Shown here: positions 1 through 59,393 of the stretch, one piece after another
How the letters are laid out: each line of letters opens with the position of its first letter
Position numbering within the stretch: position 1 is the first letter of the stretch
IMG/VR virus record: IMGVR_UViG_3300042922_000225
Location: 1-59,393 of that record
DNA length: 59,393 nucleotides
Source of the DNA: a virus
Lineage: Duplodnaviria; Caudoviricetes
Reading direction: 5' to 3' (one strand)
Program-made: the position numbers and the translations under genes
Notes under the pieces: generated by a model
Databases searched by the model: none
Seen by the model: only the letters and a program-made list of their open reading frames with translations
Told to the model about the DNA's origin: nothing

Positions 1-238
1 TCAGACAGCACGTTGTAGTCGTCGCTCACAGCACCCTCCCTCTCGTGTTGAACCCGGAATCCCGGTTGCCCTCGATCTTACCGCGCCTTTCGAACTCACG
101 CAACCCTCGGCTTACTTCTCTAATCACAGCCGCCTCTCCCGACCCTCCACGTTCGAACGGGGCGTAGTCCGGGAAATGCCGCCGTAGAGTGCGGTGATCG
201 ACTCCCATTGTCCGGCGGATCTCATTCAGCGACACGCC
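1..238. repeat. Terminal direct repeat (left copy), probably a circular-assembly overlap
   Basis: 1-238 matches 59156-59393 with one mismatch (C111 vs T59266). The repeat lies inside coding sequence. Confidence 0.95.
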
Positions 239-319
239 TGCATCAACTAGTTTCCGGAGCTGTTCCCAGCGTTCGGGGTTACGTCGGATGTCCTGGGAGT
301 TAATCTTCTCGTCCGGCAT
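26..319 (-). CDS. Helix-turn-helix DNA-binding protein
   Basis: GVSLNEIRRTMGVDHRTLRRHF is HTH-like. The ORF overlaps its neighbours in the replication operon; its 3' part is duplicated at 59181-59393. Confidence 0.65.
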   Translation of the reverse strand: MPDEKINSQDIRRNPERWEQLRKLVDAGVSLNEIRRTMGVDHRTLRRHFPDYAPFERGGSGEAAVIREVSRGLREFERRGKIEGNRDSGFNTRGRVL

Positions 320-482
320 CCACAGCCTCCTGCGTAGCGTCTATCAGCGCCTCACCAATCTCACGGGCGTAGCGGGCGGGGATAACCTGCGCCGCACCCT
401 GGGGTCCGATCCGAAGGTAGACGCCCTGCTCAGTGGTAGATACGTGCCAGTAGTTGTCCTTTGAGCGCTTAATGAAGTTCAC
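300..482 (-). CDS. Hypothetical protein
   Basis: GTG start after GGAGGAGG, overlapping the stop of the upstream gene. Confidence 0.55.
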   Translation of the reverse strand: MNFIKRSKDNYWHVSTTEQGVYLRIGPQGAAQVIPARYAREIGEALIDATQEAVDAGRED

Positions 483-991
483 TCTTCCTCCTCCGCAGGG
501 AAGGAAAGATCCGCACAAGCTCGCATCTCTGAGAGAATGGCCTGAGCGTACGGGCTCTCAGGGTTATTACGAATGAAGTCTAGGACCTTAACGCCAACTC
601 GGGGCTGAAACAGGGCGATATACTCTCCATCCTCCTCCCAGTGGGTGATAATTCCGTTGATCTGACCGTCCGGGAGGTGAGAATCCTTGCGCCAGTTCAC
701 TGAAAACCACGCCGCAGCGGTGAGAAGTTCATCTCGAATGCTTCTCTTGGACTGGCGGAAGGTCTTGCTGAAAGAGTCTCGGCCCAGAAGGTGCTTCAGG
801 TCCAGTGCTCGGCGCAGGCGCTTAGTCCAGTGGTTACGACCGGTGTAATCGGACTCATACCGGATGTGCTTCAGGTCGCCCGTGTCTCGGCTGTAAACCC
901 AGCCCTCCGCGTTGCCCGAGAACTTCGTCGCTACAAACTCCGCCCAATCGAGTATCTTCTTGTCCTTGTCGTCCACGTCAGTTCCTCTCAA
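479..991 (-). CDS. Hypothetical protein
   Basis: 170-aa ORF tightly packed between the primase and the next gene. Confidence 0.6.
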   Translation of the reverse strand: MRGTDVDDKDKKILDWAEFVATKFSGNAEGWVYSRDTGDLKHIRYESDYTGRNHWTKRLRRALDLKHLLGRDSFSKTFRQSKRSIRDELLTAAAWFSVNWRKDSHLPDGQINGIITHWEEDGEYIALFQPRVGVKVLDFIRNNPESPYAQAILSEMRACADLSFPAEEEE

Positions 992-3378
992 ACGTTCAGC
1001 TTGTAAACAATGTCCTTGCCTTCACCCGACAGCCGCAACAGGCGTCCGGACTCTTGCAAGTAGCCGATGCGATCATCGATTTCACGCTGGCTCTTGATGA
1101 CCTTACCACGGAAAGCGTGCAGGAGGGAAGCCCTAGTTACTGTTCCGCCCTGTTCAGTTACGAAGCTCTCGATCTCGGCCAGATCCCGGCTGTACGGGCT
1201 CTCGCTGATCGACTCAGATACCTCCATCACGGTTCGAAGCCACTGCCCGCCGTATGAAATCGCCGTCAGCGTATCGTCGTAGGTGAACGTGGTACGGCCC
1301 TCGTACAGCGCAACGAGAGCAGCACACTTCCACAGCGTCTCCATCACAAGGCGGTCCACCGCGGGCTTGATGAAATTCCACCGCGAAGAGGTGCGCCCTG
1401 TAGCGCGGAAGTCATCGGCTGCTTGGTTAAGACGGGCTTGGGCAGAAGCAGTCGCCTTCATGCCGAAGCGCTCGGGGAACTCCGCGGCCCCAATCGACAG
1501 GTCTGCTGCGATCTCGTATGCAGAGTCCGGGACCTCTCGGCGCTGGCCCTCACGGATTTTCAGGTCACTCTTTCGGTTAGGGTCAGGAATCGTCTTGTCC
1601 CACACCCAGTTCACACGCGCCAAATATCCGCTGTCGAACTGCGAGGCATCCATAAGAGCCAGCATCCGGTCGGGAGTTCCCCACATAAGCTGATTAAGCG
1701 AGGTACGGGCCGATTTACCCCGATCATCCTTCAGGGAAATCTTGGAGGAGGGCTCAACGAACCCGTCGTACCATTTGGCGAGCTTGTCGGGAACGGAGGC
1801 CATCCAGTCCTTGATCCGAATATCCCGGAAAAAGTCCGCTGCCTCATCGTTATGGATAATGCTCGACTTTTCGTTTCGGTGAATAAGACCCATGTGCAGG
1901 CCGTCAGGAGAAGAAAGCGCACCCAGGTTGTAGTTCTCGCTCTCGCCGTCCAGGAACATCGCGTTAAGCACCGCCCGGAGGAATCCGTCCTCAGTACCCT
2001 TACCGGTGGTGGACTCACCCAGCACAATGAACCACGTGTTTACTTCCAAGCTTTTCGCGAGGGGAATAAACGCCTTGTACCCGTAGGCCATGCTGAGGAT
2101 GGTCCAGGCGGCAGGAGGTGCGTACGTGAAGTTCGTAAAGCCCTTTTCCTGGGTGGCCTCGGTGTAAACGTCAATGAACGTACGGGTGTTCTTAACCGTC
2201 TTCTCTTCGGTGGCGGTGAGGAACTGTCCGCGCTTGGTATTCTCTTTCTTAGGTTCAGCCTTTACCAGGGAGGGATTTTCCCGCACGGGCTCCGGGCGCT
2301 CTCGGTAATCGGTGACCCGCTCGTGGACGAAAAGCAACCCCCATTCCCGGGAAATGTCCTTCGTACGGGGTGAGTTCCACAGAAGAGAAGTAAGTTCCAG
2401 GTCGTCTGAAATCAGCGGTGCAGCGGTAGCCAAAAGCTCGCGGAACGTGTCCTTGTTGCCGGGTGCTCCGGTCAGCAGGCGGTCAGGGATACCGGCTGGG
2501 ACCCGAGTCAGGTCATAGGCCGGAAGGTTCTTACGGAGGTCAATTGCGGCACCGTGTTTCTGAATGCCTGATGCCAGCCCCTCGGCAAACTCCGCAGGCC
2601 ACTCGTCTTCCTCGCGGGAATGAGCCCCGGTGCGGGACATGAACATCTCTTCGATGCGCTCAAGAAGAGCGGGAACTCCGGGGTTACCTTCGGCCCCCAG
2701 CCGCACAGCACGGTGCTGTAGCTCGATAACGTCACTGTGGCTGAAGTCATCCCCGCGGCTTTCAAACAGCTTCTCAGCGTCCTCGATAGCTCGGCGCACC
2801 AGGAGGTTAGGATCGCCCGTCTCCAGCGTCTCGTACCAGTCCTTGACAGTTCCGGTGTAGGCGTCCACAGAGCGGGCCTGGGATTCCTCGCACAGCCACT
2901 CGGGGGCTTCTGCAAAGGTGGACCGGTCAGGGAGTGTGTCAGCGGTGAACACCACGTAGGACTCACCCGCGCGGCGGTCAACACCAGCCATCTTCCGGTA
3001 TCCGGCCTTGGGCGAGAGGTGCTTGCCCTCGGGGGCGGCGTACATGATGTGCTTGCCGTTACCCGAGATAGAGTCGTACGAAAAGCTCTCCGGGACATCC
3101 ACCCAGGCCCGATCCAGGCTATCGAAGCCGTCAACCAGAACGTTGCCGTCAGCGTCAGTCTTATAGTCAAGGTCAAGAACTACGATGCCTGACATGCCGC
3201 AGTGAATTCCGATGTGGGCCTTGTCGCCGTACTTCTCGAAAACCTCCTGCACGTGGAACGGGTCCAGGGACGCCGACTTCAGACCGTCGCTTGCATACGG
3301 CGTTTTGTCCGCCCGCACAGCGAAAACCGCAAAGCCTGCTTCTGCCAGTGCCTTCGCTCGTTCAGCTACAGATACCAA
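988..3378 (-). CDS. Bifunctional primase/polymerase (Prim-Pol) fused to a P-loop helicase-like domain
   Basis: N-terminal Prim-Pol motifs (AVRADKTP, IGIHCG..GIVVLDLD, SGNGKHIMY). C-terminal Walker A GESTTGKG and Walker B IHNDEA. Strong RBS GGAGGAGG. Confidence 0.85.
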   Translation of the reverse strand: MVSVAERAKALAEAGFAVFAVRADKTPYASDGLKSASLDPFHVQEVFEKYGDKAHIGIHCGMSGIVVLDLDYKTDADGNVLVDGFDSLDRAWVDVPESFSYDSISGNGKHIMYAAPEGKHLSPKAGYRKMAGVDRRAGESYVVFTADTLPDRSTFAEAPEWLCEESQARSVDAYTGTVKDWYETLETGDPNLLVRRAIEDAEKLFESRGDDFSHSDVIELQHRAVRLGAEGNPGVPALLERIEEMFMSRTGAHSREEDEWPAEFAEGLASGIQKHGAAIDLRKNLPAYDLTRVPAGIPDRLLTGAPGNKDTFRELLATAAPLISDDLELTSLLWNSPRTKDISREWGLLFVHERVTDYRERPEPVRENPSLVKAEPKKENTKRGQFLTATEEKTVKNTRTFIDVYTEATQEKGFTNFTYAPPAAWTILSMAYGYKAFIPLAKSLEVNTWFIVLGESTTGKGTEDGFLRAVLNAMFLDGESENYNLGALSSPDGLHMGLIHRNEKSSIIHNDEAADFFRDIRIKDWMASVPDKLAKWYDGFVEPSSKISLKDDRGKSARTSLNQLMWGTPDRMLALMDASQFDSGYLARVNWVWDKTIPDPNRKSDLKIREGQRREVPDSAYEIAADLSIGAAEFPERFGMKATASAQARLNQAADDFRATGRTSSRWNFIKPAVDRLVMETLWKCAALVALYEGRTTFTYDDTLTAISYGGQWLRTVMEVSESISESPYSRDLAEIESFVTEQGGTVTRASLLHAFRGKVIKSQREIDDRIGYLQESGRLLRLSGEGKDIVYKLNV

Positions 3379-3457
3379 TTAGCTCCTCCTCCGAGCGTTA
3401 ACACTTAGATCGTTTGTCGTCCCCTGCGTTCCGTATGATCTCGTGCGTTTCGTATAG

Positions 3458-3532
3458 TGGCTGACTACCCTGGACTCGAACCAGGAACCAATCGATTAAC
3501 AGTCGAACGCTCTGCCATTGAGCTAGTAGTCA
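3458..3532 (-). tRNA. trnN: tRNA-Asn (GTT)
   Basis: Cloverleaf on - strand: acceptor TGACTAC/GTAGTCA, D arm GCTC/GAGC, anticodon loop CT-GTT-AA, T arm CCTGG-TTCGAGT-CCAGG, encoded CCA. Confidence 0.95.
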
Positions 3533-3574
3533 TTGTGTGCGATTATCCTGACGCACCCCAGGTCTTCTAGCCTA

Positions 3575-3850
3575 TCAGTTGATCCGGAACTCCGTCTTGC
3601 TGACGTAACGCTCCCGAATTTCGGCAGCAGAATTACTCTTCTCTCGCCGATCGCGTTCCGCCCGGATGGTAGCAGATGCAGCTAGCCGGGCTTCCTGGGC
3701 GCTGTCAAAAAATCCGAGCCTGTGGTAGGAAACTACTCCAAGAACGCTGTCGTAATTGATTCGCGCCTCAAACAGTTTACCCTCGATGGGTTCAGGGTAC
3801 TCGGTAATTTCCACTGACAGAGGTCCTTCGAGATCGGCAAAGATCAGCAT
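3575..3850 (-). CDS. Hypothetical protein, possible AP2-like DNA-binding domain
   Basis: FEARI...HRLGFFDSAQEARLA resembles the AP2 YLG.F.T.EEA..A pattern. Confidence 0.5.
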   Translation of the reverse strand: MLIFADLEGPLSVEITEYPEPIEGKLFEARINYDSVLGVVSYHRLGFFDSAQEARLAASATIRAERDRREKSNSAAEIRERYVSKTEFRIN

Positions 3851-4227
3851 TAGAACGGGCTCCCCGAGTCGTCGTTGCCGTCATCCAGGACCGTGACGGT
3901 TCCGAACTTCAGGGTGATGCCCTTCTGAACAGCGCCGTTCTTGTCGGTGTACTCCCGGACCTCCTGCTTGGCGTCCTCTACGCGGATTTTCTGACCCTTC
4001 TTGATGCTTGCAAGGGTCTGAGCCGCGTCGCCACCTGCCTCCACGTCATACCAAGTGGTGCCGGTCTGAACGAACTGGCCGTCCTTCTTGTACCCCTCGT
4101 TGATGGCGATAGGAACCTGCTTCACGCCTCGCGTGCCCTCGCGGTCGTAGGCGGGGTTACGGGCGCCCGACGCCGCGTAGCCGACCAGCGTAACGGTGGC
4201 ACCAAGGTAGTTGTTGGGGTTGCTCAT
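3850..4227 (-). CDS. ssb: Single-stranded DNA-binding protein
   Basis: OB-fold pattern (TTWYDVEA, KKGQKIRV, REYTDKNG) and acidic tail ending DDSGSPF. Confidence 0.85.
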   Translation of the reverse strand: MSNPNNYLGATVTLVGYAASGARNPAYDREGTRGVKQVPIAINEGYKKDGQFVQTGTTWYDVEAGGDAAQTLASIKKGQKIRVEDAKQEVREYTDKNGAVQKGITLKFGTVTVLDDGNDDSGSPF

Positions 4228-4427
4228 GCGTTCTCCTTCTGGTTGTTCAGGGTAATTCGTGCGCGGCGGGCAAAGTTGCTATAAGCCTTCTCGACTTCCG
4301 CCAGCTTCTTCTCGGATCGGCTCGCACCCCACCGCGTCAGCGAGAAACGGAACTCCGTCTGAGCGGCGTCCCCCGTCTCCAGCTTCGTCACGTAATGAGC
4401 GAACCCGATCCTCTCTGTCGTAATCAT
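4224..4427 (-). CDS. Hypothetical protein flanked by 17-bp direct repeats
   Basis: ATGA-coupled on both sides, with a GAAGGAG RBS. Confidence 0.65.
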   Translation of the reverse strand: MITTERIGFAHYVTKLETGDAAQTEFRFSLTRWGASRSEKKLAEVEKAYSNFARRARITLNNQKENA

Positions 4428-5353
4428 GCGTTCTCCTTCTCTAGCTGTTTCAGTACATCCTTGCGCTTCTTCTGCGCGTGCCGGGCGGTAAGGGCTCCTT
4501 GGAACAGGTCAAACCCGGCTTCAATCAAACCGTAGTCGATCACATGCAGTTTTGCAAACGCGGGGATGAAGTTACCGTTCCGGTCGGAGTCATCGGGCCG
4601 CATCTGGAACACGGCGTACTGACTGAAATCCGGGACGGGCTCCTCCACCCACCACGAGTCTACCTGACCCCCGTGGTGTTTTGCAACACTGGGAACGATC
4701 TTGTAGTAAACAGACCCCGGGGTGCCTTCGGGGACCTCCTTCGCCCACGTGTGACAGGCTCCGAGGGCTGCAAGCTGAGCTTCGTGGCTCTCGTGAACGA
4801 GCCGGGAGGTCTTGTCATCCCCCAGTGTCATCACGTCGTCCACCTCGCCCACCCAGTCCGCCGTACCCGCATAGCCCTGCCCGAAGAACGTACCTTCGGT
4901 CAGGACCGTGCGGAAGGTGTGCTCGGACTCCCAGATGTGGAACGCCTCGATCATCTGCCACAGGTCATTGCGGCCTTCTGCGGGCTCCGGCTCAAACCAA
5001 CCCCGCCGGATCGCCTCGGTGTAGGTGTGCATGAAGGTTCCGGTTTCGGATGTATCGTCAAGCACCCCCATACTGTAGTCGTACACCGTTACCTCGTCCA
5101 TCTTCTCAGGGCTCAGCCGCCGAGAGTAATACTGGAGGTAGCGCATACCTTGTTCTTCGGTACGAGACAGAAGGGAGTCGATATTGGCAACAGCGAAAGC
5201 AGCGGTCTGCTCAATGTGCCAGTTAACGATCCCCTCCTTCTCGATAGCCGAAGTAACAGAAGTCACACCCGGTACGATTTCACCTGTAAACGGGTTCCGA
5301 TAGCCCCGACCTCCGTACCCGCTGGCGGGCACCACTAATTTCGGAACACTCAC
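4424..5353 (-). CDS. PD-(D/E)XK exonuclease (RecE/Cas4-like)
   Basis: VPGVTSV N-terminus, TGTFMH, YAGTAD...GDDKTS...QLAA motifs; adjacent to ERF and SSB. Confidence 0.8.
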   Translation of the reverse strand: MSVPKLVVPASGYGGRGYRNPFTGEIVPGVTSVTSAIEKEGIVNWHIEQTAAFAVANIDSLLSRTEEQGMRYLQYYSRRLSPEKMDEVTVYDYSMGVLDDTSETGTFMHTYTEAIRRGWFEPEPAEGRNDLWQMIEAFHIWESEHTFRTVLTEGTFFGQGYAGTADWVGEVDDVMTLGDDKTSRLVHESHEAQLAALGACHTWAKEVPEGTPGSVYYKIVPSVAKHHGGQVDSWWVEEPVPDFSQYAVFQMRPDDSDRNGNFIPAFAKLHVIDYGLIEAGFDLFQGALTARHAQKKRKDVLKQLEKENA

Positions 5354-6027
5354 TCGCTTTCGAGTTCCTTGTACAGCAGTTCGTAGACCTCAGCGCGGTT
5401 CTTACCCGGGTTAGCGGACTCGACCTTCTTAAAGCGTTCCCCCAACGTTTCGGGGGTGAACTTACCCGTGGCGATGTACTCCGTGTTCAGCTTAGTCTTG
5501 TACTCCGAGTTCACCTGACGGCTAGGCGGAGTACCCTTGTTCCGGGCCTGCTCAACCTTCTGCTGTGCGCCGCTCGGAGCTTCGGGCGTTCCTGCCTTGC
5601 CCGCATCTTCCGCAGACTGCTCGGTGATAAGGAAGGTGCGAAGTAGGGCGTTCTTCAGAGCATTGGTGGACCCGATGTTGGATGCTACCGCAGTGCCCGT
5701 TGCCAGGCCGTCTCCGGTACCTGAAACGGTTACGCTAGAGCCGTCCACAGTAGACACGATGGTGTAGGTGCCCTTGATGACAATGGAGACCTGAAGACGG
5801 TTATTGTTCAGCAGGTTCTCGTGCTTAATGACCTCCTCGTTGGGGAGGAAGATCAGTTTGTTAGCCACGAACTGCCGCTTGGTCTCTGCTGCCGCGTCCA
5901 CCGCCGTAATATAGGGCTTTCCACCCATGTTACCCGGGAGAGTTCCATTCTTCTCCACCGAAAGACTCTTCAGTACCTCCGCAAGCGCCGTGTAGACGTG
6001 CGGAACTTCAATCTGTGCCTGGACCAA
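5350..6027 (-). CDS. erf: ERF-family ssDNA annealing protein
   Basis: VEKNG, STVDGSSVTV.GTGDG and STNALKNALLRTFLI match the ERF core. Confidence 0.8.
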   Translation of the reverse strand: MVQAQIEVPHVYTALAEVLKSLSVEKNGTLPGNMGGKPYITAVDAAAETKRQFVANKLIFLPNEEVIKHENLLNNNRLQVSIVIKGTYTIVSTVDGSSVTVSGTGDGLATGTAVASNIGSTNALKNALLRTFLITEQSAEDAGKAGTPEAPSGAQQKVEQARNKGTPPSRQVNSEYKTKLNTEYIATGKFTPETLGERFKKVESANPGKNRAEVYELLYKELESE

Positions 6028-6634
6028 TGTGGTTCCTCTTCTCTTGTCGATATTTTGTCATCGCGATCTTACACTGCTCGCATTTACATCCAAAATTTGC
6101 ATACGCATTTACACTTCCGTGCCTTGGATCGGATGCAGGCAGACCTTCTCTTTTCCGTTCTTTGGCTTTATCTCGCTTACATACGCGACAATATCTTCGT
6201 CCACCCAGAACATACGTTGAGTTCTCAGTATAGGGGTGCCCTCGGGTACAACTTTTACGTCCCGCAAAATTGTGTCGTCCATGCAGAATTGTATCCCGGT
6301 TGTTGTCGAAACTGTTACCGCGCCGAAGGTTAGAGACTCGGTTGTTAAGCGGGTTGCCATCCCCGTGAAGCACCAATTCTCCTTGACCTGATAGCCTATC
6401 CTCAAAAGCCAAAGCAACCAGTCTGTGCGCCTTACGGGCCAAGGATCCTCCTCTCCCGTCCGATAGCCGGTAGACGGGGTATCCGCCTGTTGACGATCCG
6501 GGACGAAGAACTCGTTTACTTAAGTGGCTATAGACTTCTCCCCCCTCAGAAATTGAATATCGCCCTGAAAAACCAGGGACCTCTCGCCACTCCACGTTCG
6601 GGTTCACCTCGTCACCCCCTCGATTATTTTTCAC
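6008..6634 (-). CDS. NUMOD4-HNH homing endonuclease
   Basis: WREVPGFSGRYSISEGGEVYS (NUMOD4), AHRLVALAF, VLHGDGNPLNNRVSNLR (HNH), C-terminal CTRGH..CRVC. Confidence 0.9.
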   Translation of the reverse strand: MKNNRGGDEVNPNVEWREVPGFSGRYSISEGGEVYSHLSKRVLRPGSSTGGYPVYRLSDGRGGSLARKAHRLVALAFEDRLSGQGELVLHGDGNPLNNRVSNLRRGNSFDNNRDTILHGRHNFAGRKSCTRGHPYTENSTYVLGGRRYCRVCKRDKAKERKREGLPASDPRHGSVNAYANFGCKCEQCKIAMTKYRQEKRNHIGPGTD

Positions 6635-7307
6635 GCCGTCTTAGCGGCCAGTCCCGCTCGATCTCAATGGTGTCATCGCCCTTGGCTTCCCGGAGCCAAG
6701 TCTCAAACCCCTCAGCCCAGTCTACATGCATCCGAGCCTGCTCTGCCACGGTGGGGATGCCGTACTTCTCAGCTACGCGAGCAGCAACCTTAGCGGTGAT
6801 TGCCACGTCGTACCCTGCCTTGTGAGCCTCGGACGGGTTGAACGGGACGCCGTAGGCACCTGCCACGTTCTCCAGCTTACGCTTGCCCTTGCGGTACTTA
6901 TCCTTTGCGCGGTCCACGATGAGGGGGTCAAAAAACTCTGCCTCAGACTCGTACTCGTCAAAATCCACGCCTAAGTGTCGCTCATACTCACTTGCCAGCA
7001 ACGAGAAATCGAACGACAGGTTGTACGCAACCCAGATAAGGTCCGTGTTCTCAGCGTAGACATCCAGCGCTTCGTTAAGCGCCCGTCCAGGCGAAGTGCC
7101 GTTTGCCCGCAGATACTCCGTGGTAAACCCGTGAACGGCTGCCGCTTCCTCGGGTACTTCAACACCCGGATCGATGATCCACTCCCACTCTTCCAGCAGG
7201 TTACCGTCCGCGTCTGCGGTTGCGATAACAAGCTGAACGATCCGGTCGTTGAATACATCTACGCCGGTTGTCTCGGTATCGAAGATTAGGTACTTTGCGT
7301 CACTCAC
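6624..7307 (-). CDS. DnaQ-like (DEDDh) 3'-5' exonuclease
   Basis: IFDTETTG, VHG, AYNLSFD and HKAGYD motifs. GTG start at 7307 preferred over the ORF-track start at 7382. Confidence 0.9.
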   Translation of the reverse strand: MSDAKYLIFDTETTGVDVFNDRIVQLVIATADADGNLLEEWEWIIDPGVEVPEEAAAVHGFTTEYLRANGTSPGRALNEALDVYAENTDLIWVAYNLSFDFSLLASEYERHLGVDFDEYESEAEFFDPLIVDRAKDKYRKGKRKLENVAGAYGVPFNPSEAHKAGYDVAITAKVAARVAEKYGIPTVAEQARMHVDWAEGFETWLREAKGDDTIEIERDWPLRRREK

Positions 7308-7524
7308 CGGGCGTCCACCCCACGCTGCTACTCTCGCCGCGGAACGAAATGACCACAGCCTCTCCGTCCGTTCTAAACTCAAGCGAGTCAGCGTTTCCGT
7401 TATACAGAATGCACGCCCCTGTCATGGTGTCGATCACGTCTCGAAGCTCCTTAATTCCAGATCCGGAGTATACCCGAGCCTCAAACATTTTCTGCTCTGT
7501 CTCCCAGTAGGAGGTCTTCATCAC
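7300..7524 (-). CDS. Hypothetical protein
   Basis: Packed ORF in the leftward operon. Confidence 0.55.
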   Translation of the reverse strand: MMKTSYWETEQKMFEARVYSGSGIKELRDVIDTMTGACILYNGNADSLEFRTDGEAVVISFRGESSSVGWTPGE

Positions 7525-7607
7525 TTCCCCTTCTTCAGTCGATCACTAAAGTACACGATAGCCGCCAAAAATCCAAGCAGCGGAATCACAATCCACGGCT
7601 CGGTCAC
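7521..7607 (-). CDS. Small membrane peptide (28 aa)
   Basis: Manually translated MTEPWIVIPLLGFLAAIVYFSDRLKKGK; GTGA overlaps on both sides. Confidence 0.5.
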   Translation of the reverse strand: MTEPWIVIPLLGFLAAIVYFSDRLKKGK

Positions 7608-7756
7608 TCTTCTAGCTCCCGAACAACAACGTAACGGTAGCTGTTGACGTGGGCCTCCTCCTGAGCAGCGAGCATGGTGGTGAAAGCCCCGATCACTTTA
7701 GCGGGCCACCGAGTAGCGCCTACGACAGGCTCTTCCAGGACGATGTAGATGTCCAC
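7604..7756 (-). CDS. Hypothetical protein (50 aa)
   Basis: Manually translated MDIYIVLEE...RELEE; fills the gap, GGAGG RBS. Confidence 0.5.
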   Translation of the reverse strand: MDIYIVLEEPVVGATRWPAKVIGAFTTMLAAQEEAHVNSYRYVVVRELEE

Positions 7757-8038
7757 TCACACCTCCAACTTCTTCGGCGGGTAGTCTCCGTAAACACTCT
7801 CTCGGGCAGAAAGACCCCGGTACTCATTCCACTTCTTGAGCGCAAATTGAGCAGTATCTACGATCTTCTTGTGGTCGCCCGTTTCAGCGCGGTACAGAAC
7901 CCCGCTCTCAATCAGAGTCGAGAAAAACTTGTCCGCCCTCCGAATTTCCACGCGGGCATAGGGTGCGATGAACTTCTTAATCCGCCAAAAATACCCCTCG
8001 GGAAGCTCAGGAAGCCCCGTAGTCTCGTCAATGTTCAT
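7757..8038 (-). CDS. Hypothetical protein
   Basis: LPELPEGYFWRI...GDYPPKKL is typical of small actinophage proteins; packed ORF. Confidence 0.65.
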   Translation of the reverse strand: MNIDETTGLPELPEGYFWRIKKFIAPYARVEIRRADKFFSTLIESGVLYRAETGDHKKIVDTAQFALKKWNEYRGLSARESVYGDYPPKKLEV

Positions 8039-8216
8039 CCTTCAACTCCTCAATCTCGTTACGCAGGTCTGCCAGTCTAGCGCGTGCCGCCCCCGGGTCA
8101 AACCTCAGACGTTCGCGAGCCTCGTCCAGCTTTGCTCGAATCTCCTCGATGGGCTGAGTACGGATGAACTCAACAACCTCGGCCCAGGTAAGTTCCTGTT
8201 TCCACGGGTCAATCAT
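8028..8216 (-). CDS. Hypothetical coiled-coil protein
   Basis: Packed ORF with GAGGAG RBS. Confidence 0.55.
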   Translation of the reverse strand: MIDPWKQELTWAEVVEFIRTQPIEEIRAKLDEARERLRFDPGAARARLADLRNEIEELKDEH

Positions 8217-8550
8217 CTCTCATGCTCTCCTCAAGCTTACGCCCGTAAACGTGTCCGGAAAAAACTCCCCAGGCCGGACGCGCAACCAGCCGGTAAATCT
8301 CGCACTCGTTCGTGGATTCACAGCCTGCGCACATCACCTGAGCCTGGCGGTCGGTAGGAAGTGTGTCCCCCGAGAACTCATCTTCTCGACCCGCGCAGTT
8401 AGCGCCCTTGGTCATCGCCGCCTTCCACAGATCCATGTTCGCCTTAGAGGCTTCGGGGGACTGCTTCAGGTACTCGATAGAAAGCGTACGCTCGGGCTTG
8501 GGGGACTCTTGGTTGATGCGGTAGCCCGCGATGCTCGGATACTCAGCCAT
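8209..8550 (-). CDS. whiB: WhiB-like transcription factor
   Basis: Four cysteines (ANC...CAGC.....C) followed by WGVFSG, matching the WhiB G[VI]WGG turn. Confidence 0.7.
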   Translation of the reverse strand: MAEYPSIAGYRINQESPKPERTLSIEYLKQSPEASKANMDLWKAAMTKGANCAGREDEFSGDTLPTDRQAQVMCAGCESTNECEIYRLVARPAWGVFSGHVYGRKLEESMRDD

Positions 8551-8728
8551 TAACGCCCTTATCTACCTCGGAAATAGTGTTCAAAAAGTCTTCAGCATCC
8601 CTTAGGTCCCACGCGGTGTACGAATGTACGCCGTCAATGTAGACTTTGAACTCTTCCTCCACGGGCCGAATCTCAACGTCCGCCTGTAGGGTCTTGCTCC
8701 AGTAATCCTCTATACGGTCAACGGTCAT
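8543..8728 (-). CDS. Hypothetical protein
   Basis: Packed ORF with RBS. Confidence 0.55.
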   Translation of the reverse strand: MTVDRIEDYWSKTLQADVEIRPVEEEFKVYIDGVHSYTAWDLRDAEDFLNTISEVDKGVNG

Positions 8729-8909
8729 CTTTCAGTCCCTCCATTCCAAAGTGGTCCCAGACAGTGAAAAACGGCTCGTGGATGATGTAATTCTGAAACT
8801 CCTCCGCACCGTCCCTAACCGTATCAATCCCGACTACCTGTCCATAAAGGATATGGAGTACCTCGCGAACGATTTCACGATCCTGATCGCTGTATTTGTG
8901 CTCAGTCAT
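8718..8909 (-). CDS. Hypothetical protein flanked by 20-bp boundary repeats
   Basis: Packed ORF with RBS. Confidence 0.55.
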   Translation of the reverse strand: MTEHKYSDQDREIVREVLHILYGQVVGIDTVRDGAEEFQNYIIHEPFFTVWDHFGMEGLKDDR

Positions 8910-9084
8910 CTTTCAGTCCTTCCAAATACCACTCCATCGGGGCGGTGTGACCCCAACGAGTCTCAACATAGCTCACAAAGTCGGCGTAATCCGCCCAGTA
9001 ACCCCGGCACTGATCCCCGCAGCGGCACACGGAGTCATGCATGGCTTGGACGAGTGCTTGCATTTCCACTCGCTTATCGATCAC
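8902..9084 (-). CDS. Hypothetical protein
   Basis: GTG start overlapping the upstream TGA. Confidence 0.5.
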   Translation of the reverse strand: MIDKRVEMQALVQAMHDSVCRCGDQCRGYWADYADFVSYVETRWGHTAPMEWYLEGLKDD

Positions 9085-9323
9085 CGAACCACCACCGCAA
9101 TAAGGGCAATGACACTGGTAAGCCAACCCAAACTTGCAAGAGCCCAGAGCCGCTTGACCTGATCTTGTGTGCGGGCAAGAGACTTAGCCACCGTGGAGGC
9201 CAGGTCAAAAGTAGCGCGGTTCCCATCCGCCAGCGCCTCGTTAACTTCTCCCTGAGCCTGCCAGACCGACTTGATTTCGGCACCAGGCATAGGGCGCATA
9301 ATGTCCTCAGGCTTAGTGGTCAT
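9081..9323 (-). CDS. Membrane protein with a C-terminal TM helix
   Basis: Hydrophobic C-terminus LWALASLGWLTSVIALIAVVV. Confidence 0.55.
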   Translation of the reverse strand: MTTKPEDIMRPMPGAEIKSVWQAQGEVNEALADGNRATFDLASTVAKSLARTQDQVKRLWALASLGWLTSVIALIAVVVR

Positions 9324-9489
9324 AAGCAGGCCACACTTCCTCTCCATTTACCCAGTTGCGCATCTTGGGGCTGTGCCCCGCAGGCGTCTCAGGGGGTACT
9401 CGATCCATCATGGCTCCAGCATAGTACGGGGCTCGATAGATTGTCAACCCCGCCAAAAAGCCCAGCAGTAGTCCAATTGTGAACCTCAC
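9313..9489 (-). CDS. Small membrane protein
   Basis: N-terminal hydrophobic FTIGLLLGFLAGLTIY; GTG start after GAGG. Confidence 0.5.
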   Translation of the reverse strand: MRFTIGLLLGFLAGLTIYRAPYYAGAMMDRVPPETPAGHSPKMRNWVNGEEVWPAYDH

Positions 9490-9491
9490 TT

Positions 9492-10217
9492 CTACCTCTT
9501 CCTCTTCCTGTTTGATCGACATGTCTTACAGTAACGCCGCCCCTTGACGGTACGGCCGGTGTTAGCATCGGTGTACTCATGCCCGTGCACACAGTGGGTC
9601 TTATTTACCTGCCGGTCCGTACCGTCCTTCCGGCGGTCTTTCATGTTTTCCGAGTAAGTACCCCACCTGAGATTGTTAAGCGAGTTGTCGGATACACCCC
9701 TTCGGCCATGGAGTGCAATATGGCCTGGAGGTGGTGGCCCTAAAAATGCAAAGCAAACTAATCGATGTACCGAATGGAATTTCCCGCTTAGGGACACTCG
9801 GGCATAGCCCTGCTTGGTTATGGACGGGGAAAGAATACGACCCTCGTTGACTCGAACCGATCTACCAACGGAGTAATAAAAGGCGAGGCTTCTAACTTCC
9901 CCGTTACGGGAAACCTGATATCGACCTTCGTACCCCGGTATATTTCGCCATATAGGTGTTTCAGGGGGCGTGACGTTATTCTTACGGTCGGCATCTTTTG
10001 AAGCGCAGTCAGGGTCGCAGTAGTCTGTTCGACTACTCGGATGGTGATTAAAAATGCCACCGCAACCTAAACAATTACGCTCGTATGTAACCCTTTTTTG
10101 GTTTTGCGGCGTAATTAGAACCTGACAAGATTTCGAGCATGTTCGAGCTGGGGTATATTTCGAAGTGAAAAAAGACTGCCGGCAGACCTCGCAGTCTTGT
10201 AAAACTTGGTATCTCAT
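9492..10217 (-). CDS. NUMOD4-HNH homing endonuclease with N-terminal Zn-finger repeats
   Basis: CEVC..CSKSC and CLGC..CDPDC repeats, WRNIPGYEGRYQVS, VHRLVCFAF, NSLNNLRWGT; AT-richer than flanks. Confidence 0.88.
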   Translation of the reverse strand: MRYQVLQDCEVCRQSFFTSKYTPARTCSKSCQVLITPQNQKRVTYERNCLGCGGIFNHHPSSRTDYCDPDCASKDADRKNNVTPPETPIWRNIPGYEGRYQVSRNGEVRSLAFYYSVGRSVRVNEGRILSPSITKQGYARVSLSGKFHSVHRLVCFAFLGPPPPGHIALHGRRGVSDNSLNNLRWGTYSENMKDRRKDGTDRQVNKTHCVHGHEYTDANTGRTVKGRRYCKTCRSNRKRKR

Positions 10218-10447
10218 CGCCTCTTTTCCTCTCCCTTGTCTCGTCCCTTGTAATAGCTCAGCATCATTCCGTATCCCGCCCACGACAGTCCAACTATCGG
10301 GCCTCCGAACGCAAGATAGGTAAAGCCCGTAAAAACCGTAAGCAGGTACACGACAATAGTAAGGAACGCCGAGATAAAAAGCAAGGCTTCCAGCGTTCGG
10401 TATGCGTCCTCGCGCCACTGCGTGTTATACGGGGGCTTTTTCATCAC
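10214..10447 (-). CDS. Two-TM membrane protein
   Basis: Two hydrophobic segments. Confidence 0.55.
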   Translation of the reverse strand: MMKKPPYNTQWREDAYRTLEALLFISAFLTIVVYLLTVFTGFTYLAFGGPIVGLSWAGYGMMLSYYKGRDKGEEKRR

Positions 10448-10580
10448 ACTACGTATTTCTCTAGAACCCGAATCGGAATGCGGGCCAGGCGCTGGTGATA
10501 CTCGTCACAGTATTTGCTCTCCCACTCACACGAACACGTACGGTAAGTCACGGTCACCATCTGCTGGTTGGGTGCGTAGG

Positions 10581-11111
10581 TCATGATTCCTCCGGCCAGA
10601 TTCGACGCGCCGAGAGAATTCCCGGGTCGTTCTTGTAGATAGTGGTGAGGGTCTGCGTTGACTGGAAGAAGTCGCCGTTAACGAACCACGCATGTGAACC
10701 AGCCCTGAAGGTCAACTCCCAGACCTCGCCGGGCTTGGCGTCGTGCCACGGCTTCGGCTCCGGGTGAGCATCGAAGTAGGCCTCCGCGCACGCGGCGAAC
10801 TGCTCGGCATGGTCGTCGATCAGTTCCAACGAGTAGCGGCGAACCTTGCGGATGCGGCCCACGGACTCTCGAAGAACAGTGATGAGGTCGCGGTCATTCG
10901 TCGTGGGGTAGACGACGTACTCGGGGTTCTCAGGCCAGCGCCACCGTCCGAGGCGTTCGTCTTCCTCAGCCTGGAAGAACTCCCGCAGGCCTTCCACGGC
11001 CTCTGAATCCAGATCGTCGGCATATCCTTCGGGTCCGGGCGTTGTGTAATCGATGTAGCCGGAACTGTCAATAAGGACTTGAACGCCATTGCTGGCTGTG
11101 TACTGTTCCAT
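10581..11111 (-). CDS. Hypothetical protein
   Basis: Strong RBS GAGGAGGG; RWRWPENPEYVVY and PKPWHDAKPGEVW motifs. Confidence 0.7.
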   Translation of the reverse strand: MEQYTASNGVQVLIDSSGYIDYTTPGPEGYADDLDSEAVEGLREFFQAEEDERLGRWRWPENPEYVVYPTTNDRDLITVLRESVGRIRKVRRYSLELIDDHAEQFAACAEAYFDAHPEPKPWHDAKPGEVWELTFRAGSHAWFVNGDFFQSTQTLTTIYKNDPGILSARRIWPEES

Positions 11112-11140
11112 GTTCCCTCCTCAGGGTTGTTAGCTCTACT

Positions 11141-12616
11141 CTAGCGCCTTGCCATCGAGCGCGCAACCATGATCTTCTTGAGCAGCAAGTCTTCGGCTCG
11201 TCCCGACTGAACGCCTAGGTCATCCAGGAGAACGTAGCGCTGGACCCTCTGCTTGTTGTCGAGGCGATCCAATCTTGCGGTCACTTGCTCGCGCATGGTC
11301 AGTGAAATGGGCTGCTCAAACAGGATTTCGGTGTGCGAGAGGTGGTTGAGCCCTGCCGTACCCGTGCCGATAGCGGCGATCACACCAACCAGAACCCGGT
11401 AATCCCGCCCGAAGGAGGCAAGGTCTGCCTTGCGGACTCCGCTGTATTCGGCGGCTGTGTAGCCTTCCTGGGTAAGGCGGTGCGTTAGAACCTCTGCGTA
11501 CTGCTGGGACTCTAGGAACACGACCACGTTCTCATCTGCCGGGAGGTTAGAGAGAATATGCAGGGTTTCGTCCAGGAACGGGGAAGGTGCTTCGGGGTTA
11601 AACCGGATACGGGTCTTCTCGATGCTCTCGCCGTCCTTGTTTACGCCCTCGTACGTTTCCACCTCGGCTTCTCCCAAAGTCAACTGACGGATGCGCTGCT
11701 TCTGGGTCAGCGGGATTTCAGCTTCCAGCGGGTGGCCCTCAAGGTACGTCATCATCAGGGTCTCCATCTCCCGAACCGCCTTCTTCTGCTTAGGGCTAAG
11801 CTCGACAGTGCGCTCGATAACCTGGGGCTCTTCGGTGGGTAGAAAGCCGCCCTCGTGCCACTTGCAGCAGGTCTCCCGGCGCTTGTGGAGAATCACCGCA
11901 GGGATCTCAGACAGCAATCGGCCAGGCTCAGATTCGGTGAGGAACTTCTTAACGACCTTCGGCTTTCCATCCCACGTGCGCTGACTGGTGTAGACCTCTT
12001 CGTAGCTCATCCGGTCAAGCTGCCACTGGACGAAGTTCGAAGATGCGATCTCACCGCGCCGGTCCAGGGTATCGCCATAGAGAAAGCGCATGATGCCCCA
12101 GAGGTTAGCGAAGTCCTGGCGCATCGGGGTGCCGGATAGGGCAAGGCGGGCGTCAAAGCGGTGGGCAAGGGGGTGGCCGTCGCTTGCGTGGTAGCCGCCG
12201 AGCTTGCGTTGGAGCTTGGACTTAGCTGTTGAGCCCTGGTGTGCCTCGTCGTGGATAATCATATCGCCTGACCACGCGGAGGTGTCCGCACGGGTGACAA
12301 ACTGCGGGGACGCAAGATACACCCCAGGTGCCCCCAGTTCGAAATCAAACAGAGCCTGACGCTGGGCCTTGTTGGAGTTGCCGATGATCCGGGCTTCTAC
12401 GTCTGCGTTATCTGCCAGGGTGGGAATCCACGCGGTCTTGTGCGTTGACTGCGGGGCAAGAATCAGGGTGGTGCTGGGCTTTGCATCCCGAATAGCCAGG
12501 GTTGCCGTAAGACTCTTACCGCCGCCAGCTTCGATTCCGACAAGGCCGGTATATCCGTTACGATGCAGGGTCTCTTGATCTTCGACCTGGAAGGGGTAGG
12601 GGGTGAGCTTTGCCAT
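11141..12616 (-). CDS. SF2 (SNF2-like) DNA helicase
   Basis: Q motif PYPFQ, Walker A AGGGKS, DEAH, LSGTP, GTAGLN, ARLDR. Confidence 0.9.
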   Translation of the reverse strand: MAKLTPYPFQVEDQETLHRNGYTGLVGIEAGGGKSLTATLAIRDAKPSTTLILAPQSTHKTAWIPTLADNADVEARIIGNSNKAQRQALFDFELGAPGVYLASPQFVTRADTSAWSGDMIIHDEAHQGSTAKSKLQRKLGGYHASDGHPLAHRFDARLALSGTPMRQDFANLWGIMRFLYGDTLDRRGEIASSNFVQWQLDRMSYEEVYTSQRTWDGKPKVVKKFLTESEPGRLLSEIPAVILHKRRETCCKWHEGGFLPTEEPQVIERTVELSPKQKKAVREMETLMMTYLEGHPLEAEIPLTQKQRIRQLTLGEAEVETYEGVNKDGESIEKTRIRFNPEAPSPFLDETLHILSNLPADENVVVFLESQQYAEVLTHRLTQEGYTAAEYSGVRKADLASFGRDYRVLVGVIAAIGTGTAGLNHLSHTEILFEQPISLTMREQVTARLDRLDNKQRVQRYVLLDDLGVQSGRAEDLLLKKIMVARSMARR

Positions 12617-12620
12617 GCCC

Positions 12621-13064
12621 TCACACTACCTTATAGAGCACATCGCCGTCAACTCGAAAACCGTGGCGGGTCAGGCGCTTGCGATAGACGTGAAAGAGCG
12701 TATCGGTCGAGCCGTACAGGACAATCTCTCGGCGCTGCCTCTTACGCTTGAACAAACGATCTGAGGCGTCCAGGCCCTCAAAGAACAGAGTAGACAGGCG
12801 TCCGAACACTTCTGTGCCGCCGGGGCCGGTAGGACTCCCCTGCTTGCTCCAACGGCTCCACGGGGCTGCAAAGCGGTTAAAGACCACGAGGTGGACGTGG
12901 ATTTCCTCGCACTCGGCAAAGCGGTGGAGGGAGAACGAAAGCCTCATACGCTGGCCGTTAGATAGGGGTACGGTTTTACGTACTTCCCAGCCGCGGTTCA
13001 CGTAGAGGCCTTGCTCGTCAAACCCCACATCAACGTAGGGCCGCTTCATCCAGTTTTTGTTCAT
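12621..13064 (-). CDS. Hypothetical protein (leaderless)
   Basis: ATG 6 nt after the -10 hexamer of a consensus promoter. Confidence 0.6.
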   Translation of the reverse strand: MNKNWMKRPYVDVGFDEQGLYVNRGWEVRKTVPLSNGQRMRLSFSLHRFAECEEIHVHLVVFNRFAAPWSRWSKQGSPTGPGGTEVFGRLSTLFFEGLDASDRLFKRKRQRREIVLYGSTDTLFHVYRKRLTRHGFRVDGDVLYKVV

Positions 13065-13070
13065 GAGGTG

Positions 13071-13099
13071 AGTCTAGCCGTTACCTCTGTCAATGTCAA
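13071..13099 (-). promoter_or_regulatory. SigA-type promoter TTGACA-17-TAGACT
   Basis: Consensus -35, 17-bp spacer, leaderless ATG downstream. Confidence 0.8.
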
Positions 13100-13192
13100 C
13101 GTAGTTCGGGCATTCCCGGTCCCACAGGTAGCAGTAACACTCTCGCTGCTGCCAGCATGCGCAGGATGGGTCGTGGTGTGCTCCGTGTTCGA

Positions 13193-13471
13193 TCACTTCG
13201 TAAACTCCCAGACAGGCTTATCGAATTCGATCCAGTGCGTCACATTGCCGAAAGGCCGGGTGTGTCCTACGTCACTGTTAGCTTCCCACAGTATGCCTTG
13301 AGTCTTCGCGTCCCAGTCGTACAAGGCGTACACATTGATGTCCGGGTTGTTTGGGTTCAGAGGCCAGCCGGAGACAATACAGCCATCAAAGATAAATGCA
13401 ACACGCCCTACGAGAGATTCCATGTCGGGAAGGCCCTCGGTGGCGATCTCGCGGACCTTAAATGTTCTCAC
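13193..13471 (-). CDS. Hypothetical protein
   Basis: Ends NVTHWIE, a common phage small-protein motif. Confidence 0.6.
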   Translation of the reverse strand: MRTFKVREIATEGLPDMESLVGRVAFIFDGCIVSGWPLNPNNPDINVYALYDWDAKTQGILWEANSDVGHTRPFGNVTHWIEFDKPVWEFTK

Positions 13472-13601
13472 AGATCCAACTCCCCTATAGCCTCATTTGC
13501 CAACGCACGGCGGGTTTCTAGCGGTACAAAGTTCGAGCGGGTGAGCGCAATGATGTTGGCGATGCGCTGCTGGCGGGCGAGTTCTTGGAGGGCTGCGTCA
13601 C

Positions 13602-13763
13602 TCACGATTCCACCTTTCGGTACCCCAGTTCGTAAAGCCGGTCGGCAATGTCATATCGGAAATCCCAAATGTCTCGCTCGGGGGCTTGACTGAACACGGC
13701 GTAAACTACGTCCGCGATCTCGTTAGCCTGGTCGATGCGGTTTACTTCTTCTCGGGCGTTCAT
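13602..13763 (-). CDS. Hypothetical protein (53 aa, IAD.LY..GYRK family)
   Basis: Manually translated MNAREEV...IADRLYELGYRKVES. Confidence 0.55.
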   Translation of the reverse strand: MNAREEVNRIDQANEIADVVYAVFSQAPERDIWDFRYDIADRLYELGYRKVES

Positions 13764-13766
13764 GGG

Positions 13767-13976
13767 TTAGATCTCTTCAATCGAACGGTACGGGCACTCT
13801 TCCCAGGGCATGTTATGTGCCGAACATGAATAACCCTCAAACTCATACCCAACCTCGGGATACTGGCGCTCGCAGGTCATGCCGAGCATTGAAACCATCC
13901 CTCGCATAAGGGTTTGATTACTCTCTGAACCCAGACCTTTTAAGGCGTTGTGAAACACTTCTTCTCGGGCGTTCAC
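13767..13976 (-). CDS. Hypothetical protein
   Basis: Starts MNAREEV like the downstream gene; Cys/His-containing C-terminus. Confidence 0.55.
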   Translation of the reverse strand: MNAREEVFHNALKGLGSESNQTLMRGMVSMLGMTCERQYPEVGYEFEGYSCSAHNMPWEECPYRSIEEI

Positions 13977-14204
13977 TCCCAAACCATCTTCCAATTAGTG
14001 TCTGACGATGAGAGCGTGAGATTTACCCCTCGGGGATCGGACCAGTATCCGAACTGGACGCTACCGCCATTGACGGGCCAGATAACCCACATCAGTCCCA
14101 CTCCTCCGTAAAAGTGCCTACGCCCGTCCCGCGAAGGATCGCCTCGCATTCGATGAGGTCAAGGCCGGTGTAAAAATGCATCGTGATGCTGGGGTCGTGG
14201 TAGT

Positions 14205-14498
14205 TCATTCGGGGTCTCCAACAAAAGCATCCATGATTGCGCGGACAAATACATCCACAGAGTCACCGGTCATCCGGTACTGTGCGGGCCTGTCGGGGTA
14301 GTTCGGATGTCCCTTAGATCCGCCGTTGAACGTGACGCCTACTAGGTCGGTGCTTGCCAGGGTTTCACGCAAGACGCTCTCGATCATGCCGTGACGATAC
14401 CCCTCAGCATACAGGGCATCGGCTTGCTCCGTGGCAGTTGCGTCGTTGACCCACCGCTGTAGGACTTCGATCATCCTTGTTCGTTCGTCGGCGCTCAT
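14205..14498 (-). CDS. Hypothetical protein
   Basis: ATGA-coupled start; ADALYAEGYR motif. Confidence 0.55.
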   Translation of the reverse strand: MSADERTRMIEVLQRWVNDATATEQADALYAEGYRHGMIESVLRETLASTDLVGVTFNGGSKGHPNYPDRPAQYRMTGDSVDVFVRAIMDAFVGDPE

Positions 14499-14725
14499 GC
14501 GAAAACATCCGTCCACTCGATACCCAGGTACTCCAGGGCGTAGACTTCGATGTTCGACCAGTCGCGCTCGCTCCACAGGTCATAGCCGCGTCCGTCCTCG
14601 GCAGAGGCATCACAGGCCCAGTCAATGGCCTTCTCGATGGCCTCAAAGTCGGTAGCAAACGGGGTGCCAAGCAGGCGGTCGTGAAGCTCGTTAGCGCGCT
14701 GGGTGTGAATCGGGATCATGTTCAT
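14495..14725 (-). CDS. Hypothetical acidic protein
   Basis: AAGGAGG RBS and own promoter. Confidence 0.6.
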   Translation of the reverse strand: MNMIPIHTQRANELHDRLLGTPFATDFEAIEKAIDWACDASAEDGRGYDLWSERDWSNIEVYALEYLGIEWTDVFA

Positions 14726-14746
14726 GGTTTCCTCCTTGTTGGTATC

Positions 14747-14775
14747 AGTATGGCAGGCTTTAGCCCTAGTGTCAA
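14747..14775 (-). promoter_or_regulatory. SigA-type promoter TTGACA-17-CATACT
   Basis: Consensus -35 and 17-bp spacer upstream of an RBS. Confidence 0.75.
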
Positions 14776-15033
14776 CTAGACAGGCCGGATCGTCCAGCAG
14801 TCTTCGCCCGCACGACCGCACTCGGTACACGAGAACTCATGCCGGGTCTTCCACGTCTCTCGCTCCATTACGGCCCGTATAGCGTTCCAGCAACACAGTT
14901 GTGTCCACTCACACGTGCGGTGAAGGTGGGTGACTTGGTAAGAGCAAGTTGTGACGACATGATTAACCTCACACTTGCACTCGTCTGCCAGGATCGATTC
15001 GTCCAGGTGGGTAAGTTCGGCGGTGTTGGTCAT
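14776..15033 (-). CDS. Cys-rich putative zinc-binding protein
   Basis: Multiple Cys/His, including CTEC. Confidence 0.55.
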   Translation of the reverse strand: MTNTAELTHLDESILADECKCEVNHVVTTCSYQVTHLHRTCEWTQLCCWNAIRAVMERETWKTRHEFSCTECGRAGEDCWTIRPV

Positions 15034-15350
15034 GAGAGTGCCGCCAGTCGGGTGAGCACCTTACGGGCGTGTGCTACCGCCGGATTGGGAGCGAACTCCG
15101 AGACCAGATCAAGCCAATCCATCTGTGAGTTAATTGCAACTCTTCCGTGCATCGCCTCGAACATCCGATACTGGACTAGTTGCGGATTCGGCTCGTTGTG
15201 CTGGGCGTGGTCGAACTCGGGGCGGGGGTCGTAGCGGAAGTAGTAATCCGTCCCTGCCTGAGCTGACTGGTAGCGTTTTCGAGTCTCGGTATTGAGGTAC
15301 GGCTTCGGGTCGTGGTTCAGGTCGCGAGGCGTCTTGCTTGAAAAGATCAT
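15030..15350 (-). CDS. Hypothetical protein
   Basis: Coupled ORF with RBS. Confidence 0.55.
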   Translation of the reverse strand: MIFSSKTPRDLNHDPKPYLNTETRKRYQSAQAGTDYYFRYDPRPEFDHAQHNEPNPQLVQYRMFEAMHGRVAINSQMDWLDLVSEFAPNPAVAHARKVLTRLAALS

Positions 15351-15777
15351 GGGATAATCCTTTCTCCCACTCGTGCGAAGTAGTCCTCATGTGACGGGGC
15401 AAGGGTCACCTTAGTCATGTGGTGGGGGTTGCCTCGCTCAATCGGAATCCACTCGTTGGCGATGATGCGGTCGTTAGCATCCAGGGTTACGCGGCGGGGG
15501 TTCACGGAAGCACCCGAACCCGCACCATGGAAACGAATTCATGCCCGCTACCCGTTGAAACCCCGATGTCCTGCACGGCATTTTTCAGTCCGTAACTGGT
15601 CATCGTATATGGGTCGGAGTGGTCGTTAAGAAAAGTCAGGACGTAGATGCCCTTGTCGTGGTTCACGGTGCCTCCTTAGGCGTTGTCGTTGTTGGTACTC
15701 ACAGTAAACCACAAAACCCCCGGCTGCGCAAGAGGCAAACGGGGGTTCGTGGGGGGGGGGGGGGATTCACCACAGGT

Positions 15778-16035
15778 TCAGGCCGATGCCCGCCCCGTAG
15801 GCTCCCAGGACTCAATTTCAGAAAGCACGCGCGTAACATCCCCCTGCGTCTGCCAGCCAAGCACACCATCTGTGATGGGGGTTTCGTAGGTAATAAGCCA
15901 TTTGTCCCCCGAGAACTTGATAACTCCAATTTCGTAGGGCGCGTTAAGGTCACCGTAACCGTCCGTGATGACCGACGCCCCGAAGCCGTTTTCGAACCTG
16001 TGGACTGTCTGTCGTTCATTCTGCTTGACAATCAT
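15778..16035 (-). CDS. Hypothetical protein
   Basis: FENGFGASVI...YEIGVI...YETPITDGVLGW pattern; strong RBS. Confidence 0.7.
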   Translation of the reverse strand: MIVKQNERQTVHRFENGFGASVITDGYGDLNAPYEIGVIKFSGDKWLITYETPITDGVLGWQTQGDVTRVLSEIESWEPTGRASA

Positions 16036-16047
16036 TGTGTCCCTCCT

Positions 16048-16284
16048 TTAGGCGTTGTCGTTGCTGGTGCGAGTGCGGAGTCGTCGCTTGGTAGCGCGCA
16101 TGTCCAGGATGGCTGCCTGCAACGTGGGGCCGCAGCCCTCCACAGAGGAATCTCCCTGCTGCACATAGAAGAGGTAGCCGGGGCGCAGGCCGAGCTTCTT
16201 CTGGAGTTGGAGGGGTGGTATTTCAAAGACTCGATCTACGTACATATCAGAAGTTCCAAACGTTAAGGCCAGTGCCCGCACCAT
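16048..16284 (-). CDS. Hypothetical protein
   Basis: ORF on the operon strand. Confidence 0.4.
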   Translation of the reverse strand: MVRALALTFGTSDMYVDRVFEIPPLQLQKKLGLRPGYLFYVQQGDSSVEGCGPTLQAAILDMRATKRRLRTRTSNDNA

Positions 16285-16488
16285 ACGCGGCGAGAAGTAG
16301 GAAGGGAGTGTAGAACAGGGTTCGGACGAAAGTGCGCTTAGTCACGGTAATCACGCTCCTCGATGTAGAGGCCCCAGTGGATGCCCAGCAAGGAGCCCAA
16401 AATAGCGGTGGCGATGGTGAAGGCCCCGAGGTCGCCCAGGTAGCCGATGAGAAGGCCTACGATGAGGCCTAGGATTGCTCCGGCCAGG

Positions 16489-16713
16489 CTAGGCATTGCG
16501 GACCGTCCGGTGGGGGTTCTTGTAGCTGCCTACCTTGCCCGCTCCGTACCCTTCGTCCCACGCCTCAGCCTTAACGCTCGCGAGCCAGCGGTCGAATGCT
16601 TGTCCGTGTTCCCGTAGCGCAGACGTATATGTCACCCCGAGGGGTCGCGTTTCGGCCTTGGCTTTGTATTGTCGTTTAACGAGTTCTGTGTCCGGGGTGT
16701 ACTCGTCAGTCAT
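16489..16713 (-). CDS. Hypothetical protein
   Basis: YTPDTE, FDRWLASVKAEAWDEG and NP motifs typical of actinophage small proteins. Confidence 0.65.
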   Translation of the reverse strand: MTDEYTPDTELVKRQYKAKAETRPLGVTYTSALREHGQAFDRWLASVKAEAWDEGYGAGKVGSYKNPHRTVRNA

Positions 16714-16977
16714 TGCTCTCTCCTTGTTGTCCTAGGCGGTCGGCTTGACCACGCTTGTAGCCTAGCAGGTACTCTTCGGGTCCGCAAGCAGCGGGTAGGC
16801 CCAATACTCCGGCGTAGTAGCCGTGCAGCCACTGGTCTGGCTCAACAATCGTCGTCATCGTCAAGCTCAATGTCGTAGTTGGCCCCGAAAAACCCCAAGG
16901 GTACGTCGTCAATTGAATCGTACTCACCTACGGGCAGGTACGAACAGCAACCGCACCCAGGGTCGATAATGTATACG

Positions 16978-17184
16978 TTAACGCTCATAGCGGCTCTCCT
17001 GCTGCCAGTACCCGTCGCGGGGCGAGAACTCCAGGCGCTTGCCGTTGAGGGTGCCGGGGTAAGCGTGGCGGGAGCCGTATTCGCCTACGTACGGGAATGG
17101 GTCAAGCACGATATAACGTCCGGTGAGAGCATCGCGCGGAACGCCGGTTACCCGGTACGTGTTATCGTCGATGGGTTGGAACAT
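16978..17184 (-). CDS. Hypothetical protein
   Basis: RBS AAAGGGG, with TAGGCT -10 upstream. Confidence 0.55.
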   Translation of the reverse strand: MFQPIDDNTYRVTGVPRDALTGRYIVLDPFPYVGEYGSRHAYPGTLNGKRLEFSPRDGYWQQESRYER

Positions 17185-17656
17185 GAAACTTTCCCCTTTC
17201 TTAACTGCGACTAGCCTAAATGTCTTGCGGAATAGAGAAGAATCGCGTTTCTTTCGCGCGGGTAGAAGCGGGGCGATAACGGCGGGCGTTTGCCCAACGC
17301 AGCTTATTAAGTAGGCGGCGGATCATTTTGCGACCTTCTTAGGCCATTCGTTCTTTTTCATGTTAGATCCCCAACCTACATATGTAAAGTGGTTCCCTCG
17401 GTGGAACGCCTCAGCCTCACAAAACCACGCTTTTTCGGGGTGCTTGGACTTGCATTCGTTGTTCATTTGCCGGGTGAGTTCCTTTCTGAACTCGTCTTCC
17501 TCCAAAGGCTGAAATTGAACCTCCCCCGTCACACTGCCCCCTGTCGCATCGCCCGAAGCTGTCGGGCCTCCCAATTGTCCTTTGCACTAGAGCCGAGGTC
17601 CTCCCAGTTGAGGGGCCTGCGGCGGATCAGTTCGGCGCGTTCTTCGGGGGTGGTGT

Positions 17657-17917
17657 TCATTTTCCGTCCTTCCAAGAGACACCATAGACAAAACCGGCGT
17701 CAATCCAGAAGGGCTCGGGCTCTCCCGACAACTCGTAAGCGTCCACGTCCACGGGCGTAACGTCCGCTATGAGAAGAACTCCACCTTCCTGGCTGGATGC
17801 CAATACGGCGCAGATTCCTAGATTAGGTGCCTCTTCAACTCGTACGAACTGAAACGGAAACCTCTTGGAGGGGGGTGCTGAGGAAATGCGGTCGGGCCTC
17901 ATGTCAAACGTCTTCAT
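17657..17917 (-). CDS. Hypothetical protein
   Basis: RBS GGAGAG upstream. Confidence 0.5.
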   Translation of the reverse strand: MKTFDMRPDRISSAPPSKRFPFQFVRVEEAPNLGICAVLASSQEGGVLLIADVTPVDVDAYELSGEPEPFWIDAGFVYGVSWKDGK

Positions 17918-18056
17918 GCTTGCAGTTCATTCTCTCTCCTTCAAATCTGTCGTAGTTTCCCGCACTTCAGGCACCAATACTCTACCCGGCCTCGCTGCCA
18001 AGTTCCCAGGTAATGAGGCGTCCAGGTATGAACGGTTCGGCATAGCCAACGCGGCA

Positions 18057-18242
18057 TCATTGCTTGAAAGTGACGCGGACCTTCTGGCCCTCGGGCTCGT
18101 TTGCCCGGCGATATCCCTTATCGAAGAGCACCTGTGCAATCTCTCGGTGCCACGCCAGCTTGTGCGCGAAAGAGGTGCGGGCGTGCTCTTCTCGGTAGAG
18201 GATTTCAGCCAGAACTTCTACGTCTCGTGCGTTCGTAGTCAT
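18057..18242 (-). CDS. Hypothetical protein (IAQ.LF..GYRR family)
   Basis: ATG at 18242 after GAAAGG. Confidence 0.5.
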   Translation of the reverse strand: MTTNARDVEVLAEILYREEHARTSFAHKLAWHREIAQVLFDKGYRRANEPEGQKVRVTFKQ

Positions 18243-18277
18243 TGTAAGTGCCTTTCCCGTAGATATGCTTGTGCGTC

Positions 18278-18493
18278 TCAGCCACGGTTTGCCCGTGCAT
18301 AAGGCCACCACGGCCCCGCTACACGACGCTTAACAATGTGGTCGGTCGCATCCCAGAAGTCCGGGTCGTTGCCATCAAGCGCTCTCTCGCACTCTTCGAA
18401 GGTCGTCCCTGCCGGGGTCTCCTCGAACCCTATAAAGGGCCATAGGTGAGTGCCTTCTTTGGAGTGAATAGCGTACTCCCATTCTTCGTTCAC
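18278..18493 (-). CDS. Hypothetical protein
   Basis: EWEYAI...IVKRRVAGPW motif; AAGGAGG RBS. Confidence 0.6.
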   Translation of the reverse strand: MNEEWEYAIHSKEGTHLWPFIGFEETPAGTTFEECERALDGNDPDFWDATDHIVKRRVAGPWWPYARANRG

Positions 18494-18712
18494 GGTTCCT
18501 CCTTAAGGCTGTTGTATGGGTAGGTACGTCAGTAAGAAGGTGCAAACGGATACCCGAAAGTGCAGACATGGGCCTCGACCCCGATAGCTTCAAGCCGCTC
18601 CCTAGTCACTTCAGCGTCTTCCTCGGTCTCGTAGATCCAGGCGCTTTTGACTTTGACATCGGGGGTGTAAACGTAGAACATTGCTGCCTCCTCAGGCTGT
18701 TGTGTTGGTACG

Positions 18713-18741
18713 AGTCTAGCGGCTCACTGCGGATTAGTCAA
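18713..18741 (-). promoter_or_regulatory. SigA-type promoter TTGACT-17-TAGACT
   Basis: Near-consensus boxes, 17-bp spacer. Confidence 0.75.
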
Positions 18742-19006
18742 CGGCAAACGGCGTGAACTTTCCTGCGGATGCTCCGGCCTGGGGGTAGTCGGCGGAGGGG
18801 GTGAACCGGAAGGAGACGACGCCGTAATCGGTAACGTGAACGTCTACGGGGGTGCCCGAGTCGATCAGGTCGCGGTTTTCCACGTACGCATGGCGCTTCA
18901 CGACGTGCTCGGAGTAGCGGTAGCCGGTGGGAAGGTCCGTAGCGAGTGTGCCGGGCAGAGAACGCAGCGGGGGCATTGTGGTGTAGACGGTGCGGGGGGT
19001 TGACAT
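18734..19006 (-). CDS. Hypothetical protein
   Basis: AAGGAG RBS. Confidence 0.55.
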   Translation of the reverse strand: MSTPRTVYTTMPPLRSLPGTLATDLPTGYRYSEHVVKRHAYVENRDLIDSGTPVDVHVTDYGVVSFRFTPSADYPQAGASAGKFTPFAVD

Positions 19007-19056
19007 GGTTTAGTTCTCCTTGTTTGTTAGCGGTCATCGTAATGTGCGGCAGTTCT

Positions 19057-19266
19057 TTAGTAGTTGGCGACCATATCCAATCCGAAGTATAGTTCGGCGT
19101 CCCTCATCGGCTCGTAGGACTCACAAGCAATCGACAGGCACGTATCCCACTCATTAGTTTTGTCGGGTGGTACCCCGGGACAAACGCTGAAATCGTCACC
19201 GCAACTATCACATCGGTGCAATGAAACTTCCGTACCGTACTCGTTTACTCCTAGTCCACGGTACAT
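19057..19266 (-). CDS. Small Cys-rich zinc-binding protein
   Basis: CDSC..C...C....C pattern. Confidence 0.55.
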   Translation of the reverse strand: MYRGLGVNEYGTEVSLHRCDSCGDDFSVCPGVPPDKTNEWDTCLSIACESYEPMRDAELYFGLDMVANY

Positions 19267-19410
19267 CTTTAATCCCTAAAAGCCAACTGTTGCCAGCGTT
19301 CAAACGCTTCGCGATAAGCGGGATCCTCGGGATTATTACCATTAGTGTCTAGAATTTGGTTCACTTCTTCAAATGCTTGATCGAGCTCTTTATTCATCTC
19401 GTTTTTCCTC

Positions 19411-20010
19411 TCAAGAGTTCTTGTTCTTCTTGGCCCGCTGTAGGGCGTCGTACTCGGAAATGATCTCGGGAATCTCCCCGGCTTCAAACGCTCTCTTGAC
19501 CTCGGCGTTAACGTAACGCTGGAAGGCGAGGAAGCCGCCGAACTCGGGGTAGTCTCCTCGGGGCACTTCGGCGAAGAAGTCCTCCTTGCCCTGCCAGTCC
19601 TTCGGTGTTGCTGCCTCTACCTTAGCCAAAACGGGGGTGACCGTCAAGCCGGTAGCGTCCTTTACTACGTCGAACGTGTACGGGTCGGTGGTGTCGTGCC
19701 AGAGGAAGTGCGAATCGGCTACCCGCTTCTCCGCCTTAATGTCGGTGGCCGTGGGGATGTCGCCCAGCCGGACCCATTCCTTGTACGTGTTCCAGTCCTT
19801 CGTACCTAGCACCTTCTGAATGACGTACCGGGGCATACCCGCTTCGACGTACCGGCGGAACTCCTTGGCTAGGGCGACTTTCACATCGTCCTGACGGGAC
19901 TTCGTGCGTCGCTTGGCTTCCTCCTTTTCCTGCTCCGCAATCTCTCGCAGCGTGGGCGCTAGGCCCTTGTAAGCCGCCCTGAGCAGTTCGTATTCGGCTT
20001 CCCAGTTCAC
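19411..20010 (-). CDS. Hypothetical protein, possible HTH
   Basis: 199 aa; AGMPRYVIQKVLGT is HTH-like. Confidence 0.6.
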   Translation of the reverse strand: MNWEAEYELLRAAYKGLAPTLREIAEQEKEEAKRRTKSRQDDVKVALAKEFRRYVEAGMPRYVIQKVLGTKDWNTYKEWVRLGDIPTATDIKAEKRVADSHFLWHDTTDPYTFDVVKDATGLTVTPVLAKVEAATPKDWQGKEDFFAEVPRGDYPEFGGFLAFQRYVNAEVKRAFEAGEIPEIISEYDALQRAKKNKNS

Positions 20011-20267
20011 AGCATATCCATTTCCATGATGTCACTTTTCAGACGGTCTGCCTCCTCGGCCAGGAACCGAATCAGGGGGATTACCCCGCCATCTCGTTCG
20101 ACCCACTTACTCCCGGTCTGGGTCCGGTCCATGATCTGCCGGGCAAGGTCGCCAATGTGCTCGGCGCGATGGTTTACGTAGATAGATGTGCTGCGAAACA
20201 CGTACGTCACAGCGTCGGGGTCAAAAACCATCTTTCCTGCGATGGCCTTGCTGTCGATTTTGGGCAT
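20007..20267 (-). CDS. Hypothetical protein
   Basis: GAGAGG RBS; TGcTAGGCT extended -10 upstream. Confidence 0.6.
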   Translation of the reverse strand: MPKIDSKAIAGKMVFDPDAVTYVFRSTSIYVNHRAEHIGDLARQIMDRTQTGSKWVERDGGVIPLIRFLAEEADRLKSDIMEMDML

Positions 20268-20299
20268 GTTTTCCTCTCTTCGGATGCCTTCTCTTTTGA

Positions 20300-20680
20300 G
20301 CCTAGCACCTAACTCCCCCCTTTAGGTTAAGAGTTGAGATTTCCCAGCTAACTCTCAGACCTAGGGCCTCGGGGCGAATTGAGCAGGTGTCATGTAACTA
20401 GCTGGGGTGCCCGAGTAGGTCATGTATTTGTAACTAGATTCGGGGTTGACGTTAGGTATCCGAGGGGTCGAAACGGGGTCCATCCGGTGGGTTTGGGGCT
20501 GTTGTGTGGTCTGACCACTAGATGAAACCCTTGATTTTTCGTGGTTTTGAGGGTCTGAGTTGTTCCTATACGTATATCTCATACTAACTCTTAGCCTGTA
20601 GTTAAGAATTATCGTACTAATTGGAGGGGAGGGAGAAAAGTTCGGGACCGTCGTAAGTTAGGGTTGCCTAACCGGGAGGT
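20300..20680. other. Candidate replication origin (non-coding)
   Basis: Seven TAACT/AGTTA pentamers and an AT-rich patch at ~20567-20622. Confidence 0.4.
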
Positions 20681-20901
20681 GGAACTTTAGAGCCCCGACC
20701 CCCTGGGAGGATCAACACCAGGAAGCTGGGGCGGGGAGATTGAGGGGTTAGCGGGATAGGACCAGCAGGAGCATCGATCCGTCGTCCTGAACGATGACCT
20801 CGTAACCTTTGAAGCCGATGACGGTTCGGCCCTGGTTGTCGGTGGTCCGGTAGATTTCGGTTCGGTTAGACATCATGTCTCCTTGGTTGGGATGTGTCTC
20901 T

Positions 20902-20930
20902 AGTATGCCGTTTGGTTGACCCGATGTCAA
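20902..20930 (-). promoter_or_regulatory. SigA-type promoter TTGACA-17-CATACT
   Basis: Consensus -35, 17-bp spacer, followed by a CCAACCAAGGAG leader. Confidence 0.78.
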
Positions 20931-21326
20931 GTGTTTTTGTGATCGGGGGTCAGAGGGAAACGATCTAAGTCCTCGGGGTGAGGTCAGGACACCCAGCCGG
21001 GTAGTTCCGTCGTTGAGGCCCTGCGTAGAGTGTAGGGAAATGGGTAAAACGGGGCTGTGAGGCTTTGGGGTGCTCAGAATAGGTATGGGGTGCCTGGGGC
21101 GATTCTAGGCCGCTGACGGTGCCTTGTAGGGCCGCTCAGAGGTGGTTGCGTCTACAGGGAGCTAAGAAACAAACCAACGGCCATTGCGACAGCACCCGTA
21201 ACCCACCCAACTGCGAGGCACGTCCACCCGTACTGCTCGCGCTGGATTCGTTCAAGACGGCGGGCAGCTTGTGCCACCCGATATTCGAGTTCGCCCATGA
21301 TGCCTTCCCAGGCTGTTGTTACTTAC

Positions 21327-21355
21327 AGTATGCGGGACTTAACGCTTCTTGTCAA
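21327..21355 (-). promoter_or_regulatory. SigA-type promoter TTGACA-17-CATACT
   Basis: Consensus -35, 17-bp spacer. Confidence 0.78.
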
Positions 21356-21464
21356 GCCCTAAATGTTCGTTTCGTGGAACAGTTGTGCACGCGTCAGCGC
21401 TTCAACCCGACTTCCACAGTCACCACGCCCGCAATGCACACCACCGCCAGGCCCACGAGCGCGA

Positions 21465-21644
21465 TCACGACGCCCCCACCAGATGAGTCATGTCCACAAC
21501 GTACGCGCCTTGCTCGATGAGGCTAGCCCGGTACTTCCGCCCGTGGTGAGCGCAGTAGGAAAGCTCTAACCCGCTAGGCAGGCTGGCGAACACGTAGGAC
21601 CGGTGTGCGCAGGCGTCGCAGGGGGTGTAGGCGAGATCACTCAT
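21465..21644 (-). CDS. Small zinc-binding protein
   Basis: CDAC...LSYCAHH motif. Confidence 0.6.
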   Translation of the reverse strand: MSDLAYTPCDACAHRSYVFASLPSGLELSYCAHHGRKYRASLIEQGAYVVDMTHLVGAS

Positions 21645-21934
21645 CAGCAAAACCTCTCCCCACGCTGAGTCTGGCGGTACTTGTTGAACGGTCGAAACAC
21701 AACCATCAGCCAAGCCGGGATCTGCTTCCAGTCCTGACCGTGCCACGCACGTCCGACACGGAACATCGGAGTGCTCACGGGCTTACCCGTCGGGTACTTG
21801 GCCCGGAAGTGCCGGTCCGCCCGCCAGCTGCCGTAGAACATGCTCAGCGGGTAGGTGCTCATAAAGCCTGACGGGCGTCGCAGGGCCAACCTGCCGGACA
21901 ATAGGCGGTTCAAGATTCCATGCCGGTACGTCAT
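21644..21934 (-). CDS. Hypothetical basic protein
   Basis: GAAGGAG RBS; coupled to the next gene. Confidence 0.5.
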   Translation of the reverse strand: MTYRHGILNRLLSGRLALRRPSGFMSTYPLSMFYGSWRADRHFRAKYPTGKPVSTPMFRVGRAWHGQDWKQIPAWLMVVFRPFNKYRQTQRGERFC

Positions 21935-22141
21935 GATCTCTCCTTCTTGTCGATTCCGAAAGATTTGCGATTCTTTACGCGGTCAGTCGCGAAAGAACTT
22001 TTCGTGCGATGCGGTGATCTTCCTCTGTCCACGGGTCGAGAGGTATCCCCGATCCGAGCCACCGCAAGTAAGTCTGATAGGCGCGGAGGGGTTCAGACCC
22101 GTCGTGAATCATCCCCCGTACCTCGGACAGAATCGGGTTGC

Positions 22142-22372
22142 TCATGCGCGAATCACGTGCGAGATACGGCCTGCGCGGGTCAGGGCGAACGTGTGGGGCT
22201 GGTCGCGGAACTCGCCGTTCTCGATCTGGTATGCGAGCGAGGCGTTGTCGCTGATGCGGAAGACACCAGAGCCAGGACGGTTTCCCTCGATGTGAACAAT
22301 CTTGATGGGGTTGCCGTAAACGGTGTGGCCCTTGCGCTCGACGCGGGAGACGGTGCCGGTGATCGTGTTCAT
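22142..22372 (-). CDS. Hypothetical protein
   Basis: AAGGAGG RBS and own promoter. Confidence 0.65.
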   Translation of the reverse strand: MNTITGTVSRVERKGHTVYGNPIKIVHIEGNRPGSGVFRISDNASLAYQIENGEFRDQPHTFALTRAGRISHVIRA

Positions 22373-22397
22373 TGTGTCCTCCTTGGTTGGTACTTAC

Positions 22398-22426
22398 AGT
22401 CTCCCACCTTTGGGGTACTGTGTCAA
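22398..22426 (-). promoter_or_regulatory. SigA-type promoter TTGACA-17-GAGACT
   Basis: Consensus -35, 17-bp spacer. Confidence 0.7.
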
Positions 22427-22820
22427 GCGGCGATTCTAGTTGGGAATGATTCTCACCTACACGCGATCCAACATTGCGACGATCGACGCGGCGTGCGAGT
22501 AGCCCACGGGCTCATCCCAGCGGGGGTGGTTGGGGTCGGCGGTCCAGTGGTCAGTCAAAGATCCACTCCTGTAGGTTAGGCGAGGCGTAAGTGGGCCGAC
22601 ACTCCATGTATCCGTCCCGGTGTACCCACTGGGTGCCGCCACGCCCGTAGAACGTTTCCGTGACGACTTCCTTCAGGCAGTGTACGCACTTGACGGGATC
22701 GTTTGAATTGCGCTGTCGCATTGGTCAATCCTTCGTCGGGTTAGCGAGCGGGCGGTGGGTCGGTGCGCCAGGCCGCGTGTAGGGACGCGGGGGGAGGCTG
22801 GGGATGGTGCTCATGATGAG

Positions 22821-22849
22821 AGTCTACCTACGCGAGGGGCTTACGTCAA
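22821..22849 (-). promoter_or_regulatory. SigA-type promoter TTGACG-17-TAGACT
   Basis: ATG 6 nt after the -10 (leaderless). Confidence 0.7.
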
Positions 22850-23214
22850 CCCGCAAAACGGATCGAGTTGTCAACCTCGGCAAGCTCAATCAGGTAGGGC
22901 AGCAGGTCATCGCCACGCTCACCCGCATCACGCAGCGCCTTGACGGCAGTACCGTATGCGGTTACGTCGGCGTCGTCACGCAGGTAGTAGGCGTTTCCGT
23001 TTGCGTCCACGTAGAAGGACTCACCCTGACCGTTGCCCTGCTTATCAGCAGCCCAGAAGCACGCGGTGTCATCCTCGGTGGCGCACATGGCGACCGTGGG
23101 GGTGGGGGCCACGTAGGCGGGGGGTGCAGTGAGGGCGGTGAATGCCAGGGTGCCAGCGATACCCACGGCGAGCGCGGATACGGCGGTGATTGCTACTGCG
23201 GTGCGAGTGTTCAT
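22846..23214 (-). CDS. Exported or membrane-anchored protein
   Basis: N-terminal signal/TM segment, then CATEDDTACFW...GNGQGESF. Confidence 0.7.
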   Translation of the reverse strand: MNTRTAVAITAVSALAVGIAGTLAFTALTAPPAYVAPTPTVAMCATEDDTACFWAADKQGNGQGESFYVDANGNAYYLRDDADVTAYGTAVKALRDAGERGDDLLPYLIELAEVDNSIRFAG

Positions 23215-23238
23215 GATTGCTCCCTTGTTTGTAGTTAC

Positions 23239-23267
23239 AGTTTGCCACGTTTAGGGTTGCGTGTCAA
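23239..23267 (-). promoter_or_regulatory. SigA-type promoter TTGACA-17-CAAACT
   Basis: First leftward promoter at the divergence point. Confidence 0.75.
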
Positions 23268-23592
23268 GCCGATTGGGGATGAGTTTGGTAACGAATGTAT
23301 AACGTACATAGGGCTCATGCATATGCACGTAGCGGCATACAGTGGGGCGCAGCGGAGGGTGGGAGGGGGTATGTCGTATGCGGCATAAGAGGTCTCGGAT
23401 TGTATGCGGATAGGGGCATGTTTTGGGGCGGGGAGGCACCGCATCCACGATCTTTCCCCTAGATTTCCTCACCCCAACAAAAGGTCCCTCACAGCACTTT
23501 CCCAGCTACACGGCCAGCCCTCCAAAAATTCTCTGATACGGTAGAAGTACAGAAGGTGGGAACAGCCCACCACCGCAACAGGAGGAGCAGGC

Positions 23593-23841
23593 ATGGACGA
23601 CGAGTACGACATCACCCGGGACATCGCGGAGTTCATGGCCCCGTACGTGGAGTGGTCCACCGAGCCCGCCCCCAGTGGCGAGTGGGAGCCGATCACCGAG
23701 GAGCAGGCCCAGGCCAACTTCCTGGAGTTCGTAGACCGAATCTCGGCTGTCGCGTGGGAACGGGGCTACGCTACCGGGCGGTTCGATTCTTCTGGCGGGT
23801 TCACCCACCCAGCACACAACCCCTACGAGGAGCAAGCATGA
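23593..23841 (+). CDS. Hypothetical acidic protein
   Basis: GGAGGAG RBS; AVAWERGY..HNPY motif. Confidence 0.65.
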   Translation: MDDEYDITRDIAEFMAPYVEWSTEPAPSGEWEPITEEQAQANFLEFVDRISAVAWERGYATGRFDSSGGFTHPAHNPYEEQA

Positions 23842-24008
23842 CATTTTACGGCAAGGTGCAGTACTGGTCGAAGACCGGGAACCTCCTGAGCGCGTATCTC
23901 GACGAACCGGAGGACGGCTCGGAGGTCTACACCGGTACAGAGCAACATTCGGATACCCCGGTCAGGGTCGTATGGTCGGACCTGGCGAATGAATGGATCG
24001 AGATTTGA
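23838..24008 (+). CDS. Hypothetical protein
   Basis: ATGA-coupled, GAGGAG RBS. Confidence 0.55.
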   Translation: MTFYGKVQYWSKTGNLLSAYLDEPEDGSEVYTGTEQHSDTPVRVVWSDLANEWIEI

Positions 24009-24186
24009 ACATGCCGCACCACATCTCATGGAGTGAGACTCTGTCAGCCGGGCAGATTGAAGTCACGGTTTGCTATGAGGACGGAACCGTGTACGATGCT
24101 AATCAGGGTTGCGGGGTTTGCTCCCTACGATCCTGGCTAGAGGACATTGACCGGTGAACGAAACAACTACAACAGGAGGAGCAAGC

Positions 24187-24366
24187 ATGACAGTTGGGGA
24201 AGTCGAAATCAAAACTCGCAAACTACCCGCCGGAGGTTACCGAGCCACTGTAACCGTCAGGGGAGACTTTTACGCCTCCGCAGACGCCTCCACCCGTGAA
24301 GCCGCCATAGCCGAGGCCAACCACTACGCAGCGCAGATCGAGTTTGACGAGTTTGGAAACTGGTGA
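24187..24366 (+). CDS. Hypothetical protein
   Basis: CAACAGGAGGAG leader. Confidence 0.55.
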   Translation: MTVGEVEIKTRKLPAGGYRATVTVRGDFYASADASTREAAIAEANHYAAQIEFDEFGNW

Positions 24367-24368
24367 GC

Positions 24369-24503
24369 ATGGCGGGCAAGAAGACTAGCATCAAGAGCAA
24401 GCTGCTGGCGAAGCTGGGGAACGAACTCAACCGGGACGGAAAGCGCTCCAAGCGTAAGTCCAAGGGATCGTCAGACAATTATTACGAGCGAAAGGGGCAG
24501 TGA
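24369..24503 (+). CDS. Very basic 44-aa peptide
   Basis: Manually translated MAGKKTSIKSKLLAKLGNELNRDGKRSKRKSKGSSDNYYERKGQ; fills the gap and overlaps the next GTG. Confidence 0.5.
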   Translation: MAGKKTSIKSKLLAKLGNELNRDGKRSKRKSKGSSDNYYERKGQ

Positions 24504-24901
24504 GCGTGGACATCCGAAAGACAGACTCCAAGGGGCGCATAAACATTGGAGTAGCCGAAACTCACTATCAGGTCAAGCGGATTAACGAAACCGACATTCT
24601 CTTGGAAGCCGTGTACGACGTAGTGGATAAGATTCCGCTCCCCGCACCGAAAGAGGCCCTGGACTACCTTTCGTCCTTCGGCCTTGACCCCCTCAAAATT
24701 GCCCGGCAAAACGCCAATGAGCACGGCTACAATGAGTTTGTGCATGATGAGGCGGGACACCGCAGCTTCGAGTACGGAGCATTCCGATACGAGCGTAAAC
24801 CCTGGCCGGAAGGCTTCAACTGGGACGAGTTTGTCGCGATTGCAACAAGGGGGGATCGCTTGAAGAAGTTGGGTGCGGATTGGCCCGTCAAGGAGGCGTG
24901 A
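24500..24901 (+). CDS. Protein with a putative AbrB/MraZ-like N-terminal DNA-binding domain
   Basis: RKTDSKGRINIG resembles the swapped-hairpin D.KGR motif. Confidence 0.55.
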   Translation: MSVDIRKTDSKGRINIGVAETHYQVKRINETDILLEAVYDVVDKIPLPAPKEALDYLSSFGLDPLKIARQNANEHGYNEFVHDEAGHRSFEYGAFRYERKPWPEGFNWDEFVAIATRGDRLKKLGADWPVKEA

Positions 24902-24945
24902 TAGGCTGGTAGTTGCGAGTTACGGGTTCACATGTTGGAACCACT

Positions 24946-24984
24946 CACTAGGCCCCTGGCAAACACCGGGGGCTTTAGTGTTTT
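24946..24984 (+). terminator. Intrinsic terminator
   Basis: CACTAGGCCCCTGG / CCGGGGGCTTTAGTG hairpin followed by TTTT. Confidence 0.7.
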
Positions 24985-25014
24985 CACAGGCAAACGTAGT
25001 AGGCTAGATAGACA

Positions 25015-25260
25015 ATGACTAATGCAAATCTCAAGGTACTCACCAAGCCAGATTGCCAGCAATGCCGGGCCACCTACCGCGCCCTTGACGCCCGGAAAAT
25101 CCCGTACGAAATCGTGGACATGAGCGTTGATGCGGAGGCGCTAGAGAAGGCCAAGGCGCTCGGGTACCTTCAGGCGCCCGTGGTTATCACCGCAGAGGGC
25201 GATCACTGGTCGGGGTTCCGCCCGGACAAGATTGACGAAGTGGCCCAGCAGCTAGCGTAA
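25015..25260 (+). CDS. nrdH: NrdH-like glutaredoxin
   Basis: TKPDCQQCRAT, LGYLQAPVV, HWSGFRPDKI. Confidence 0.92.
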   Translation: MTNANLKVLTKPDCQQCRATYRALDARKIPYEIVDMSVDAEALEKAKALGYLQAPVVITAEGDHWSGFRPDKIDEVAQQLA

Positions 25261-25296
25261 ACTGGATAGTTACCCGCAATTCGGACTGAGCGGTTC

Positions 25297-25308
25297 CTGA
25301 TAAACTGG
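25297..25308 (+). promoter_or_regulatory. Late promoter-like motif CTGATAAACTGG
   Basis: Exact copy of the repeated motif; a second TAAACTGGATAGT lies at 25258. Confidence 0.75.
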
Positions 25309-25316
25309 ATAGTGAT

Positions 25317-25754
25317 ATGAAAACGCGACTTCACAACTGGGCATCGGCCATCTTGGTCATCCCGCGGTGGCTCCTCACCGTTAAGTACGCGCTTTTCGCC
25401 CTGTACGGGGTTGTTACCGCTATTGCAGGCGTTCCCACCATTGCCGAGTCCGTAGATACCGTTTACGCCTTCATCTGGTCTGTCGTTTTCACTGTTGTCG
25501 CGGCTCTTGCGGCTTTCGGGTCGATCTCTGAGAAGTACGAGTGCCTGGAAAAGTGGGCGGCGGTGTCTATGGTGGCGCTTCTTTCGTCTCTGCTGGTCGG
25601 CGCAATTGAGCTTGTGGGCCTTGGGGACCTTAACCGGGCGGGCTTTACGATTCTAGTGCTGATCGTGACCCTTCTCCCCGGGGCTCGGGGCGCAGCACTT
25701 ATCGTTGCAACAACGTCTCGTACGCGCAGTTGGTTTACGAGGAAGCGGTCTTAA
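25317..25754 (+). CDS. Four-TM membrane protein (holin-like)
   Basis: Four hydrophobic helices and a basic C-terminal tail. Confidence 0.7.
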   Translation: MKTRLHNWASAILVIPRWLLTVKYALFALYGVVTAIAGVPTIAESVDTVYAFIWSVVFTVVAALAAFGSISEKYECLEKWAAVSMVALLSSLLVGAIELVGLGDLNRAGFTILVLIVTLLPGARGAALIVATTSRTRSWFTRKRS

Positions 25755-25755
25755 C

Positions 25756-26103
25756 GTGGAGAGTTTTGCAGCGTGGATGCCCGCTATTGTCGGCATTATT
25801 GCCCTGGGTGGAACAGTTATCGTCCGGTTCCTGCCCAACAAGGACCGCCGGGAGGGATCGTGGCAGGAAGTAGTGACTGAGAACCGAAGCCTTCGAAGCG
25901 ATCTCGAAGAACTCCGCGAGAGGTTCGAGAAGTTCGAGCAGAAAACTAACGTTCGAGTTGGGGCGCTGTCGAACATGCTCCACCAAGCCGCCGATACCTG
26001 GCCTCAGGATTCCCCGGGACCCTACTTCGACCGCCGGGACCTGGATGCGCTGGAGATCACCGACATTCCGTACGTCTGGCGGGGCCGGTACCGTTCGAAC
26101 TAA
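25756..26103 (+). CDS. Single-TM coiled-coil membrane protein
   Basis: N-terminal TM followed by a coiled coil (ENRSLRSDLEELRERFEKFE). Confidence 0.65.
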   Translation: MESFAAWMPAIVGIIALGGTVIVRFLPNKDRREGSWQEVVTENRSLRSDLEELRERFEKFEQKTNVRVGALSNMLHQAADTWPQDSPGPYFDRRDLDALEITDIPYVWRGRYRSN

Positions 26104-26187
26104 TCTGAGAGTTTCCTGAGAACCCTTCCGTTTGGAGGGGTTTTCGTGTTTTTACGGCTAGGGTAGGAGAAGAGAGAAGGAGGGGCT

Positions 26188-26583
26188 ATGCCCAAGAAGG
26201 CTAAGAAGTACGAGGACAAGCCCCTGTTTGCCCCAGGCCAGCGGGTGGCGATTCTTACCAAAGACGACTACGCTGGAATGACGGGCGAGGTGGCGGGTTT
26301 TACCGGGGATGAGTATGTCGTTCTTGTTGACGGAACGGGCGAGGATCTACTCTTCAAGGAGGACAAACTCATGGTAACCCCTGCCGAGTACCCCGCCGTA
26401 GACCCCGCCCACTACTCCTACCCCGGGGGCGCACAGGTCATCGACATCACCCGCCACATGGGGTTCCTAGAGGGCAACGTCGTGAAGTACGTCGCTCGTG
26501 CGGGCCGGAAGGGCGATAAGCTGGAGGATCTTCTGAAGGCGAAGAAGTATCTGGAATGGGCCATTGAGGATGCGCAGTCATGA
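26188..26583 (+). CDS. DUF3310-family protein with an N-terminal SH3/KOW-like domain
   Basis: VDPAHY, GFLEGNVVKYVARAGRKGDKLEDLLKAKKYL. Confidence 0.8.
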   Translation: MPKKAKKYEDKPLFAPGQRVAILTKDDYAGMTGEVAGFTGDEYVVLVDGTGEDLLFKEDKLMVTPAEYPAVDPAHYSYPGGAQVIDITRHMGFLEGNVVKYVARAGRKGDKLEDLLKAKKYLEWAIEDAQS

Positions 26584-26825
26584 GTGACCTGGGAAAGATC
26601 AAGGACGGTTCACCTCGGGCCTTCCGGGACAAGATTTTCGGACAGCGAGGGGTTGTTACTCAACTCAGCCCCTCTCAGAGCGTAGACGGCAAGATTCGTT
26701 ACGTTTTTCACCCGGACGACATCACTGACACCGAGCTTTCCTTCTTCATTCGGGTTTTGGAGGTTCGAGAAGGCGCGGAAGCCGATATGGAGATGATCTA
26801 CAAGAAGGTAGCTGAAAGTCGATGA
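26580..26825 (+). CDS. Hypothetical protein
   Basis: ATGA-coupled. Confidence 0.55.
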   Translation: MSDLGKIKDGSPRAFRDKIFGQRGVVTQLSPSQSVDGKIRYVFHPDDITDTELSFFIRVLEVREGAEADMEMIYKKVAESR

Positions 26826-26954
26826 CCCGCACAACCGAGCACGAATACCACCCCGACCGTCCACTAATCCACTTCGGGTCTCCCGTAGGCGCTAAGTATT
26901 GGCGCGAGAGGGTCCGGCCCATTTACCGTGAAGACAAGCCCGAGAGGCGCAAGC

Positions 26955-27128
26955 GTGAGCACTGAAGTAGGCGCAATACACATTTCCTACTACCTGGACG
27001 AGGAAGGTGAACTCGTCTCTGGGGTTTCCGTAGAGGGTGACATGCCGATGGTGGTCGTTATCGGACTCCTGGAAATGGCAAAAGACACGGTACTTGCAAC
27101 ATCTTACGAAGAGGACGAAAATGACTGA
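26955..27128 (+). CDS. Hypothetical acidic protein
   Basis: IGLLEMAKD motif; GTG start after GAGG. Confidence 0.55.
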   Translation: MSTEVGAIHISYYLDEEGELVSGVSVEGDMPMVVVIGLLEMAKDTVLATSYEEDEND

Positions 27129-27275
27129 CTGGTTGGCGCTTAACGAAGTAGAAGAGCGAATCCACTCGATCTACATGTGGTGGAGTATCACTGCCCCGGG
27201 CGTGTACCCCAAGGAAGAGGGCGAGCTTGCAGCGCTGTGGGCGATCTTTGACCGGGCAGTTGCGGAGGGTAAGGC

Positions 27276-27515
27276 GTGAAGGCCCTTTGGAGCGGCATTA
27301 ATTACATCTCCGAGGGAAATCCGTGGATTACGGGTCTTTGCCTAGTTTGGCTGGGGTGCATCGGTTTCTTGCTTCTAGGTCTTTTGGTCATCCCCGTTGT
27401 TGCCGCGTTTCACGGAGAGCCGAGCGTTCTTTGGTTCTATGCACCGATAGCGTTGTTCTCGTTTGTTATGTGGCGCGCTGTGAAGTGGGATTCTAAGAAG
27501 GAGGGCCGTCGATGA
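27276..27515 (+). CDS. Two-TM membrane protein
   Basis: Two hydrophobic segments; coupled. Confidence 0.6.
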   Translation: MKALWSGINYISEGNPWITGLCLVWLGCIGFLLLGLLVIPVVAAFHGEPSVLWFYAPIALFSFVMWRAVKWDSKKEGRR

Positions 27516-27706
27516 ACGAAGAAATCATCGCACGATGGGTTGCCGCTGAGATGGTCGCAGAGGGCGTCGTTACCCGCAAGGACGGCGTGCTGATTGTGAG
27601 CGCGTCTGGGCGGGACTTCATGATCGAGGTTAAGGCTTTTGAGATTACCGAGCCTAAGACCGCGGTGAAGATTTTGACGGAGGTTGAAGGTGGTCGAACC
27701 GATTGA
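27512..27706 (+). CDS. Hypothetical protein
   Basis: ATGA-coupled, AGGAGG RBS. Confidence 0.55.
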   Translation: MNEEIIARWVAAEMVAEGVVTRKDGVLIVSASGRDFMIEVKAFEITEPKTAVKILTEVEGGRTD

Positions 27707-27851
27707 GCCCGATTCTTGCCGGTACTGCGATACGCCTAAAACCCGGCACGCCATCCAATGGGTTGACGGTTTAGGCTACCACAACTGGATTACCCCAACA
27801 GACGAACAGAGATTGTCCCGGATGAGGAATCGCAGGGCAGGGTCCGAATAG
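27690..27851 (+). CDS. Small Cys/His protein (53 aa)
   Basis: Manually translated MVEPIEPDSCRYC...HAIQW...GYHNWITPTDEQRLSRMRNRR; GGAGG RBS. Confidence 0.55.
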   Translation: MVEPIEPDSCRYCDTPKTRHAIQWVDGLGYHNWITPTDEQRLSRMRNRRAGSE

Positions 27852-27867
27852 CCTGCTGCACTGGAAA

Positions 27868-27928
27868 GTAACCTCCTCTGTTGTTGACGGCCCCCTTCTC
27901 GCTAACCCGCGGGGAGGGGGTCTTCTTT
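27868..27928 (+). ncRNA. Candidate sRNA with an anti-leader seed ACCUCCUCUGUUGUUG and a terminator
   Basis: Degenerate motif CTGCTGCACTGG at 27853, unpaired seed, then the hairpin CCCCCTTCTCGC/GCGGGGAGGGGG and a T-rich tail. Confidence 0.4.
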
Positions 27929-27974
27929 CGTATAAGGAGTGCGCTGATAAACTGGCTTTAGGAGGAAATGGCTT

Positions 27975-28499
27975 ATGAGTGATGAAGTGGCGATCCCAGA
28001 CCCGAACCGGGTGACCAAGTACATCTGGCGTAACATTGGCAAACGCAGCGCCCGGGAGATGGCCCAGGAACTCGGAGTCAGCCCCGAGGAGATCCTGCGG
28101 GCTAAGCGTGAGCTTGTCGAGGGCGTGGACGAGCTTACGATTCAGCTTCAAAAGGCTAAGCTGATGGAGTCCCTTCAAGAGATCGCGGATGACGCCAAGG
28201 AAGCGGCCATGAACGCCTCCGACGAGCGCAATAAGGCGGGTCTTTATAACGCCGCCGCCGGTTCCATTGACAAACTTCTCAAGGAATTCAACCGGACCTC
28301 CAAGAACGAATCCGAAGCCCTCAACGCCCTTAACCGAGCCCGAATTCAGGAGCTTGTGGAGCTTGTCCAGGAAACCGTTGACGAATCGGTGATCGAACTT
28401 TCCACCCGGTACGAAATTCCCGAACAGGACATCTACGACGTGTTCAACACCCACCTGGGGCGGGCCGCAGAGCGCCGGGACGCGGAGCTTAAGCGTTGA
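27975..28499 (+). CDS. terS: Terminase small subunit
   Basis: N-terminal HTH (SAREMAQELGVSPEEI), helical remainder, immediately upstream of TerL. Confidence 0.7.
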   Translation: MSDEVAIPDPNRVTKYIWRNIGKRSAREMAQELGVSPEEILRAKRELVEGVDELTIQLQKAKLMESLQEIADDAKEAAMNASDERNKAGLYNAAAGSIDKLLKEFNRTSKNESEALNALNRARIQELVELVQETVDESVIELSTRYEIPEQDIYDVFNTHLGRAAERRDAELKR

Positions 28500-30118
28500 A
28501 TCTGACAGATGTTGCCCGGGGCGCACAGGTAGAACTTCTCGTCAAAGCCCGTAAGCGTCAATACTTCAATGACCCCGTGCTGTGGGCAAAGGATTATCTG
28601 GGGATCGTTCCTTGGTCCGCCCAAGCCGATGTCGCAATGAGCCTGGTCGATAATAAGAACGTTGTTGTTAAGGCCGGTCACGAAGTCGGTAAGTCTTGGC
28701 TTGCCGGTCTTCTGATCTGTTGGTGGGTCGACACCCGCTGGGACCTCCCCGGCGGTTGCTTCGTGGTCTCTACTGCCCCCTCCACGCGTCAGATCAACGC
28801 TATCGTCTGGCGAGAAGTTCGCAAGTTCTACAACGTCGCAAAGAAGCGATACGCAGAGGGCAAGATCGACCACCCCCTCCCCGGCTACATCACCTCCGAT
28901 GCTCACTGGAGACTGCCGGACGGAATTGAACTCGGATACGGCGCTAAGCCCCCCGAGGGCGCGGACAAGGATTCCGGTAACGACTCGATGTCGGGTATCC
29001 ACGCGAGATACGTGCTAGCCGTGGGTGATGAGGCAGTCGGTCTAACGAAGGGCCTTATTGGCGACCTCGCGAACATCACATCCAACGCCACTTCACGCCG
29101 GTTCCTGATTTGTAACCCCACGAACCCGCTTGCTTACGTCGCATCGATCTTCAAGCGCGACCTCCAGGGCTGGTCCAAGCACACGATCAGCGTCTTCGAC
29201 AGCCCGAACTTCCACGGTCGAGGCGTGTGTGACCCCGAGAAGTGCAAGAAGTACGAAGAGCATCAATCGATGGAGCCCTACGAGGGATTCCCACGAGAAG
29301 TGCTTGAAACGCTCGTTGACCAAAGCTACGTTGACGACATTATCGAAGAGCACGGGTTTGGATCGCCCACCTACATCTCCCGCGTTACCGGCGAGTTTGC
29401 ATGGGACATGGGGTTCACCCTCATCCGGCCCGAGGACATCGCCAAGGGCATGGACGTGCTCATTATTCCGAGTGAAGATTCTTCCCCCGTCCTCGGCGTT
29501 GACGTGTCCCGATCTAAGTCCGGCGATAAGAACACCGTCTACCGGTACCACGATGGCAAACTTCGGTTTGTCGATGACTGGAACGATCCCAACGCCGTCA
29601 ACACCGCCGCTCGAATCCACCGACTGGCGATGGAGAACGGGGTAAGCGAAGTTCGCATTGACGGTGCGGGTCTGGGTGGCCCCATTGCCGACCTTGTACG
29701 AGAGCACGCTCAGGACCGATATCTTGTCATCGAAATCCTGGGTAACGACCCCTCGCCAGACAAGCACCGCTGGCAGAACCACCGTGCGTGGTCGTGGTGG
29801 TCTTTCCAGGATCGACTCTCTAAGGGCGAGATTGACCTGGATGGCGAAGACGAGAAACTCCAAGAGCAGCTACTTGGTGTCGAGATCAAGAAGCGCACCT
29901 CGGGTAACAACAGCCTCCTCCTGGAAAGCAAGCAGGAGATGGCAAAGCGCGGCATTCACTCCCCGGACCATGCCGACGCCGCGGTGTACGCTGCAACTGA
30001 CCTTTCTTGGTGGCTGAACCGGGAGCCAGCGGGGAGCGTCCACGCAATGGACCGCGCCGAAATCCCCGACATGGGCTTCTCGCAGTACCTCAACCGGCCC
30101 GGCATGCCGTGGCTTTAA
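28496..30118 (+). CDS. terL: Terminase large subunit
   Basis: Walker A AGHEVGKS, Walker B VGDEA, CNPT, nuclease LGVDVSR, IDGAGLG, SPDHADA. Confidence 0.93.
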   Translation: MNLTDVARGAQVELLVKARKRQYFNDPVLWAKDYLGIVPWSAQADVAMSLVDNKNVVVKAGHEVGKSWLAGLLICWWVDTRWDLPGGCFVVSTAPSTRQINAIVWREVRKFYNVAKKRYAEGKIDHPLPGYITSDAHWRLPDGIELGYGAKPPEGADKDSGNDSMSGIHARYVLAVGDEAVGLTKGLIGDLANITSNATSRRFLICNPTNPLAYVASIFKRDLQGWSKHTISVFDSPNFHGRGVCDPEKCKKYEEHQSMEPYEGFPREVLETLVDQSYVDDIIEEHGFGSPTYISRVTGEFAWDMGFTLIRPEDIAKGMDVLIIPSEDSSPVLGVDVSRSKSGDKNTVYRYHDGKLRFVDDWNDPNAVNTAARIHRLAMENGVSEVRIDGAGLGGPIADLVREHAQDRYLVIEILGNDPSPDKHRWQNHRAWSWWSFQDRLSKGEIDLDGEDEKLQEQLLGVEIKKRTSGNNSLLLESKQEMAKRGIHSPDHADAAVYAATDLSWWLNREPAGSVHAMDRAEIPDMGFSQYLNRPGMPWL

Positions 30119-30143
30119 GGCTCACTGATAAACTGGAAGTACG

Positions 30144-31673
30144 ATGAGCCACGATATTGACCCTATTACCGTTCTTTCGGAGCAGTTTAGCCGCATTAAC
30201 GCCGAAAACGCTGAACTCCGCGAGAGCATGGCCGACGTTCGTGCTCAATTGGCGTACGAAGATCAGGGTTGGAAGTTGATCGGGGACTGGGTTTCAGGCG
30301 ATCACCTGGAGGGCCTGGACCTGGAGGAAGTCCAGACTATCGCGGAGCGCATTGCGCCTCGCGTGGTGGCCGGTGCCCTGCCTCGTCGCGCCGTGGATTT
30401 GCATTCTGGCTTCGTATGGGGTCGCGGTTGCTGGATCGAAGGCACCGAAAAGCCCAAGGGGCAGGGCCGTCCGACCGACATCCGTAAGTTCTACGTGGAC
30501 CCCGTGAACCAGGCGAGCCTGTTCTCTGACTCCGCTCGGGAATCCCTCCAGAAAGCCCGCTTCATTGACGGCAACGTTCTGGCGGCGGTGAACACGAAGA
30601 CCAAGCGTGTCAACCTCATCCCGTTCAATCAGGTGACCGGCCTTCGCGTGGACCCAGACTTCCCTGAGAACGTGCTGATGTACAAGCGCACGTGGGACCG
30701 CAAGGACAACAGCACCAACAGCACCGTATCTCGTTGGTATGTGACGACGCGGTTTACGGGCACCCGCCCCCCATCCATCGGTAAGGACGAGCAGGCAGTC
30801 CCCGTCGATCAGGACATCACGATTGTGGACCTGCGTGCTAACCGGCAGGTAGGACATGTCCTAGGCGTCCCGGACGGGCTGGCGGGTCTTCACTGGAGCG
30901 AGGCTTATGCCCAGGCGATGAAGTGGGGCATGATTGTCTCGGAGTCGCTGGCTAAGATCCTGTTCCGGGTCACTAATAAGACCAGCAAGGGCGTCCAAAA
31001 CTCGGCGGTTAAGATCGCAGGTTTCGGCGGTCACGGCGGCACTGCTTCTATGGCCGAAGGCCAGGAACTCTCGGCTGTTTCCACTGCTGGACGAGGCTAC
31101 GATTTCGGGTCTAACCGGGCACTCGCTGCAATGGCGGCGGCTGCCTGGAATGTGTCGAACTCTGACCTGCTCAACGATGCCAGCGCGAACGGGTCCAGCT
31201 ACGGGTCGGCTCAGTCCCTTGTCGCCGGTAACCGCAACGCTATGCTTCTTATGCAGCGCGAGTGGGCGGACTTCTACAAGGATATCTTCGAGGTTCTGAA
31301 GTTCCAGCGCCCCTCGGTCATCTTTCAGCCGTTCGAGGCCCCGGATAAGTACCGCGAGCTTCAGGCGATCACCCTGGGGGCTCCCGCGCTTAACGACGAA
31401 GAGTACCGGATGGCGGTCCTTGATGGCCTGGACATTGTGGGCGATGCTACCGAGATCCCGGACACGCTGAAGAACCGTGGGATCGACACGTCGGCTGCCG
31501 CTCAGCAAGCGGCTCCAGATCAAGGGCGTGCCAACGGAGCGGGCGGAGGCCAGGGCGCAAACGACCAGCGAAGCGACACGATCTCGTCTGAAAACCTGCG
31601 TCACGAGATGGCGATGACCGAAATTGCGGACCGGATTGAGGCTGCGGTCAGGAAACTCGAAGCTACTGACTAA
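30144..31673 (+). CDS. Portal protein
   Basis: 509 aa directly after TerL; LAYEDQGW N-terminal motif; synteny. Confidence 0.85.
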   Translation: MSHDIDPITVLSEQFSRINAENAELRESMADVRAQLAYEDQGWKLIGDWVSGDHLEGLDLEEVQTIAERIAPRVVAGALPRRAVDLHSGFVWGRGCWIEGTEKPKGQGRPTDIRKFYVDPVNQASLFSDSARESLQKARFIDGNVLAAVNTKTKRVNLIPFNQVTGLRVDPDFPENVLMYKRTWDRKDNSTNSTVSRWYVTTRFTGTRPPSIGKDEQAVPVDQDITIVDLRANRQVGHVLGVPDGLAGLHWSEAYAQAMKWGMIVSESLAKILFRVTNKTSKGVQNSAVKIAGFGGHGGTASMAEGQELSAVSTAGRGYDFGSNRALAAMAAAAWNVSNSDLLNDASANGSSYGSAQSLVAGNRNAMLLMQREWADFYKDIFEVLKFQRPSVIFQPFEAPDKYRELQAITLGAPALNDEEYRMAVLDGLDIVGDATEIPDTLKNRGIDTSAAAQQAAPDQGRANGAGGGQGANDQRSDTISSENLRHEMAMTEIADRIEAAVRKLEATD

Positions 31674-31695
31674 TCTCTGATAAACTTGTAAAGAG

Positions 31696-32598
31696 ATGAG
31701 CGCTAAACTTCTTTCTGAATCGACTGCGGTTCCCACCAAGGCTGGGAATGGCCGCTGGAAGTCTGTTCTCATTACCCCGGGGCAGGGTTCGAGTGGGTTT
31801 TATTCGGAGGATGTCCTCCGGGAATACGGCCCTATTGCCCTCCGGAAGGGCGCTAAGTCGTTCGTTACTCACAACCGCACCGAGAATGGCGAGCCGGACC
31901 CGTTCGCGATGTGGGGCTTCCTCGCGGAGGATTCGTACTACGAGGAGGGTGTGGGCCTTGTCGGAATCATCGAAGTCCTCCCCTCGTGGCGCGATAAGGT
32001 TGAGGAAGTGGCCCCCCACGTTGCACTTTCCGTCTACGTCTCCGGAGAAGCTGACGAAAGCGGAAACGTCACTAAGTTTGTAGAAGATGTCCAGAACGGG
32101 GTCGATATGGTTTCGTACCCCGGAAGGCCAGGAAGCTCGCTAGTTGAGCAGATGGTCGAAAGCGCGGCGAAGATGGCGCGTGAATCTGGTGAGCCAACAG
32201 TCACCTCGGCTGTGGAGAAGGAAAAGGAAATCAAGATGGAAAAGGACGTTGAGGAGCGCTTTGCCGCTCTTGAGGCGCTTCTGACCAGCCTGGTGACCAA
32301 GGAGCAGGCCGCACAGGCGGAGGCCGCGCAGGCCGAGGCTGACGAGAAGGCTGTCGAAGAGGCTCTTGCCTCCTATGACGCCGCGGTTGACGCTATTGAG
32401 GCTGCGGAGCTTCCGGCAGATGCCGCGAAGGCCCTCCGTGCTGAGGCGCGCAAGGGTAAGGACGTTACCCCGCTCATTGAGTTTGCCAAGGTTGTCAAGG
32501 CTGCCGCACCCGTCGCTGACAAGCCTGCTGAGCTTGGACGCGAGGCCGGTACTCGTAAGTTCGAGTCCGCTGTTGACCTTGGAAAGGTGTTTGGCTAA
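31696..32598 (+). CDS. Capsid maturation protease / scaffold fusion
   Basis: LITPGQGSSGFYS, THN and VDMVSYPGRPGS, then an Ala/Glu-rich helical scaffold. Confidence 0.75.
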   Translation: MSAKLLSESTAVPTKAGNGRWKSVLITPGQGSSGFYSEDVLREYGPIALRKGAKSFVTHNRTENGEPDPFAMWGFLAEDSYYEEGVGLVGIIEVLPSWRDKVEEVAPHVALSVYVSGEADESGNVTKFVEDVQNGVDMVSYPGRPGSSLVEQMVESAAKMARESGEPTVTSAVEKEKEIKMEKDVEERFAALEALLTSLVTKEQAAQAEAAQAEADEKAVEEALASYDAAVDAIEAAELPADAAKALRAEARKGKDVTPLIEFAKVVKAAAPVADKPAELGREAGTRKFESAVDLGKVFG

Positions 32599-33056
32599 TG
32601 GCAACGAACGTTTACCGCAAGTACGCCGGTTTCCGTAACGAGGAGTGGGAAGTCCCCGCTGGTACTCGTGCGGGCCAGGTCGTTATCAACGGCACGGATG
32701 GTCGTGTGGGCCTCGCCCTCACTTCGCGCGGCGATGTTACGGCGGCTTACACCCTTCCGAACGGTCTGACGATCAGCAACAACCCCGTTGGTGGCACCGG
32801 CAACAAGCCCGACTGCGCCACCGTGGGTGTTGAGGGTTACGACGCTCTCCTGACCGTTACCGGCGTCACTGCCGGTGAGACCGTGGGCACCGGCCAGACC
32901 GGCACGGCCCAGGGCACCCCCGTTTACGGTGTGGTCTCGGGCGGCGCAATCACGTCGTACACGACCAGCGCTTCGGGCAACACTAAGATTGGCGTTATCG
33001 CTGACGGCAACATTGTCGGCGGCGTCGCCCCGGTTTCGATTGGAGTTGACCTCTAA
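32598..33056 (+). CDS. Capsid decoration (cement-like) protein
   Basis: Gly/Thr-rich beta protein between scaffold and major capsid genes. Confidence 0.65.
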   Translation: MATNVYRKYAGFRNEEWEVPAGTRAGQVVINGTDGRVGLALTSRGDVTAAYTLPNGLTISNNPVGGTGNKPDCATVGVEGYDALLTVTGVTAGETVGTGQTGTAQGTPVYGVVSGGAITSYTTSASGNTKIGVIADGNIVGGVAPVSIGVDL

Positions 33057-34201
33057 TGGCACTCGACCTTACTTGCGGCGGTCGCCTTAACGTCAGCCCG
33101 ATGGTGACTGAGCGTAGCGTTCAGCGCATGGCTCAGATTGTTGAGGGTATCAAGCTCGGTGGATACGCTGGTGAGCGTGCCCGCACGGACTTCAAGGAGA
33201 CCCTGACCACCTCTGACGCCCCCTACTCGTTCGCACAGCTTCTGAACATCCGGAACCTGCCGCTCTACGATGAGGCTCCCGTCCAGTGGAACCAGATCGC
33301 CAGCACCGAGAGCGTCCCGGACTTCCGTCCCACGTCGTTCTACTCGCTGCGTTCGAACTTCGCTACTCTGGGTCACGGCAACGGCACGGGAGGCAACCTG
33401 GTTGCTCCCAAGGTCCCGGAGCTGGGCTCGTATGTCGAGGCTTACGGTTACTCGGAGGAGGCCGTTCAGGTCGCCGTTGAGAAGCGAGGCTTCGCGTGGG
33501 GTATCTCGCTGGAGCGAGTCGTTAACGACCCGACCCGCGCGTACTCGCAGGTCCCTAACGACATGCTGAACGTCGGCACCAAGACGGATGAGTACGTTGT
33601 CTTCAGCGCCCTCGTTGACGGTGCCACCGCCGCGTCGCAGGTTGAGGGTGGAGTTGACCTGGTTACGGGCGACACCGTTCCGGCTAACCCCGTCATCTCG
33701 CCCGCCGCTATCCGCGTCGCCCTCCGGAACATCTCGGCCCGCACGGACGACCAGGGTAACAAGATCCCGCTCGCCCCGCGCTACCGCGTTGTGGTTTCCC
33801 TTGGCGAGGGTGACACGGTTGAGTGGATGCTCCAGGAGGCGGGCAACATCATCCGCGTCCAGGATGGCAACATCACCTACGGTGCCCCCGGTGCTGGTGG
33901 TCTGAACCGTATCGCTGGCGTCATCGAGTCGGAGTTCATCCCGGAGGGCTCGTGGTACCTGGTCCCGGACGCTGGCAGCACGGTTCGCCCGTCGCTGGTT
34001 CGTGTTCAGCTCCAGGGCTACACCGCGCCGGAAGTTTACGTCGAGGGTACGCCCGTGCCTGTTCTCGGCGGCGCTTCGAACGACCCGTTCCGCGCGTTCT
34101 CGTGGCACGACGACTCGGCCCGCTTCAAGTTCCGCATGTTCACCAACGCGGCGTTGATTACTCAGGATCAGCTCTCCTGGAGTGATGGCTCTGAGGCATA
34201 G
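33056..34201 (+). CDS. Major capsid protein
   Basis: 381 aa, strong codon bias, synteny, followed by a terminator; ETLTTSD, VPDFRP, VPELGSY. Confidence 0.88.
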
Positions 34202-34223
34202 AGTCTGCTAAACTAGAAGTAGC

Positions 34224-34264
34224 AGGCGAGCCCCCGTGGGAAACTGCGGGGGTTTCGCCTTTTC
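34224..34264 (+). terminator. Intrinsic terminator after the capsid operon
   Basis: AGGCGAGCCCCCGTGG-GAAA-CTGCGGGGGTTTCGCCT-TTT. Confidence 0.8.
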
Positions 34265-34278
34265 TAGAAGGAGATTGT

Positions 34279-34797
34279 GTGTGTAGCGTCGAGGGCTGCG
34301 AACGAAAAATGAAGTGCAAGGGCATGTGTTCAATGCACTACGACCGACTTCGTTTACGCGGAACGGTGGAACTAACGCGTCCATCCACCGAGGGGGAATG
34401 CCAGCTACTCGGGTGCGATAACCGAATAGCGTCAAAGGGTTACTGCAAGTTGCATTACGAGCGCATACGCCGAAATGGCACTCCCGGGATCGTAGGTACC
34501 GGCAGGCGTCCCAGAGGGGCGGGAGCCGATCACGGTGGGTACGTCCGAGTGCGCGTTATGCGGGGAGGGGTGGAGACAAAGATATTTGAGCACCGATATG
34601 TGATGGAGCAACATCTGGGCCGGGAACTGGAACCCCATGAGAACGTCCACCACATTAACGGGGTCCGAGACGACAACCGGATCGAGAACCTGGAGTTGTG
34701 GAGCACATCCCAGCCTAAGGGCCAACGAATTGAGGATAAGACCGCTTGGGCAATTGAGTGGTTGAAGGCCTACGCGCCCGACAGGCTGGTAAACTAG
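34279..34797 (+). CDS. HNH homing endonuclease with two N-terminal Cx4C..CxxH zinc fingers
   Basis: [31 protein letters not shown]. Confidence 0.9.
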
Positions 34798-34819
34798 TAA
34801 GAGAACCGAAAGGAACCCA

Positions 34820-35050
34820 ATGGCTTTTGACCCCAAGCCCATCAAGCTGACCTCGGTGGACGAAGAAGACTACACCAGCACCTACGAGCCCGAGGAGTAC
34901 GCGGTCGTCGGCGGTCTCCCCGTTTCCGAGGCAGTCCAGGCCATCGCCACCGTTGGCACCGCAGACGCGACCGACGAGGCTACCGCAATTGCCCTGGCTA
35001 ACGCGCTGAAGGCCCGTCTGAACCAGCTGATCACTGCGCTCAAGTCGTAA
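34820..35050 (+). CDS. Small head-fibre-like structural protein
   Basis: C-terminal ANALKARLNQLITALKS trimerisation-like helix; own promoter motif and terminator. Confidence 0.6.
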   Translation: MAFDPKPIKLTSVDEEDYTSTYEPEEYAVVGGLPVSEAVQAIATVGTADATDEATAIALANALKARLNQLITALKS

Positions 35051-35123
35051 CCCACAATCTCACACTTCAGGGGCTCTCACTTCGGTGGGGGCCTCTTCTT
35101 TTTGACATGAGAAAGGTCTAATC

Positions 35124-36476
35124 ATGCCCCGTCAGCCCGACAGGACCCTCCGATCCGGCACCGCAGACTACACCGTCTTGGTGGACGAGAAGGGCGTGCC
35201 TTACAAAGCCGGAGTGACCATCCAGCAAGTCGAGGGCGGCTTCGACCCCACAGGACTTGCTACCGATGCCAAGCAGGATGAGATCGTTACGGCCCTGGGC
35301 GCTGTGGCGGACGCAGTTTCCACGGAGAGTGCTGTCACTATCCTGGACGACGAGCTTCCGCCCGTGCAGGGCCAGGCCACCTCCAACAAGCAGGACGCCA
35401 TTATTTCGGCACTGAACACCCTGGCTAGCCGGATGGACATGCCCCTGGACGTGGAGGTCGGTAACGATTCGATTACGGTCTCCATTCCCTCGCTTCCGCT
35501 GGCTGACGGCGCTGCTACCTCTGCCAAGCAGGATCAGGCTTTGGAGGTATTGGGTGTCCTTCGGGACATCTTTCAAAACGGAACCCTGGGAGTTACCGGG
35601 GAACTAGGGCTTAAGCCCGCTGACATTGCCGCGCTGAAAACCGTCACCCTAGACAACCCCAGCATCGCCATTACTTCGTCTTCGCCTCTTTCGGTAAACC
35701 TGCCGGGAGTATCCACAGCGGACAAGCAGGACGCAATCCTGGCTCGCCTCCAGACGCTTATCGACAACTCCCTGGCACCCCGGCCTATCACCGATAACAG
35801 CGGGTCTATCACCGTGGACGGCGCTGTGGGTATCTCCGGCCCGGTCCAGGTCGAAGACAACGGCAAGTCTCTCACCGTGGATGGCATGGTAGCGGCCACT
35901 CAGTCCGGCCCCTGGAATGTTACGGTTACAGACGGATCAGGACCCCTTACGGTAGACGGCTCAGTCGCGGTCACAGACGCCACAGGAAACGGCCTGACAA
36001 GCGCTACAGCAGCGCCCGGAACCTCCGACCGGGGTCTTGTCGTCCGGAACATTCCTTCCGGCACTCAGGCGGTCTCAGGAACGGTTGCGGCCACGCAGTC
36101 CGGCACCTGGACCATGAATGTCAACTCCGCCCCTTCTGCCACCGCCCCAGCGCTCACCCCGTTCCGCACCACGTCCCTTACTGCCACGCCCCAGCAGATT
36201 AAGGCTTCCGCAGGGCGGGTCTACCAGTATAGTTTCCACAACCCCAACAACGCACCTGTTTACGTGCACTTCTGGGGTCTGCTGGCGGCTAACGTCACGC
36301 CCGGAACTACGGTGCCCGCCGTGACTCTCGGCGTTCCCGCGGGCTCGGTACTGGACGGTTACTGGACGGTCTCCCCGGCGGCTTTTGCGAGTGGCATTAC
36401 GGTCTCGGCCTCCACATCGTCTGCGGGGACAGGTGCGCCCAACACGGGACTTCTGGCCCAGGTCGGCTACGTCTGA
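35124..36476 (+). CDS. Repeat-rich fibre or decoration protein
   Basis: Four AT.xKQD repeats and three D.xG.xTVDG repeats; Ser/Thr/Ala/Gly-rich. Confidence 0.65.
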   Translation: MPRQPDRTLRSGTADYTVLVDEKGVPYKAGVTIQQVEGGFDPTGLATDAKQDEIVTALGAVADAVSTESAVTILDDELPPVQGQATSNKQDAIISALNTLASRMDMPLDVEVGNDSITVSIPSLPLADGAATSAKQDQALEVLGVLRDIFQNGTLGVTGELGLKPADIAALKTVTLDNPSIAITSSSPLSVNLPGVSTADKQDAILARLQTLIDNSLAPRPITDNSGSITVDGAVGISGPVQVEDNGKSLTVDGMVAATQSGPWNVTVTDGSGPLTVDGSVAVTDATGNGLTSATAAPGTSDRGLVVRNIPSGTQAVSGTVAATQSGTWTMNVNSAPSATAPALTPFRTTSLTATPQQIKASAGRVYQYSFHNPNNAPVYVHFWGLLAANVTPGTTVPAVTLGVPAGSVLDGYWTVSPAAFASGITVSASTSSAGTGAPNTGLLAQVGYV

Positions 36477-36727
36477 TGCCGGAGCTTAAGCCTACGGGCA
36501 AGATCATCGCACGAGGTCAGTCAGGGTTCTCAGTGCTCAGTACGGGTGTTGACATCGCGTTTGACCGTCCTATGCCGGAAGGTTCCACCTACAAGGTCTT
36601 CTACCGCCAGATATCAGGTGTGAACGTTGGACTCCCGTCAACCTCGAACCAAACCCCTACTGGATTCCGGGCTTCAGTTGGCATAGGCGTTGCCGCACAG
36701 TTTGAGTGGCTGGTGATTGAGGACTGA
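36476..36727 (+). CDS. Small beta-rich structural protein (H-type lectin/gp53-like)
   Basis: IAFDRPM...NQTPTGF...FEWLVI; coupled to the fibre gene. Confidence 0.55.
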   Translation: MPELKPTGKIIARGQSGFSVLSTGVDIAFDRPMPEGSTYKVFYRQISGVNVGLPSTSNQTPTGFRASVGIGVAAQFEWLVIED

Positions 36728-36739
36728 TAAGATTGAATT

Positions 36740-36835
36740 AGACGGGTGCCCCTCCCGTTGGCTGCTAGTTACCCTCCTCTCTCGCTAGCGCCAGGCCCCT
36801 CGGTTGAGCGTCCCACTTCCGCTCCCGAGGGGCTT
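36740..36835 (+). ncRNA. Candidate three-hairpin sRNA with C/U-rich loops
   Basis: Motif CTGATAAGAT at 36724, then three stems with loops UGCCCCU, UACCCUCCUCUCUC and UCCCACUUC; no ORF. Confidence 0.55.
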
Positions 36836-36855
36836 AAACTTTCCCAGCGTCTTCC

Positions 36856-36909
36856 CAGGTTGTGGGTGGCGGTTTGGGGTTGAGGGGTGGTAGTGTCGAG
36901 GTAGACAAC
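36856..36909 (+). repeat. 54-bp moron promoter cassette, copy 1
   Basis: 50/54 identical to 41683-41736; contains the extended -10 TGGTAGTGT. Confidence 0.85.
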
Positions 36910-36924
36910 GCTTGAGGAGGCGAA

Positions 36925-37380
36925 GTGATCGAATCTATCTTCTTTAACCCCTGGATCTGGATCGGGACCACCCTATGCACGATCCTGGTGGCGGTACTGA
37001 TTTTCGCAGTAGTGAGGGCTATTAGGGGCTCTGACGGGTATCTGGAGGACTGGCCCTGGATTACGGCTATCATCTCGGGCATCCTCGCCCTAGTTTTGGT
37101 GCCGACCCACTTCGGGTTTGTGCTCCCGCCCTACGACGCTTCGTTCTATCAGACCTACCGAATTACCGGGGAAGTGACGAGCATCGAGGCAGCGTTTAAC
37201 GGCGAGGAGGGGACCATGAGTCAGGTATTTGTCGCGGAGGTCGAGGGTGTAGACCTATTCATCCGTTCCGACGATCAGCGGTTCCGCACCGTCGATACGG
37301 GCGATGACGTGAACCTCGTTTGCACAAAGCAGTTCCGGTACTTCCAGCAGCCTTGGTACGATTGCAGCTTCGGAGGCTGA
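36925..37380 (+). CDS. Moron membrane protein (two TM plus a C-terminal soluble domain)
   Basis: Two hydrophobic helices, GAGGAGG RBS, own promoter, terminator at ~37390-37423. Confidence 0.7.
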   Translation: MIESIFFNPWIWIGTTLCTILVAVLIFAVVRAIRGSDGYLEDWPWITAIISGILALVLVPTHFGFVLPPYDASFYQTYRITGEVTSIEAAFNGEEGTMSQVFVAEVEGVDLFIRSDDQRFRTVDTGDDVNLVCTKQFRYFQQPWYDCSFGG

Positions 37381-37468
37381 TCGTACCCCGCAAGCCCCTT
37401 GTTCTTCGGAGCAGGGGGTTTTTGCGTGCCGCCTGATAAACTGGATTATAGACGTTTGGAGAGAGTTT

Positions 37469-37936
37469 ATGCCCGTTTCCTACCCGCAGGGTCACCCCGG
37501 AGTTTACCCGGTGGACGGCACCACCGATGTTGGCGCATTCCGCATCCTGTATGGGGACGTTAACTCCACCCCTTACGAGCCTGTGGAGCCGGGCTACCAG
37601 TCGTACGACGAGCTTTCGGACGCAGAGATCGAAGCGTTCCTGGCTCAAGGCGGCGGCTCGGTAACGCGCTCAATTGCGTACCTGTACCTCTCTCTTGCGG
37701 GCGATGCGGCCAAGCAGTCCATGTCAATCCAGGACCATGATCTCCGGGTAGACCTCTCCAAGCGCGCCGCGGATCTCCGGGCTCTGGCTGAGTTTTGGTT
37801 TGGGCGCGAGGACGCTGACGGTGCCGTAGAGGACGCTTTCCAGATCGTACCTACCGGTACAGGACACGGAGACTTCATTCCCGAGGCCGCAAGCCCTGTG
37901 TGGGGCCGCGCATACACGTGGGCACGGTGGCGTTAA
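37469..37936 (+). CDS. Head-to-tail adaptor
   Basis: FRILYGD, LSDAEIEAFL, DLRVD..KRAADLRALA; synteny. Confidence 0.75.
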   Translation: MPVSYPQGHPGVYPVDGTTDVGAFRILYGDVNSTPYEPVEPGYQSYDELSDAEIEAFLAQGGGSVTRSIAYLYLSLAGDAAKQSMSIQDHDLRVDLSKRAADLRALAEFWFGREDADGAVEDAFQIVPTGTGHGDFIPEAASPVWGRAYTWARWR

Positions 37937-38392
37937 GTGCCGCGTTTGGGCGGCGGTAACTGGGCGGACGCTATTGCCGAGGTTTCGGAGCGTCCCGAGT
38001 TCCAGCGCGCCTCTATCCGCATTGCACAGCCCGCAGACCCGGTAGACCCCGACGAGGACTACTACAACCCCGAGACGGGTGAGTTCGAGTACCCCGAGGA
38101 CGTTGACCTGTACACGGGCCGTGCTCGGATCATGCCTATCCGCGAGTCCTCAGACGACATGGGCGGCATTAACCGGACTACGGTCATTGGTATTCGCGTG
38201 CAGATTCCCCGTGCTGAGGCTAACTTCCGTATCCGGCGGGGCATTCGCATCTTCGTTGATGCCTCCCCCGATAACCCGAGCCTTGTAGGCCGCATTTTCA
38301 CGGTGGCCGATGATTACCAGGGCTCTAGTGCCGCGTCCCGGACAATCATGGCGTATGCGGACGTGGACGATGAGGTGTCAAGTGGCGAATAA
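37937..38392 (+). CDS. Head-to-tail stopper
   Basis: YNPETGE..LYTGRARI, RVQIP, DNPSLVGRIFTV. Confidence 0.72.
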   Translation: MPRLGGGNWADAIAEVSERPEFQRASIRIAQPADPVDPDEDYYNPETGEFEYPEDVDLYTGRARIMPIRESSDDMGGINRTTVIGIRVQIPRAEANFRIRRGIRIFVDASPDNPSLVGRIFTVADDYQGSSAASRTIMAYADVDDEVSSGE

Positions 38393-38768
38393 CGGCAACT
38401 TCGGGGAGGCAGTCCTTGCGTTCTTCCGCGAGAAAGTGGACAACCTGGAAAACGGGACGCGGGATGCGGCGATCAACGCGGGAGAAGAAATCGCAAACCT
38501 CACCCGCCACCACATCGAGACCCGAGGAATCTCAAAGCCGGGACGTATAGAAACCGGGCGGATGTTGGATTCGGTGGATAGCCGGGTCACCGAGAACACC
38601 GCGGACCACGTTCAGGTTAAGGCGGGATTCCACGATGCGCCTTCGTATACGGTCTTCCAGGAGCTAGGTACCCGGTCGATTGAGCCGATGTGGGCACTCA
38701 CCGATGCCGCAGAAGAAGTCCTCCCCAAACTCAAGCGCGATATTGACGGGGTGATCCGCCGAGCATGA
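38382..38768 (+). CDS. Neck protein (HK97 gp10-like)
   Basis: GRIETGRMLDSV and YTVFQELGT motifs. Confidence 0.75.
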   Translation: MANNGNFGEAVLAFFREKVDNLENGTRDAAINAGEEIANLTRHHIETRGISKPGRIETGRMLDSVDSRVTENTADHVQVKAGFHDAPSYTVFQELGTRSIEPMWALTDAAEEVLPKLKRDIDGVIRRA

Positions 38769-39193
38769 CAAGCGAAGAATCGGTCCAAGAGGCCATTATC
38801 GAGGACCTGAAAGCTGCCCTTGTCGAAGAGGTTTACGAGTCCCGCTACGTGGAGGCCCAGCACCTTAAGAAGACTAGCCGGGGAGACCTCATCCCGTTCT
38901 ACATTGTGGACTTCGGGGACCTCGGTCAAAACGGCGCGCGGAGCTTTGTAGGGCCTCGCGGAGATGACTATGAAATCCCGATTTACACGCAGGCGGTTGC
39001 GGGTAACCCCCGCCGGGCGCGCCTTCTCGCCAACAAGCTGAACGACATTTTGCTGGGGAACGGCTACGACTGGTCAGGCCAAGTCCGTAAGCGCATGGGG
39101 GGCGGCGGTTCTTTGCCGGTGAACGTCTCAAGCGATGCCACCGAAGGATACGCTACTCCCCGAACGTTCGCTGTGACAATCCAGTTCAACTGA
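38765..39193 (+). CDS. Tail terminator
   Basis: Synteny; PFYIVDFG. Confidence 0.7.
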   Translation: MTSEESVQEAIIEDLKAALVEEVYESRYVEAQHLKKTSRGDLIPFYIVDFGDLGQNGARSFVGPRGDDYEIPIYTQAVAGNPRRARLLANKLNDILLGNGYDWSGQVRKRMGGGGSLPVNVSSDATEGYATPRTFAVTIQFN

Positions 39194-39208
39194 TAGAATG
39201 GAATAGAT

Positions 39209-39415
39209 ATGGAACTCGTGGAAGTGCTTAACAAGGAAACCGGTGAGCGCGGCGTTATTCGTCGTGACTGGTTCGAGAACCCCGCGATCAACGCAGGCAT
39301 TCTTGAAGAGGTTGAGTCCGACCAGAAGCCCTATGTCCGTGAGCTTTTCCGTAGCCGCATGGAGCCGACGCACACGCCCGGTCCCGAGATTGAGGAAGAC
39401 CCCGCGGGGGACTAA
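39209..39415 (+). CDS. Hypothetical late protein
   Basis: ATG 9 nt after the motif variant CTGATAGAAT. Confidence 0.6.
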   Translation: MELVEVLNKETGERGVIRRDWFENPAINAGILEEVESDQKPYVRELFRSRMEPTHTPGPEIEEDPAGD

Positions 39416-39418
39416 ACC

Positions 39419-40138
39419 CTAATCCCGCTTGAACATGGGTGGTCGGCTAATAACGTCGGCCACCTTTCTCATTCTCTCGGCGTCGTCTCGACACATTCCC
39501 GCCGCCGTGTTGCAACCGCTGCAAAGATAAGCCACAACGCACTTCCCGCAGGAACGGCCTGCTTGCGGACAACATGAGTGATCGTGGTGGATGTGAAGGT
39601 CCTTGCCCTCCCCGTCAAACCCGCAAGCCTCGCATGTTCCGTTACGCATCAGGTAAGCCAACTCATCCCAGGTCAAGCCAAACCGCTGGGCGCGACCCGA
39701 GTGCTTATTACACATTCCGTTCTGCCCCGTCCGTTCGCACCTAAAAACGCGGCAGGGGTATGTCCTGTCCTCCGTCCAGGGTGCCGCCCCGGAATCCCGC
39801 ACCGATTTGTAATGACGCTCGCAGTAGCCCCGCACGTCTACAGCCCGGTTGCACCCGTCGAACTTACAATGTGTCCCCGATCCCGGGCCATAGGTTTCCC
39901 CCGTCCTGAGCCACTTCATGTAGTGAGACTTGCACCACCCCCGGGTGCGCGCGTAGGCTTGACAACCCTCGTGGCCGCACAGCGGGCGTGGGCCGTTCAC
40001 CCCTCGGGATTGAATGGGTCTAAGGGTCCCGCCCTTTCGATACTGGATCTGATGTGATTGGCACAGACCAGTGTCCCGGAAGTTCAACCGGTTCCAGCAT
40101 CCATCGAAGGCACATGGGGTTGTATCGTTTTTAATCAT
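39419..40138 (-). CDS. Endonuclease VII-family homing endonuclease with four zinc-finger repeats
   Basis: FGLT, CEAC, LHIHHDHSCC...CGKCV..YLCSGCN; leaderless promoter TGgTACGAT; antisense within the tail operon. Confidence 0.85.
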   Translation of the reverse strand: MIKNDTTPCAFDGCWNRLNFRDTGLCQSHQIQYRKGGTLRPIQSRGVNGPRPLCGHEGCQAYARTRGWCKSHYMKWLRTGETYGPGSGTHCKFDGCNRAVDVRGYCERHYKSVRDSGAAPWTEDRTYPCRVFRCERTGQNGMCNKHSGRAQRFGLTWDELAYLMRNGTCEACGFDGEGKDLHIHHDHSCCPQAGRSCGKCVVAYLCSGCNTAAGMCRDDAERMRKVADVISRPPMFKRD

Positions 40139-40222
40139 CGCTCAATCGTACCACACTTATCTCAGGCCATTCTACCGTCGAATGATAGACTAGAGTAGAG
40201 AACTTCTTTGAAAGGACAACCT

Positions 40223-40789
40223 GTGTCGCTTGCTAGACTAGAACGGGATCAGGTCTACCGCTTCCTGTTGGCCTCCCCCCTCGCCTTCGCGGATTGGACG
40301 CAGCCGACCGTTGCGGAACTCAACGCTAACCCCACGAACGACCCGAACGGGCTGATCTTCAACCTGACGTGTGCATTGTCGACCGACGGCACGACATTTG
40401 ATCTGGGTGAGCCCGAGCTTGACGACAGCCTTTCGTTCTGCCAGAAGGCGGGCGACACGGAGCGCATGGCGGAGAACGCTGAGATCGTCTTCGAGGTGTT
40501 CCGCTCTCGTGCCCGGTGGACCAACGCCGCTTCCACCGCAGCAGTCGATGGCTTCAACTCGGCCAACCTGGCATTCTCGCTTCTGGCATGGCGCGGTGTG
40601 GAGTACTTCGCGATCCTCTCCATTGGTAAGGACGAGGACGCGCCTTTTGAGGTTGACGACCGGATCAAAATGGCCCGCGTTGCAACTGACCACGGTGTAG
40701 ATGTTATGGGTTCGGGCGAGAACGTGCGCCTGTCCAACGACTTCGCTAACCGTTCCGACATCAACTGGAATTACCGCCTCACGGCGTAA
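40223..40789 (+). CDS. Tail tube-like protein (paralog 1)
   Basis: PTVAELN...NLTCAL...SFC pattern of actinophage tail tube proteins. Confidence 0.7.
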   Translation: MSLARLERDQVYRFLLASPLAFADWTQPTVAELNANPTNDPNGLIFNLTCALSTDGTTFDLGEPELDDSLSFCQKAGDTERMAENAEIVFEVFRSRARWTNAASTAAVDGFNSANLAFSLLAWRGVEYFAILSIGKDEDAPFEVDDRIKMARVATDHGVDVMGSGENVRLSNDFANRSDINWNYRLTA

Positions 40790-40800
40790 GGAGTAGAACA

Positions 40801-41616
40801 GTGCCCGTGGATTACGAACGGCTCCGGAGCAACGCGCGACAGTCCGTCGTTGACGTTCGAATCGGACCCTCCGGCGGTACCACTCTTGGTATCACGGACC
40901 TGGCTGTGCCCCTTGCCACCGAGCTTAACAACACTGGCGGAACCTCGGGTATGCAGAAGGCATCGCAGAGCATCAGTTGGAACGACTGGAGCTTCGGCCT
41001 TGAGGCTTCCGAGACCAACAACGAGCCGTCGCTTGCTGACGCGGCTTCCTACGAGGAGTTCGGTCAGTCCAACTACGGCGGCGATGTTTCGTTCTACATG
41101 CCTGCCACTTACGATGACAATAGCAACGCGCATAGCGTCATCTACGACCTGACCGACCAGCCGGGTACGATCAACGACATCTCGATCCGCATTGACGGGG
41201 ACAAGGCCGTTGGTTCGGACTTCGTGGACGGCGACTACGTTTCGGCATTCCGCGCGGAGATCGGTGGAGAGGCCAACCCCTTCACCCCGGGCGAGTCCAA
41301 GCGCCGGACGGTTTCGTACAACCAGAAGGGCGACTTCTCGCATTACACGGTTGTCGGCACCCACACCATCGTTCCGATCCCCGCCCCCACCGACCCGTGG
41401 GATGCAGGCCGGAAGGCACGCCTTCGCGCGTCGGTCCAGGGCCGCGAGTACACCAACGCTCTTGAGTTCCGCTCCTCGGACGCGACGGTTGTGGACATCT
41501 ACAAGGGCGGCTTCTATGAGGTCACCGGTACCGCGGGCGACACGGCCACGATCACCATTGAGGACGTTGAGGCCGGTACGTCGGTTGATGTCGAGGTGAC
41601 GGTTACCGCGCCGTAA
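40801..41616 (+). CDS. Major tail protein with a C-terminal Ig-like domain
   Basis: PLATELN; C-terminal FRSSDATVV...GDTATITI Ig-like segment; terminator follows. Confidence 0.8.
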   Translation: MPVDYERLRSNARQSVVDVRIGPSGGTTLGITDLAVPLATELNNTGGTSGMQKASQSISWNDWSFGLEASETNNEPSLADAASYEEFGQSNYGGDVSFYMPATYDDNSNAHSVIYDLTDQPGTINDISIRIDGDKAVGSDFVDGDYVSAFRAEIGGEANPFTPGESKRRTVSYNQKGDFSHYTVVGTHTIVPIPAPTDPWDAGRKARLRASVQGREYTNALEFRSSDATVVDIYKGGFYEVTGTAGDTATITIEDVEAGTSVDVEVTVTAP

Positions 41617-41630
41617 GCAACCCCCCCCCC

Positions 41631-41669
41631 ACACGACCCCTCTTGCTTAGGTAGGAGGGGTTTCGTGTT
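41631..41669 (+). terminator. Intrinsic terminator
   Basis: ACACGACCCCTCTTGC / GTAGGAGGGGTTTCGTGT hairpin. Confidence 0.7.
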
Positions 41670-41682
41670 CCCAGGAACTTTT

Positions 41683-41736
41683 CAGGTTGAGGGTGGCGGT
41701 TTGGGGTTCGGGGATGGTAGTGTCGAGGTAGACAAC
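41683..41736 (+). repeat. 54-bp moron promoter cassette, copy 2
   Basis: 50/54 identical to 36856-36909. Confidence 0.85.
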
Positions 41737-41762
41737 ATACTTCGACTTTGGAGCAAAGATTC

Positions 41763-42032
41763 GTGACTTATACCCGCCCCGTATACATGACCAACCCCGC
41801 GTACACTTCGGGGTGGAAGATAGTAACGCTTAGTTTACTTGCTGGCGTTCTCTCCACCGCTGGGTTTTTTGGCGTTGGGTGGGGCCTGGCGAATCTAGCT
41901 TATAACTTGTTCGGTGTGCCCCTGTCGATGATCGGGTTTATGGGTCTGGTCACGGGGTATGTCGGATGTGCGGTGGGGAGGGCGTCAGGTTGGGTGACAT
42001 ATCACTCGATCTCGCAGACGAGGCGGGCATAA
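41763..42032 (+). CDS. Moron two-TM membrane protein
   Basis: Two Gly-rich hydrophobic helices; inserted between the major tail and chaperone genes. Confidence 0.6.
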   Translation: MTYTRPVYMTNPAYTSGWKIVTLSLLAGVLSTAGFFGVGWGLANLAYNLFGVPLSMIGFMGLVTGYVGCAVGRASGWVTYHSISQTRRA

Positions 42033-42153
42033 GCGGTTACCGCGCCGTAACTCCTGCTAAACTGGGATAGAGCACAAATAGCGTGCAAGCCCCCGGTCTT
42101 TCGGCTTCTAGGCTGGAGGGTCGGGGGTCACGCTTTTGATTGAGAGGGAGAAC

Positions 42154-42741
42154 ATGACTGACGTTACGCCTAACCCGAAGACGCTTGACCTGGGAGCGAT
42201 TCTTGCCGGGATTTCTTACCCCAAGGACACTGTAGAGGTCTGGCTCGATGAGGCAACGGCCTACGAGATCAGCAAGGCGGATGCCGCTATCAAGCGCGCT
42301 GAGCTTATGGGGGACGCCGAACTGGTGTCTAAGCTGGAAACCGAGCGCGAAAAGCTGGTGGAGCTTGGGGCTTCCTCCCGGCTGGTTTTCCACCTGACTG
42401 GCGTTTCCCGAAAGGTCAAGGACGACATTATCACCAAGACCGATGAGAAGTTTAAGCCCGAGTATAGCTTCATGGGAACACGCGTGCCAAACCGGGAGGC
42501 GGACGACTACCACGCTAACTTGCGCTGGGCAGTCCACATTGAAAAGTTCGTGGCCGCTGACGGCTCCGAGCTTGTAGCCCCGGGGCCTGAAAGCATCGAG
42601 AAGTTCCGGGATCTAGCCCCCGCACCCGCAACCGAGGCTATCGAAAAGGCGATCACCAATCTTTCCGAGGGTGCCAAGAGCGGGTTTGAGTCCCTTGCCC
42701 AGGAGCACGCTTTTTTGTCACAGCCCTCACCCGGGGCGTAA
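42154..42741 (+). CDS. Tail assembly chaperone
   Basis: Synteny before the tape measure gene; GAGGGAG RBS; slippery site near the end. Confidence 0.8.
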   Translation: MTDVTPNPKTLDLGAILAGISYPKDTVEVWLDEATAYEISKADAAIKRAELMGDAELVSKLETEREKLVELGASSRLVFHLTGVSRKVKDDIITKTDEKFKPEYSFMGTRVPNREADDYHANLRWAVHIEKFVAADGSELVAPGPESIEKFRDLAPAPATEAIEKAITNLSEGAKSGFESLAQEHAFLSQPSPGA

Positions 42742-43163
42742 GCAGACGATACCTGCCGACGATTAGAGCCGCCCGGGACTGGAAAAAGCGGCCCACCACG
42801 GTCATCATGCGTGACGACTGGTACGGTCACCGGGACCCGATCACGTTCTCACCCACAGGGGACAAGGACGAATGGCTCGACTGGGACCATGCGCTGATTG
42901 ATGCACTTCAGACCATCGAAGATTACTCCGACCAGTACGGGCTCCTCAAGTGGGAGTTGGATGACCCCCATGTAGAAGTCGATGCGGTGAAGAAGATTCA
43001 CCCGTTCGAAAAAGCCCGGGATGTCCAGACCAAGGGCGCGAAGAACAAGCCGTATACCCCTGAGCCCGGGGAATACTTTGTACCGGACATCTGGACCCGC
43101 GATAAGAAGGGCCTCCAAACGTATCAGGAGTGGCTTGAGAAACAGATAGCCGAAGAAGACTAA
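42711..43163 (+). CDS. Tail assembly chaperone -1 frameshift extension
   Basis: T TTT TTG at 42711-42717; the -1 frame is open from there into ORF 42807-43163. Confidence 0.75.
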   Translation, partial: FFVTALTRGVSRRYLPTIRAARDWKKRPTTVIMRDDWYGHRDPITFSPTGDKDEWLDWDHALIDALQTIEDYSDQYGLLKWELDDPHVEVDAVKKIHPFEKARDVQTKGAKNKPYTPEPGEYFVPDIWTRDKKGLQTYQEWLEKQIAEED

Positions 43164-43249
43164 AGCACAGCCCCGTTTACCCCGGTAGGCGGGGTTTTGC
43201 TGTGCCCTGATAAAATGGATAAGAGGCGCTTTTATCGACGGGACATTGC

Positions 43250-46200
43250 ATGGCTGACAGCTTTAACTGGTCCGTACTGGTCGATATCGCCACCAAGGGC
43301 GCAAAGGGCACCGAAGCGGAAATTCGCTCCGTCGCTAACGCCGTTGACCAGCTTTCCCGAGAGAACAAGCTGGGAGAAAAGGACACCGAGCGTCACACCC
43401 GCACCCTCGACCGGATGGGTAAGCAGGCCACATCCACGAGCGGTAACGTTGATCGGCTGGCGAACTCAACTAACTCCCTCCGGTACGCGAACTACGATCT
43501 TGCTTCTACCCTGCTTGGGGTATCGGCGGGGCTGACGGCTGTCGGGGCGGCAACGGTTACAGCTTTTGCGTCCCAGGAATCGGCGTTTACGACTGTAGAG
43601 CGCATTACCACCGGCTCTGCCGCCTCCATTTCCGAGCTTCGTGACGAGCTTCAGGCTCTGTCCACTGAACTACCCGTTTCCTTCCAGGGGCTCTCCGAAA
43701 TCGCATCGCTCGGTGCGGCCCTCGATATCCCAGCCGAATCACTGGCTAAGTTCACCGAAACGGTGGCAAAGTTCTCCGCCACCACGGGAGTTACTACGGA
43801 AGCCGCCGCTGCGGGGTTTGGTCGCCTTGCCGCTTACCTGGAAATCCCGCAGGAGCAGTTTGACGCTCTAGGGTCTGCGATCCTCAAGGCGGGTAACATC
43901 TCCGTTGCCACCGAGGAGCAGGTTCTTAAGTTCGCTCAGGCCCTCGCCCTCCCCGGTGCCCGCGCGGGAATCTCCGCGGAGCAGGTGGTGGGCCTTGGCG
44001 CTACGATTGCGTCCTTCGGTAACATTAACGTTGAAGGTGCGGGCTCAGCAGTCACCCGAATTTTCACGGGTATCGACCGGGCGGTTCGGGATGGCGAAGA
44101 GTCTCTGAACAACTTTGCCGCTGCTGCGGGGTATTCGGCCCAGCAATTCGGTATCGCCTGGGAGCAGGACGCCGGGGCGGTGCTCAACCGCGTGCTGGCC
44201 GGGTTGAACTCTGACGTTGGGAACCTTGCGACAAACCTTGACACCCTGGGTTTCCGTAACGTCCGAGACCGCCGGGTTCTTGAGGCTCTGGTTCTCCAGT
44301 ACGACAAGTACCGCTCCATCCTGGGTGAGACCACCTCGGCATGGCGCGAAGGCACGTACATGAACGAGGCTTACGGCCTGGTGCTGGATGACATTGCTTC
44401 GAAGTTCCAGATATTCCTGAACGCGGTCACTAACGCAGCTGCGGCTATCGGGTCGGCTCTGGCTCCCGCTATCGGGGCTCTGCTGGACGGTACGACCGAC
44501 CTGCTTGTTAACCTCGCCGCATTCGCTAGCTCCCCACTGGGGCAGTTTTTTACCCGGATGGCAGTGGGCATTCTTGCCGCTGTGGCGGCTTGGGCGGCTC
44601 TTCGCGGAGGCATTGCTTTGGCTACCGCGGCTACTTTCGCCTTCAACACGGCAACTTCTCTCATGGGCGGCAAGGGCATTATCGCGGGTATCCGGGGTCT
44701 CGCCACCGCCCTGGGAATTTACACCGCCGCAACGGGGACGGCAACCCGAGGGACTATCAACTTCGCCACCGCGTTCAAGGTTCTGGGGCGGGCCACTGTC
44801 GTCATCGGCATCCTCTCACTACTCGGCCAATTGTTTTTGGACCTGGGTGGGACTGTGCAGTGGGCTGGGGAGCAGATTTCCCGGTTCGGGTCTTTCCTGC
44901 GGAGCCTGAATTGGGGTGGAGCCTTTAACGAAGGTGCCGAACAGATTCGAGACTTCGGTAACAGTGTCCAGGAGTGGAGCAAGCATATCCCCCGGGCAAG
45001 CACCGCCACGGAGGACTTCGAGCGCTCTGGCGGTAACCTCAACGATGTTCTGGCTCAGATGGATGACGAGTTCGGTAACGTCGAAGACTCTGCTGCCGCT
45101 ATGGCCGATCAGGTCCGCACGCTGGTGGATTACGCCAACGACCTGTCTTCGGTGTGGAGCCGAGCGTTCGAGATTCGCTTTACCCCCCAGCAGACCCTTG
45201 ACGCGATCACGACTTCGTTCCAGGGAATCCGAGATGCATCCGAAGCTGCCCGCCGGAACATTCGTGGCCTTCAGGCTGAGATCTCCGGCCTTAACTCCGA
45301 CATCAACATTCAGCAGCAGTTCCTTGGTATCGCACAGCAGTACGGTGACACCACCCGTGCTCAGGCTATCCAGGCGAACCTTTCCAAGCTTCAGGCGGAC
45401 CTTGCGGAGAAGACCGCTTCGCTTGCGGAAGAGCGCGAGAAAGACAACAAGACCCTCGTCGGTAACTCCAAGGCGGCCATCCAAAACCGCACAACGCTCA
45501 CGGGTCTCGTACAGCAGTACCAGGCGCACATTCAGTCCCTCGCGAACTCCGGGCTCTCCACTGAAGAACTCCAGCGTCAGACCGAGCAACTGCGCCAGGA
45601 CTTCATCACCCAGGCTACCCAGCTTGGCTTTAACCGGGGGGAGCTTGGGCTTTACGAGCAGTCCTTCCGGGACGTTACCGTTGCGATCCAGAACGTTCCT
45701 CGCGACATTACGGTGAACTTCAACGCCGACCCCGCCTTGCAGGCCATGAATGAGTTTGTGGCGCGCTCTCAGCAGGCAGGCCAAAACGCCGGGCAGAGCT
45801 TCGCTTCCGGGTTCAATACGGGCGTTGACGACATGCGCATGGCGATGGAGAAGGCCACCTCGATTATTCAGTTGGTCAAGGACACCTGGGGCGGCGGGTC
45901 TAGCGGTCGTTCGCGTTCTGGCGGCGGGTCGTGGGGCGGTCTTGGCAACCCGATTGCCGACTGGGCCTACGACATTGGCCGGAACATCCGGGGCTACGCA
46001 GACGGCGGCTACACCGGACGGGGCGGCAAGTACGAGGCGGCGGGCGTTGTCCATCGCGGCGAGTACGTGATCCCGGCCAAGCATGTTAACCAGGCCACGG
46101 GACTTCCGAACGCCGATGCGATGGGTCGTCTTCAGCGGGGAGCCCCAACCCGGCAGGGTTACGCCAACGGCGGCTTCGTGCGCGGTGGCGGTATGGGCGG

Positions 46201-46336
46201 TCAGGTCACGCTTTCTCCAACGTCCATTCAGCAGCTTGCAATGGTCATGGACAAGATCATTTCCCTCGATGGCCGGGTGGTCGGAGAAACCGCATCACGT
46301 TCGTACCAGACCGGAACTACGGTCGGAAAATACTAG
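43250..46336 (+). CDS. Tape measure protein
   Basis: 1028 aa, Ala-rich helical, TP901-like core, hydrophobic segments, GYADGGYTG..GVVHRGEYVIP. Confidence 0.93.
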   Translation: MADSFNWSVLVDIATKGAKGTEAEIRSVANAVDQLSRENKLGEKDTERHTRTLDRMGKQATSTSGNVDRLANSTNSLRYANYDLASTLLGVSAGLTAVGAATVTAFASQESAFTTVERITTGSAASISELRDELQALSTELPVSFQGLSEIASLGAALDIPAESLAKFTETVAKFSATTGVTTEAAAAGFGRLAAYLEIPQEQFDALGSAILKAGNISVATEEQVLKFAQALALPGARAGISAEQVVGLGATIASFGNINVEGAGSAVTRIFTGIDRAVRDGEESLNNFAAAAGYSAQQFGIAWEQDAGAVLNRVLAGLNSDVGNLATNLDTLGFRNVRDRRVLEALVLQYDKYRSILGETTSAWREGTYMNEAYGLVLDDIASKFQIFLNAVTNAAAAIGSALAPAIGALLDGTTDLLVNLAAFASSPLGQFFTRMAVGILAAVAAWAALRGGIALATAATFAFNTATSLMGGKGIIAGIRGLATALGIYTAATGTATRGTINFATAFKVLGRATVVIGILSLLGQLFLDLGGTVQWAGEQISRFGSFLRSLNWGGAFNEGAEQIRDFGNSVQEWSKHIPRASTATEDFERSGGNLNDVLAQMDDEFGNVEDSAAAMADQVRTLVDYANDLSSVWSRAFEIRFTPQQTLDAITTSFQGIRDASEAARRNIRGLQAEISGLNSDINIQQQFLGIAQQYGDTTRAQAIQANLSKLQADLAEKTASLAEEREKDNKTLVGNSKAAIQNRTTLTGLVQQYQAHIQSLANSGLSTEELQRQTEQLRQDFITQATQLGFNRGELGLYEQSFRDVTVAIQNVPRDITVNFNADPALQAMNEFVARSQQAGQNAGQSFASGFNTGVDDMRMAMEKATSIIQLVKDTWGGGSSGRSRSGGGSWGGLGNPIADWAYDIGRNIRGYADGGYTGRGGKYEAAGVVHRGEYVIPAKHVNQATGLPNADAMGRLQRGAPTRQGYANGGFVRGGGMGGQVTLSPTSIQQLAMVMDKIISLDGRVVGETASRSYQTGTTVGKY

Positions 46337-46372
46337 CCTGATAAACTGGTTAGAGAGACTTTTAGGAGCCTA

Positions 46373-48187
46373 ATGCCCGATCTTGATCTGCCCATCCCGG
46401 GCGTTACACCCGGCCCTGAGTGGGCGACAAAGAACAACGCGGCCCTTAACGCGCTTAATGAAGTTATGGAGACGGGGCGACTCTCGCAGGAGGGCCTTGA
46501 AGCGGAACTAGTTTCTACCGCGGCCGACCTCAATCCGGAGGCACTGTCAGACTCTTTCATCGCCCAGCAAATTGCCACTCCCGGGAGTCAGACGGCTACT
46601 GAATTGTCAGGGGCGGTTGAGGGTGAGGTCGCAACTAAAATTGCCACTTCTCCCGATATAGTGGCGCGGCCCGATAAGCTACGGCGAACCCGGGTGGGGC
46701 TGGCCAATACTCCTACGCGCCGGTCAACCATTTTCGCAATCGGTGATTCAGTAACTGAGGGGGACGCGGCTACAGCCCGGGATCGCCGCTGGGTTGATGT
46801 CCTTCGCGCGGTGTTGCAGCGTACCTTTCCCTCTATTAACGGGGAGGAGGCAGTCGGGTTCATCCCGGCTAACTACTTTACCACTTCATTCCCCCAGGTC
46901 TTCTCATTCACCGGTACGACCTCCCAGTACAACTATTTCGGACCTGGGGGCCGGTCCCGCCGTATGGAGCCGTCCTCGGAAGCCACAGCGACTATCCAGG
47001 GCGCGTCGAGCATTGATGTGATGTACGCCAAGGCGACCTTCACTGGCCGAATGGAAATCCTCATCGATGGCGTCTCACAAGGTACAACTCAGACCTCTGC
47101 CGCATCCAGCCTGGACGGGTTCGCGGTTCGTGTCGTAATGCCCGACACGGGTCCTCACGAGGTTAAGGTTAGACCCTTCGAAGCGTTCCCGATTATGTTC
47201 GAGGGAGTGATCGTCAATAACGGCAATGAGGCTTCCGGGGTTCGCGTCATCGACGCCGGGCACTGGGGGTGGACCACCAGCCATTTCCTCACGGGTGGGG
47301 GTCCCTCCAGTCTGGGCCAACTGGCCTCCTACCTCGATCCCGACCTCGTGACTATCGCGCTGACCGCGAATGATTACTCCGGCCAGGTACCAATTGCCAC
47401 GTACAAAGCGAACATCGTCGCGCTGATCGCAGCCGTTCGGGCCAGTGGGGCGACCCCCGATATAATGCTGATTGCGTACCCGGAACGAAGCAACGTAATT
47501 TCCCCTGCGATCCCATACTCCGCGTATGTGGACGCACTTGCTGAGGTGGCGGCGGCGGACATGAGTGTGACACTCCTGGATCTTCGCCGATACATGGATA
47601 AAGTCGCGGAGGACACCCTCTCGCTGTGGGCCGACAACGTGCACCCAAACGACCGGGGGGGAAGAACCATCGGTCAGTACATTGCTGCGTTCCTCTCCGC
47701 GGGCGTTACACCCCAACCGAAGCCCCGAGACCGGGAGTCGGTGTTCATCCCCGCTTCCGCCTTCACCCCCTCCGCTGGCTCCCCCGCGATGGCTGTGGGG
47801 TCTGGGGCTTACACGGGCCTAGCCTACGATGCCAGCGCCCAAGAGGCGGCAGTTACTTGGACTCGGCTGCCCGTTGGATGGACAAAGGTTAATGTCGAGT
47901 TGTACTGGTTGCACTACAACAGCACACCCAGTGGCGATGTAATCTGGCGTATAAATCTCCGGCAGCAACCCATCGGAGCCGTAACTGACGCCAACTTGGC
48001 CGATGTTACAAAGCAAGTTACCGCTCCAGCACAGTTTGTCAGTCAACGCCTGGCGCTTGTTTCGGGTCAAGCCATTTCCCCGGATAAACTCACAGGTATT
48101 TCGGTCATTCGGATGGCGGCGGGTGCGGGGGACACATTCGCGGCGGACTCTATTCTCGTGGGCGTCCGTCTGGTTCGGGTAGAGTAG
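46373..48187 (+). CDS. Virion protein with an SGNH/GDSL hydrolase domain
   Basis: Block I AIGDSVTEG, block II AGHWG, block III ANDY, block V DNVHPN. Confidence 0.8.
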   Translation: MPDLDLPIPGVTPGPEWATKNNAALNALNEVMETGRLSQEGLEAELVSTAADLNPEALSDSFIAQQIATPGSQTATELSGAVEGEVATKIATSPDIVARPDKLRRTRVGLANTPTRRSTIFAIGDSVTEGDAATARDRRWVDVLRAVLQRTFPSINGEEAVGFIPANYFTTSFPQVFSFTGTTSQYNYFGPGGRSRRMEPSSEATATIQGASSIDVMYAKATFTGRMEILIDGVSQGTTQTSAASSLDGFAVRVVMPDTGPHEVKVRPFEAFPIMFEGVIVNNGNEASGVRVIDAGHWGWTTSHFLTGGGPSSLGQLASYLDPDLVTIALTANDYSGQVPIATYKANIVALIAAVRASGATPDIMLIAYPERSNVISPAIPYSAYVDALAEVAAADMSVTLLDLRRYMDKVAEDTLSLWADNVHPNDRGGRTIGQYIAAFLSAGVTPQPKPRDRESVFIPASAFTPSAGSPAMAVGSGAYTGLAYDASAQEAAVTWTRLPVGWTKVNVELYWLHYNSTPSGDVIWRINLRQQPIGAVTDANLADVTKQVTAPAQFVSQRLALVSGQAISPDKLTGISVIRMAAGAGDTFAADSILVGVRLVRVE

Positions 48188-48244
48188 TTTACACCCCTCC
48201 TGATAAACTAGATAGGAGAGATTCGCTTCCCGAAGGGACCTGCC

Positions 48245-49228
48245 TTGGCATATTCAAACCGTAACCGTTTTTGGTTCGGGACAATGGCAGGTAACTCCGA
48301 ATGGTTCCCCACCCCTGTCCGAGGTGCAGAAATGAACCCGGAAGGGTGGAGCGCAGGCGGCACTCTTCTTAACGGTGGCGGATACCAGTTTAACTCGTTC
48401 GGGTCTCACAAGACCTACACGTTCGAATGGCGCGATTCTTCGGCAATTGAGGCCGCTGCGAGGATGAAAGCGTACTCGGACGGAACCTACGGACGTGGCC
48501 TGATCCAATTTGTTGACCCGTTGATCTACGATAAGAACACCGCGCCTGCTCAGCTTGCAGACCCCTCCATTGCCATTGGATACGAGGGCGTGTCGATGGT
48601 GTACGGGGTTGAGCCGACCGGTACCCCCACCCCGAATCGCCGTAAGAACGCACTGCCGGTAACTTCCGCCGTCTACAGCCTGGGAATCGTGGACGCCGGT
48701 TTCCGGGGTACGGAGGGCGCGGTGTTCCTTCCTATCCCGGAGGGTCACGTACTGGCTCTGGGTGCGGTCTACTCGGCCACGGGTTCAGGCGGCGTGTTCG
48801 TGTCGTGGCAGGACAGCGACGGCGTTATTCACGAGGCTCAGCGCTTGACTGAAGTTGACCCCGAGGCAGACACTCTCCTCCCGGACATCGTAATCCAGGG
48901 CGAAGGCGTATGGGTGTGGGTAGGCAAGGAGTCAGCGGGCTCGGCGTCCGTTACGTTCTCGGCGTTCATTTCCCGCCTAGTTCGGAAGCGTGATGTGGCG
49001 GAGTTCGGCCTGTACGGCGACGGTTTCTACGGCCAGTTCACGTACGGAGAAGCATTCCCGCGCGTTCTCGTTCAGCGCCTCATTACGGGTCCGTGGATGG
49101 CGGGCCTGGGTCACTCGGGGTGCCGGTTCATCGGTAAGCCCACGTACGTTGCCAACGGGCCGTTTAACGGCGGTCAAGCCGGGTTTGCGGCGAGCTTCAG
49201 AGAAGTAGGCCAATGGGTGGTGGCTTGA
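48245..49228 (+). CDS. Minor tail protein (Dit-like)
   Basis: Position after TMP; LLNGGGY, IQFVDP. Confidence 0.7.
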   Translation: MAYSNRNRFWFGTMAGNSEWFPTPVRGAEMNPEGWSAGGTLLNGGGYQFNSFGSHKTYTFEWRDSSAIEAAARMKAYSDGTYGRGLIQFVDPLIYDKNTAPAQLADPSIAIGYEGVSMVYGVEPTGTPTPNRRKNALPVTSAVYSLGIVDAGFRGTEGAVFLPIPEGHVLALGAVYSATGSGGVFVSWQDSDGVIHEAQRLTEVDPEADTLLPDIVIQGEGVWVWVGKESAGSASVTFSAFISRLVRKRDVAEFGLYGDGFYGQFTYGEAFPRVLVQRLITGPWMAGLGHSGCRFIGKPTYVANGPFNGGQAGFAASFREVGQWVVA

Positions 49229-49229
49229 C

Positions 49230-50759
49230 ATGGGCTACAACCTTTCAATCGACGGCTATGACTACAAGTTCCACCCCGCAGGCTACACTGTCCAAGAAGA
49301 CGCCACCCCGCTTCCTGCGAACGACTCTTTCGGCTCTGTCGGCACCATCGACATCACGCTTCCGATGCCCGATGAGTACGCAGGCGGTCGCACGAACCCG
49401 CTGGTGCGCTTTGGCCCCGAATGGCTGATCGATAAGACCTTCGTGTTCACCGATACTGAGCGCGGATCTATTCCCGGCACGTTCCTCTCGGCTAACGTGA
49501 GCCTTGCAGACGGCACAATCCGAGTCTCCGGGCTCCCCCGTACGGGCATCCTGAACGTGTATAACGTCAACGCGCAGCCTTTCGTGGGTACCCTTGGCAA
49601 TGCGATTGCCTACTACCTCTCCCTTGCGAACGTAACCACGGGCTACAACGTGGACTCGACCCTAGCCGCCCGGTACGTAACCTTCCCGGGTTGGACAGGT
49701 GAGCTTTGGTACCACCTGAAGCAGATGGCGTCCGTCCACAATATCGACATTTCCCTGGTCAACGGGATTATCTACTTCCGCCCTATTCGCCGCCGCACCA
49801 TTGAGCGCGGTGTGGACATCTCCAAGAACCGCGACCTGAACCTGCCTACCCTGGCGCAGGCGGTAGAAGTCTACAACTACAAGAACCGGGCTATCACCAA
49901 CGAACTCGTTTACCCGCCCAAGGGTTGGACCCCAGAGGTGGAAGTCTACAACGTTAACGCCGGGGAGACGGCGGAATACACTCTGGAGCTTTCTTCGTCG
50001 GTGTCCTCTATTCAGACCCCCGTCATGCAGACGAGCGTGACTCCGGGATACGCTGCATCATCGGTATATACGGTTGTGGCAAACGACGGACTTCCCATCC
50101 CCCCGCAGCAGTGGATCAACCACGGCGGACGGTTTGAACTTACGATAAACCCGGACACGGTAACCCTTAACCTCAAGTTGACGGGACCTACGGGAATCCC
50201 GACTGCTTACGGAACGGTAGCTACCAACTTCTCACTTGCTCTCGCTTCGGACTCTACGGGCAACCGCTATTCGACCCTGCGTGTCGTAGGTACGGGTGTT
50301 ATGTTCGATAAAGGCGACCCGCTTAGAATCCGAACAGGAGTCCCCGCGACCAAAGCCCCGACTGAGGTGGGTGTGACGGTCGATAACCCGTTTGTATCCG
50401 ACCTGGACGACTGCTACCGGATCGGTACTCGTGCGGCTCGTGAGTTCGCGTATCCCGCCCCGGACATCTCGGCGGACATTGTTCGGGCTATTCCGCTGGA
50501 CGACGACGAGTGGCTGGGTTCCACCTTCGGTAACGTGGCAGGCGCTCGCGTGTGGGATGCATCTTCTAAGCGCTTCTACCGTGTCCGGGAATCCCGTTTC
50601 AGCGAAGGCTCGATCAGCTACTCCGCGGACGATGACCTGACCTACGGCGACGTGGAAGAACACTTCGACGGCTACACTTACGGCGATATCGAGGACTTGT
50701 ACGACGGGTTCAACTACCTCCAGGTAGAGCGCCGGGGGCTGGTGAACTTTGGAGACTGA
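49230..50759 (+). CDS. Minor tail protein (baseplate hub-like)
   Basis: Synteny; YTVQEDATPL N-terminus and TYGD repeats at the C-terminus. Confidence 0.72.
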   Translation: MGYNLSIDGYDYKFHPAGYTVQEDATPLPANDSFGSVGTIDITLPMPDEYAGGRTNPLVRFGPEWLIDKTFVFTDTERGSIPGTFLSANVSLADGTIRVSGLPRTGILNVYNVNAQPFVGTLGNAIAYYLSLANVTTGYNVDSTLAARYVTFPGWTGELWYHLKQMASVHNIDISLVNGIIYFRPIRRRTIERGVDISKNRDLNLPTLAQAVEVYNYKNRAITNELVYPPKGWTPEVEVYNVNAGETAEYTLELSSSVSSIQTPVMQTSVTPGYAASSVYTVVANDGLPIPPQQWINHGGRFELTINPDTVTLNLKLTGPTGIPTAYGTVATNFSLALASDSTGNRYSTLRVVGTGVMFDKGDPLRIRTGVPATKAPTEVGVTVDNPFVSDLDDCYRIGTRAAREFAYPAPDISADIVRAIPLDDDEWLGSTFGNVAGARVWDASSKRFYRVRESRFSEGSISYSADDDLTYGDVEEHFDGYTYGDIEDLYDGFNYLQVERRGLVNFGD

Positions 50760-51801
50760 TGTTTTTCCCCGTCGGAACCTCGGTAAGGCTGAGCAATGGG
50801 GCCGGGAGGTAGAGCGCCGGACCCGCTTGATCGACCGCACGGTGGGTATCCGCGACCAGTCATTCTCCGGGGCAGACCGCTACATTTCGTCTTCGGCTAA
50901 GGCCATCGCAGATCAGGCCACTGCTACCCTTGCCGCTTACAAGCTCATCCCCATCCCCGTAAATCTCTCCGCCCACACAAACTCGGTGGCAGTGGGGCCC
51001 GCATGGTCTACGGTTGCAACCCTTACCGTGGCGCTTAACGAGGATATGTCTTTTGCGGATCTCGTGGTGATTGGGGATGCTCAGTTCGATGAAGTACGTC
51101 AAGGCGGTGGCGGAGGTCCTGCGCAGTTCGTGTGGCCCTATCCTCTGGACTACACAACCGACGAGTACGGACCGAGACCGGGAATTGGCGACGGCTTCCA
51201 CAAGGGCCTCGACTTTGCAGGAGGTCCCGCCTCCTCGGGTAACCCGATTCCCGCCACAGCCAACGGCACCGTGATCGCACGGGCTTATCAAGAAGAGCGC
51301 GGTAACTACGTTATCCTCGACCACGGCATGCGGGACGGTAACAATCTCCAGACGTGGTACTACCACATGAACGCTCCTGCTCCGGTGTCAGTGGGTCAAT
51401 CCGTAACTCAGGGTCAGACAATCGGCTACATCGGAAATACGGGTTTGTCGATGGGCGCTCACCTCCACTATGAAACCCGCATCAACGGGGAGCACTTGAA
51501 CCCCCGGGCGTTCATGGACCTCTACGGCGGGGCATCCAGCACCGAGCCCGGCCCCGTTCAGGACATCTACGGGCGTCTGATTATCGGCGGGACGGTGAGT
51601 CAGGAGGAGCGCTACCCCGCAATGGTGGGGGGGACGCCCCTTACCGGTCGGCAATGGACTAAGGTCGTGGCGGGCGGGTCCTTTCCCATTACCGCGTCCA
51701 CAATCTCCGTCCAGTTGCAACTTAAGTCTTCACTCCAACCCGTAGTCATCACCAACACACCTTTCGCATCGATTACAGTTCTAGGGGCAATTAGAGCATG
51801 A
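50749..51801 (+). CDS. Minor tail protein with an inserted M23 peptidase domain
   Basis: HKGLD (HxxxD), GNYVILDH, YYHM, GNTGLSMGAHLHYE. Confidence 0.82.
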   Translation: METDVFPRRNLGKAEQWGREVERRTRLIDRTVGIRDQSFSGADRYISSSAKAIADQATATLAAYKLIPIPVNLSAHTNSVAVGPAWSTVATLTVALNEDMSFADLVVIGDAQFDEVRQGGGGGPAQFVWPYPLDYTTDEYGPRPGIGDGFHKGLDFAGGPASSGNPIPATANGTVIARAYQEERGNYVILDHGMRDGNNLQTWYYHMNAPAPVSVGQSVTQGQTIGYIGNTGLSMGAHLHYETRINGEHLNPRAFMDLYGGASSTEPGPVQDIYGRLIIGGTVSQEERYPAMVGGTPLTGRQWTKVVAGGSFPITASTISVQLQLKSSLQPVVITNTPFASITVLGAIRA

Positions 51802-52394
51802 GCACTGACGTATTTCCCCGCCGCAATCTTCCCGATAAGGCCGAAGACTGGGGCCGGAAGGTCGAAGAGCGCATTGTGGCCCTCGAAGGCGTCGGTCAAA
51901 TCCTGGGAGGAAAGGCCCAGGGCGTTAACCGTACCCAAGCCTCTTCCCTACAGGACCTCGCGCAGCAACTCGCCCGTCTTGACGCACTTCAGCGATCCAT
52001 CCCACGGTCGGCTGCGATCACCACATCCAACTACAACTTTGGGCTTGGAACTACCGGCTGGAATACCATCGCCGAAACTACACTTTCGGGTTCGGGTTCG
52101 GGCGGCTCGGTAACAGCAGTCACGTCGGGAACCCTGATTTCGGGTGCTGCGGAAACCCTCATCGGAACCCGTTTTAGGTTGGTGCTGAACAACACGAACG
52201 CGTCCCCCGAATTCCCCGGAATGTACACCCCGCAGGGAGCTTTCTACGTTCCTGTCATACCGTCCTACTCGTGGAATTTCACAGGCACTTCCGCAAACGT
52301 CAAACTCCAATGCGCCCCCGAAGCGACCCAGCCCTGGCCGGGCGGAACAGGAAGCCACGTAGCACTCGCCCTTTATGGGTCTTTCTACGGCTGA
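51798..52394 (+). CDS. Minor tail protein, paralog of the preceding gene
   Basis: Shares TDVFPRRNL..AE.WGR.VE.R N-terminus. Confidence 0.72.
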   Translation: MSTDVFPRRNLPDKAEDWGRKVEERIVALEGVGQILGGKAQGVNRTQASSLQDLAQQLARLDALQRSIPRSAAITTSNYNFGLGTTGWNTIAETTLSGSGSGGSVTAVTSGTLISGAAETLIGTRFRLVLNNTNASPEFPGMYTPQGAFYVPVIPSYSWNFTGTSANVKLQCAPEATQPWPGGTGSHVALALYGSFYG

Positions 52395-52415
52395 TAAACT
52401 TGATAGGGAGGACTA

Positions 52416-52934
52416 ATGCTTACATCACCTGACAATCTCTGGTCGCCCGACGAGGGCACCGAGTATAAGCCTGCTATCGATCAGGGCGCGTCGATGCAAT
52501 CGGTTCAGGATGCACTCTCCTCCCTCCGCGCGTCTTCGGTCACCCCGGGCGCGGTTTCTTTTAGCCCCACGTGGATCAACCTCACCCCCGGTAGTACGGG
52601 CGGCAGTATATCGGCCAAGTACCAGTTGATCCGAGGTCGATGCGTGGGGGAGATCGACGTGGTTCTCGGTTCGGGTTTCGCCCTCAACACCGGGGCTGTT
52701 GCCTTCCAGCCCCCCGTTCCTATGACCGCATCCCTCTACCACCCGGTTGGTACGGGTGTGTACGTGGACAGCGGAACGGGTTGGAGAAGCGGCCCCCTGC
52801 TTAACTTCGACGGAAACATTCGCCTTTTTGTTGTCGGGGGCGGCTACATGGTAAACGTGAACGCTACGGGAGACCCCTTCGGATGGGCTCAGGGCGACCG
52901 TATTCACCTGGCGTTCGACTACCCAACTTACTAA
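52416..52934 (+). CDS. Minor tail / receptor-binding protein
   Basis: TSPDNLWSPD..SVQDAL N-terminus and a beta-rich C-domain. Confidence 0.65.
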   Translation: MLTSPDNLWSPDEGTEYKPAIDQGASMQSVQDALSSLRASSVTPGAVSFSPTWINLTPGSTGGSISAKYQLIRGRCVGEIDVVLGSGFALNTGAVAFQPPVPMTASLYHPVGTGVYVDSGTGWRSGPLLNFDGNIRLFVVGGGYMVNVNATGDPFGWAQGDRIHLAFDYPTY

Positions 52935-52944
52935 GGGGATTCCT

Positions 52945-53643
52945 ATGCAACGAGATTGGCCTAACGGGGGTACTACACCCCCCTCCAAACCCGGGATGAA
53001 CTCCCAGTACAACCCGTTCCGGTCCACAAACGAATTCGGTACCGATCACTCCCTCACGGGGTGGCACCGAGGTATCGACCTGATCGGCTTCAGCAACATT
53101 AGGGCTGCGGCGGACGGTCGTGTGGTCTTTTCCGGGTCGAATGGGACTGCGGGCTACGAGGTAAAGATCCGTCACACTGATCTGACCGCCACTAGGTACC
53201 TACACATGAAGGCGGGATCTCTCCGGGTCCGGACGGGCGACACCGTTAAGCGCGGGGATATCATTGGGGTTATGGGCGCTACCGGGTACGCTGACGGCCC
53301 CCACCTACACTTCGAGTGCCTTGATGTCGATGACAACCGGCGAATCAACCCACGACTTTATATTGGTGCCGGTACTGCCGCTGGAAGTGGCGGTGTACCT
53401 TTTGACCCGAACGGAGATGACGAATTGAACCAGGACGAGAAAGACAAGCTGGACGCGATCTACGGTGCCCTCGTTGCACCCAGCGCGAATGGCCCGTACT
53501 ACAAGACCGATGCACTTATGAACCTTATTCGCACAGAGGTCCAGAAGTCTCTTGCCGATATTCAGGCCGGTAAGATCAACTACCCGAACCAGGATTACAA
53601 CGCCTTTACCGCGATTGTAAACGAGGTTCGAGGACAGAACTAA
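52945..53643 (+). CDS. Endolysin, M23 peptidase
   Basis: HRGID, AAADGRV, YLHM, MGATGYADGPHLHFE, INP; followed by the holin. Confidence 0.85.
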   Translation: MQRDWPNGGTTPPSKPGMNSQYNPFRSTNEFGTDHSLTGWHRGIDLIGFSNIRAAADGRVVFSGSNGTAGYEVKIRHTDLTATRYLHMKAGSLRVRTGDTVKRGDIIGVMGATGYADGPHLHFECLDVDDNRRINPRLYIGAGTAAGSGGVPFDPNGDDELNQDEKDKLDAIYGALVAPSANGPYYKTDALMNLIRTEVQKSLADIQAGKINYPNQDYNAFTAIVNEVRGQN

Positions 53644-53654
53644 GGAGAAGCACA

Positions 53655-53870
53655 ATGTCCGCATACGCAAAGGCTATCTACGCAGCTATCGTGGGTTTCG
53701 TGATCGCGTTCCTCACGGCAATTCTCCCCTACCTTCAGAATGGGGAGACTCTGGGCGAGGTCAACACCCTTGGTTGGGTGACTGCCCTCCTCGCCGGTCT
53801 GGTTTCGCTAGGTGTTACGGGCGGTGGCGTCTATGCCATCTCCAACAAGCCCGCGGTTACCAGCATCTAA
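53655..53870 (+). CDS. Holin
   Basis: Two TM helices, YAKAI..A start, GVYAISNKP end; directly after the endolysin. Confidence 0.8.
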   Translation: MSAYAKAIYAAIVGFVIAFLTAILPYLQNGETLGEVNTLGWVTALLAGLVSLGVTGGGVYAISNKPAVTSI

Positions 53871-53871
53871 G

Positions 53872-54034
53872 TTTCCGGTAAGGAAAACAAGGGCGACTCG
53901 CTACCGCCTTGGATGGAATGGGCTTAGGCCCGGCACGAGAAAGGAGCTTCCGGCTGTGACCCACGTAAGTGTCTGATCGGAGGTGACTCGCATCTCGGCT
54001 ACGCCCTACTGCTTCGGTGGTGGGGCGTTAGTCG
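53872..54034 (+). ncRNA. Candidate structured RNA downstream of the holin
   Basis: Five consecutive stems, including GUAA and UUCG tetraloops; no ORF. Confidence 0.4.
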
Positions 54035-54042
54035 TTGGGTAC

Positions 54043-54079
54043 GACAAAACCCCCGCCTGTGTAAGCACGGGGGTTGTGT
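54043..54079 (-). terminator. Terminator of the leftward operon
   Basis: ACAAAACCCCCG / CGGGGGTTGTGT inverted repeat at the convergence point. Confidence 0.65.
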
Positions 54080-54087
54080 ACGGTGTG

Positions 54088-54864
54088 TCAGATAGCGCGA
54101 ATCTCTGACGACGCCACTCGCTTTGTCTCCCGGAACCACGAGCCGCAGTCCAGGCACACAAGGCGTTGGTAATGGCCGGTGAGGGTCTTAGCCGTCCCGC
54201 GCTTCTGGAGGCTTGTAGAGCCGCAAGAGTGGCACGAGAACGGGTTGGACGGGTCCGCTGGATGGGGCATCTTGATGAAGGATTTCATCTCGTCAAACAA
54301 AGGCAGAAGGAGCTTGGTGTCCTTGATGCTGTACCGGCGCATCTTGTTCCACGCCCGCGTGCGGATTGCCTCATCCTCTGAGTTGCATTCAAGGGCCAAC
54401 TGCATCGTGTTGACATCGATCTTGCGATCCTCAAGCAACAGGGCTGAGACGTAATCGAGTTTCCGGGACAAGAACCGCGAGTGCTGCTTAGCCACCTGGA
54501 ACATGTCGATGTGCTTCACAGGCGGCGGTGCGCTCCATCCCTCCAGCAGGAAGGAGCCCTCGATCCACGGCCAGTCAAATCGCTTTGAGTTCCAGCCCAT
54601 GATGACATCGGCCTCAGAGACCAGATCGTATAGACCCTTGAGCATCCCGAGGTAGTCGCCCTCGTTGTGGTGCTCGCTGTCGAACAGGGTCTTCTTGGTT
54701 CCCACCCACTGCGCGCTGTAACACATGATCCGGCTGGGTGAAATGATCTGCCGGTGCCCAATGATCGGCTGCCACAAATCGTACGTCCACACGGCGGCGG
54801 GCATAATCTCAATATCCAGCGCCAGGATTTTCAGCTTCGAATGAGCTTCTACTGTATCACTCAC
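54088..54864 (-). CDS. RNase H-fold (DnaQ-like) exonuclease with a C-terminal zinc ribbon
   Basis: LALDIE, GWNSKRFDWP, HIDM, SRKLDYV, YSIKD; CHSCGS..CLDCGSW. Confidence 0.82.
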   Translation of the reverse strand: MSDTVEAHSKLKILALDIEIMPAAVWTYDLWQPIIGHRQIISPSRIMCYSAQWVGTKKTLFDSEHHNEGDYLGMLKGLYDLVSEADVIMGWNSKRFDWPWIEGSFLLEGWSAPPPVKHIDMFQVAKQHSRFLSRKLDYVSALLLEDRKIDVNTMQLALECNSEDEAIRTRAWNKMRRYSIKDTKLLLPLFDEMKSFIKMPHPADPSNPFSCHSCGSTSLQKRGTAKTLTGHYQRLVCLDCGSWFRETKRVASSEIRAI

Positions 54865-54891
54865 TTTGTCCCCTCTCCTCGTTCAAGTCTA

Positions 54892-55071
54892 CTAAACCTC
54901 TCTCCAGATGATGTTGAAGCTGTGAAGGCCCTGAGACTCCTCGATCCGCCGGTACACCTCGTGCTCCAGCCGGGGCTTGGACGACTCGTGAACGAAGTCA
55001 TCGAGCGTTGTCACATAGGCCGTCCACTCGTTGCGCCGAACGTGCGTGATATCGACCGGGATGTAGTTCAC
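54892..55071 (-). CDS. Hypothetical protein
   Basis: GTG start after AAAGGAGG. Confidence 0.5.
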   Translation of the reverse strand: MNYIPVDITHVRRNEWTAYVTTLDDFVHESSKPRLEHEVYRRIEESQGLHSFNIIWREV

Positions 55072-55250
55072 AGCAGCCCCTCCTTTATTGCCCACTTGAT
55101 GCACGCCACGGGGTCTCCACTGCCGAAGCGCTGCCCGTCAAGAAACTCAATCACTCTATCCACTCCTTCTTTGTACCCCATCGTCTGATAGACCGTGATT
55201 CGGTCCCAGCTTTCACCGAAGTCTTCGTCGTTGAAGTCGGCGTATCTCAC
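55068..55250 (-). CDS. Hypothetical protein
   Basis: Packed ORF. Confidence 0.5.
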   Translation of the reverse strand: MRYADFNDEDFGESWDRITVYQTMGYKEGVDRVIEFLDGQRFGSGDPVACIKWAIKEGLL

Positions 55251-55298
55251 TTTGCCAGCCCCAGCCTCTCTTCCAGTCTTGCAAGAATCTCGTCGTAG

Positions 55299-55985
55299 TC
55301 AGTCATTGATCGCCTTCCAAGCACCATAGCTGATCGGGAACAGTGTTGCAATCCCCGCTTCGATCTTCTGAGCTACCTCCACGATTTCAAGCTGTGGGTG
55401 CCCGTGTGAGCCGTTACGGAGCTTCAGCACATCGAACCATGCCCGGAGGTTTCCTGAGACGTAGAAGGACGTGTAGAGGCCCTGTGGGAGCACCGCGCGG
55501 GCTACTTCCTTGGCGACGCCGTTCTTCAACATCAGGTTATACTGCTCGACGGCCTTGGCGGATGCAATCTCGATCCGGGTAACGGTGTTGGCGTTGAGGT
55601 TAAACCAGTCAGGGTCCTCGGGATCAAGGTGACCCATCTCAGGCCGAGCAGACGTACCCTTGTTCACCAAAGGGCGGTCAGCATCGGGAACCCAGAACAC
55701 GGGGTCTGGCTCGGTGTACCGTCCGGACTGCACGGAGAACGACAGGTGGCGGTGGCGAGTAATCTGCGCCAGCACGAACAGCGGTGCTTCTACCCGGAAG
55801 GTGGCCCCCAGGTGCTCAAACGGTGCAAAATGCCCTTCAGAAATCAGGTACTTAATCAGCCCGTTAAGGCGCTCAAGGCTTACGGTCTGCCCGCCGGTAG
55901 AAACCCGTGCAGCAGAGGCCGCGTCCTCATCGGAGCCCCAGTGCTGGAGGACATCTACCGTCATGTCACTTCGGAATTCAGTCAT
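55299..55985 (-). CDS. thyX: Flavin-dependent thymidylate synthase
   Basis: AARVS, GHFAPFEH, RHRHLSFSVQSGRY, AKEVARAVLP, NLRAW. Confidence 0.95.
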   Translation of the reverse strand: MTEFRSDMTVDVLQHWGSDEDAASAARVSTGGQTVSLERLNGLIKYLISEGHFAPFEHLGATFRVEAPLFVLAQITRHRHLSFSVQSGRYTEPDPVFWVPDADRPLVNKGTSARPEMGHLDPEDPDWFNLNANTVTRIEIASAKAVEQYNLMLKNGVAKEVARAVLPQGLYTSFYVSGNLRAWFDVLKLRNGSHGHPQLEIVEVAQKIEAGIATLFPISYGAWKAIND

Positions 55986-56138
55986 CGCTTCTCCCACCAC
56001 TCCCCGAACGCCGCACGTCCAGCGCTCTCTGCCGCCACTTCACTAGTGTAGTTGTCGTCCATGAAGATCAGATCCCCGTTGACTACGGTCGTCACGTCGT
56101 AAAGCTCGTGCTCATTCTTGTCGATGTCAATTTGCAGC

Positions 56139-56717
56139 TTAGCCATTGTCCTCCACCCATTCTGTCAGCAATGTAAAAGTCGGCTTGTGTTTCATCTCTC
56201 GCGCCAGGTAAGCAATACCGTGAGCAACCGAAGAGCGTGCGTCGTTATAATCCTTCAAAGTCTCTCCGATCTCCTTCCGGCCAACATAGTATCCTGAGTC
56301 CTCTAGGAACTGATCCCGGCGCTTTTTCTTGTCCGCAAGACTGTCACCCCCGACCAGATATTGGAACTTCGGGTCACGATACCGCTTGCGGTCATTCCTG
56401 TCAACCAACCCACGATCAATCAGGACACCGATTACGGGAAGGGCTTCAAGCGATACCGTCGTATAGTTGAAATTCTTGGTGTTTCGGGCGGTGAAGGCTT
56501 CACAAATCACGTCTTCAGGCTCGATCCAGGCCGCATCAACTCGAAACCCGATATGCGGCTCAACCTGCCGGGAGGAGAACCAATCGCTCATGCCTTCCGC
56601 ACCGCCCCGGAACTGAGTGGCGTACTCCAGCACCGGCAAGGTCTCTTCGGTGTACGAGAGAACCGAGATTCCCGACTCTAGGCCCGGGTCGATGGACAGG
56701 ATGTAGTTGTCAGTCAT
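56139..56717 (-). CDS. RuvC-like Holliday junction resolvase
   Basis: ILSIDPGLESG, VICEAF, NDARS. Confidence 0.75.
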   Translation of the reverse strand: MTDNYILSIDPGLESGISVLSYTEETLPVLEYATQFRGGAEGMSDWFSSRQVEPHIGFRVDAAWIEPEDVICEAFTARNTKNFNYTTVSLEALPVIGVLIDRGLVDRNDRKRYRDPKFQYLVGGDSLADKKKRRDQFLEDSGYYVGRKEIGETLKDYNDARSSVAHGIAYLAREMKHKPTFTLLTEWVEDNG

Positions 56718-56877
56718 CTGTGGGCTCTGCCTGCCGCGGGAAAATCTTCAGCGTTCGGTTATCGTCCTGGAGGTGCAGTTCAATGCCTCCGCTCCACGCC
56801 CCGTACCGCTCAAAAACGGTCCCGTCTTCTAGAATCACCGTGATCCGGGTGACGTTCTTCAGATCGTCGTACTTCAC
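56710..56877 (-). CDS. Hypothetical protein
   Basis: VTRITVI...LQDDNRTLKIF; GAGGAG RBS. Confidence 0.6.
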   Translation of the reverse strand: MKYDDLKNVTRITVILEDGTVFERYGAWSGGIELHLQDDNRTLKIFPRQAEPTDD

Positions 56878-57004
56878 TTCTTCTCCTCGGTGTGACACTC
56901 GCAGGCGCACGGCCTGGTAACGAAACGATAGCACATCTCATGGCTTCCTGGCGACACCCACGTGCAAAAACCGCTCCTGTCCATGCCGCTCTTGTGGTCA
57001 GACA

Positions 57005-58843
57005 TCAGTGCCCCGCACCAAACCAGTCTTCAGCATCCAGCGGACCCACGGACATCGGGAACTCAATCGGCTGGCTAACATTGCTACCTGGGTCGAACGT
57101 GTACGTCATGGTCTCCAGAATGTACGGCACTGCGGTCTCCACTTCGTTCTTAGGGATACACCACACGATAGCATCATGAACTGTCATCCGCAACCAGCGC
57201 ATCATTTCGATGTTTTCGCGGGCAATACGGATCAGACCTTCGAACAAAATTTCTCTTGTCGTGGACTGGCCTGCAAGCGCGGAGGACTGGGTGAAGCTGC
57301 GGTCGGGGTCAACCACCATGCGCCGACCCCACCAGTTGGTGACAAATCCCGATTCGCCCTCCCGGGTGATCTGGTCCTGCCAGCGAGCAACGTAAGGGTA
57401 TGTCGTCCGGTAGTTATCCAGGAACCCCAGCGCTTCGGGAACGGTCACATCCAGGGTAGCCGCGAGCTTCTTAGCGCCCACCCGGTATGACATTCCGTGC
57501 GTACCGGGCTTGGTCTTGTTCCGGTAATACTTCGGGTCATCGTCGTACTTGTCAGGAAAGAAGATCCGCCCCGTGATCTCATGAGCGTCAGCGCCAGGTG
57601 CAAAACGCTCAGCGTACGCCTCATCTCCCGACAACGCCGCAACGGCACGCGCATCGGCGGCAGAGAAGTCCATCTCGACCATGACCATATCCGGGTCTGC
57701 GATGAAGTAGCGCTTTTCTACCGCCCCCGGTCCCCGCGCAGTCCACACGGTAAGCCCCGGGCGCTGAACGGAGGTACGCCCCGAGCGCTGAAGGCAGGCA
57801 ATCTCCGGGTGAATGCGCCCATCCTCGTAAGTGGAGTCAAGGGCGAGTTGCGCAAGGGAGCGCTGACCCTGGAGAGTTGCAAGGGCACGGCCCAACTTCT
57901 CAGCCTCGGTGCCTTCGGAAATAGCAACCATCGTCTCGCCGCTAAAGGAGGGTGCGCCAGATGCGGTGCGAGTCCAGGTGTCGTTTTTCTCCGGGACAAT
58001 GCCGAAAGACTCAAACGCCTTGATAATCGAGCCTTTACCGGCGTTGGACTTCCACGGCATTTTAGAGTCCGTTGGCATATCGAAATCTCGAACCAGCCAG
58101 TCCATGATCTCTTCACGCTCTTTGGCAAGTTCATCCACGCGGGCCTGAGCCTCGGCGGTGTTAACCAGCACGCCATTGCGGGTGATCTGTGCGTTGATGC
58201 TCCACACGATCATCTCGCGCCAGATGTAATCGCCCCGGTAGTTCTGAGACTTAATCATCGACAGAAGCTGCCGGTAAATGTGCCGAACAGCCACCACGTC
58301 CTGAATCATGTAGGCGTAGAAGTCCAGGTCATCAAGGGGGATAAGGGAGAAGTCTAGGTCACGCACCGCAGTCTTGGGCGGGTTGTACTTCTTGGCAAGC
58401 TCTTTCAGGTCACCCATCTTGCCCGGAACGCCAAGCTGATGTGCCTGCTCATCGAGCGAGAGCCACTTCTTCGCCCGCTCGGGCTTTGCCCCGTCGAACA
58501 CGGTACGCCCGTCCTTGTTCACGTAGCTGTAGGGGGCGGGGTTCACAAGCGAGGCCAAAACGTACGAATCAATGACCCGGCCTTCAAGAGCAAGCTCCAG
58601 GGGCCGCATACTGTCCTTGCCGTAAAGCACTGACAGGTCGTAAGAAACTGAATTATGAGCGACGTTGAACCGGGCAGACTCGATAAGCGAAATCATCTCG
58701 TCGTAATCGGTCGTAACCTGAACCTCGCCATCGTCCCAAGCGAATTGCATCGTACGCACGAACTCCTGGGGGCTCATGCCGTACTGCTTTCCAGCCGAAT
58801 GAGTCTCCGTATCCCAAAACAGGAAGCGTCCCGCGGGCGTCAC
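57005..58843 (-). CDS. polA: DNA polymerase, family A
   Basis: Exo motifs WDTET and AHNSVSYDL; SGRTS; motif A DFSAADAR; motif B RNKTKPGTHGMSY; motif C VHDAIV. Confidence 0.93.
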   Translation of the reverse strand: MTPAGRFLFWDTETHSAGKQYGMSPQEFVRTMQFAWDDGEVQVTTDYDEMISLIESARFNVAHNSVSYDLSVLYGKDSMRPLELALEGRVIDSYVLASLVNPAPYSYVNKDGRTVFDGAKPERAKKWLSLDEQAHQLGVPGKMGDLKELAKKYNPPKTAVRDLDFSLIPLDDLDFYAYMIQDVVAVRHIYRQLLSMIKSQNYRGDYIWREMIVWSINAQITRNGVLVNTAEAQARVDELAKEREEIMDWLVRDFDMPTDSKMPWKSNAGKGSIIKAFESFGIVPEKNDTWTRTASGAPSFSGETMVAISEGTEAEKLGRALATLQGQRSLAQLALDSTYEDGRIHPEIACLQRSGRTSVQRPGLTVWTARGPGAVEKRYFIADPDMVMVEMDFSAADARAVAALSGDEAYAERFAPGADAHEITGRIFFPDKYDDDPKYYRNKTKPGTHGMSYRVGAKKLAATLDVTVPEALGFLDNYRTTYPYVARWQDQITREGESGFVTNWWGRRMVVDPDRSFTQSSALAGQSTTREILFEGLIRIARENIEMMRWLRMTVHDAIVWCIPKNEVETAVPYILETMTYTFDPGSNVSQPIEFPMSVGPLDAEDWFGAGH

Positions 58844-59184
58844 AGGTTCTCACGCTCCAAGATAGCAAGTACATCTTTCGCACCGCCGTAGGGGTCCTCG
58901 TTACCATACTCGATCGCCCAAGACTTCTGATGCTGAATAGCCCGTTTCAATTCGTCCCGAAGACCCGTGAGCGCCGCACGGAGGGTCTTGTACTCCTTCG
59001 ACACACGCTTGTAAACGTAGCCGTCGTGCCAGACCGTGAAACGAGGCCCATCGCCGTAGCTGTAGGTCGTCTCGATGCTCCAGTGGCAATCCTTGTCCTT
59101 GGGGTGATCCACGTTGACAAGCTCGTACCAGATACCGCTCAACCGAACGATCTCATCAGACAGCACGTTGTAGTCGTCGCTCAC
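58840..59184 (-). CDS. Hypothetical protein
   Basis: HPKDKDCHW..SYG motif; coupled to polA. Confidence 0.65.
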   Translation of the reverse strand: MSDDYNVLSDEIVRLSGIWYELVNVDHPKDKDCHWSIETTYSYGDGPRFTVWHDGYVYKRVSKEYKTLRAALTGLRDELKRAIQHQKSWAIEYGNEDPYGGAKDVLAILERENL

Positions 59185-59393
59185 AGCACCCTCCCTCTCG
59201 TGTTGAACCCGGAATCCCGGTTGCCCTCGATCTTACCGCGCCTTTCGAACTCACGCAACCCTCGGTTTACTTCTCTAATCACAGCCGCCTCTCCCGACCC
59301 TCCACGTTCGAACGGGGCGTAGTCCGGGAAATGCCGCCGTAGAGTGCGGTGATCGACTCCCATTGTCCGGCGGATCTCATTCAGCGACACGCC
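59156..59393. repeat. Terminal direct repeat (right copy)
   Basis: Matches 1-238. Confidence 0.95.

Follow-up and report, generated by a model that had tools for sequence, protein, structure and literature searches.

A terminator and C-rich tract before the terminase genes of a Microbacterium-type phage, probably a short allele of a conserved small-RNA cassette

The spacer between the small genes and terS

The window, i.e. the whole stretch of 59,393 nucleotides that was analysed, belongs to a lytic Microbacterium-type phage, as judged from its TerL (78.7% to that of phage WaterT). A short stretch separates the last small rightward gene from the putative terS, and the following features are found there:

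27684-27851, + strand: 55-aa ORF of unknown function that closes the rightward block of small genes before terS; matches phrog_20506 (unknown function) at E 7e-12
27852-27869, + strand: degenerate extended -10 copy CCTGCTGCACTGGAAAGT, from comparison with 11 exact CTGNTAAACT sites and their contexts
27870-27888, + strand: C/U-rich tract AACCUCCUCUGUUGUUGAC, single-stranded, with the anti-SD core CCUCCU (the "seed" of the original prediction)
27889-27930, + strand: intrinsic terminator, 14-bp stem, 6-nt loop and U-rich tail
27944-27953, + strand: CTGATAAACT, extended -10 promoter-like motif before terS
27975-28499, + strand: putative terS, 174 aa, overlapping the TerL start, with an HTH-like N-terminal stretch
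28496-30118: TerL, phrog_2, 1e-17

The terS label is putative and is given by position only: a family search with the 174-aa protein returned no significant match, and its homologue in phage Cassita is annotated as "DNA binding protein". Searching 27400-28500 against the phage collection with blastn gave no match. The relatives described below were reached via TerL, DNA similarity to known phages having given none. Over the whole window Rfam reports tRNA only, and ARAGORN finds one tRNA-Asn.

The stop codon of the 55-aa ORF, at 27849-27851, lies directly 5' of the element. The original prediction described a C/U-rich seed before terS with a strong terminator behind it, and this layout is what we observe: ACCTCCTCTGTTGTTG occupies 27871-27886 on the + strand, 20 nt past the stop of ORF 27684-27851 and 2 nt ahead of the hairpin 27889-27922. 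This hairpin, which starts 38 nt past a stop codon, is an intrinsic (Rho-independent) terminator: ten of its 14 pairs are G-C, the loop spans 6 nt and TTCTTTCG forms the tail. The fold of 27845-27935 has an MFE of -35.6 kcal/mol (z -3.06), and one in 200 shuffles is equally stable. The tract itself is mostly unpaired, with a probability of 0.7-0.96 outside UCC. An antiterminator fold, in which the seed pairs with the terminator's 3' arm, is not competitive (-18.3 against -31.8 kcal/mol for the terminator). A reading of the tract as a Rho-utilisation site was set aside because the intrinsic terminator comes directly after it. On the other strand, the reverse complement resembles an early-type RBS with a GTG and a 23-codon frame; it overlaps ORF 27684-27851 and was judged spurious. 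Elsewhere in the window, a C14 run stands directly ahead of another terminator, on the minus strand at 15751-15764.

Promoter-like motifs flank the terminator on both sides, and all TAnnnT motifs are called promoter-like here by their pattern only. Upstream, CTGNTAAACT recurs in degenerate form as CCTGCTGCACTGG (27852-27864); exact copies of it number 11 in the window where 0.23 would be expected. All of these are on the + strand, between 25297 and 52400, and upstream of rightward genes. Three of them sit 9-10 nt before an ATG, so that the mRNAs made there would be nearly leaderless. The pattern TGNTANNNT-N7-AACCTCC, with one mismatch allowed, gives one match. By its pattern, the window's own candidate -10, TGCTGCACT, lacks the -11A, as had been cautioned: the hexamer TGCACT (27857-27862) has G at its second position, 27858. 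Downstream of the terminator, CTGATAAACT is followed by the terS SD AGGAGG at about 27961-27966.

The short form of the element is kept in the near relatives X2 and X3. X2, which is ~97% identical to the window, has A for G at 27858, giving TACACT, i.e. TGCTACACT, and X3 carries TGATACGCT where the window has TGCACT. Both thus show TGnTAnnnT at the site of the defective -10, and since both keep the A, the missing -11A is particular to the window's genome. Among the X2 differences listed (26 of 27), those within 27852-27974 are 27858 G>A and one inserted T, against at least 18 changes in terS. A further contig, X4, has 18 differences to the window, six of them listed. X3 is identical to the window over 27877-27948, while its upstream flank is unrelated. 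The inserted nucleotide in X2 lies inside the seed and alters the register between its two half-sites; by our reading X3 also appears to have a 1-nt insertion inside the seed.

Pairing of the tract with early leaders

It had been proposed that the complement of the tract resembles the leaders of early genes, three of which were cited. These leaders do exist in the window. Two of them contain CAACAGGAGGAG, at 23576-23587 and 24170-24181, which is 17 nt to the left of where they had been placed; 23593 and 24187 are ATGs, each 6 nt downstream of a copy. The third, at 18680, is present as a reverse complement, being the leader of the minus-strand gene 18529-18681. When up to three mismatches are allowed, the complement of the 16-mer seed has one match in the window, which is itself (0.42 expected). 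For the shared 12-mer there are two occurrences where 0.31 would be expected, and 3 of 100 shuffles contain at least two. In RNAduplex the three leaders take ranks 1, 9 and 15 among 94 predicted leaders, with the strongest duplex (-22.0 kcal/mol) formed between the seed and the leader of gene 18529-18681. Further, leaders of the leftward arm pair better with the seed than late leaders do (-12.4 vs -9.9 kcal/mol, Mann-Whitney p 0.0026).

These values bear on the idea that a discrete RNA of ~55-60 nt, made late and carrying the seed at the 5' end ahead of the terminator, would mask early and host ribosome-binding sites in trans and so act as an early-to-late switch. The accessible seed, the ranks of the cited leaders and the better pairing of the leftward arm all agree with it, and an RNA directed against SDs in general would spare the late genes, whose SDs are weaker or whose starts are nearly leaderless. 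X2 and X3 also have TGnTAnnnT at the right distance, and the late-type motif is the promoter-like element of the relatives' RNAs described below.

However, the preference for early leaders is not specific to the seed. In 300 trials that kept the core CCUCCUC and shuffled the other nine nucleotides, the real seed did not stand out: flank shuffles equalled or exceeded it in a fraction of 0.44 for the mean energy, 0.21 for the top ten leaders and 0.08 for the early-minus-late difference. Bare CCUCC likewise prefers early to late leaders (Mann-Whitney p 0.007), because early leaders have stronger SDs; the 5-mer SD core is present in 35 of 54 leftward-arm leaders and in 8 of 27 late ones. The CAACA part is found in 12/67 early and 2/27 late leaders, an enrichment that is not significant (Fisher p 0.34). 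The complementarity is thus that of a generic anti-SD, coming from the CCUCC core, and the claim of specific antisense targeting of early leaders, for which the match would have to exceed that of the generic core, finds no support. An untargeted anti-SD RNA would also need great abundance to compete with ribosomes. With the window's -10 lacking the -11A, and with the inserted nucleotide in the seed of X2 and, by our reading, of X3, we regard a discrete late RNA of this kind as decidedly unlikely. That the tract has some trans-regulatory role in the window's genome, of whatever kind, is rather doubtful.

The RBS of terS was considered as a preferred target, either in cis or as a neighbour. In WaterT the terS leader ranks 2 of 125 with annotated starts, and with our own gene calls it ranks 1 of 103 against the loop of the first hairpin (HP1, see below) and 3 of 103 against that of the second (HP2). 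Against the two loops it ranks 5/100 and 4/100 in G001 and 6/26 and 7/26 in G004, a 22-kb fragment. However, the corresponding ranks are 59/92 and 42/92 in G002 and 33/85 and 27/85 in G003, and in the window the terS leader ranks 42/94 against the seed. The preference is inconsistent across phages and so not general, and it was dropped as the main mechanism.

A conserved cassette in more distant relatives

In 13 distinct relatives, among them the cultured phages WaterT and Cassita, the same position holds a longer arrangement: a TAnnnT -10, a predicted RNA of ~105 nt, a long terminator and a terS promoter-like motif. The predicted RNA has two hairpins with C-rich loops of the UCCCUCCCUU type. 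The arrangement is annotated in none of the 13. They fall into group A (L002, L059, L022, L152, L083 and L133), group B (L015, L140, L014, WaterT as L154 and Cassita as L155) and group C (L019 and L020). When folded individually, all 13 give HP1, HP2 and the long terminator with C-rich loops, and in each the first structured base follows 6-8 nt after a TAnnnT hexamer. Across loci the upstream genes differ while the RNA body is retained, and TAAACT or TACAAT is found between the terminator and the terS SD in those relatives whose sequence reaches that far. The genomic slot of the window's element is the same, past the last small rightward gene and before the terS promoter-like motif and SD, on the same strand.

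Among the relatives' hairpins the stems vary and the loops are kept, which points to an RNA and not to a DNA-binding site. In HP1, 93% of the cells are paired and five of the six pairs are changed on both sides, while HP2 is only 69% paired in the covariation alignment. The covariation of the whole structure is 0.335 against 0.147 in shuffled alignments (reached in 0 of 500 shuffles), with the terminator helix registered 3 columns off and an effective number of sequences of 3.49 in three or four sequence groups, so that the counts reflect few events. For the terminator helix the individual folds are what we rely on. A cos or pac site was considered and rejected, given these stems and loops and that in WaterT the left end is 6.1 kb away from the element. 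WaterT genes 1-5 match its genes 123-127 in lengths, spacing and strand, and from this we read the WaterT ends as a probable direct terminal repeat.

We built a model, R1, that contains HP1, HP2 and the long terminator. The relatives score 34-106 bits, and among sequences outside the training set WaterT reaches 34.1 bits (E 5e-8) and Cassita 37.5 bits. R1 finds one pre-terS copy each in the four long genomes or contigs G001, G002, G003 and WaterT, as well as in the fragment G004, which has an additional weak match on the minus strand (19.2 bits, E 8e-4).

The window's element (27834-27927) gives no significant match to R1 (4.6 bits, E 8.6), and its membership in the cassette comes from position, a MAFFT alignment and shared motifs. 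The HP1 and HP2 loop hairpins are absent. In the MAFFT alignment, the seed falls on one arm of the group A terminator hairpin and the 3' arm of the window's terminator on the other; the tract agrees with the 5' arm of the group A hairpin at 14 of 19 positions.

This alignment can also be taken to mean that the locus is a terminator only, and that the C/U tract is chance or a leftover, for instance the former 5' arm of a longer stem. The seed aligns with an arm that is paired in the relatives and can still pair with the 3' arm here (-18.3 kcal/mol), and R1 does not recognise the region. SD-bearing leaders match any 16-mer that contains CCUCC, and C-rich tracts before terminators recur in the window, as the C14 run illustrates. 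We nevertheless consider a bare terminator quite unlikely, for X3 is identical over 27877-27948 despite its unrelated upstream flank, X2 and X3 have the promoter-like TGnTAnnnT suitably spaced, and a similar loop motif, UACCCUCCUCUCUC, is found in a second element of the same genome:

36726-36845, + strand: candidate full-length paralogue, with CTGATAAGAT (-10-like), 7 nt, three hairpins at 36741-36836 and then TAAACT

Its three C-rich loops are UGCCCCU, UACCCUCCUCUCUC and UCCCACUUC, and the loop of its HP2 is similar to the window's tract. The element lies in a 197-nt gap between ORF 36476-36727 (also given as 35124-36727) and ORF 36925-37380, and folds with an MFE of -48.1 kcal/mol (z -4.48, 0 of 200 shuffles). 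The R1 match at 36741-36840, 15.3 bits with an E of 0.021, is the best of 17 in the window with filters off. This is a weak match, and we take the paralogy as a lead suggested by sequence. In the genomes of five relatives R1 finds no equivalent of it, bar the weak minus-strand match in G004. The 450-aa protein beside the element has no relative in the viral contigs, and a 17-nt exact pattern matched nothing but an unrelated coding region.

Beyond the 13 relatives the arrangement becomes variable. In Microbacterium phage Fork, whose TerL is 37% identical, TGATACAAT, a predicted 73-nt terminated hairpin RNA and TGATAGGAT precede terS. Arthrobacter phage Amigo has a plain terminator only before its terS-like gene. 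A terminator is present and the C-rich motif absent in five other loci (L025, L027, L028, L029 and L031), and L026 carries UUACCUCCUUUCAC ahead of a terminator. In the genome collection, a scan with a single protein found no relative, and a scan with a profile yielded a single contig, L013, from a MAG labelled Omnitrophota, where no cassette was seen.

The order found in the relatives can also be read as the leader of the late operon, acting in cis. Transcription from the upstream promoter would end at the terminator as long as the polymerase is not made resistant, be it by a factor of the phage or by the nascent RNA itself; recognition would lie in the kept hairpin loops, and the short RNA would be a by-product. 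Such a leader would be akin to PR'-6S RNA-tR' of lambda with Q, to N/nut hairpins or to the put RNAs of HK022. The promoter-like motif, the two hairpins with kept loops and variable stems, the terminator and the late operon are found in this order in 13/13 relatives, co-oriented with terS. A similar pre-terS order exists in Fork, and the 36.7-kb element of the window sits within the late region. However, the window, like those relatives that reach that far, has another promoter-like motif downstream of the terminator and ahead of terS, so that terS could do without read-through. A scan of 20 of the window's proteins, most of which have no family at all, revealed nothing Q-, N- or sigma-like, and the window's copy has lost both hairpins, yet the genome looks intact. 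We therefore hold such a cis-acting leader to be unlikely.

A probable short allele and its likeness to known systems

The reading that we prefer, and regard as probable, is that 27852-27930 is a terminator together with a short and presumably promoter-dead allele of a conserved C-rich small-RNA cassette. It would be a noncoding spacer that ends the rightward small-gene block and insulates the terS and structural unit, made up of a decayed extended -10 copy, an 18-nt accessible C/U tract with an anti-SD core, and a very stable terminator. In the lineage the order would be a promoter, a small RNA with C-rich accessible motifs and a terminator, directly before the terS promoter-like motif. A small-RNA cassette at this position is plausible from what the 13 relatives share, namely a -10-like motif, a C-rich accessible motif and a terminator. 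The form seen in the window may have arisen through loss of both loop hairpins. With the promoter presumably inactive here, the tract would be transcribed, if at all, as the 3' end of an mRNA coming from upstream. It could also be that the noncoding stretch is conserved simply through the need for a terminator and a terS promoter.

The product of the cassette may be 6C-like and use C-rich single-stranded parts to bind G-rich ribosome-binding sites. One could go further and suppose that such an RNA, made from a late-type promoter, masks strong G-rich sites of host and early genes, and that late mRNAs with weak SDs or no leaders escape; the role of the C-rich loops would in the window's genome be taken by the bare CCUCCUC tract, by the 36.7-kb paralogue, or by both. 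This extension is improbable in our view. If true, it would be an RNA-based translational takeover or early-to-late switch.

The cassette is conserved, and unannotated, in the cultured phages WaterT, LeeroyJenkins, Lifes, BarnCat and Cassita of Microbacterium paraoxydans. If the RNA is made, these phages would offer an experimental handle on what the abundant ncRNAs of actinobacteriophages do, and on generic anti-SD RNAs and leaderless late genes as a means of re-programming translation by phages. Highly expressed ncRNAs, whose function is unknown, are described in Rhodococcus phage WC1 and in the mycobacteriophages D29, Kampy and L5 (PMC10986025). The likeness to these is by description only. 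The part of that paper available to us says nothing of C-rich loops or of a location ahead of terS. In the available parts of the literature on 6C RNA and on actinobacteriophage ncRNAs we found no description of a C-rich-loop RNA before terS, which is not proof of absence, and no literature match joined "Microbacterium phage" and "WaterT".

In phage lambda, PR', 6S RNA and tR' form a late leader, i.e. a promoter whose short transcript ends at a terminator immediately before the late or packaging genes, and the put element of HK022 consists of two hairpins that act in cis. The relatives resemble these in the order of promoter-like motif, short terminated stretch and late genes, an order that fits a small-RNA gene as well. 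They differ by the second promoter-like motif after the terminator, and in that no antiterminator protein was identified here.

The 6C RNA is defined by two hairpins with C-rich loops of six or more C. Like 6C (RF01066; B11/6C), the relatives' predicted RNAs have C-rich single-stranded loops on hairpins and an actinobacterial host setting. In contrast to 6C, they are encoded by phages, precede terS and carry a long terminator hairpin as their third; the element of the window differs further, being one terminator hairpin and an unstructured C/U tract, without the loop hairpins. The Rfam 6C model gives 14.7 bits (E 6.7) on 27866-27929 of the window, below its gathering score of 47. It has no match at E up to 10 on 2215-2360 of L020 and on 36715-36860 of the window, and none at E up to 1 on six loci. 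By analogy we take the relatives' RNAs to be 6C-like and not Rfam 6C, i.e. they may act like 6C without matching its model. According to the available part of one study, the mycobacterial 6C sRNA needs no chaperone to bind G-rich RBSs, which its C-rich loops contact directly, and growth stops when it is overexpressed (PMC6486639). Extra copies of 6C, acquired horizontally, are carried by plasmids, as the available part of another describes (PMC9569102). Should an RNA be made from the cassette, phages would carry a functional counterpart of this actinobacterial sRNA.

C-rich sequences that pair with Shine-Dalgarno sequences are also found in Staphylococcus, where the C-rich (UCCC) loops of RNAIII hairpins 7, 13 and 14 and of RsaE block translation in this way. 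These RNAs belong to another phylum and are chromosomal, not phage-borne, and no homology is implied. The anti-SD motif in the 3'-UTR of icaR likewise pairs with a Shine-Dalgarno and blocks translation, and this case fits a reading of the window's tract as part of the 3' UTR of the upstream mRNA.

Predicted pairing of the tract before terS with leaders

The 16-mer at 27871-27886, the hairpin behind it and their location before the putative terS are all as described in the original prediction, which saw in this C/U-rich tract the seed of a small RNA directed against early leaders. The leader copies of CAACAGGAGGAG do exist, but at 23576 and 24170, 17 nt further left than first placed, the earlier positions being those of the ATGs. 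The site at 18680 also lies in a real leader, but in that of a minus-strand gene (18529-18681).

IMG/VR classes the record as linear and about 90% complete (59,393 nt), and its G+C is about 0.58. According to our own rough calls of 94 genes, the leftward arm takes up 300-23214 and 54088-59184, and a divergent region (23214-23593) separates its first part from the rightward arm (23593-53870), which runs from a block of small genes through putative terS (27975), TerL (28496) and portal (30144) to head, tail and lysis genes. Sigma-70-like -35/-10 promoters are present on the leftward arm, and for this reason that arm and the first rightward genes are treated as early. Two such matches on its minus strand (21355-21327 and 20930-20902) have identical hexamers, TTGACA-17-CATACT, 425 nt apart, and the arm also holds a tRNA-Asn (GTT; 3458-3532, minus strand).

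The closest cultured relatives are the Microbacterium paraoxydans phages WaterT, LeeroyJenkins, Lifes and BarnCat, with TerL identities of 78.5-78.7%. The layout of WaterT matches that of the window, with replication genes, and also a tRNA-Leu, on the leftward arm; no integrase is found among its annotations. Its genes 1-5 and 123-127 (loci L165/L166, 54-1336 and 59599-60881) are identical in length, spacing and strand, and from these gene features we take the ends to be a direct terminal repeat that exceeds 1.3 kb.

RNAduplex pairing of the 16-mer with the 94 predicted leaders (-35 to +3) ranks the three leaders originally cited 1, 9 and 15. The mean duplex energy is -12.4 kcal/mol for leftward-arm leaders (n=54), -10.6 kcal/mol for rightward small genes (n=13) and -9.9 kcal/mol for late genes (n=27). 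The seed beats 300 full shuffles (fraction 0.007 for the mean, 0/300 for the top ten). With CCUCCUC fixed and the other nine bases shuffled, the real seed is ordinary, with fractions of 0.44 for the mean, 0.21 for the top ten and 0.08 for the early-late difference. Further, bare CCUCC gives the same preference for early over late leaders (p 0.007, versus 0.0026 for the full seed), because early leaders more often carry the 5-mer SD core (35/54 on the leftward arm versus 8/27 late leaders). Enrichment of CAACA/ACAAC in early leaders is not significant (12/67 early versus 2/27 late, Fisher p 0.34). Taken together, the core-fixed shuffles, bare CCUCC and the SD-core counts show that the resemblance to early leaders is real, yet it is what any anti-SD tract would yield, and the proposed specific pairing is not supported.

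A promoter-like motif on the rightward arm

The following features are found on the plus strand of the window.

Features in the window
25297, 27944, 30125, 31677, 34205, 34786, 37433, 42054, 46338, 48200, 52391; plus strand; copies of CTGNTAAACT, from the motif count
36726-36845; plus strand; three-hairpin RNA candidate with CTGATAAGAT upstream and TAAACT downstream, from covariance-model match and fold

The 11 copies of CTGNTAAACT (0.23 expected in the window; consensus approximately cCTGaTAAACTgGatAG) all lie between 25297 and 52400, each with a rightward gene shortly downstream. The pattern is that of an extended -10 (TGnTAnnnT) with no -35, and the motif likely represents either a class of late or rightward promoters or a sequence associated with starts; promoters in the window and its relatives are pattern matches, and are called promoter-like here. 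Three copies sit 9-10 nt 5' of an ATG, so mRNAs starting from them would be nearly leaderless.

The copy at 34205 is directly followed by a G+C-rich hairpin and an ORF of 172 aa (34279-34797) that carries an HNH-like motif. This segment (34205-34797) directly follows the likely major capsid gene (33056-34201), and the equivalent slot in WaterT holds a GIY-YIG endonuclease.

Upstream of the seed, CTGCTGCACTGG is a degenerate copy of CTGNTAAACT. As already observed in the original prediction it lacks the -11 A: the hexamer is TGCACT.

The cassette before terS in relatives and its probable short form

TerL-based scans of viral and metagenome contigs returned 11, 62 and 80 loci, and genomes gave 1; the region before terS was inspected in 23 sources (L024, a relative locus, in part) and in 27 further sources. 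In closer relatives (TerL 54-79% identical) a cassette recurs before terS. It starts directly after the last small gene with a TAnnnT hexamer (often TGATAAACT), followed after 6-8 nt by hairpins 1 and 2, both with C-rich loops, a long G+C-rich hairpin with a U-tract, TAAACT, an SD and terS. The 13 distinct sequences form three groups.

Cassette groups in relatives, by locus
Group A: L002, L059, L022, L152, L083, L133; loops CCACUCCCAC and CCCACCCCUCCU
Group B: L015, L140, L014, WaterT, Cassita; loops UCCCUCCCUUC and short UCUCCC / CCUUCCCU types
Group C: L019, L020; loops UUCCCUCCCUUC and UCCCUCCCUU

Stem sequences are wholly different between the groups, and each of the 13 folds singly into three hairpins (105-113 nt, -39 to -57 kcal/mol). 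In a model-based alignment 93% of the cells of hairpin 1 are paired, with both sides changed in 5/6 pairs, and 69% of those of hairpin 2. The covariation score of the whole structure is 0.335 versus 0.147 in shuffles and is reached by 0/500 of them; the terminator helix was mis-registered in the structure scored, which voids its figures, and the relatives represent no more than three or four independent groups. In group A the upstream genes vary by locus, while the RNA body hardly changes.

R1, a covariance model of the three hairpins trained on 11 sequences, recovers WaterT (34.1 bits, E 5e-8) and Cassita (37.5 bits), both outside the training set. There is one copy in each of the 4/4 long genomes or contigs searched, and a fifth record, a 22-kb fragment, has an additional weak match on the minus strand. 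Nothing significant was found in 144 other sources except the training groups and duplicates. In WaterT the element takes up a 183-nt gap (6080-6262) and in Cassita one of 137 nt, both unannotated; the terS-like gene 21 of WaterT is annotated "hypothetical protein".

The window element is without hairpins 1 and 2, and R1 does not recognise the region before terS (4.6 bits, E 8.6). MAFFT aligned GTAACCTCCTCTGTTGTTGAC to the 5' arm of the group A terminator (TAACCCCTTTCGTTGTTGG; 14/19 identical by our count), and the G-rich arm and U-tract to its 3' arm. Contig X2, from a public run, spans 27526-28400, where it shows 27 differences and a single gap; within 27852-27974 it has 27858 G>A and, after 27876, an inserted T (among the 26 of 27 differences listed). 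The substitution turns TGCACT into TACACT, giving TGCTACACT. Contig X3 is identical over 27877-27948 and has an unrelated upstream flank, ...GTGATACGCTAGAGTAACCTCCT, that contains TGnTAnnnT and, as we read it, carries the same extra T. Contig X4 has no change in 27860-27939 among the 6 of 18 differences listed. A promoter-like -10 is present in 2/2 short-form relatives with visible upstream sequence. This comparison indicates that close relatives retain the short form. The proposed seed is conserved in part: its anti-SD core is kept, but the register between core and UGUUGUUG is not.

Two other tracts should be mentioned. In the relative locus L026 (2275-2345; TerL 48% identical), UUACCUCCUUUCAC stands between a stop codon and a terminator hairpin, a second short form of anti-SD tract plus terminator. 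Between two leftward genes on the window minus strand, a terminator-like hairpin comes immediately after a run of 14 C (15751-15764, within 15741-15770), which makes this another C-rich tract on the 5' side of a terminator.

The best R1 match in the window is at 36741-36840 (15.3 bits, E 0.021, filters off). The predicted fold of this stretch has three hairpins, whose loops are UGCCCCU, UACCCUCCUCUCUC and UCCCACUUC (-48.1 kcal/mol, z -4.5); ORFs 36476-36727 and 36925-37380 flank the 197-nt gap in which it lies. On these weak statistics it is a probable paralogue of the cassette; relatives of this copy were searched for and none were found. The tract before terS is also similar to the hairpin 2 loop of the second element in the same genome.

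Nature of the element and known systems

The element before terS is most likely a terminator closing the small-gene block and a reduced allele of a conserved small-RNA cassette, whose promoter is probably dead in the window genome. The tract, if in any RNA at all, would belong either to the upstream message, at its 3' end, or to an RNA of roughly 60 nt produced at a low level. An antitermination leader acting in cis and resembling lambda 6S/tR' or put/nut would fit the cassette architecture equally well; we consider it unlikely, and the promoter-like motif that follows the terminator is a mild argument against it.

For a small-RNA cassette, the best mechanistic model is the actinobacterial 6C sRNA, whose C-rich single strands bind G-rich RBSs without needing a chaperone (PMC6486639). 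The cassette product would likewise pair with G-rich RBSs through its C-rich single strands, unaided by a chaperone; the element and cassette are not members of the Rfam 6C family. All such functional statements on the tract and cassette we infer from sequence.

The terS RBS was rejected as a generally preferred target. It ranks well only in group B (2/125 in WaterT; 5/100 and 4/100 in the relative G001), and poorly in group A (27-59 of 85-92) and in the window (42/94).

In the portions consulted of the literature on actinophage ncRNAs, 6C RNA and phage sRNAs, we found no description of a C-rich-loop RNA before terS. For the actinophages WC1, D29 and Kampy, one study reports abundant ncRNAs of unknown function at genome ends and middle (PMC10986025). 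In Microbacterium phage Fork (L164, 795-902; TerL only 37% identical), TGATACAAT is followed by a hairpin RNA of 73 nt that has a U-tract (-32.3 kcal/mol, z -2.0) and by TGATAGGAT 6 nt before the ATG of a terS-like gene that appears nearly leaderless. This distant phage has the same order as the window lineage, promoter-like motif, short RNA, terminator and promoter-like motif, so a short terminated transcript before terS may extend beyond this lineage.

Follow-up and report, generated by a model that had tools for sequence, protein, structure and literature searches.

Does the stretch at 36724-36835 in the late region of a tailed phage genome (Duplodnaviria; Caudoviricetes) harbor an RNA with a function of its own, and if so, how might this RNA act? 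The locus lies in IMG/VR record IMGVR_UViG_3300042922_000225, all 59,393 nt of which were analyzed and are referred to as the window. A preliminary description had read it as a small RNA (sRNA) with three hairpins and anti-Shine-Dalgarno (anti-SD) loops. Part of this reading stands, namely a discrete, structured, non-coding unit on the plus strand with conserved CCUCC loops, while the target named for it and its supposed paralogues do not. Judged from comparative sequence analysis, the hairpins belong to a small RNA element of Microbacterium-type phages that had not been annotated before and is conserved in structure.

Anatomy of the locus

The features of the locus and its surroundings are given below; hairpins are those predicted by RNAfold.

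36476..36727, plus strand: ORF83, the upstream neighbour, no family match
36724..36735, plus strand: promoter-like motif variant CTGATAAGATTG (TGnTAAGAT, extended -10 type), left junction of the conserved block (a contig of run X5 joins 35097 to 36724); the TGA stop codon of ORF83 (83 aa) falls within CTGATAAGAT at 36724-36733
36741..36759, plus strand: hairpin 1, GACGGG / CCCGUU, loop UGCCCCU
36760..36792, plus strand: hairpin 2, GGC-U-GCUAGU / GCUAGCGCC, bulged U at 36763
36793..36835, plus strand: hairpin 3, 11-bp GC-rich outer stem and 5-bp inner stem
36836..36839, plus strand: right-hand junction, where the conserved block stops; contigs of 4/4 runs join 36839 to 37428 or 37432
36841..36909, plus strand: 69-nt repeat ending in the -10-like GGTAGACAAC; second copy at 41668-41736, 87% identical
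36925..37380, plus strand: ORF151, with its own terminator at about 37395-37425; no Pfam or PHROG match
37433..37444, plus strand: motif CTGATAAACTGG, followed by the SD GGAGAGAG and the ATG of ORF155; adjoins the block directly in relatives
37469..37936, plus strand: ORF155, first gene of the head-tail/tail block

RNAfold bears out the three abutting hairpins that had been proposed for 36741-36835 on the plus strand, all with pyrimidine-rich loops. The fold of a 136-nt stretch reaches -52.7 kcal/mol (z -3.06) and that of the 115-nt element -48.1 kcal/mol (z -4.48), and in neither case were any of 200 shuffles equally stable. The minus strand of the window (-53.0 kcal/mol, z -1.86, 12/200 shuffles) is less exceptional than the plus strand. 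The 14-nt loop of hairpin 2 (UACCCUCCUCUCUC, 36770-36783) carries CCUCC, and the stretch CCCCUCCC of hairpin 1 is aligned with a conserved CCCUCCC of the relatives. The bulged U at 36763 is changed from T to C in contigs of two runs, X3 and X5. In hairpin 3, a UU bulge of 2 nt separates the two stems, the loop comprises 9 nt (UCCCACUUC) and the tail, UUAAACUUUCCC, is weakly U-rich.

From its sequence and position we infer a promoter role for the motif at 36724..36735. All ten family members feature a TAnnnT hexamer 5-8 nt before hairpin 1, and TAnnnT with a spacer of 3-11 nt has been described as the actinobacterial sigma-A -10 motif (PMC3890552). The parent motif CTGATAAACTGG is present in 13 copies, all on the plus strand of the late region, and is over-represented (8 exact copies vs 0.28 expected). 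Copies at 27944, 37433 and 43207 reside behind terminators, and many such pairs of terminator and motif divide up the late region. Probably, the repeated extended -10-type motif organizes late transcription in this phage group. The 69-nt repeat, which lies outside the conserved block, resembles a promoter-bearing leader of ORF151; its -10-like end hints at the separate promoter claimed for the next gene.

The element fits no conserved ORF, tRNA or Rfam family. The earlier statement that an ORF is absent is not literally correct, as a 45-aa ORF with a GTG start is present at 36746-36883, but this frame is without counterpart in 9/9 relatives and is interrupted by the metagenome-contig junction at 36839. 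No open frame is common to the 10 family members, and L026 is devoid of any ORF overlapping the element. ARAGORN detected tRNA-Asn (3458-3532) as the sole gene in the window and neither tRNA nor tmRNA at the element. The Infernal/Rfam search that had been proposed as a check returned no family at gathering threshold for 36724-36835: cmscan of the whole window matched the tRNA alone, and for 36600-36950 with E up to 10 only Pab160 appeared (17.8 bits vs a threshold of 47.4). The elements of relatives L020, L024 and L025 did not match any Rfam model at E up to 1.

Relatives and conservation of the structure

Relatives were sought with two covariance models, R1 made from the window sequence alone and R2 trained on four sequences including the window. 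R1 yielded full-length plus-strand matches in the phages LeeroyJenkins, Lifes, WaterT and BarnCat (15 bits each), in Cassita (11 bits) and in IMG/VR locus L004 (16.2 bits). In LeeroyJenkins (MN096358, locus L003) the element corresponds to 6254-6366 and is preceded by the hexamer TAAACT. R2 scores 113.9 bits on the window, which is part of its training set, and 23-28 bits (E 1e-7 to 4e-5) on members it was not trained on, among them L005 (26.2 bits, E 4e-6), L019-L022 (23.1-28 bits, E 1e-7 to 5e-6) and G006 (24 bits, E 9e-6). Membership of the family was defined by a full-length plus-strand R2 match with E < 1e-3 and three independently predicted hairpins. Between them, the two models located full-length plus-strand relatives in the five cultured phages named above, all infecting Microbacterium paraoxydans (host strain NRRL B-14843), and in seven IMG/VR contigs. 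The ten distinct sequences share only 42-51% identity with the window. Each relative nevertheless gives the same three hairpins when folded alone (z -2.9 to -5.5), and in L020 the plus strand (-41.9, z -3.94) is set apart from the minus strand (-34.4, z 0.07, 98/200 shuffles as good).

Searches for sequence similarity did not reveal this family. Blastn in distant mode with 36400-37000 against 50,697 phage records gave no match, tblastn and a pattern scan with ORF450 detected no relatives, and an exact-pattern scan of IMG/VR with the hairpin-2 stretch gave 0 matches; the one match to the hairpin-3 stretch resides inside unrelated sequence and was dismissed as chance. Loci L003, L005, L009 and L010, distant relatives reached via ORF155 and the portal gene, contain the motif but no block before the ORF155 homologue. 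The idea of a lineage-private element, suggested by this absence, was abandoned when the covariance model located the element before terS. As neither a terS profile nor a 24-nt stretch of the block (exact match) found a counterpart in the genomes of 185,579 species, no prophage or host copy was detected at that stringency. A genome scan of G003-G005 with R2 missed copies that cmsearch finds in L020-L022; a single copy per genome is thus not established because the first look of the scan is lossy.

Stem covariation and loop conservation, the lack of which the preliminary description would have taken as a refutation, are both evident in the homologs. In alignment A8 (10 distinct sequences), 86.2% of 276 base-pair cells are paired vs 66.2 +/- 1.8 in shuffles and 22/30 pairs have changed on both sides vs 13.1 +/- 1.9, counts that were taken on model-fitted alignments biased towards structure and that exceed the number of independent events because the ten sequences represent about five lineages. 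None of 500 shuffles reached the observed paired fraction or the count of two-sided changes, and slid controls gave 37-60% paired and 4-7 pairs. Conservation is strongest in helix 4, the outer stem of hairpin 3 (98% paired, two-sided change in 8/10 pairs), in helix 1 (91.8%, 5/5 pairs) and in helix 3 (87%, 3/6 pairs). Helix 2 at the base of hairpin 2 (70%, 4/4 pairs) and the inner stem of hairpin 3 (62.8%) are weakly kept. As to the loops, CCCTCCC is invariant in alignment A2, and those of hairpins 1 and 2 consist of 70-100% pyrimidines in 10/10 members. CCUCC falls within an apical loop in 9/10 minimum free energy (MFE) folds, the tenth member, L022, having a loop sequence identical to that of L021. 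Just one C-rich loop is universal because hairpin 1 of G006 has a UUCG loop.

The gene neighborhood changes around the element. On its 3' side, another promoter-like motif comes next and then a gene, which is terS in some members and the first head-tail gene in others; an ORF155 homologue (51% amino acid identity) takes this place also in G006, and in both G006 and the window the element is situated about 9-13 kb from terS. ORF83 and ORF450 (35124-36476) form a cassette that is missing from the X5 contig joining 35097 to 36724, the short side of this joint comprising only 30 nt. ORF151 together with the 69-nt repeat is an inserted cassette absent from metagenome relatives. Metagenome contigs thus keep the block while the gene cassettes on both flanks are exchanged, and in X2 there is 1 difference in 92 nt of block vs 42 in 315 nt just downstream.

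These comparisons indicate that a clade of Microbacterium-type siphophages has conserved the structure of the element and not its sequence. The element accounts for gaps of about 180 nt that carry no annotation in GenBank phage records, and the covariance model could become an RNA family entry. No prior description of the element, and no paper on LeeroyJenkins, was found in the literature searched.

Possible modes of action

We consider the chances about even that the locus specifies a discrete phage sRNA of about 100 nt that acts via anti-SD loops in a 6C/B11-like mechanism without being a member of the 6C family. The plus strand would then carry a gene-sized non-coding cassette, from which the RNA would be transcribed by way of its own motif or excised from a late transcript, with its 3' end at hairpin 3. 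The exposed CCUCC loops could base-pair with the G-rich SD regions of mRNAs, be these of the phage or of the host, and so compete with the 30S subunit, as the C-rich loops of actinobacterial 6C/B11 sRNA do. This could happen either in trans or on transcripts that read through into the next gene.

Clavibacter phage CN1A and 11 Lyell-type Microbacterium phages have units of similar architecture behind the capsid gene, each consisting of a motif, a CCUCC-loop hairpin, a terminator, another motif and an ATG of the leaderless type. R2 assigns just 9.5-13 bits to CN1A, CMP1 and Lyell, and the likeness is one seen by eye and by folding.

The proposed 3' end deserves a closer look. Hairpin 3 with its GC-rich stem of 11 + 5 bp is of the terminator type, and all members end in this way. 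The tail behind it is U-rich and good in L019-L022 (UUUUGUCUUGCC, UUUUGUCUU); it is a poor U-tract in the window (UUAAACUUU) and in the LeeroyJenkins group (UUCCAUUUCC), and because of this the RNA may not end at hairpin 3. The other terminators of the window have clean tails, unlike hairpin 3. The latter is not listed by the consensus terminator scan, but its 9-nt loop is outside the 3-8 nt rule of that scan. When R2 is run unfiltered, its scores at other terminators of the window (e.g. 34166-34264, 35021-35104, 41593-41672) range from 5 to 16 bits. The units at 24914 and 27870, formerly regarded as kin of the element, fall into the same range (24878-24985, 10 bits, E 0.14; 27828-27931, 8.1 bits, E 0.58). 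We read them as a promoter-like motif plus a canonical U-tailed terminator each, that is, by their sequence, as ordinary terminators.

As a target for loop 2, the ribosome-binding site at 59188-59200 had been put forward. The pairing exists (minus strand, one bulge, -22.3 kcal/mol) but is at chance level: other genome sites reach -21.8 kcal/mol, and for 30/60 shuffles that preserve the composition of the loop a genome site at least as good exists. The idea of a specific target there was rejected. No standout target for the CCUCC loops emerged among the sites examined. CCUCC pairs with any SD, so that many SD-led late genes of this phage would be hit as well. A depletion of CCTCC in late mRNAs was considered and rejected, as the late plus strand contains 51 copies vs 44.6 expected. 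The notion of near-leaderless structural mRNAs holds for 4/13 motif copies (25297, 30125 preceding the portal gene, 31677 and 39190), which lie 9-10 nt before an SD-less ATG, while clear SDs precede terS, ORF155 and several tail genes.

It is possible, though on balance we doubt it, that the element is a boundary module without any base-pairing role. Hairpin 3 would be an intrinsic terminator closing the upstream transcription unit, and hairpins 1 and 2 would be accessory, serving as exonuclease protection, pause or RNase sites, with the C/U-rich loops as a by-product. Indeed, the element always has a stop codon on one side and a promoter-like motif on the other and marks the boundary of a module, many pairs of terminator and motif divide the late region, and hairpin 3 resembles the terminators of the phage in its R2 scores and, in L019-L022, in its U-rich tail. 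However, single-hairpin terminators suffice elsewhere in these genomes, so that two extra conserved hairpins need a reason, and CCUCC as well as the pyrimidine-rich loops have been kept while the stems were replaced. The weak U-tract of the window also argues against this explanation. Furthermore, the block directly follows a terminator hairpin (35069-35096) in the X5 contig with the 30-nt joint and therefore is not the terminator of ORF83 there, and the analogous unit of CN1A and Lyell likewise resides behind a separate terminator.

An unlikely alternative is a leader acting in cis. Upon read-through of hairpin 3, the CCUCC loop would pair with the strong SD of terS or ORF155 and silence translation, and transcripts from the proximal motif would escape. 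In variants resembling put RNA or lambda 6S / tR', a promoter-proximal RNA would modify RNA polymerase or a short terminated transcript would await an antiterminator, and an antitermination device could explain the many terminators of the late region. In agreement with such a leader, an SD-led gene always follows 15-90 nt downstream of the element, the invariant CCCUCCC complements the SD of terS (GGGAGGGGAGG in the LeeroyJenkins group, GGAGGGGAGG in L005), CCCUCCCUU and the terS SD are paired with each other when L005:7595-7775 is folded (MFE), and loop 2 of the window matches GAGGAGG (ORF151) and GAGAGAG (ORF155) over 7 bp. Complementarity of 5-7 bp between a CCUCC loop and an SD is, however, expected by chance. 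In every case a promoter-like motif intervenes between element and gene, and the downstream gene varies (terS, ORF155, ORF151) while the cassette moves independently.

Bolder and rather improbable is the idea that the element mimics the 3' tail of 16S rRNA. A late, abundant RNA would soak up SDs or a factor recognizing the anti-SD, and initiation would be shifted from SD-led host and early mRNAs to SD-less, near-leaderless late mRNAs. The latter would be those of the portal gene, the gene at 31696 and others with a start 9-10 nt behind that same motif. In this view, the units of CN1A and the Lyell-type phages suggest that many phages of Microbacteriaceae may possess such a device.

Pac sites are often found near terS. 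A site acting on the DNA level (pac, origin or inverted repeat bound by a protein) or hairpins arisen by chance in intergenic DNA of high GC content are nonetheless very improbable: most members do have the element next to terS and the two strands of the window fold near-equally (-52.7 vs -53.0), but in the relatives G-U pairs render the structure strand-specific (as for L020 above), the three stems differ in sequence and thus form no repeated operator, the stems covary between lineages, terS is remote in the window and G006, and chance hairpins are excluded by the E values (1e-7 to 9e-6) of sequences on which the model had not been trained.

The preferred reading, an sRNA with anti-SD loops, leads to a bench-testable question, namely whether a phage RNA competes with the ribosome for SDs, because the structure is kept, the host is culturable and the anti-SD core is the only single-stranded feature that does not vary.

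Comparison with known systems

Hairpin 3 shares with Rho-independent terminators, including those of the window itself, a GC-rich stem and a pyrimidine- or U-rich tail. It differs in that the tail is weak in the window and that two more conserved hairpins with conserved loops are located upstream. HK022 put RNA and the lambda pR'-6S-tR' leader are promoter-proximal structured RNAs that head a phage gene block with terminators. To our knowledge, C-rich loops are not a feature of either, and the present element differs further by the promoter-like motif between it and the genes.

Regulatory RNAs of actinobacterial phages are almost unexplored. Abundant non-coding RNAs have been reported for mycobacteriophages L5, D29 and StarStuff (Pleft RNA and the 63-64 intergenic RNA) and for Rhodococcus phage WC1 (nc_1-3) (PMC5712189, PMC10986025). 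Like the present element, these are phage-encoded, intergenic and of unknown function, and some map to the borders or the middle of the structural region (PMC5712189, PMC10986025). They were found by RNA-seq, whereas our element is known from its sequence, and no conserved structure or anti-SD loops, no defined structure family and no proposed mechanism are known for them.

Microbacterium phages of clusters EC and EI contain repeated asymmetric intergenic motifs, and start-associated sequences are known for clusters EF and K (PMC7302621); the LeeroyJenkins group is not covered by that study. The motif CTGATAAACTGG / CTGATAGAATGG is of the same kind, being one-stranded, present in a dozen copies, placed in short gaps before starts and conserved in a phage group. 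Its sequence is different; it has the form of an extended -10 (TGnTAnnnT) and often follows terminators.

The closest parallel is offered by the 6C/B11 sRNA of Actinobacteria, the C-rich loops of which pair with ribosome-binding sites and repress translation (PMC10470900). In both cases a small RNA, putative in ours, from an Hfq-less host group is concerned, and C-rich apical loops, the functional part of 6C/B11, are in our element borne by two hairpins with a terminator-type hairpin at the end, a likeness that is architectural only. The Rfam model of 6C is not matched even at E up to 10, and the present element is phage-encoded instead of chromosomal. It comprises three hairpins with mixed C/U loops and an exact CCUCC core in place of C runs, and it is positioned at boundaries of late-gene modules behind a phage-specific repeated motif.

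Genomic setting and fold of the element

The phage record (59,393 bp) encodes a portal protein with 62% identity to that of the Microbacterium paraoxydans phages LeeroyJenkins, Lifes, Cassita, WaterT and BarnCat, and features an exact direct repeat of 238 bp at both ends (1-238 and 59156-59393), which is either a terminal repeat or an overlap from circular assembly.

Genes and hairpins in the window
Across the record ends, minus strand: replication genes polA, ThyX, primase-polymerase, SSB, exonuclease, SNF2 helicase
About 24 kb to 54 kb, plus strand: late region
27975-30118, plus strand: terS/terL
30144-31673, plus strand: portal
33056-34201, plus strand: major capsid protein (Pfam Phage_capsid_4)
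3' of the capsid gene, plus strand: HNH gene, variable ORFs, tail genes
36476-36727: 83-aa ORF (ORF83), 5' neighbour of the element
36741-36759, plus strand: hairpin 1, loop UGCCCCU (RNAfold)
36760-36792, plus strand: hairpin 2, loop UACCCUCCUCUCUC (RNAfold)
36793-36835, plus strand: hairpin 3, loop UCCCACUUC (RNAfold)
36925-37380: 151-aa ORF (ORF151), 3' neighbour of the element

The three abutting plus-strand hairpins of the preliminary description are borne out by sequence and RNAfold. None of 200 shuffles is as stable as this fold (z -3.06 over 136 nt, z -4.48 over 115 nt); on the minus strand the fold stands out less (z -1.86). ARAGORN reported only a tRNA-Asn in the window, outside the element, and no Rfam family matched the element at gathering thresholds or, meaningfully, at E up to 10.

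Three HNH-type endonuclease genes are present (6008-6634 and 9492-10418 on the minus strand, 34279-34797 on the plus strand), two of them with NUMOD4 and HNH_3; the plus-strand gene, 3' of the capsid gene, occupies the place of a GIY-YIG endonuclease in the LeeroyJenkins group.

Relatives and conservation of the structure

Plain sequence searches of phage records and IMG/VR yielded no relatives of the element. With the window sequence as its only input, a covariance model gave full-length plus-strand matches at 15 bits in each of LeeroyJenkins, Lifes, WaterT and BarnCat, at 11 bits in Cassita and at 16.2 bits in IMG/VR locus L004, placed in the unannotated gap directly 5' of terS; stretches genuinely in common by MAFFT are GAAT(T/C)AG, CCCTCCC and TTGAGC...CCGCTCC...CCGAGGGG. 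Outside its training set, a second model trained on four sequences recovered locus L005 (E 4e-6; entire element present), four IMG/VR contigs obtained via a terS profile search (L019-L022, E 1e-7 to 5e-6) and a further genome, G006 (E 9e-6). In G006 the element sits 3' of an unrelated 456-aa ORF and directly 5' of a homologue (51% identity) of ORF155, the first head-tail gene, which is its position in the window. Two conserved positions are thus occupied, one before terS (eleven genomes or contigs) and one before the first head-tail gene (two genomes plus metagenome contigs). ORF155 homologues of more distant relatives are preceded by the promoter-like motif alone. The pre-terS gap of G006 (L023 1380-1500) and of the window (27852-27935) holds a C-rich stretch (CCUCCUC and CCUCCCCCCC, respectively) adjoining a single U-tailed terminator.

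Folded singly, every relative adopts the three-hairpin form of the window (z -2.9 to -5.5), and no ORF is common to the members. When ten distinct sequences, only 42-51% identical to the window, were aligned to the covariance model, 86.2% of 276 cells were paired versus 66.2 +/- 1.8 in shuffles and 22 of 30 pairs had changed on both sides versus 13.1 +/- 1.9, with neither value reached in 500 shuffles, figures that pertain to an alignment fitted to the model and to about five lineages. Slid-partner controls gave 37-60% pairing and 4-7 pairs changed on both sides. The inner stem of hairpin 3 (62.8% paired) and the base of hairpin 2 (70%) are poorly kept. In all ten members a TAnnnT hexamer lies 5-8 nt 5' of where pairing begins, pyrimidines make up 70-100% of the hairpin 1 and hairpin 2 loops, and CCUCC lies in an apical loop in nine of ten MFE folds, the tenth (L022) sharing its loop sequence with L021. 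Comparative folding shows a conserved plus-strand RNA structure with a conserved CCUCC predicted to be single-stranded.

Promoter-like motifs, terminators and cassette exchange

The late region is divided by numerous canonical U-tailed terminators and contains 13 copies of a motif, every one intergenic; CTGATARAYT matches exactly eight times versus 0.28 expected.

Motif CTGATAAACTGG, plus strand: 25297, 27944, 30125, 31677, 34205, 34786, 37433, 39190, 42054, 43207, 46338, 48200, 52391

Three copies directly follow terminators (27944, 37433, 43207) and four precede SD-less ATGs by 9-10 nt (25297, 30125 before portal, 31677, 39190). The relatives' form, CTGATAGAATGG, occurs on the plus strand only (LeeroyJenkins, 5 copies; L004, 2; L005, 4; L009, 2; L010, 1), and the 5' motif of the element, CTGATAAGATTG, is a variant (TGaTAAGAT). 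The motif reads as an extended -10 (TGnTAnnnT) and hence as a putative promoter; in Corynebacterium glutamicum, TAnnnT spaced 3-11 nt from the start site is described as the sigma-A -10 motif (PMC3890552). At 34205-34255, CTGCTAAACTAG precedes the terminator that lies 3' of the capsid gene, and at 42054-42135, CTGCTAAACTGG precedes a long hairpin (about 42088-42130); neither stretch has an ORF. A conserved, partly palindromic stretch that could be self-folding takes the SD place 3' of several motif copies.

(C)TTTCGAAAGGA(A) stretch: LeeroyJenkins 13282 and 14543; L004 8397; L005 14785; window 34786

Window 35000-38500 was compared with contigs of four public sequencing runs. In all four runs there are contigs in which 36839 is fused to 37428 or 37432, without ORF151 and without a 69-nt direct repeat (36841-36909 and 41668-41736, 87% identity) that ends in GGTAGACAAC and has, in each copy, a hairpin 5' and a gene 3' of it (ORF151 for the first; an ORF with its start near 41748-41765 for the second). 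The segment missing from contigs of these other runs (36840 to about 37430: first repeat copy, ORF151, terminator) looks like an inserted cassette of predicted promoter, gene and terminator. One contig of run X5 joins 35097 to 36724 without ORF450 and ORF83 (35098-36723), weaker evidence given a shorter side of 30 nt. The block between both junctions is retained, with 1 difference in 92 nt versus 42 in 315 nt immediately 3' (X2) and 12 in 193 nt versus 28 in 194 nt (X3), and its sole listed variant, 36763 T>C, alters the hairpin 2 bulge. This segment behaves as a discrete, independent cassette, the high conservation of which could also stem from recent exchange, and the motif seems to mark boundaries where gene cassettes are swapped. 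Pfam, PHROGs, phage records and IMG/VR yielded no relatives of ORF450 or ORF83; ORF450 contains internal 25-nt repeats (35258 and 35513).

Possible function and comparison with known systems

The preferred reading is that the element gives rise to its own RNA of about 100 nt, which would pair with SD regions like 6C/B11, for which such action is described (PMC10470900). The target originally named for the hairpin 2 loop, the RBS at 59188-59200 (minus strand), does pair with one bulge at -22.3 kcal/mol, but alternative sites reach -21.8 and 30 of 60 shuffled loops do as well or better somewhere in the genome. Since, moreover, G-rich SDs are frequent and the late plus strand shows no depletion of CCTCC (51 observed versus 44.6 expected), this specific target is at chance level. 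The RBS lies inside the end repeat and so occurs at two positions, 45 and 59200. The units at 24914 and 27870, proposed earlier as partners in an sRNA system, consist of a motif variant and a canonical terminator; with the second model they score like any terminator, the former at 10 bits (E 0.14) and the latter at 8.1 bits (E 0.58).

The last hairpin is GC-rich, and its U-tail, good in L019-L022, is weak in the window and the LeeroyJenkins group. The element may alternatively be a boundary terminator module. It is followed by a second motif, an SD and a gene; a cis leader of that downstream gene is a further rival, favoured by one fold, the L005 MFE structure, in which CCCUCCCUU pairs with the terS SD. 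A DNA-level site is unlikely because folding is strand-asymmetric, also in L020 (plus z -3.94 versus minus z 0.07).

Units of similar architecture reside behind capsid genes in Clavibacter phage CN1A and Microbacterium phage Lyell: terminator, TGcTA(A/G)GCT, CCUCC-loop hairpin, U-tailed terminator, second motif and ATG 6-7 nt on.

CN1A, 8969-9105: terminator; TGcTAAGCT; hairpin, loop UUUCCUCCUUCU; U-tailed terminator; CTGGTAGACTGA; ATG 9103
Lyell, 9153-9333: terminator; TGcTAGGCT; 17-bp hairpin with U-tail; GAGTAGAATGG; ATG 7 nt later

Homology to the element is not claimed, as model scores are too low. The CN1A unit lies 3' of a capsid-like gene and is followed by CN1A_54, the start of which (9202 in the record, against the ATG at 9103) may be annotated too far downstream. 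The loop of the 17-bp Lyell hairpin, about 40 nt long, is rich in CUCC/CCUCC, and 11 M. foliorum phage records show 94-100% conservation of the unit. We found no annotation of the element in the GenBank records examined and no description in the main texts covered by the literature search. Its kind is already known from C-rich-loop sRNAs and phage ncRNAs; the three-hairpin family, and CCUCC loops of such a family in phage, appear to be new.
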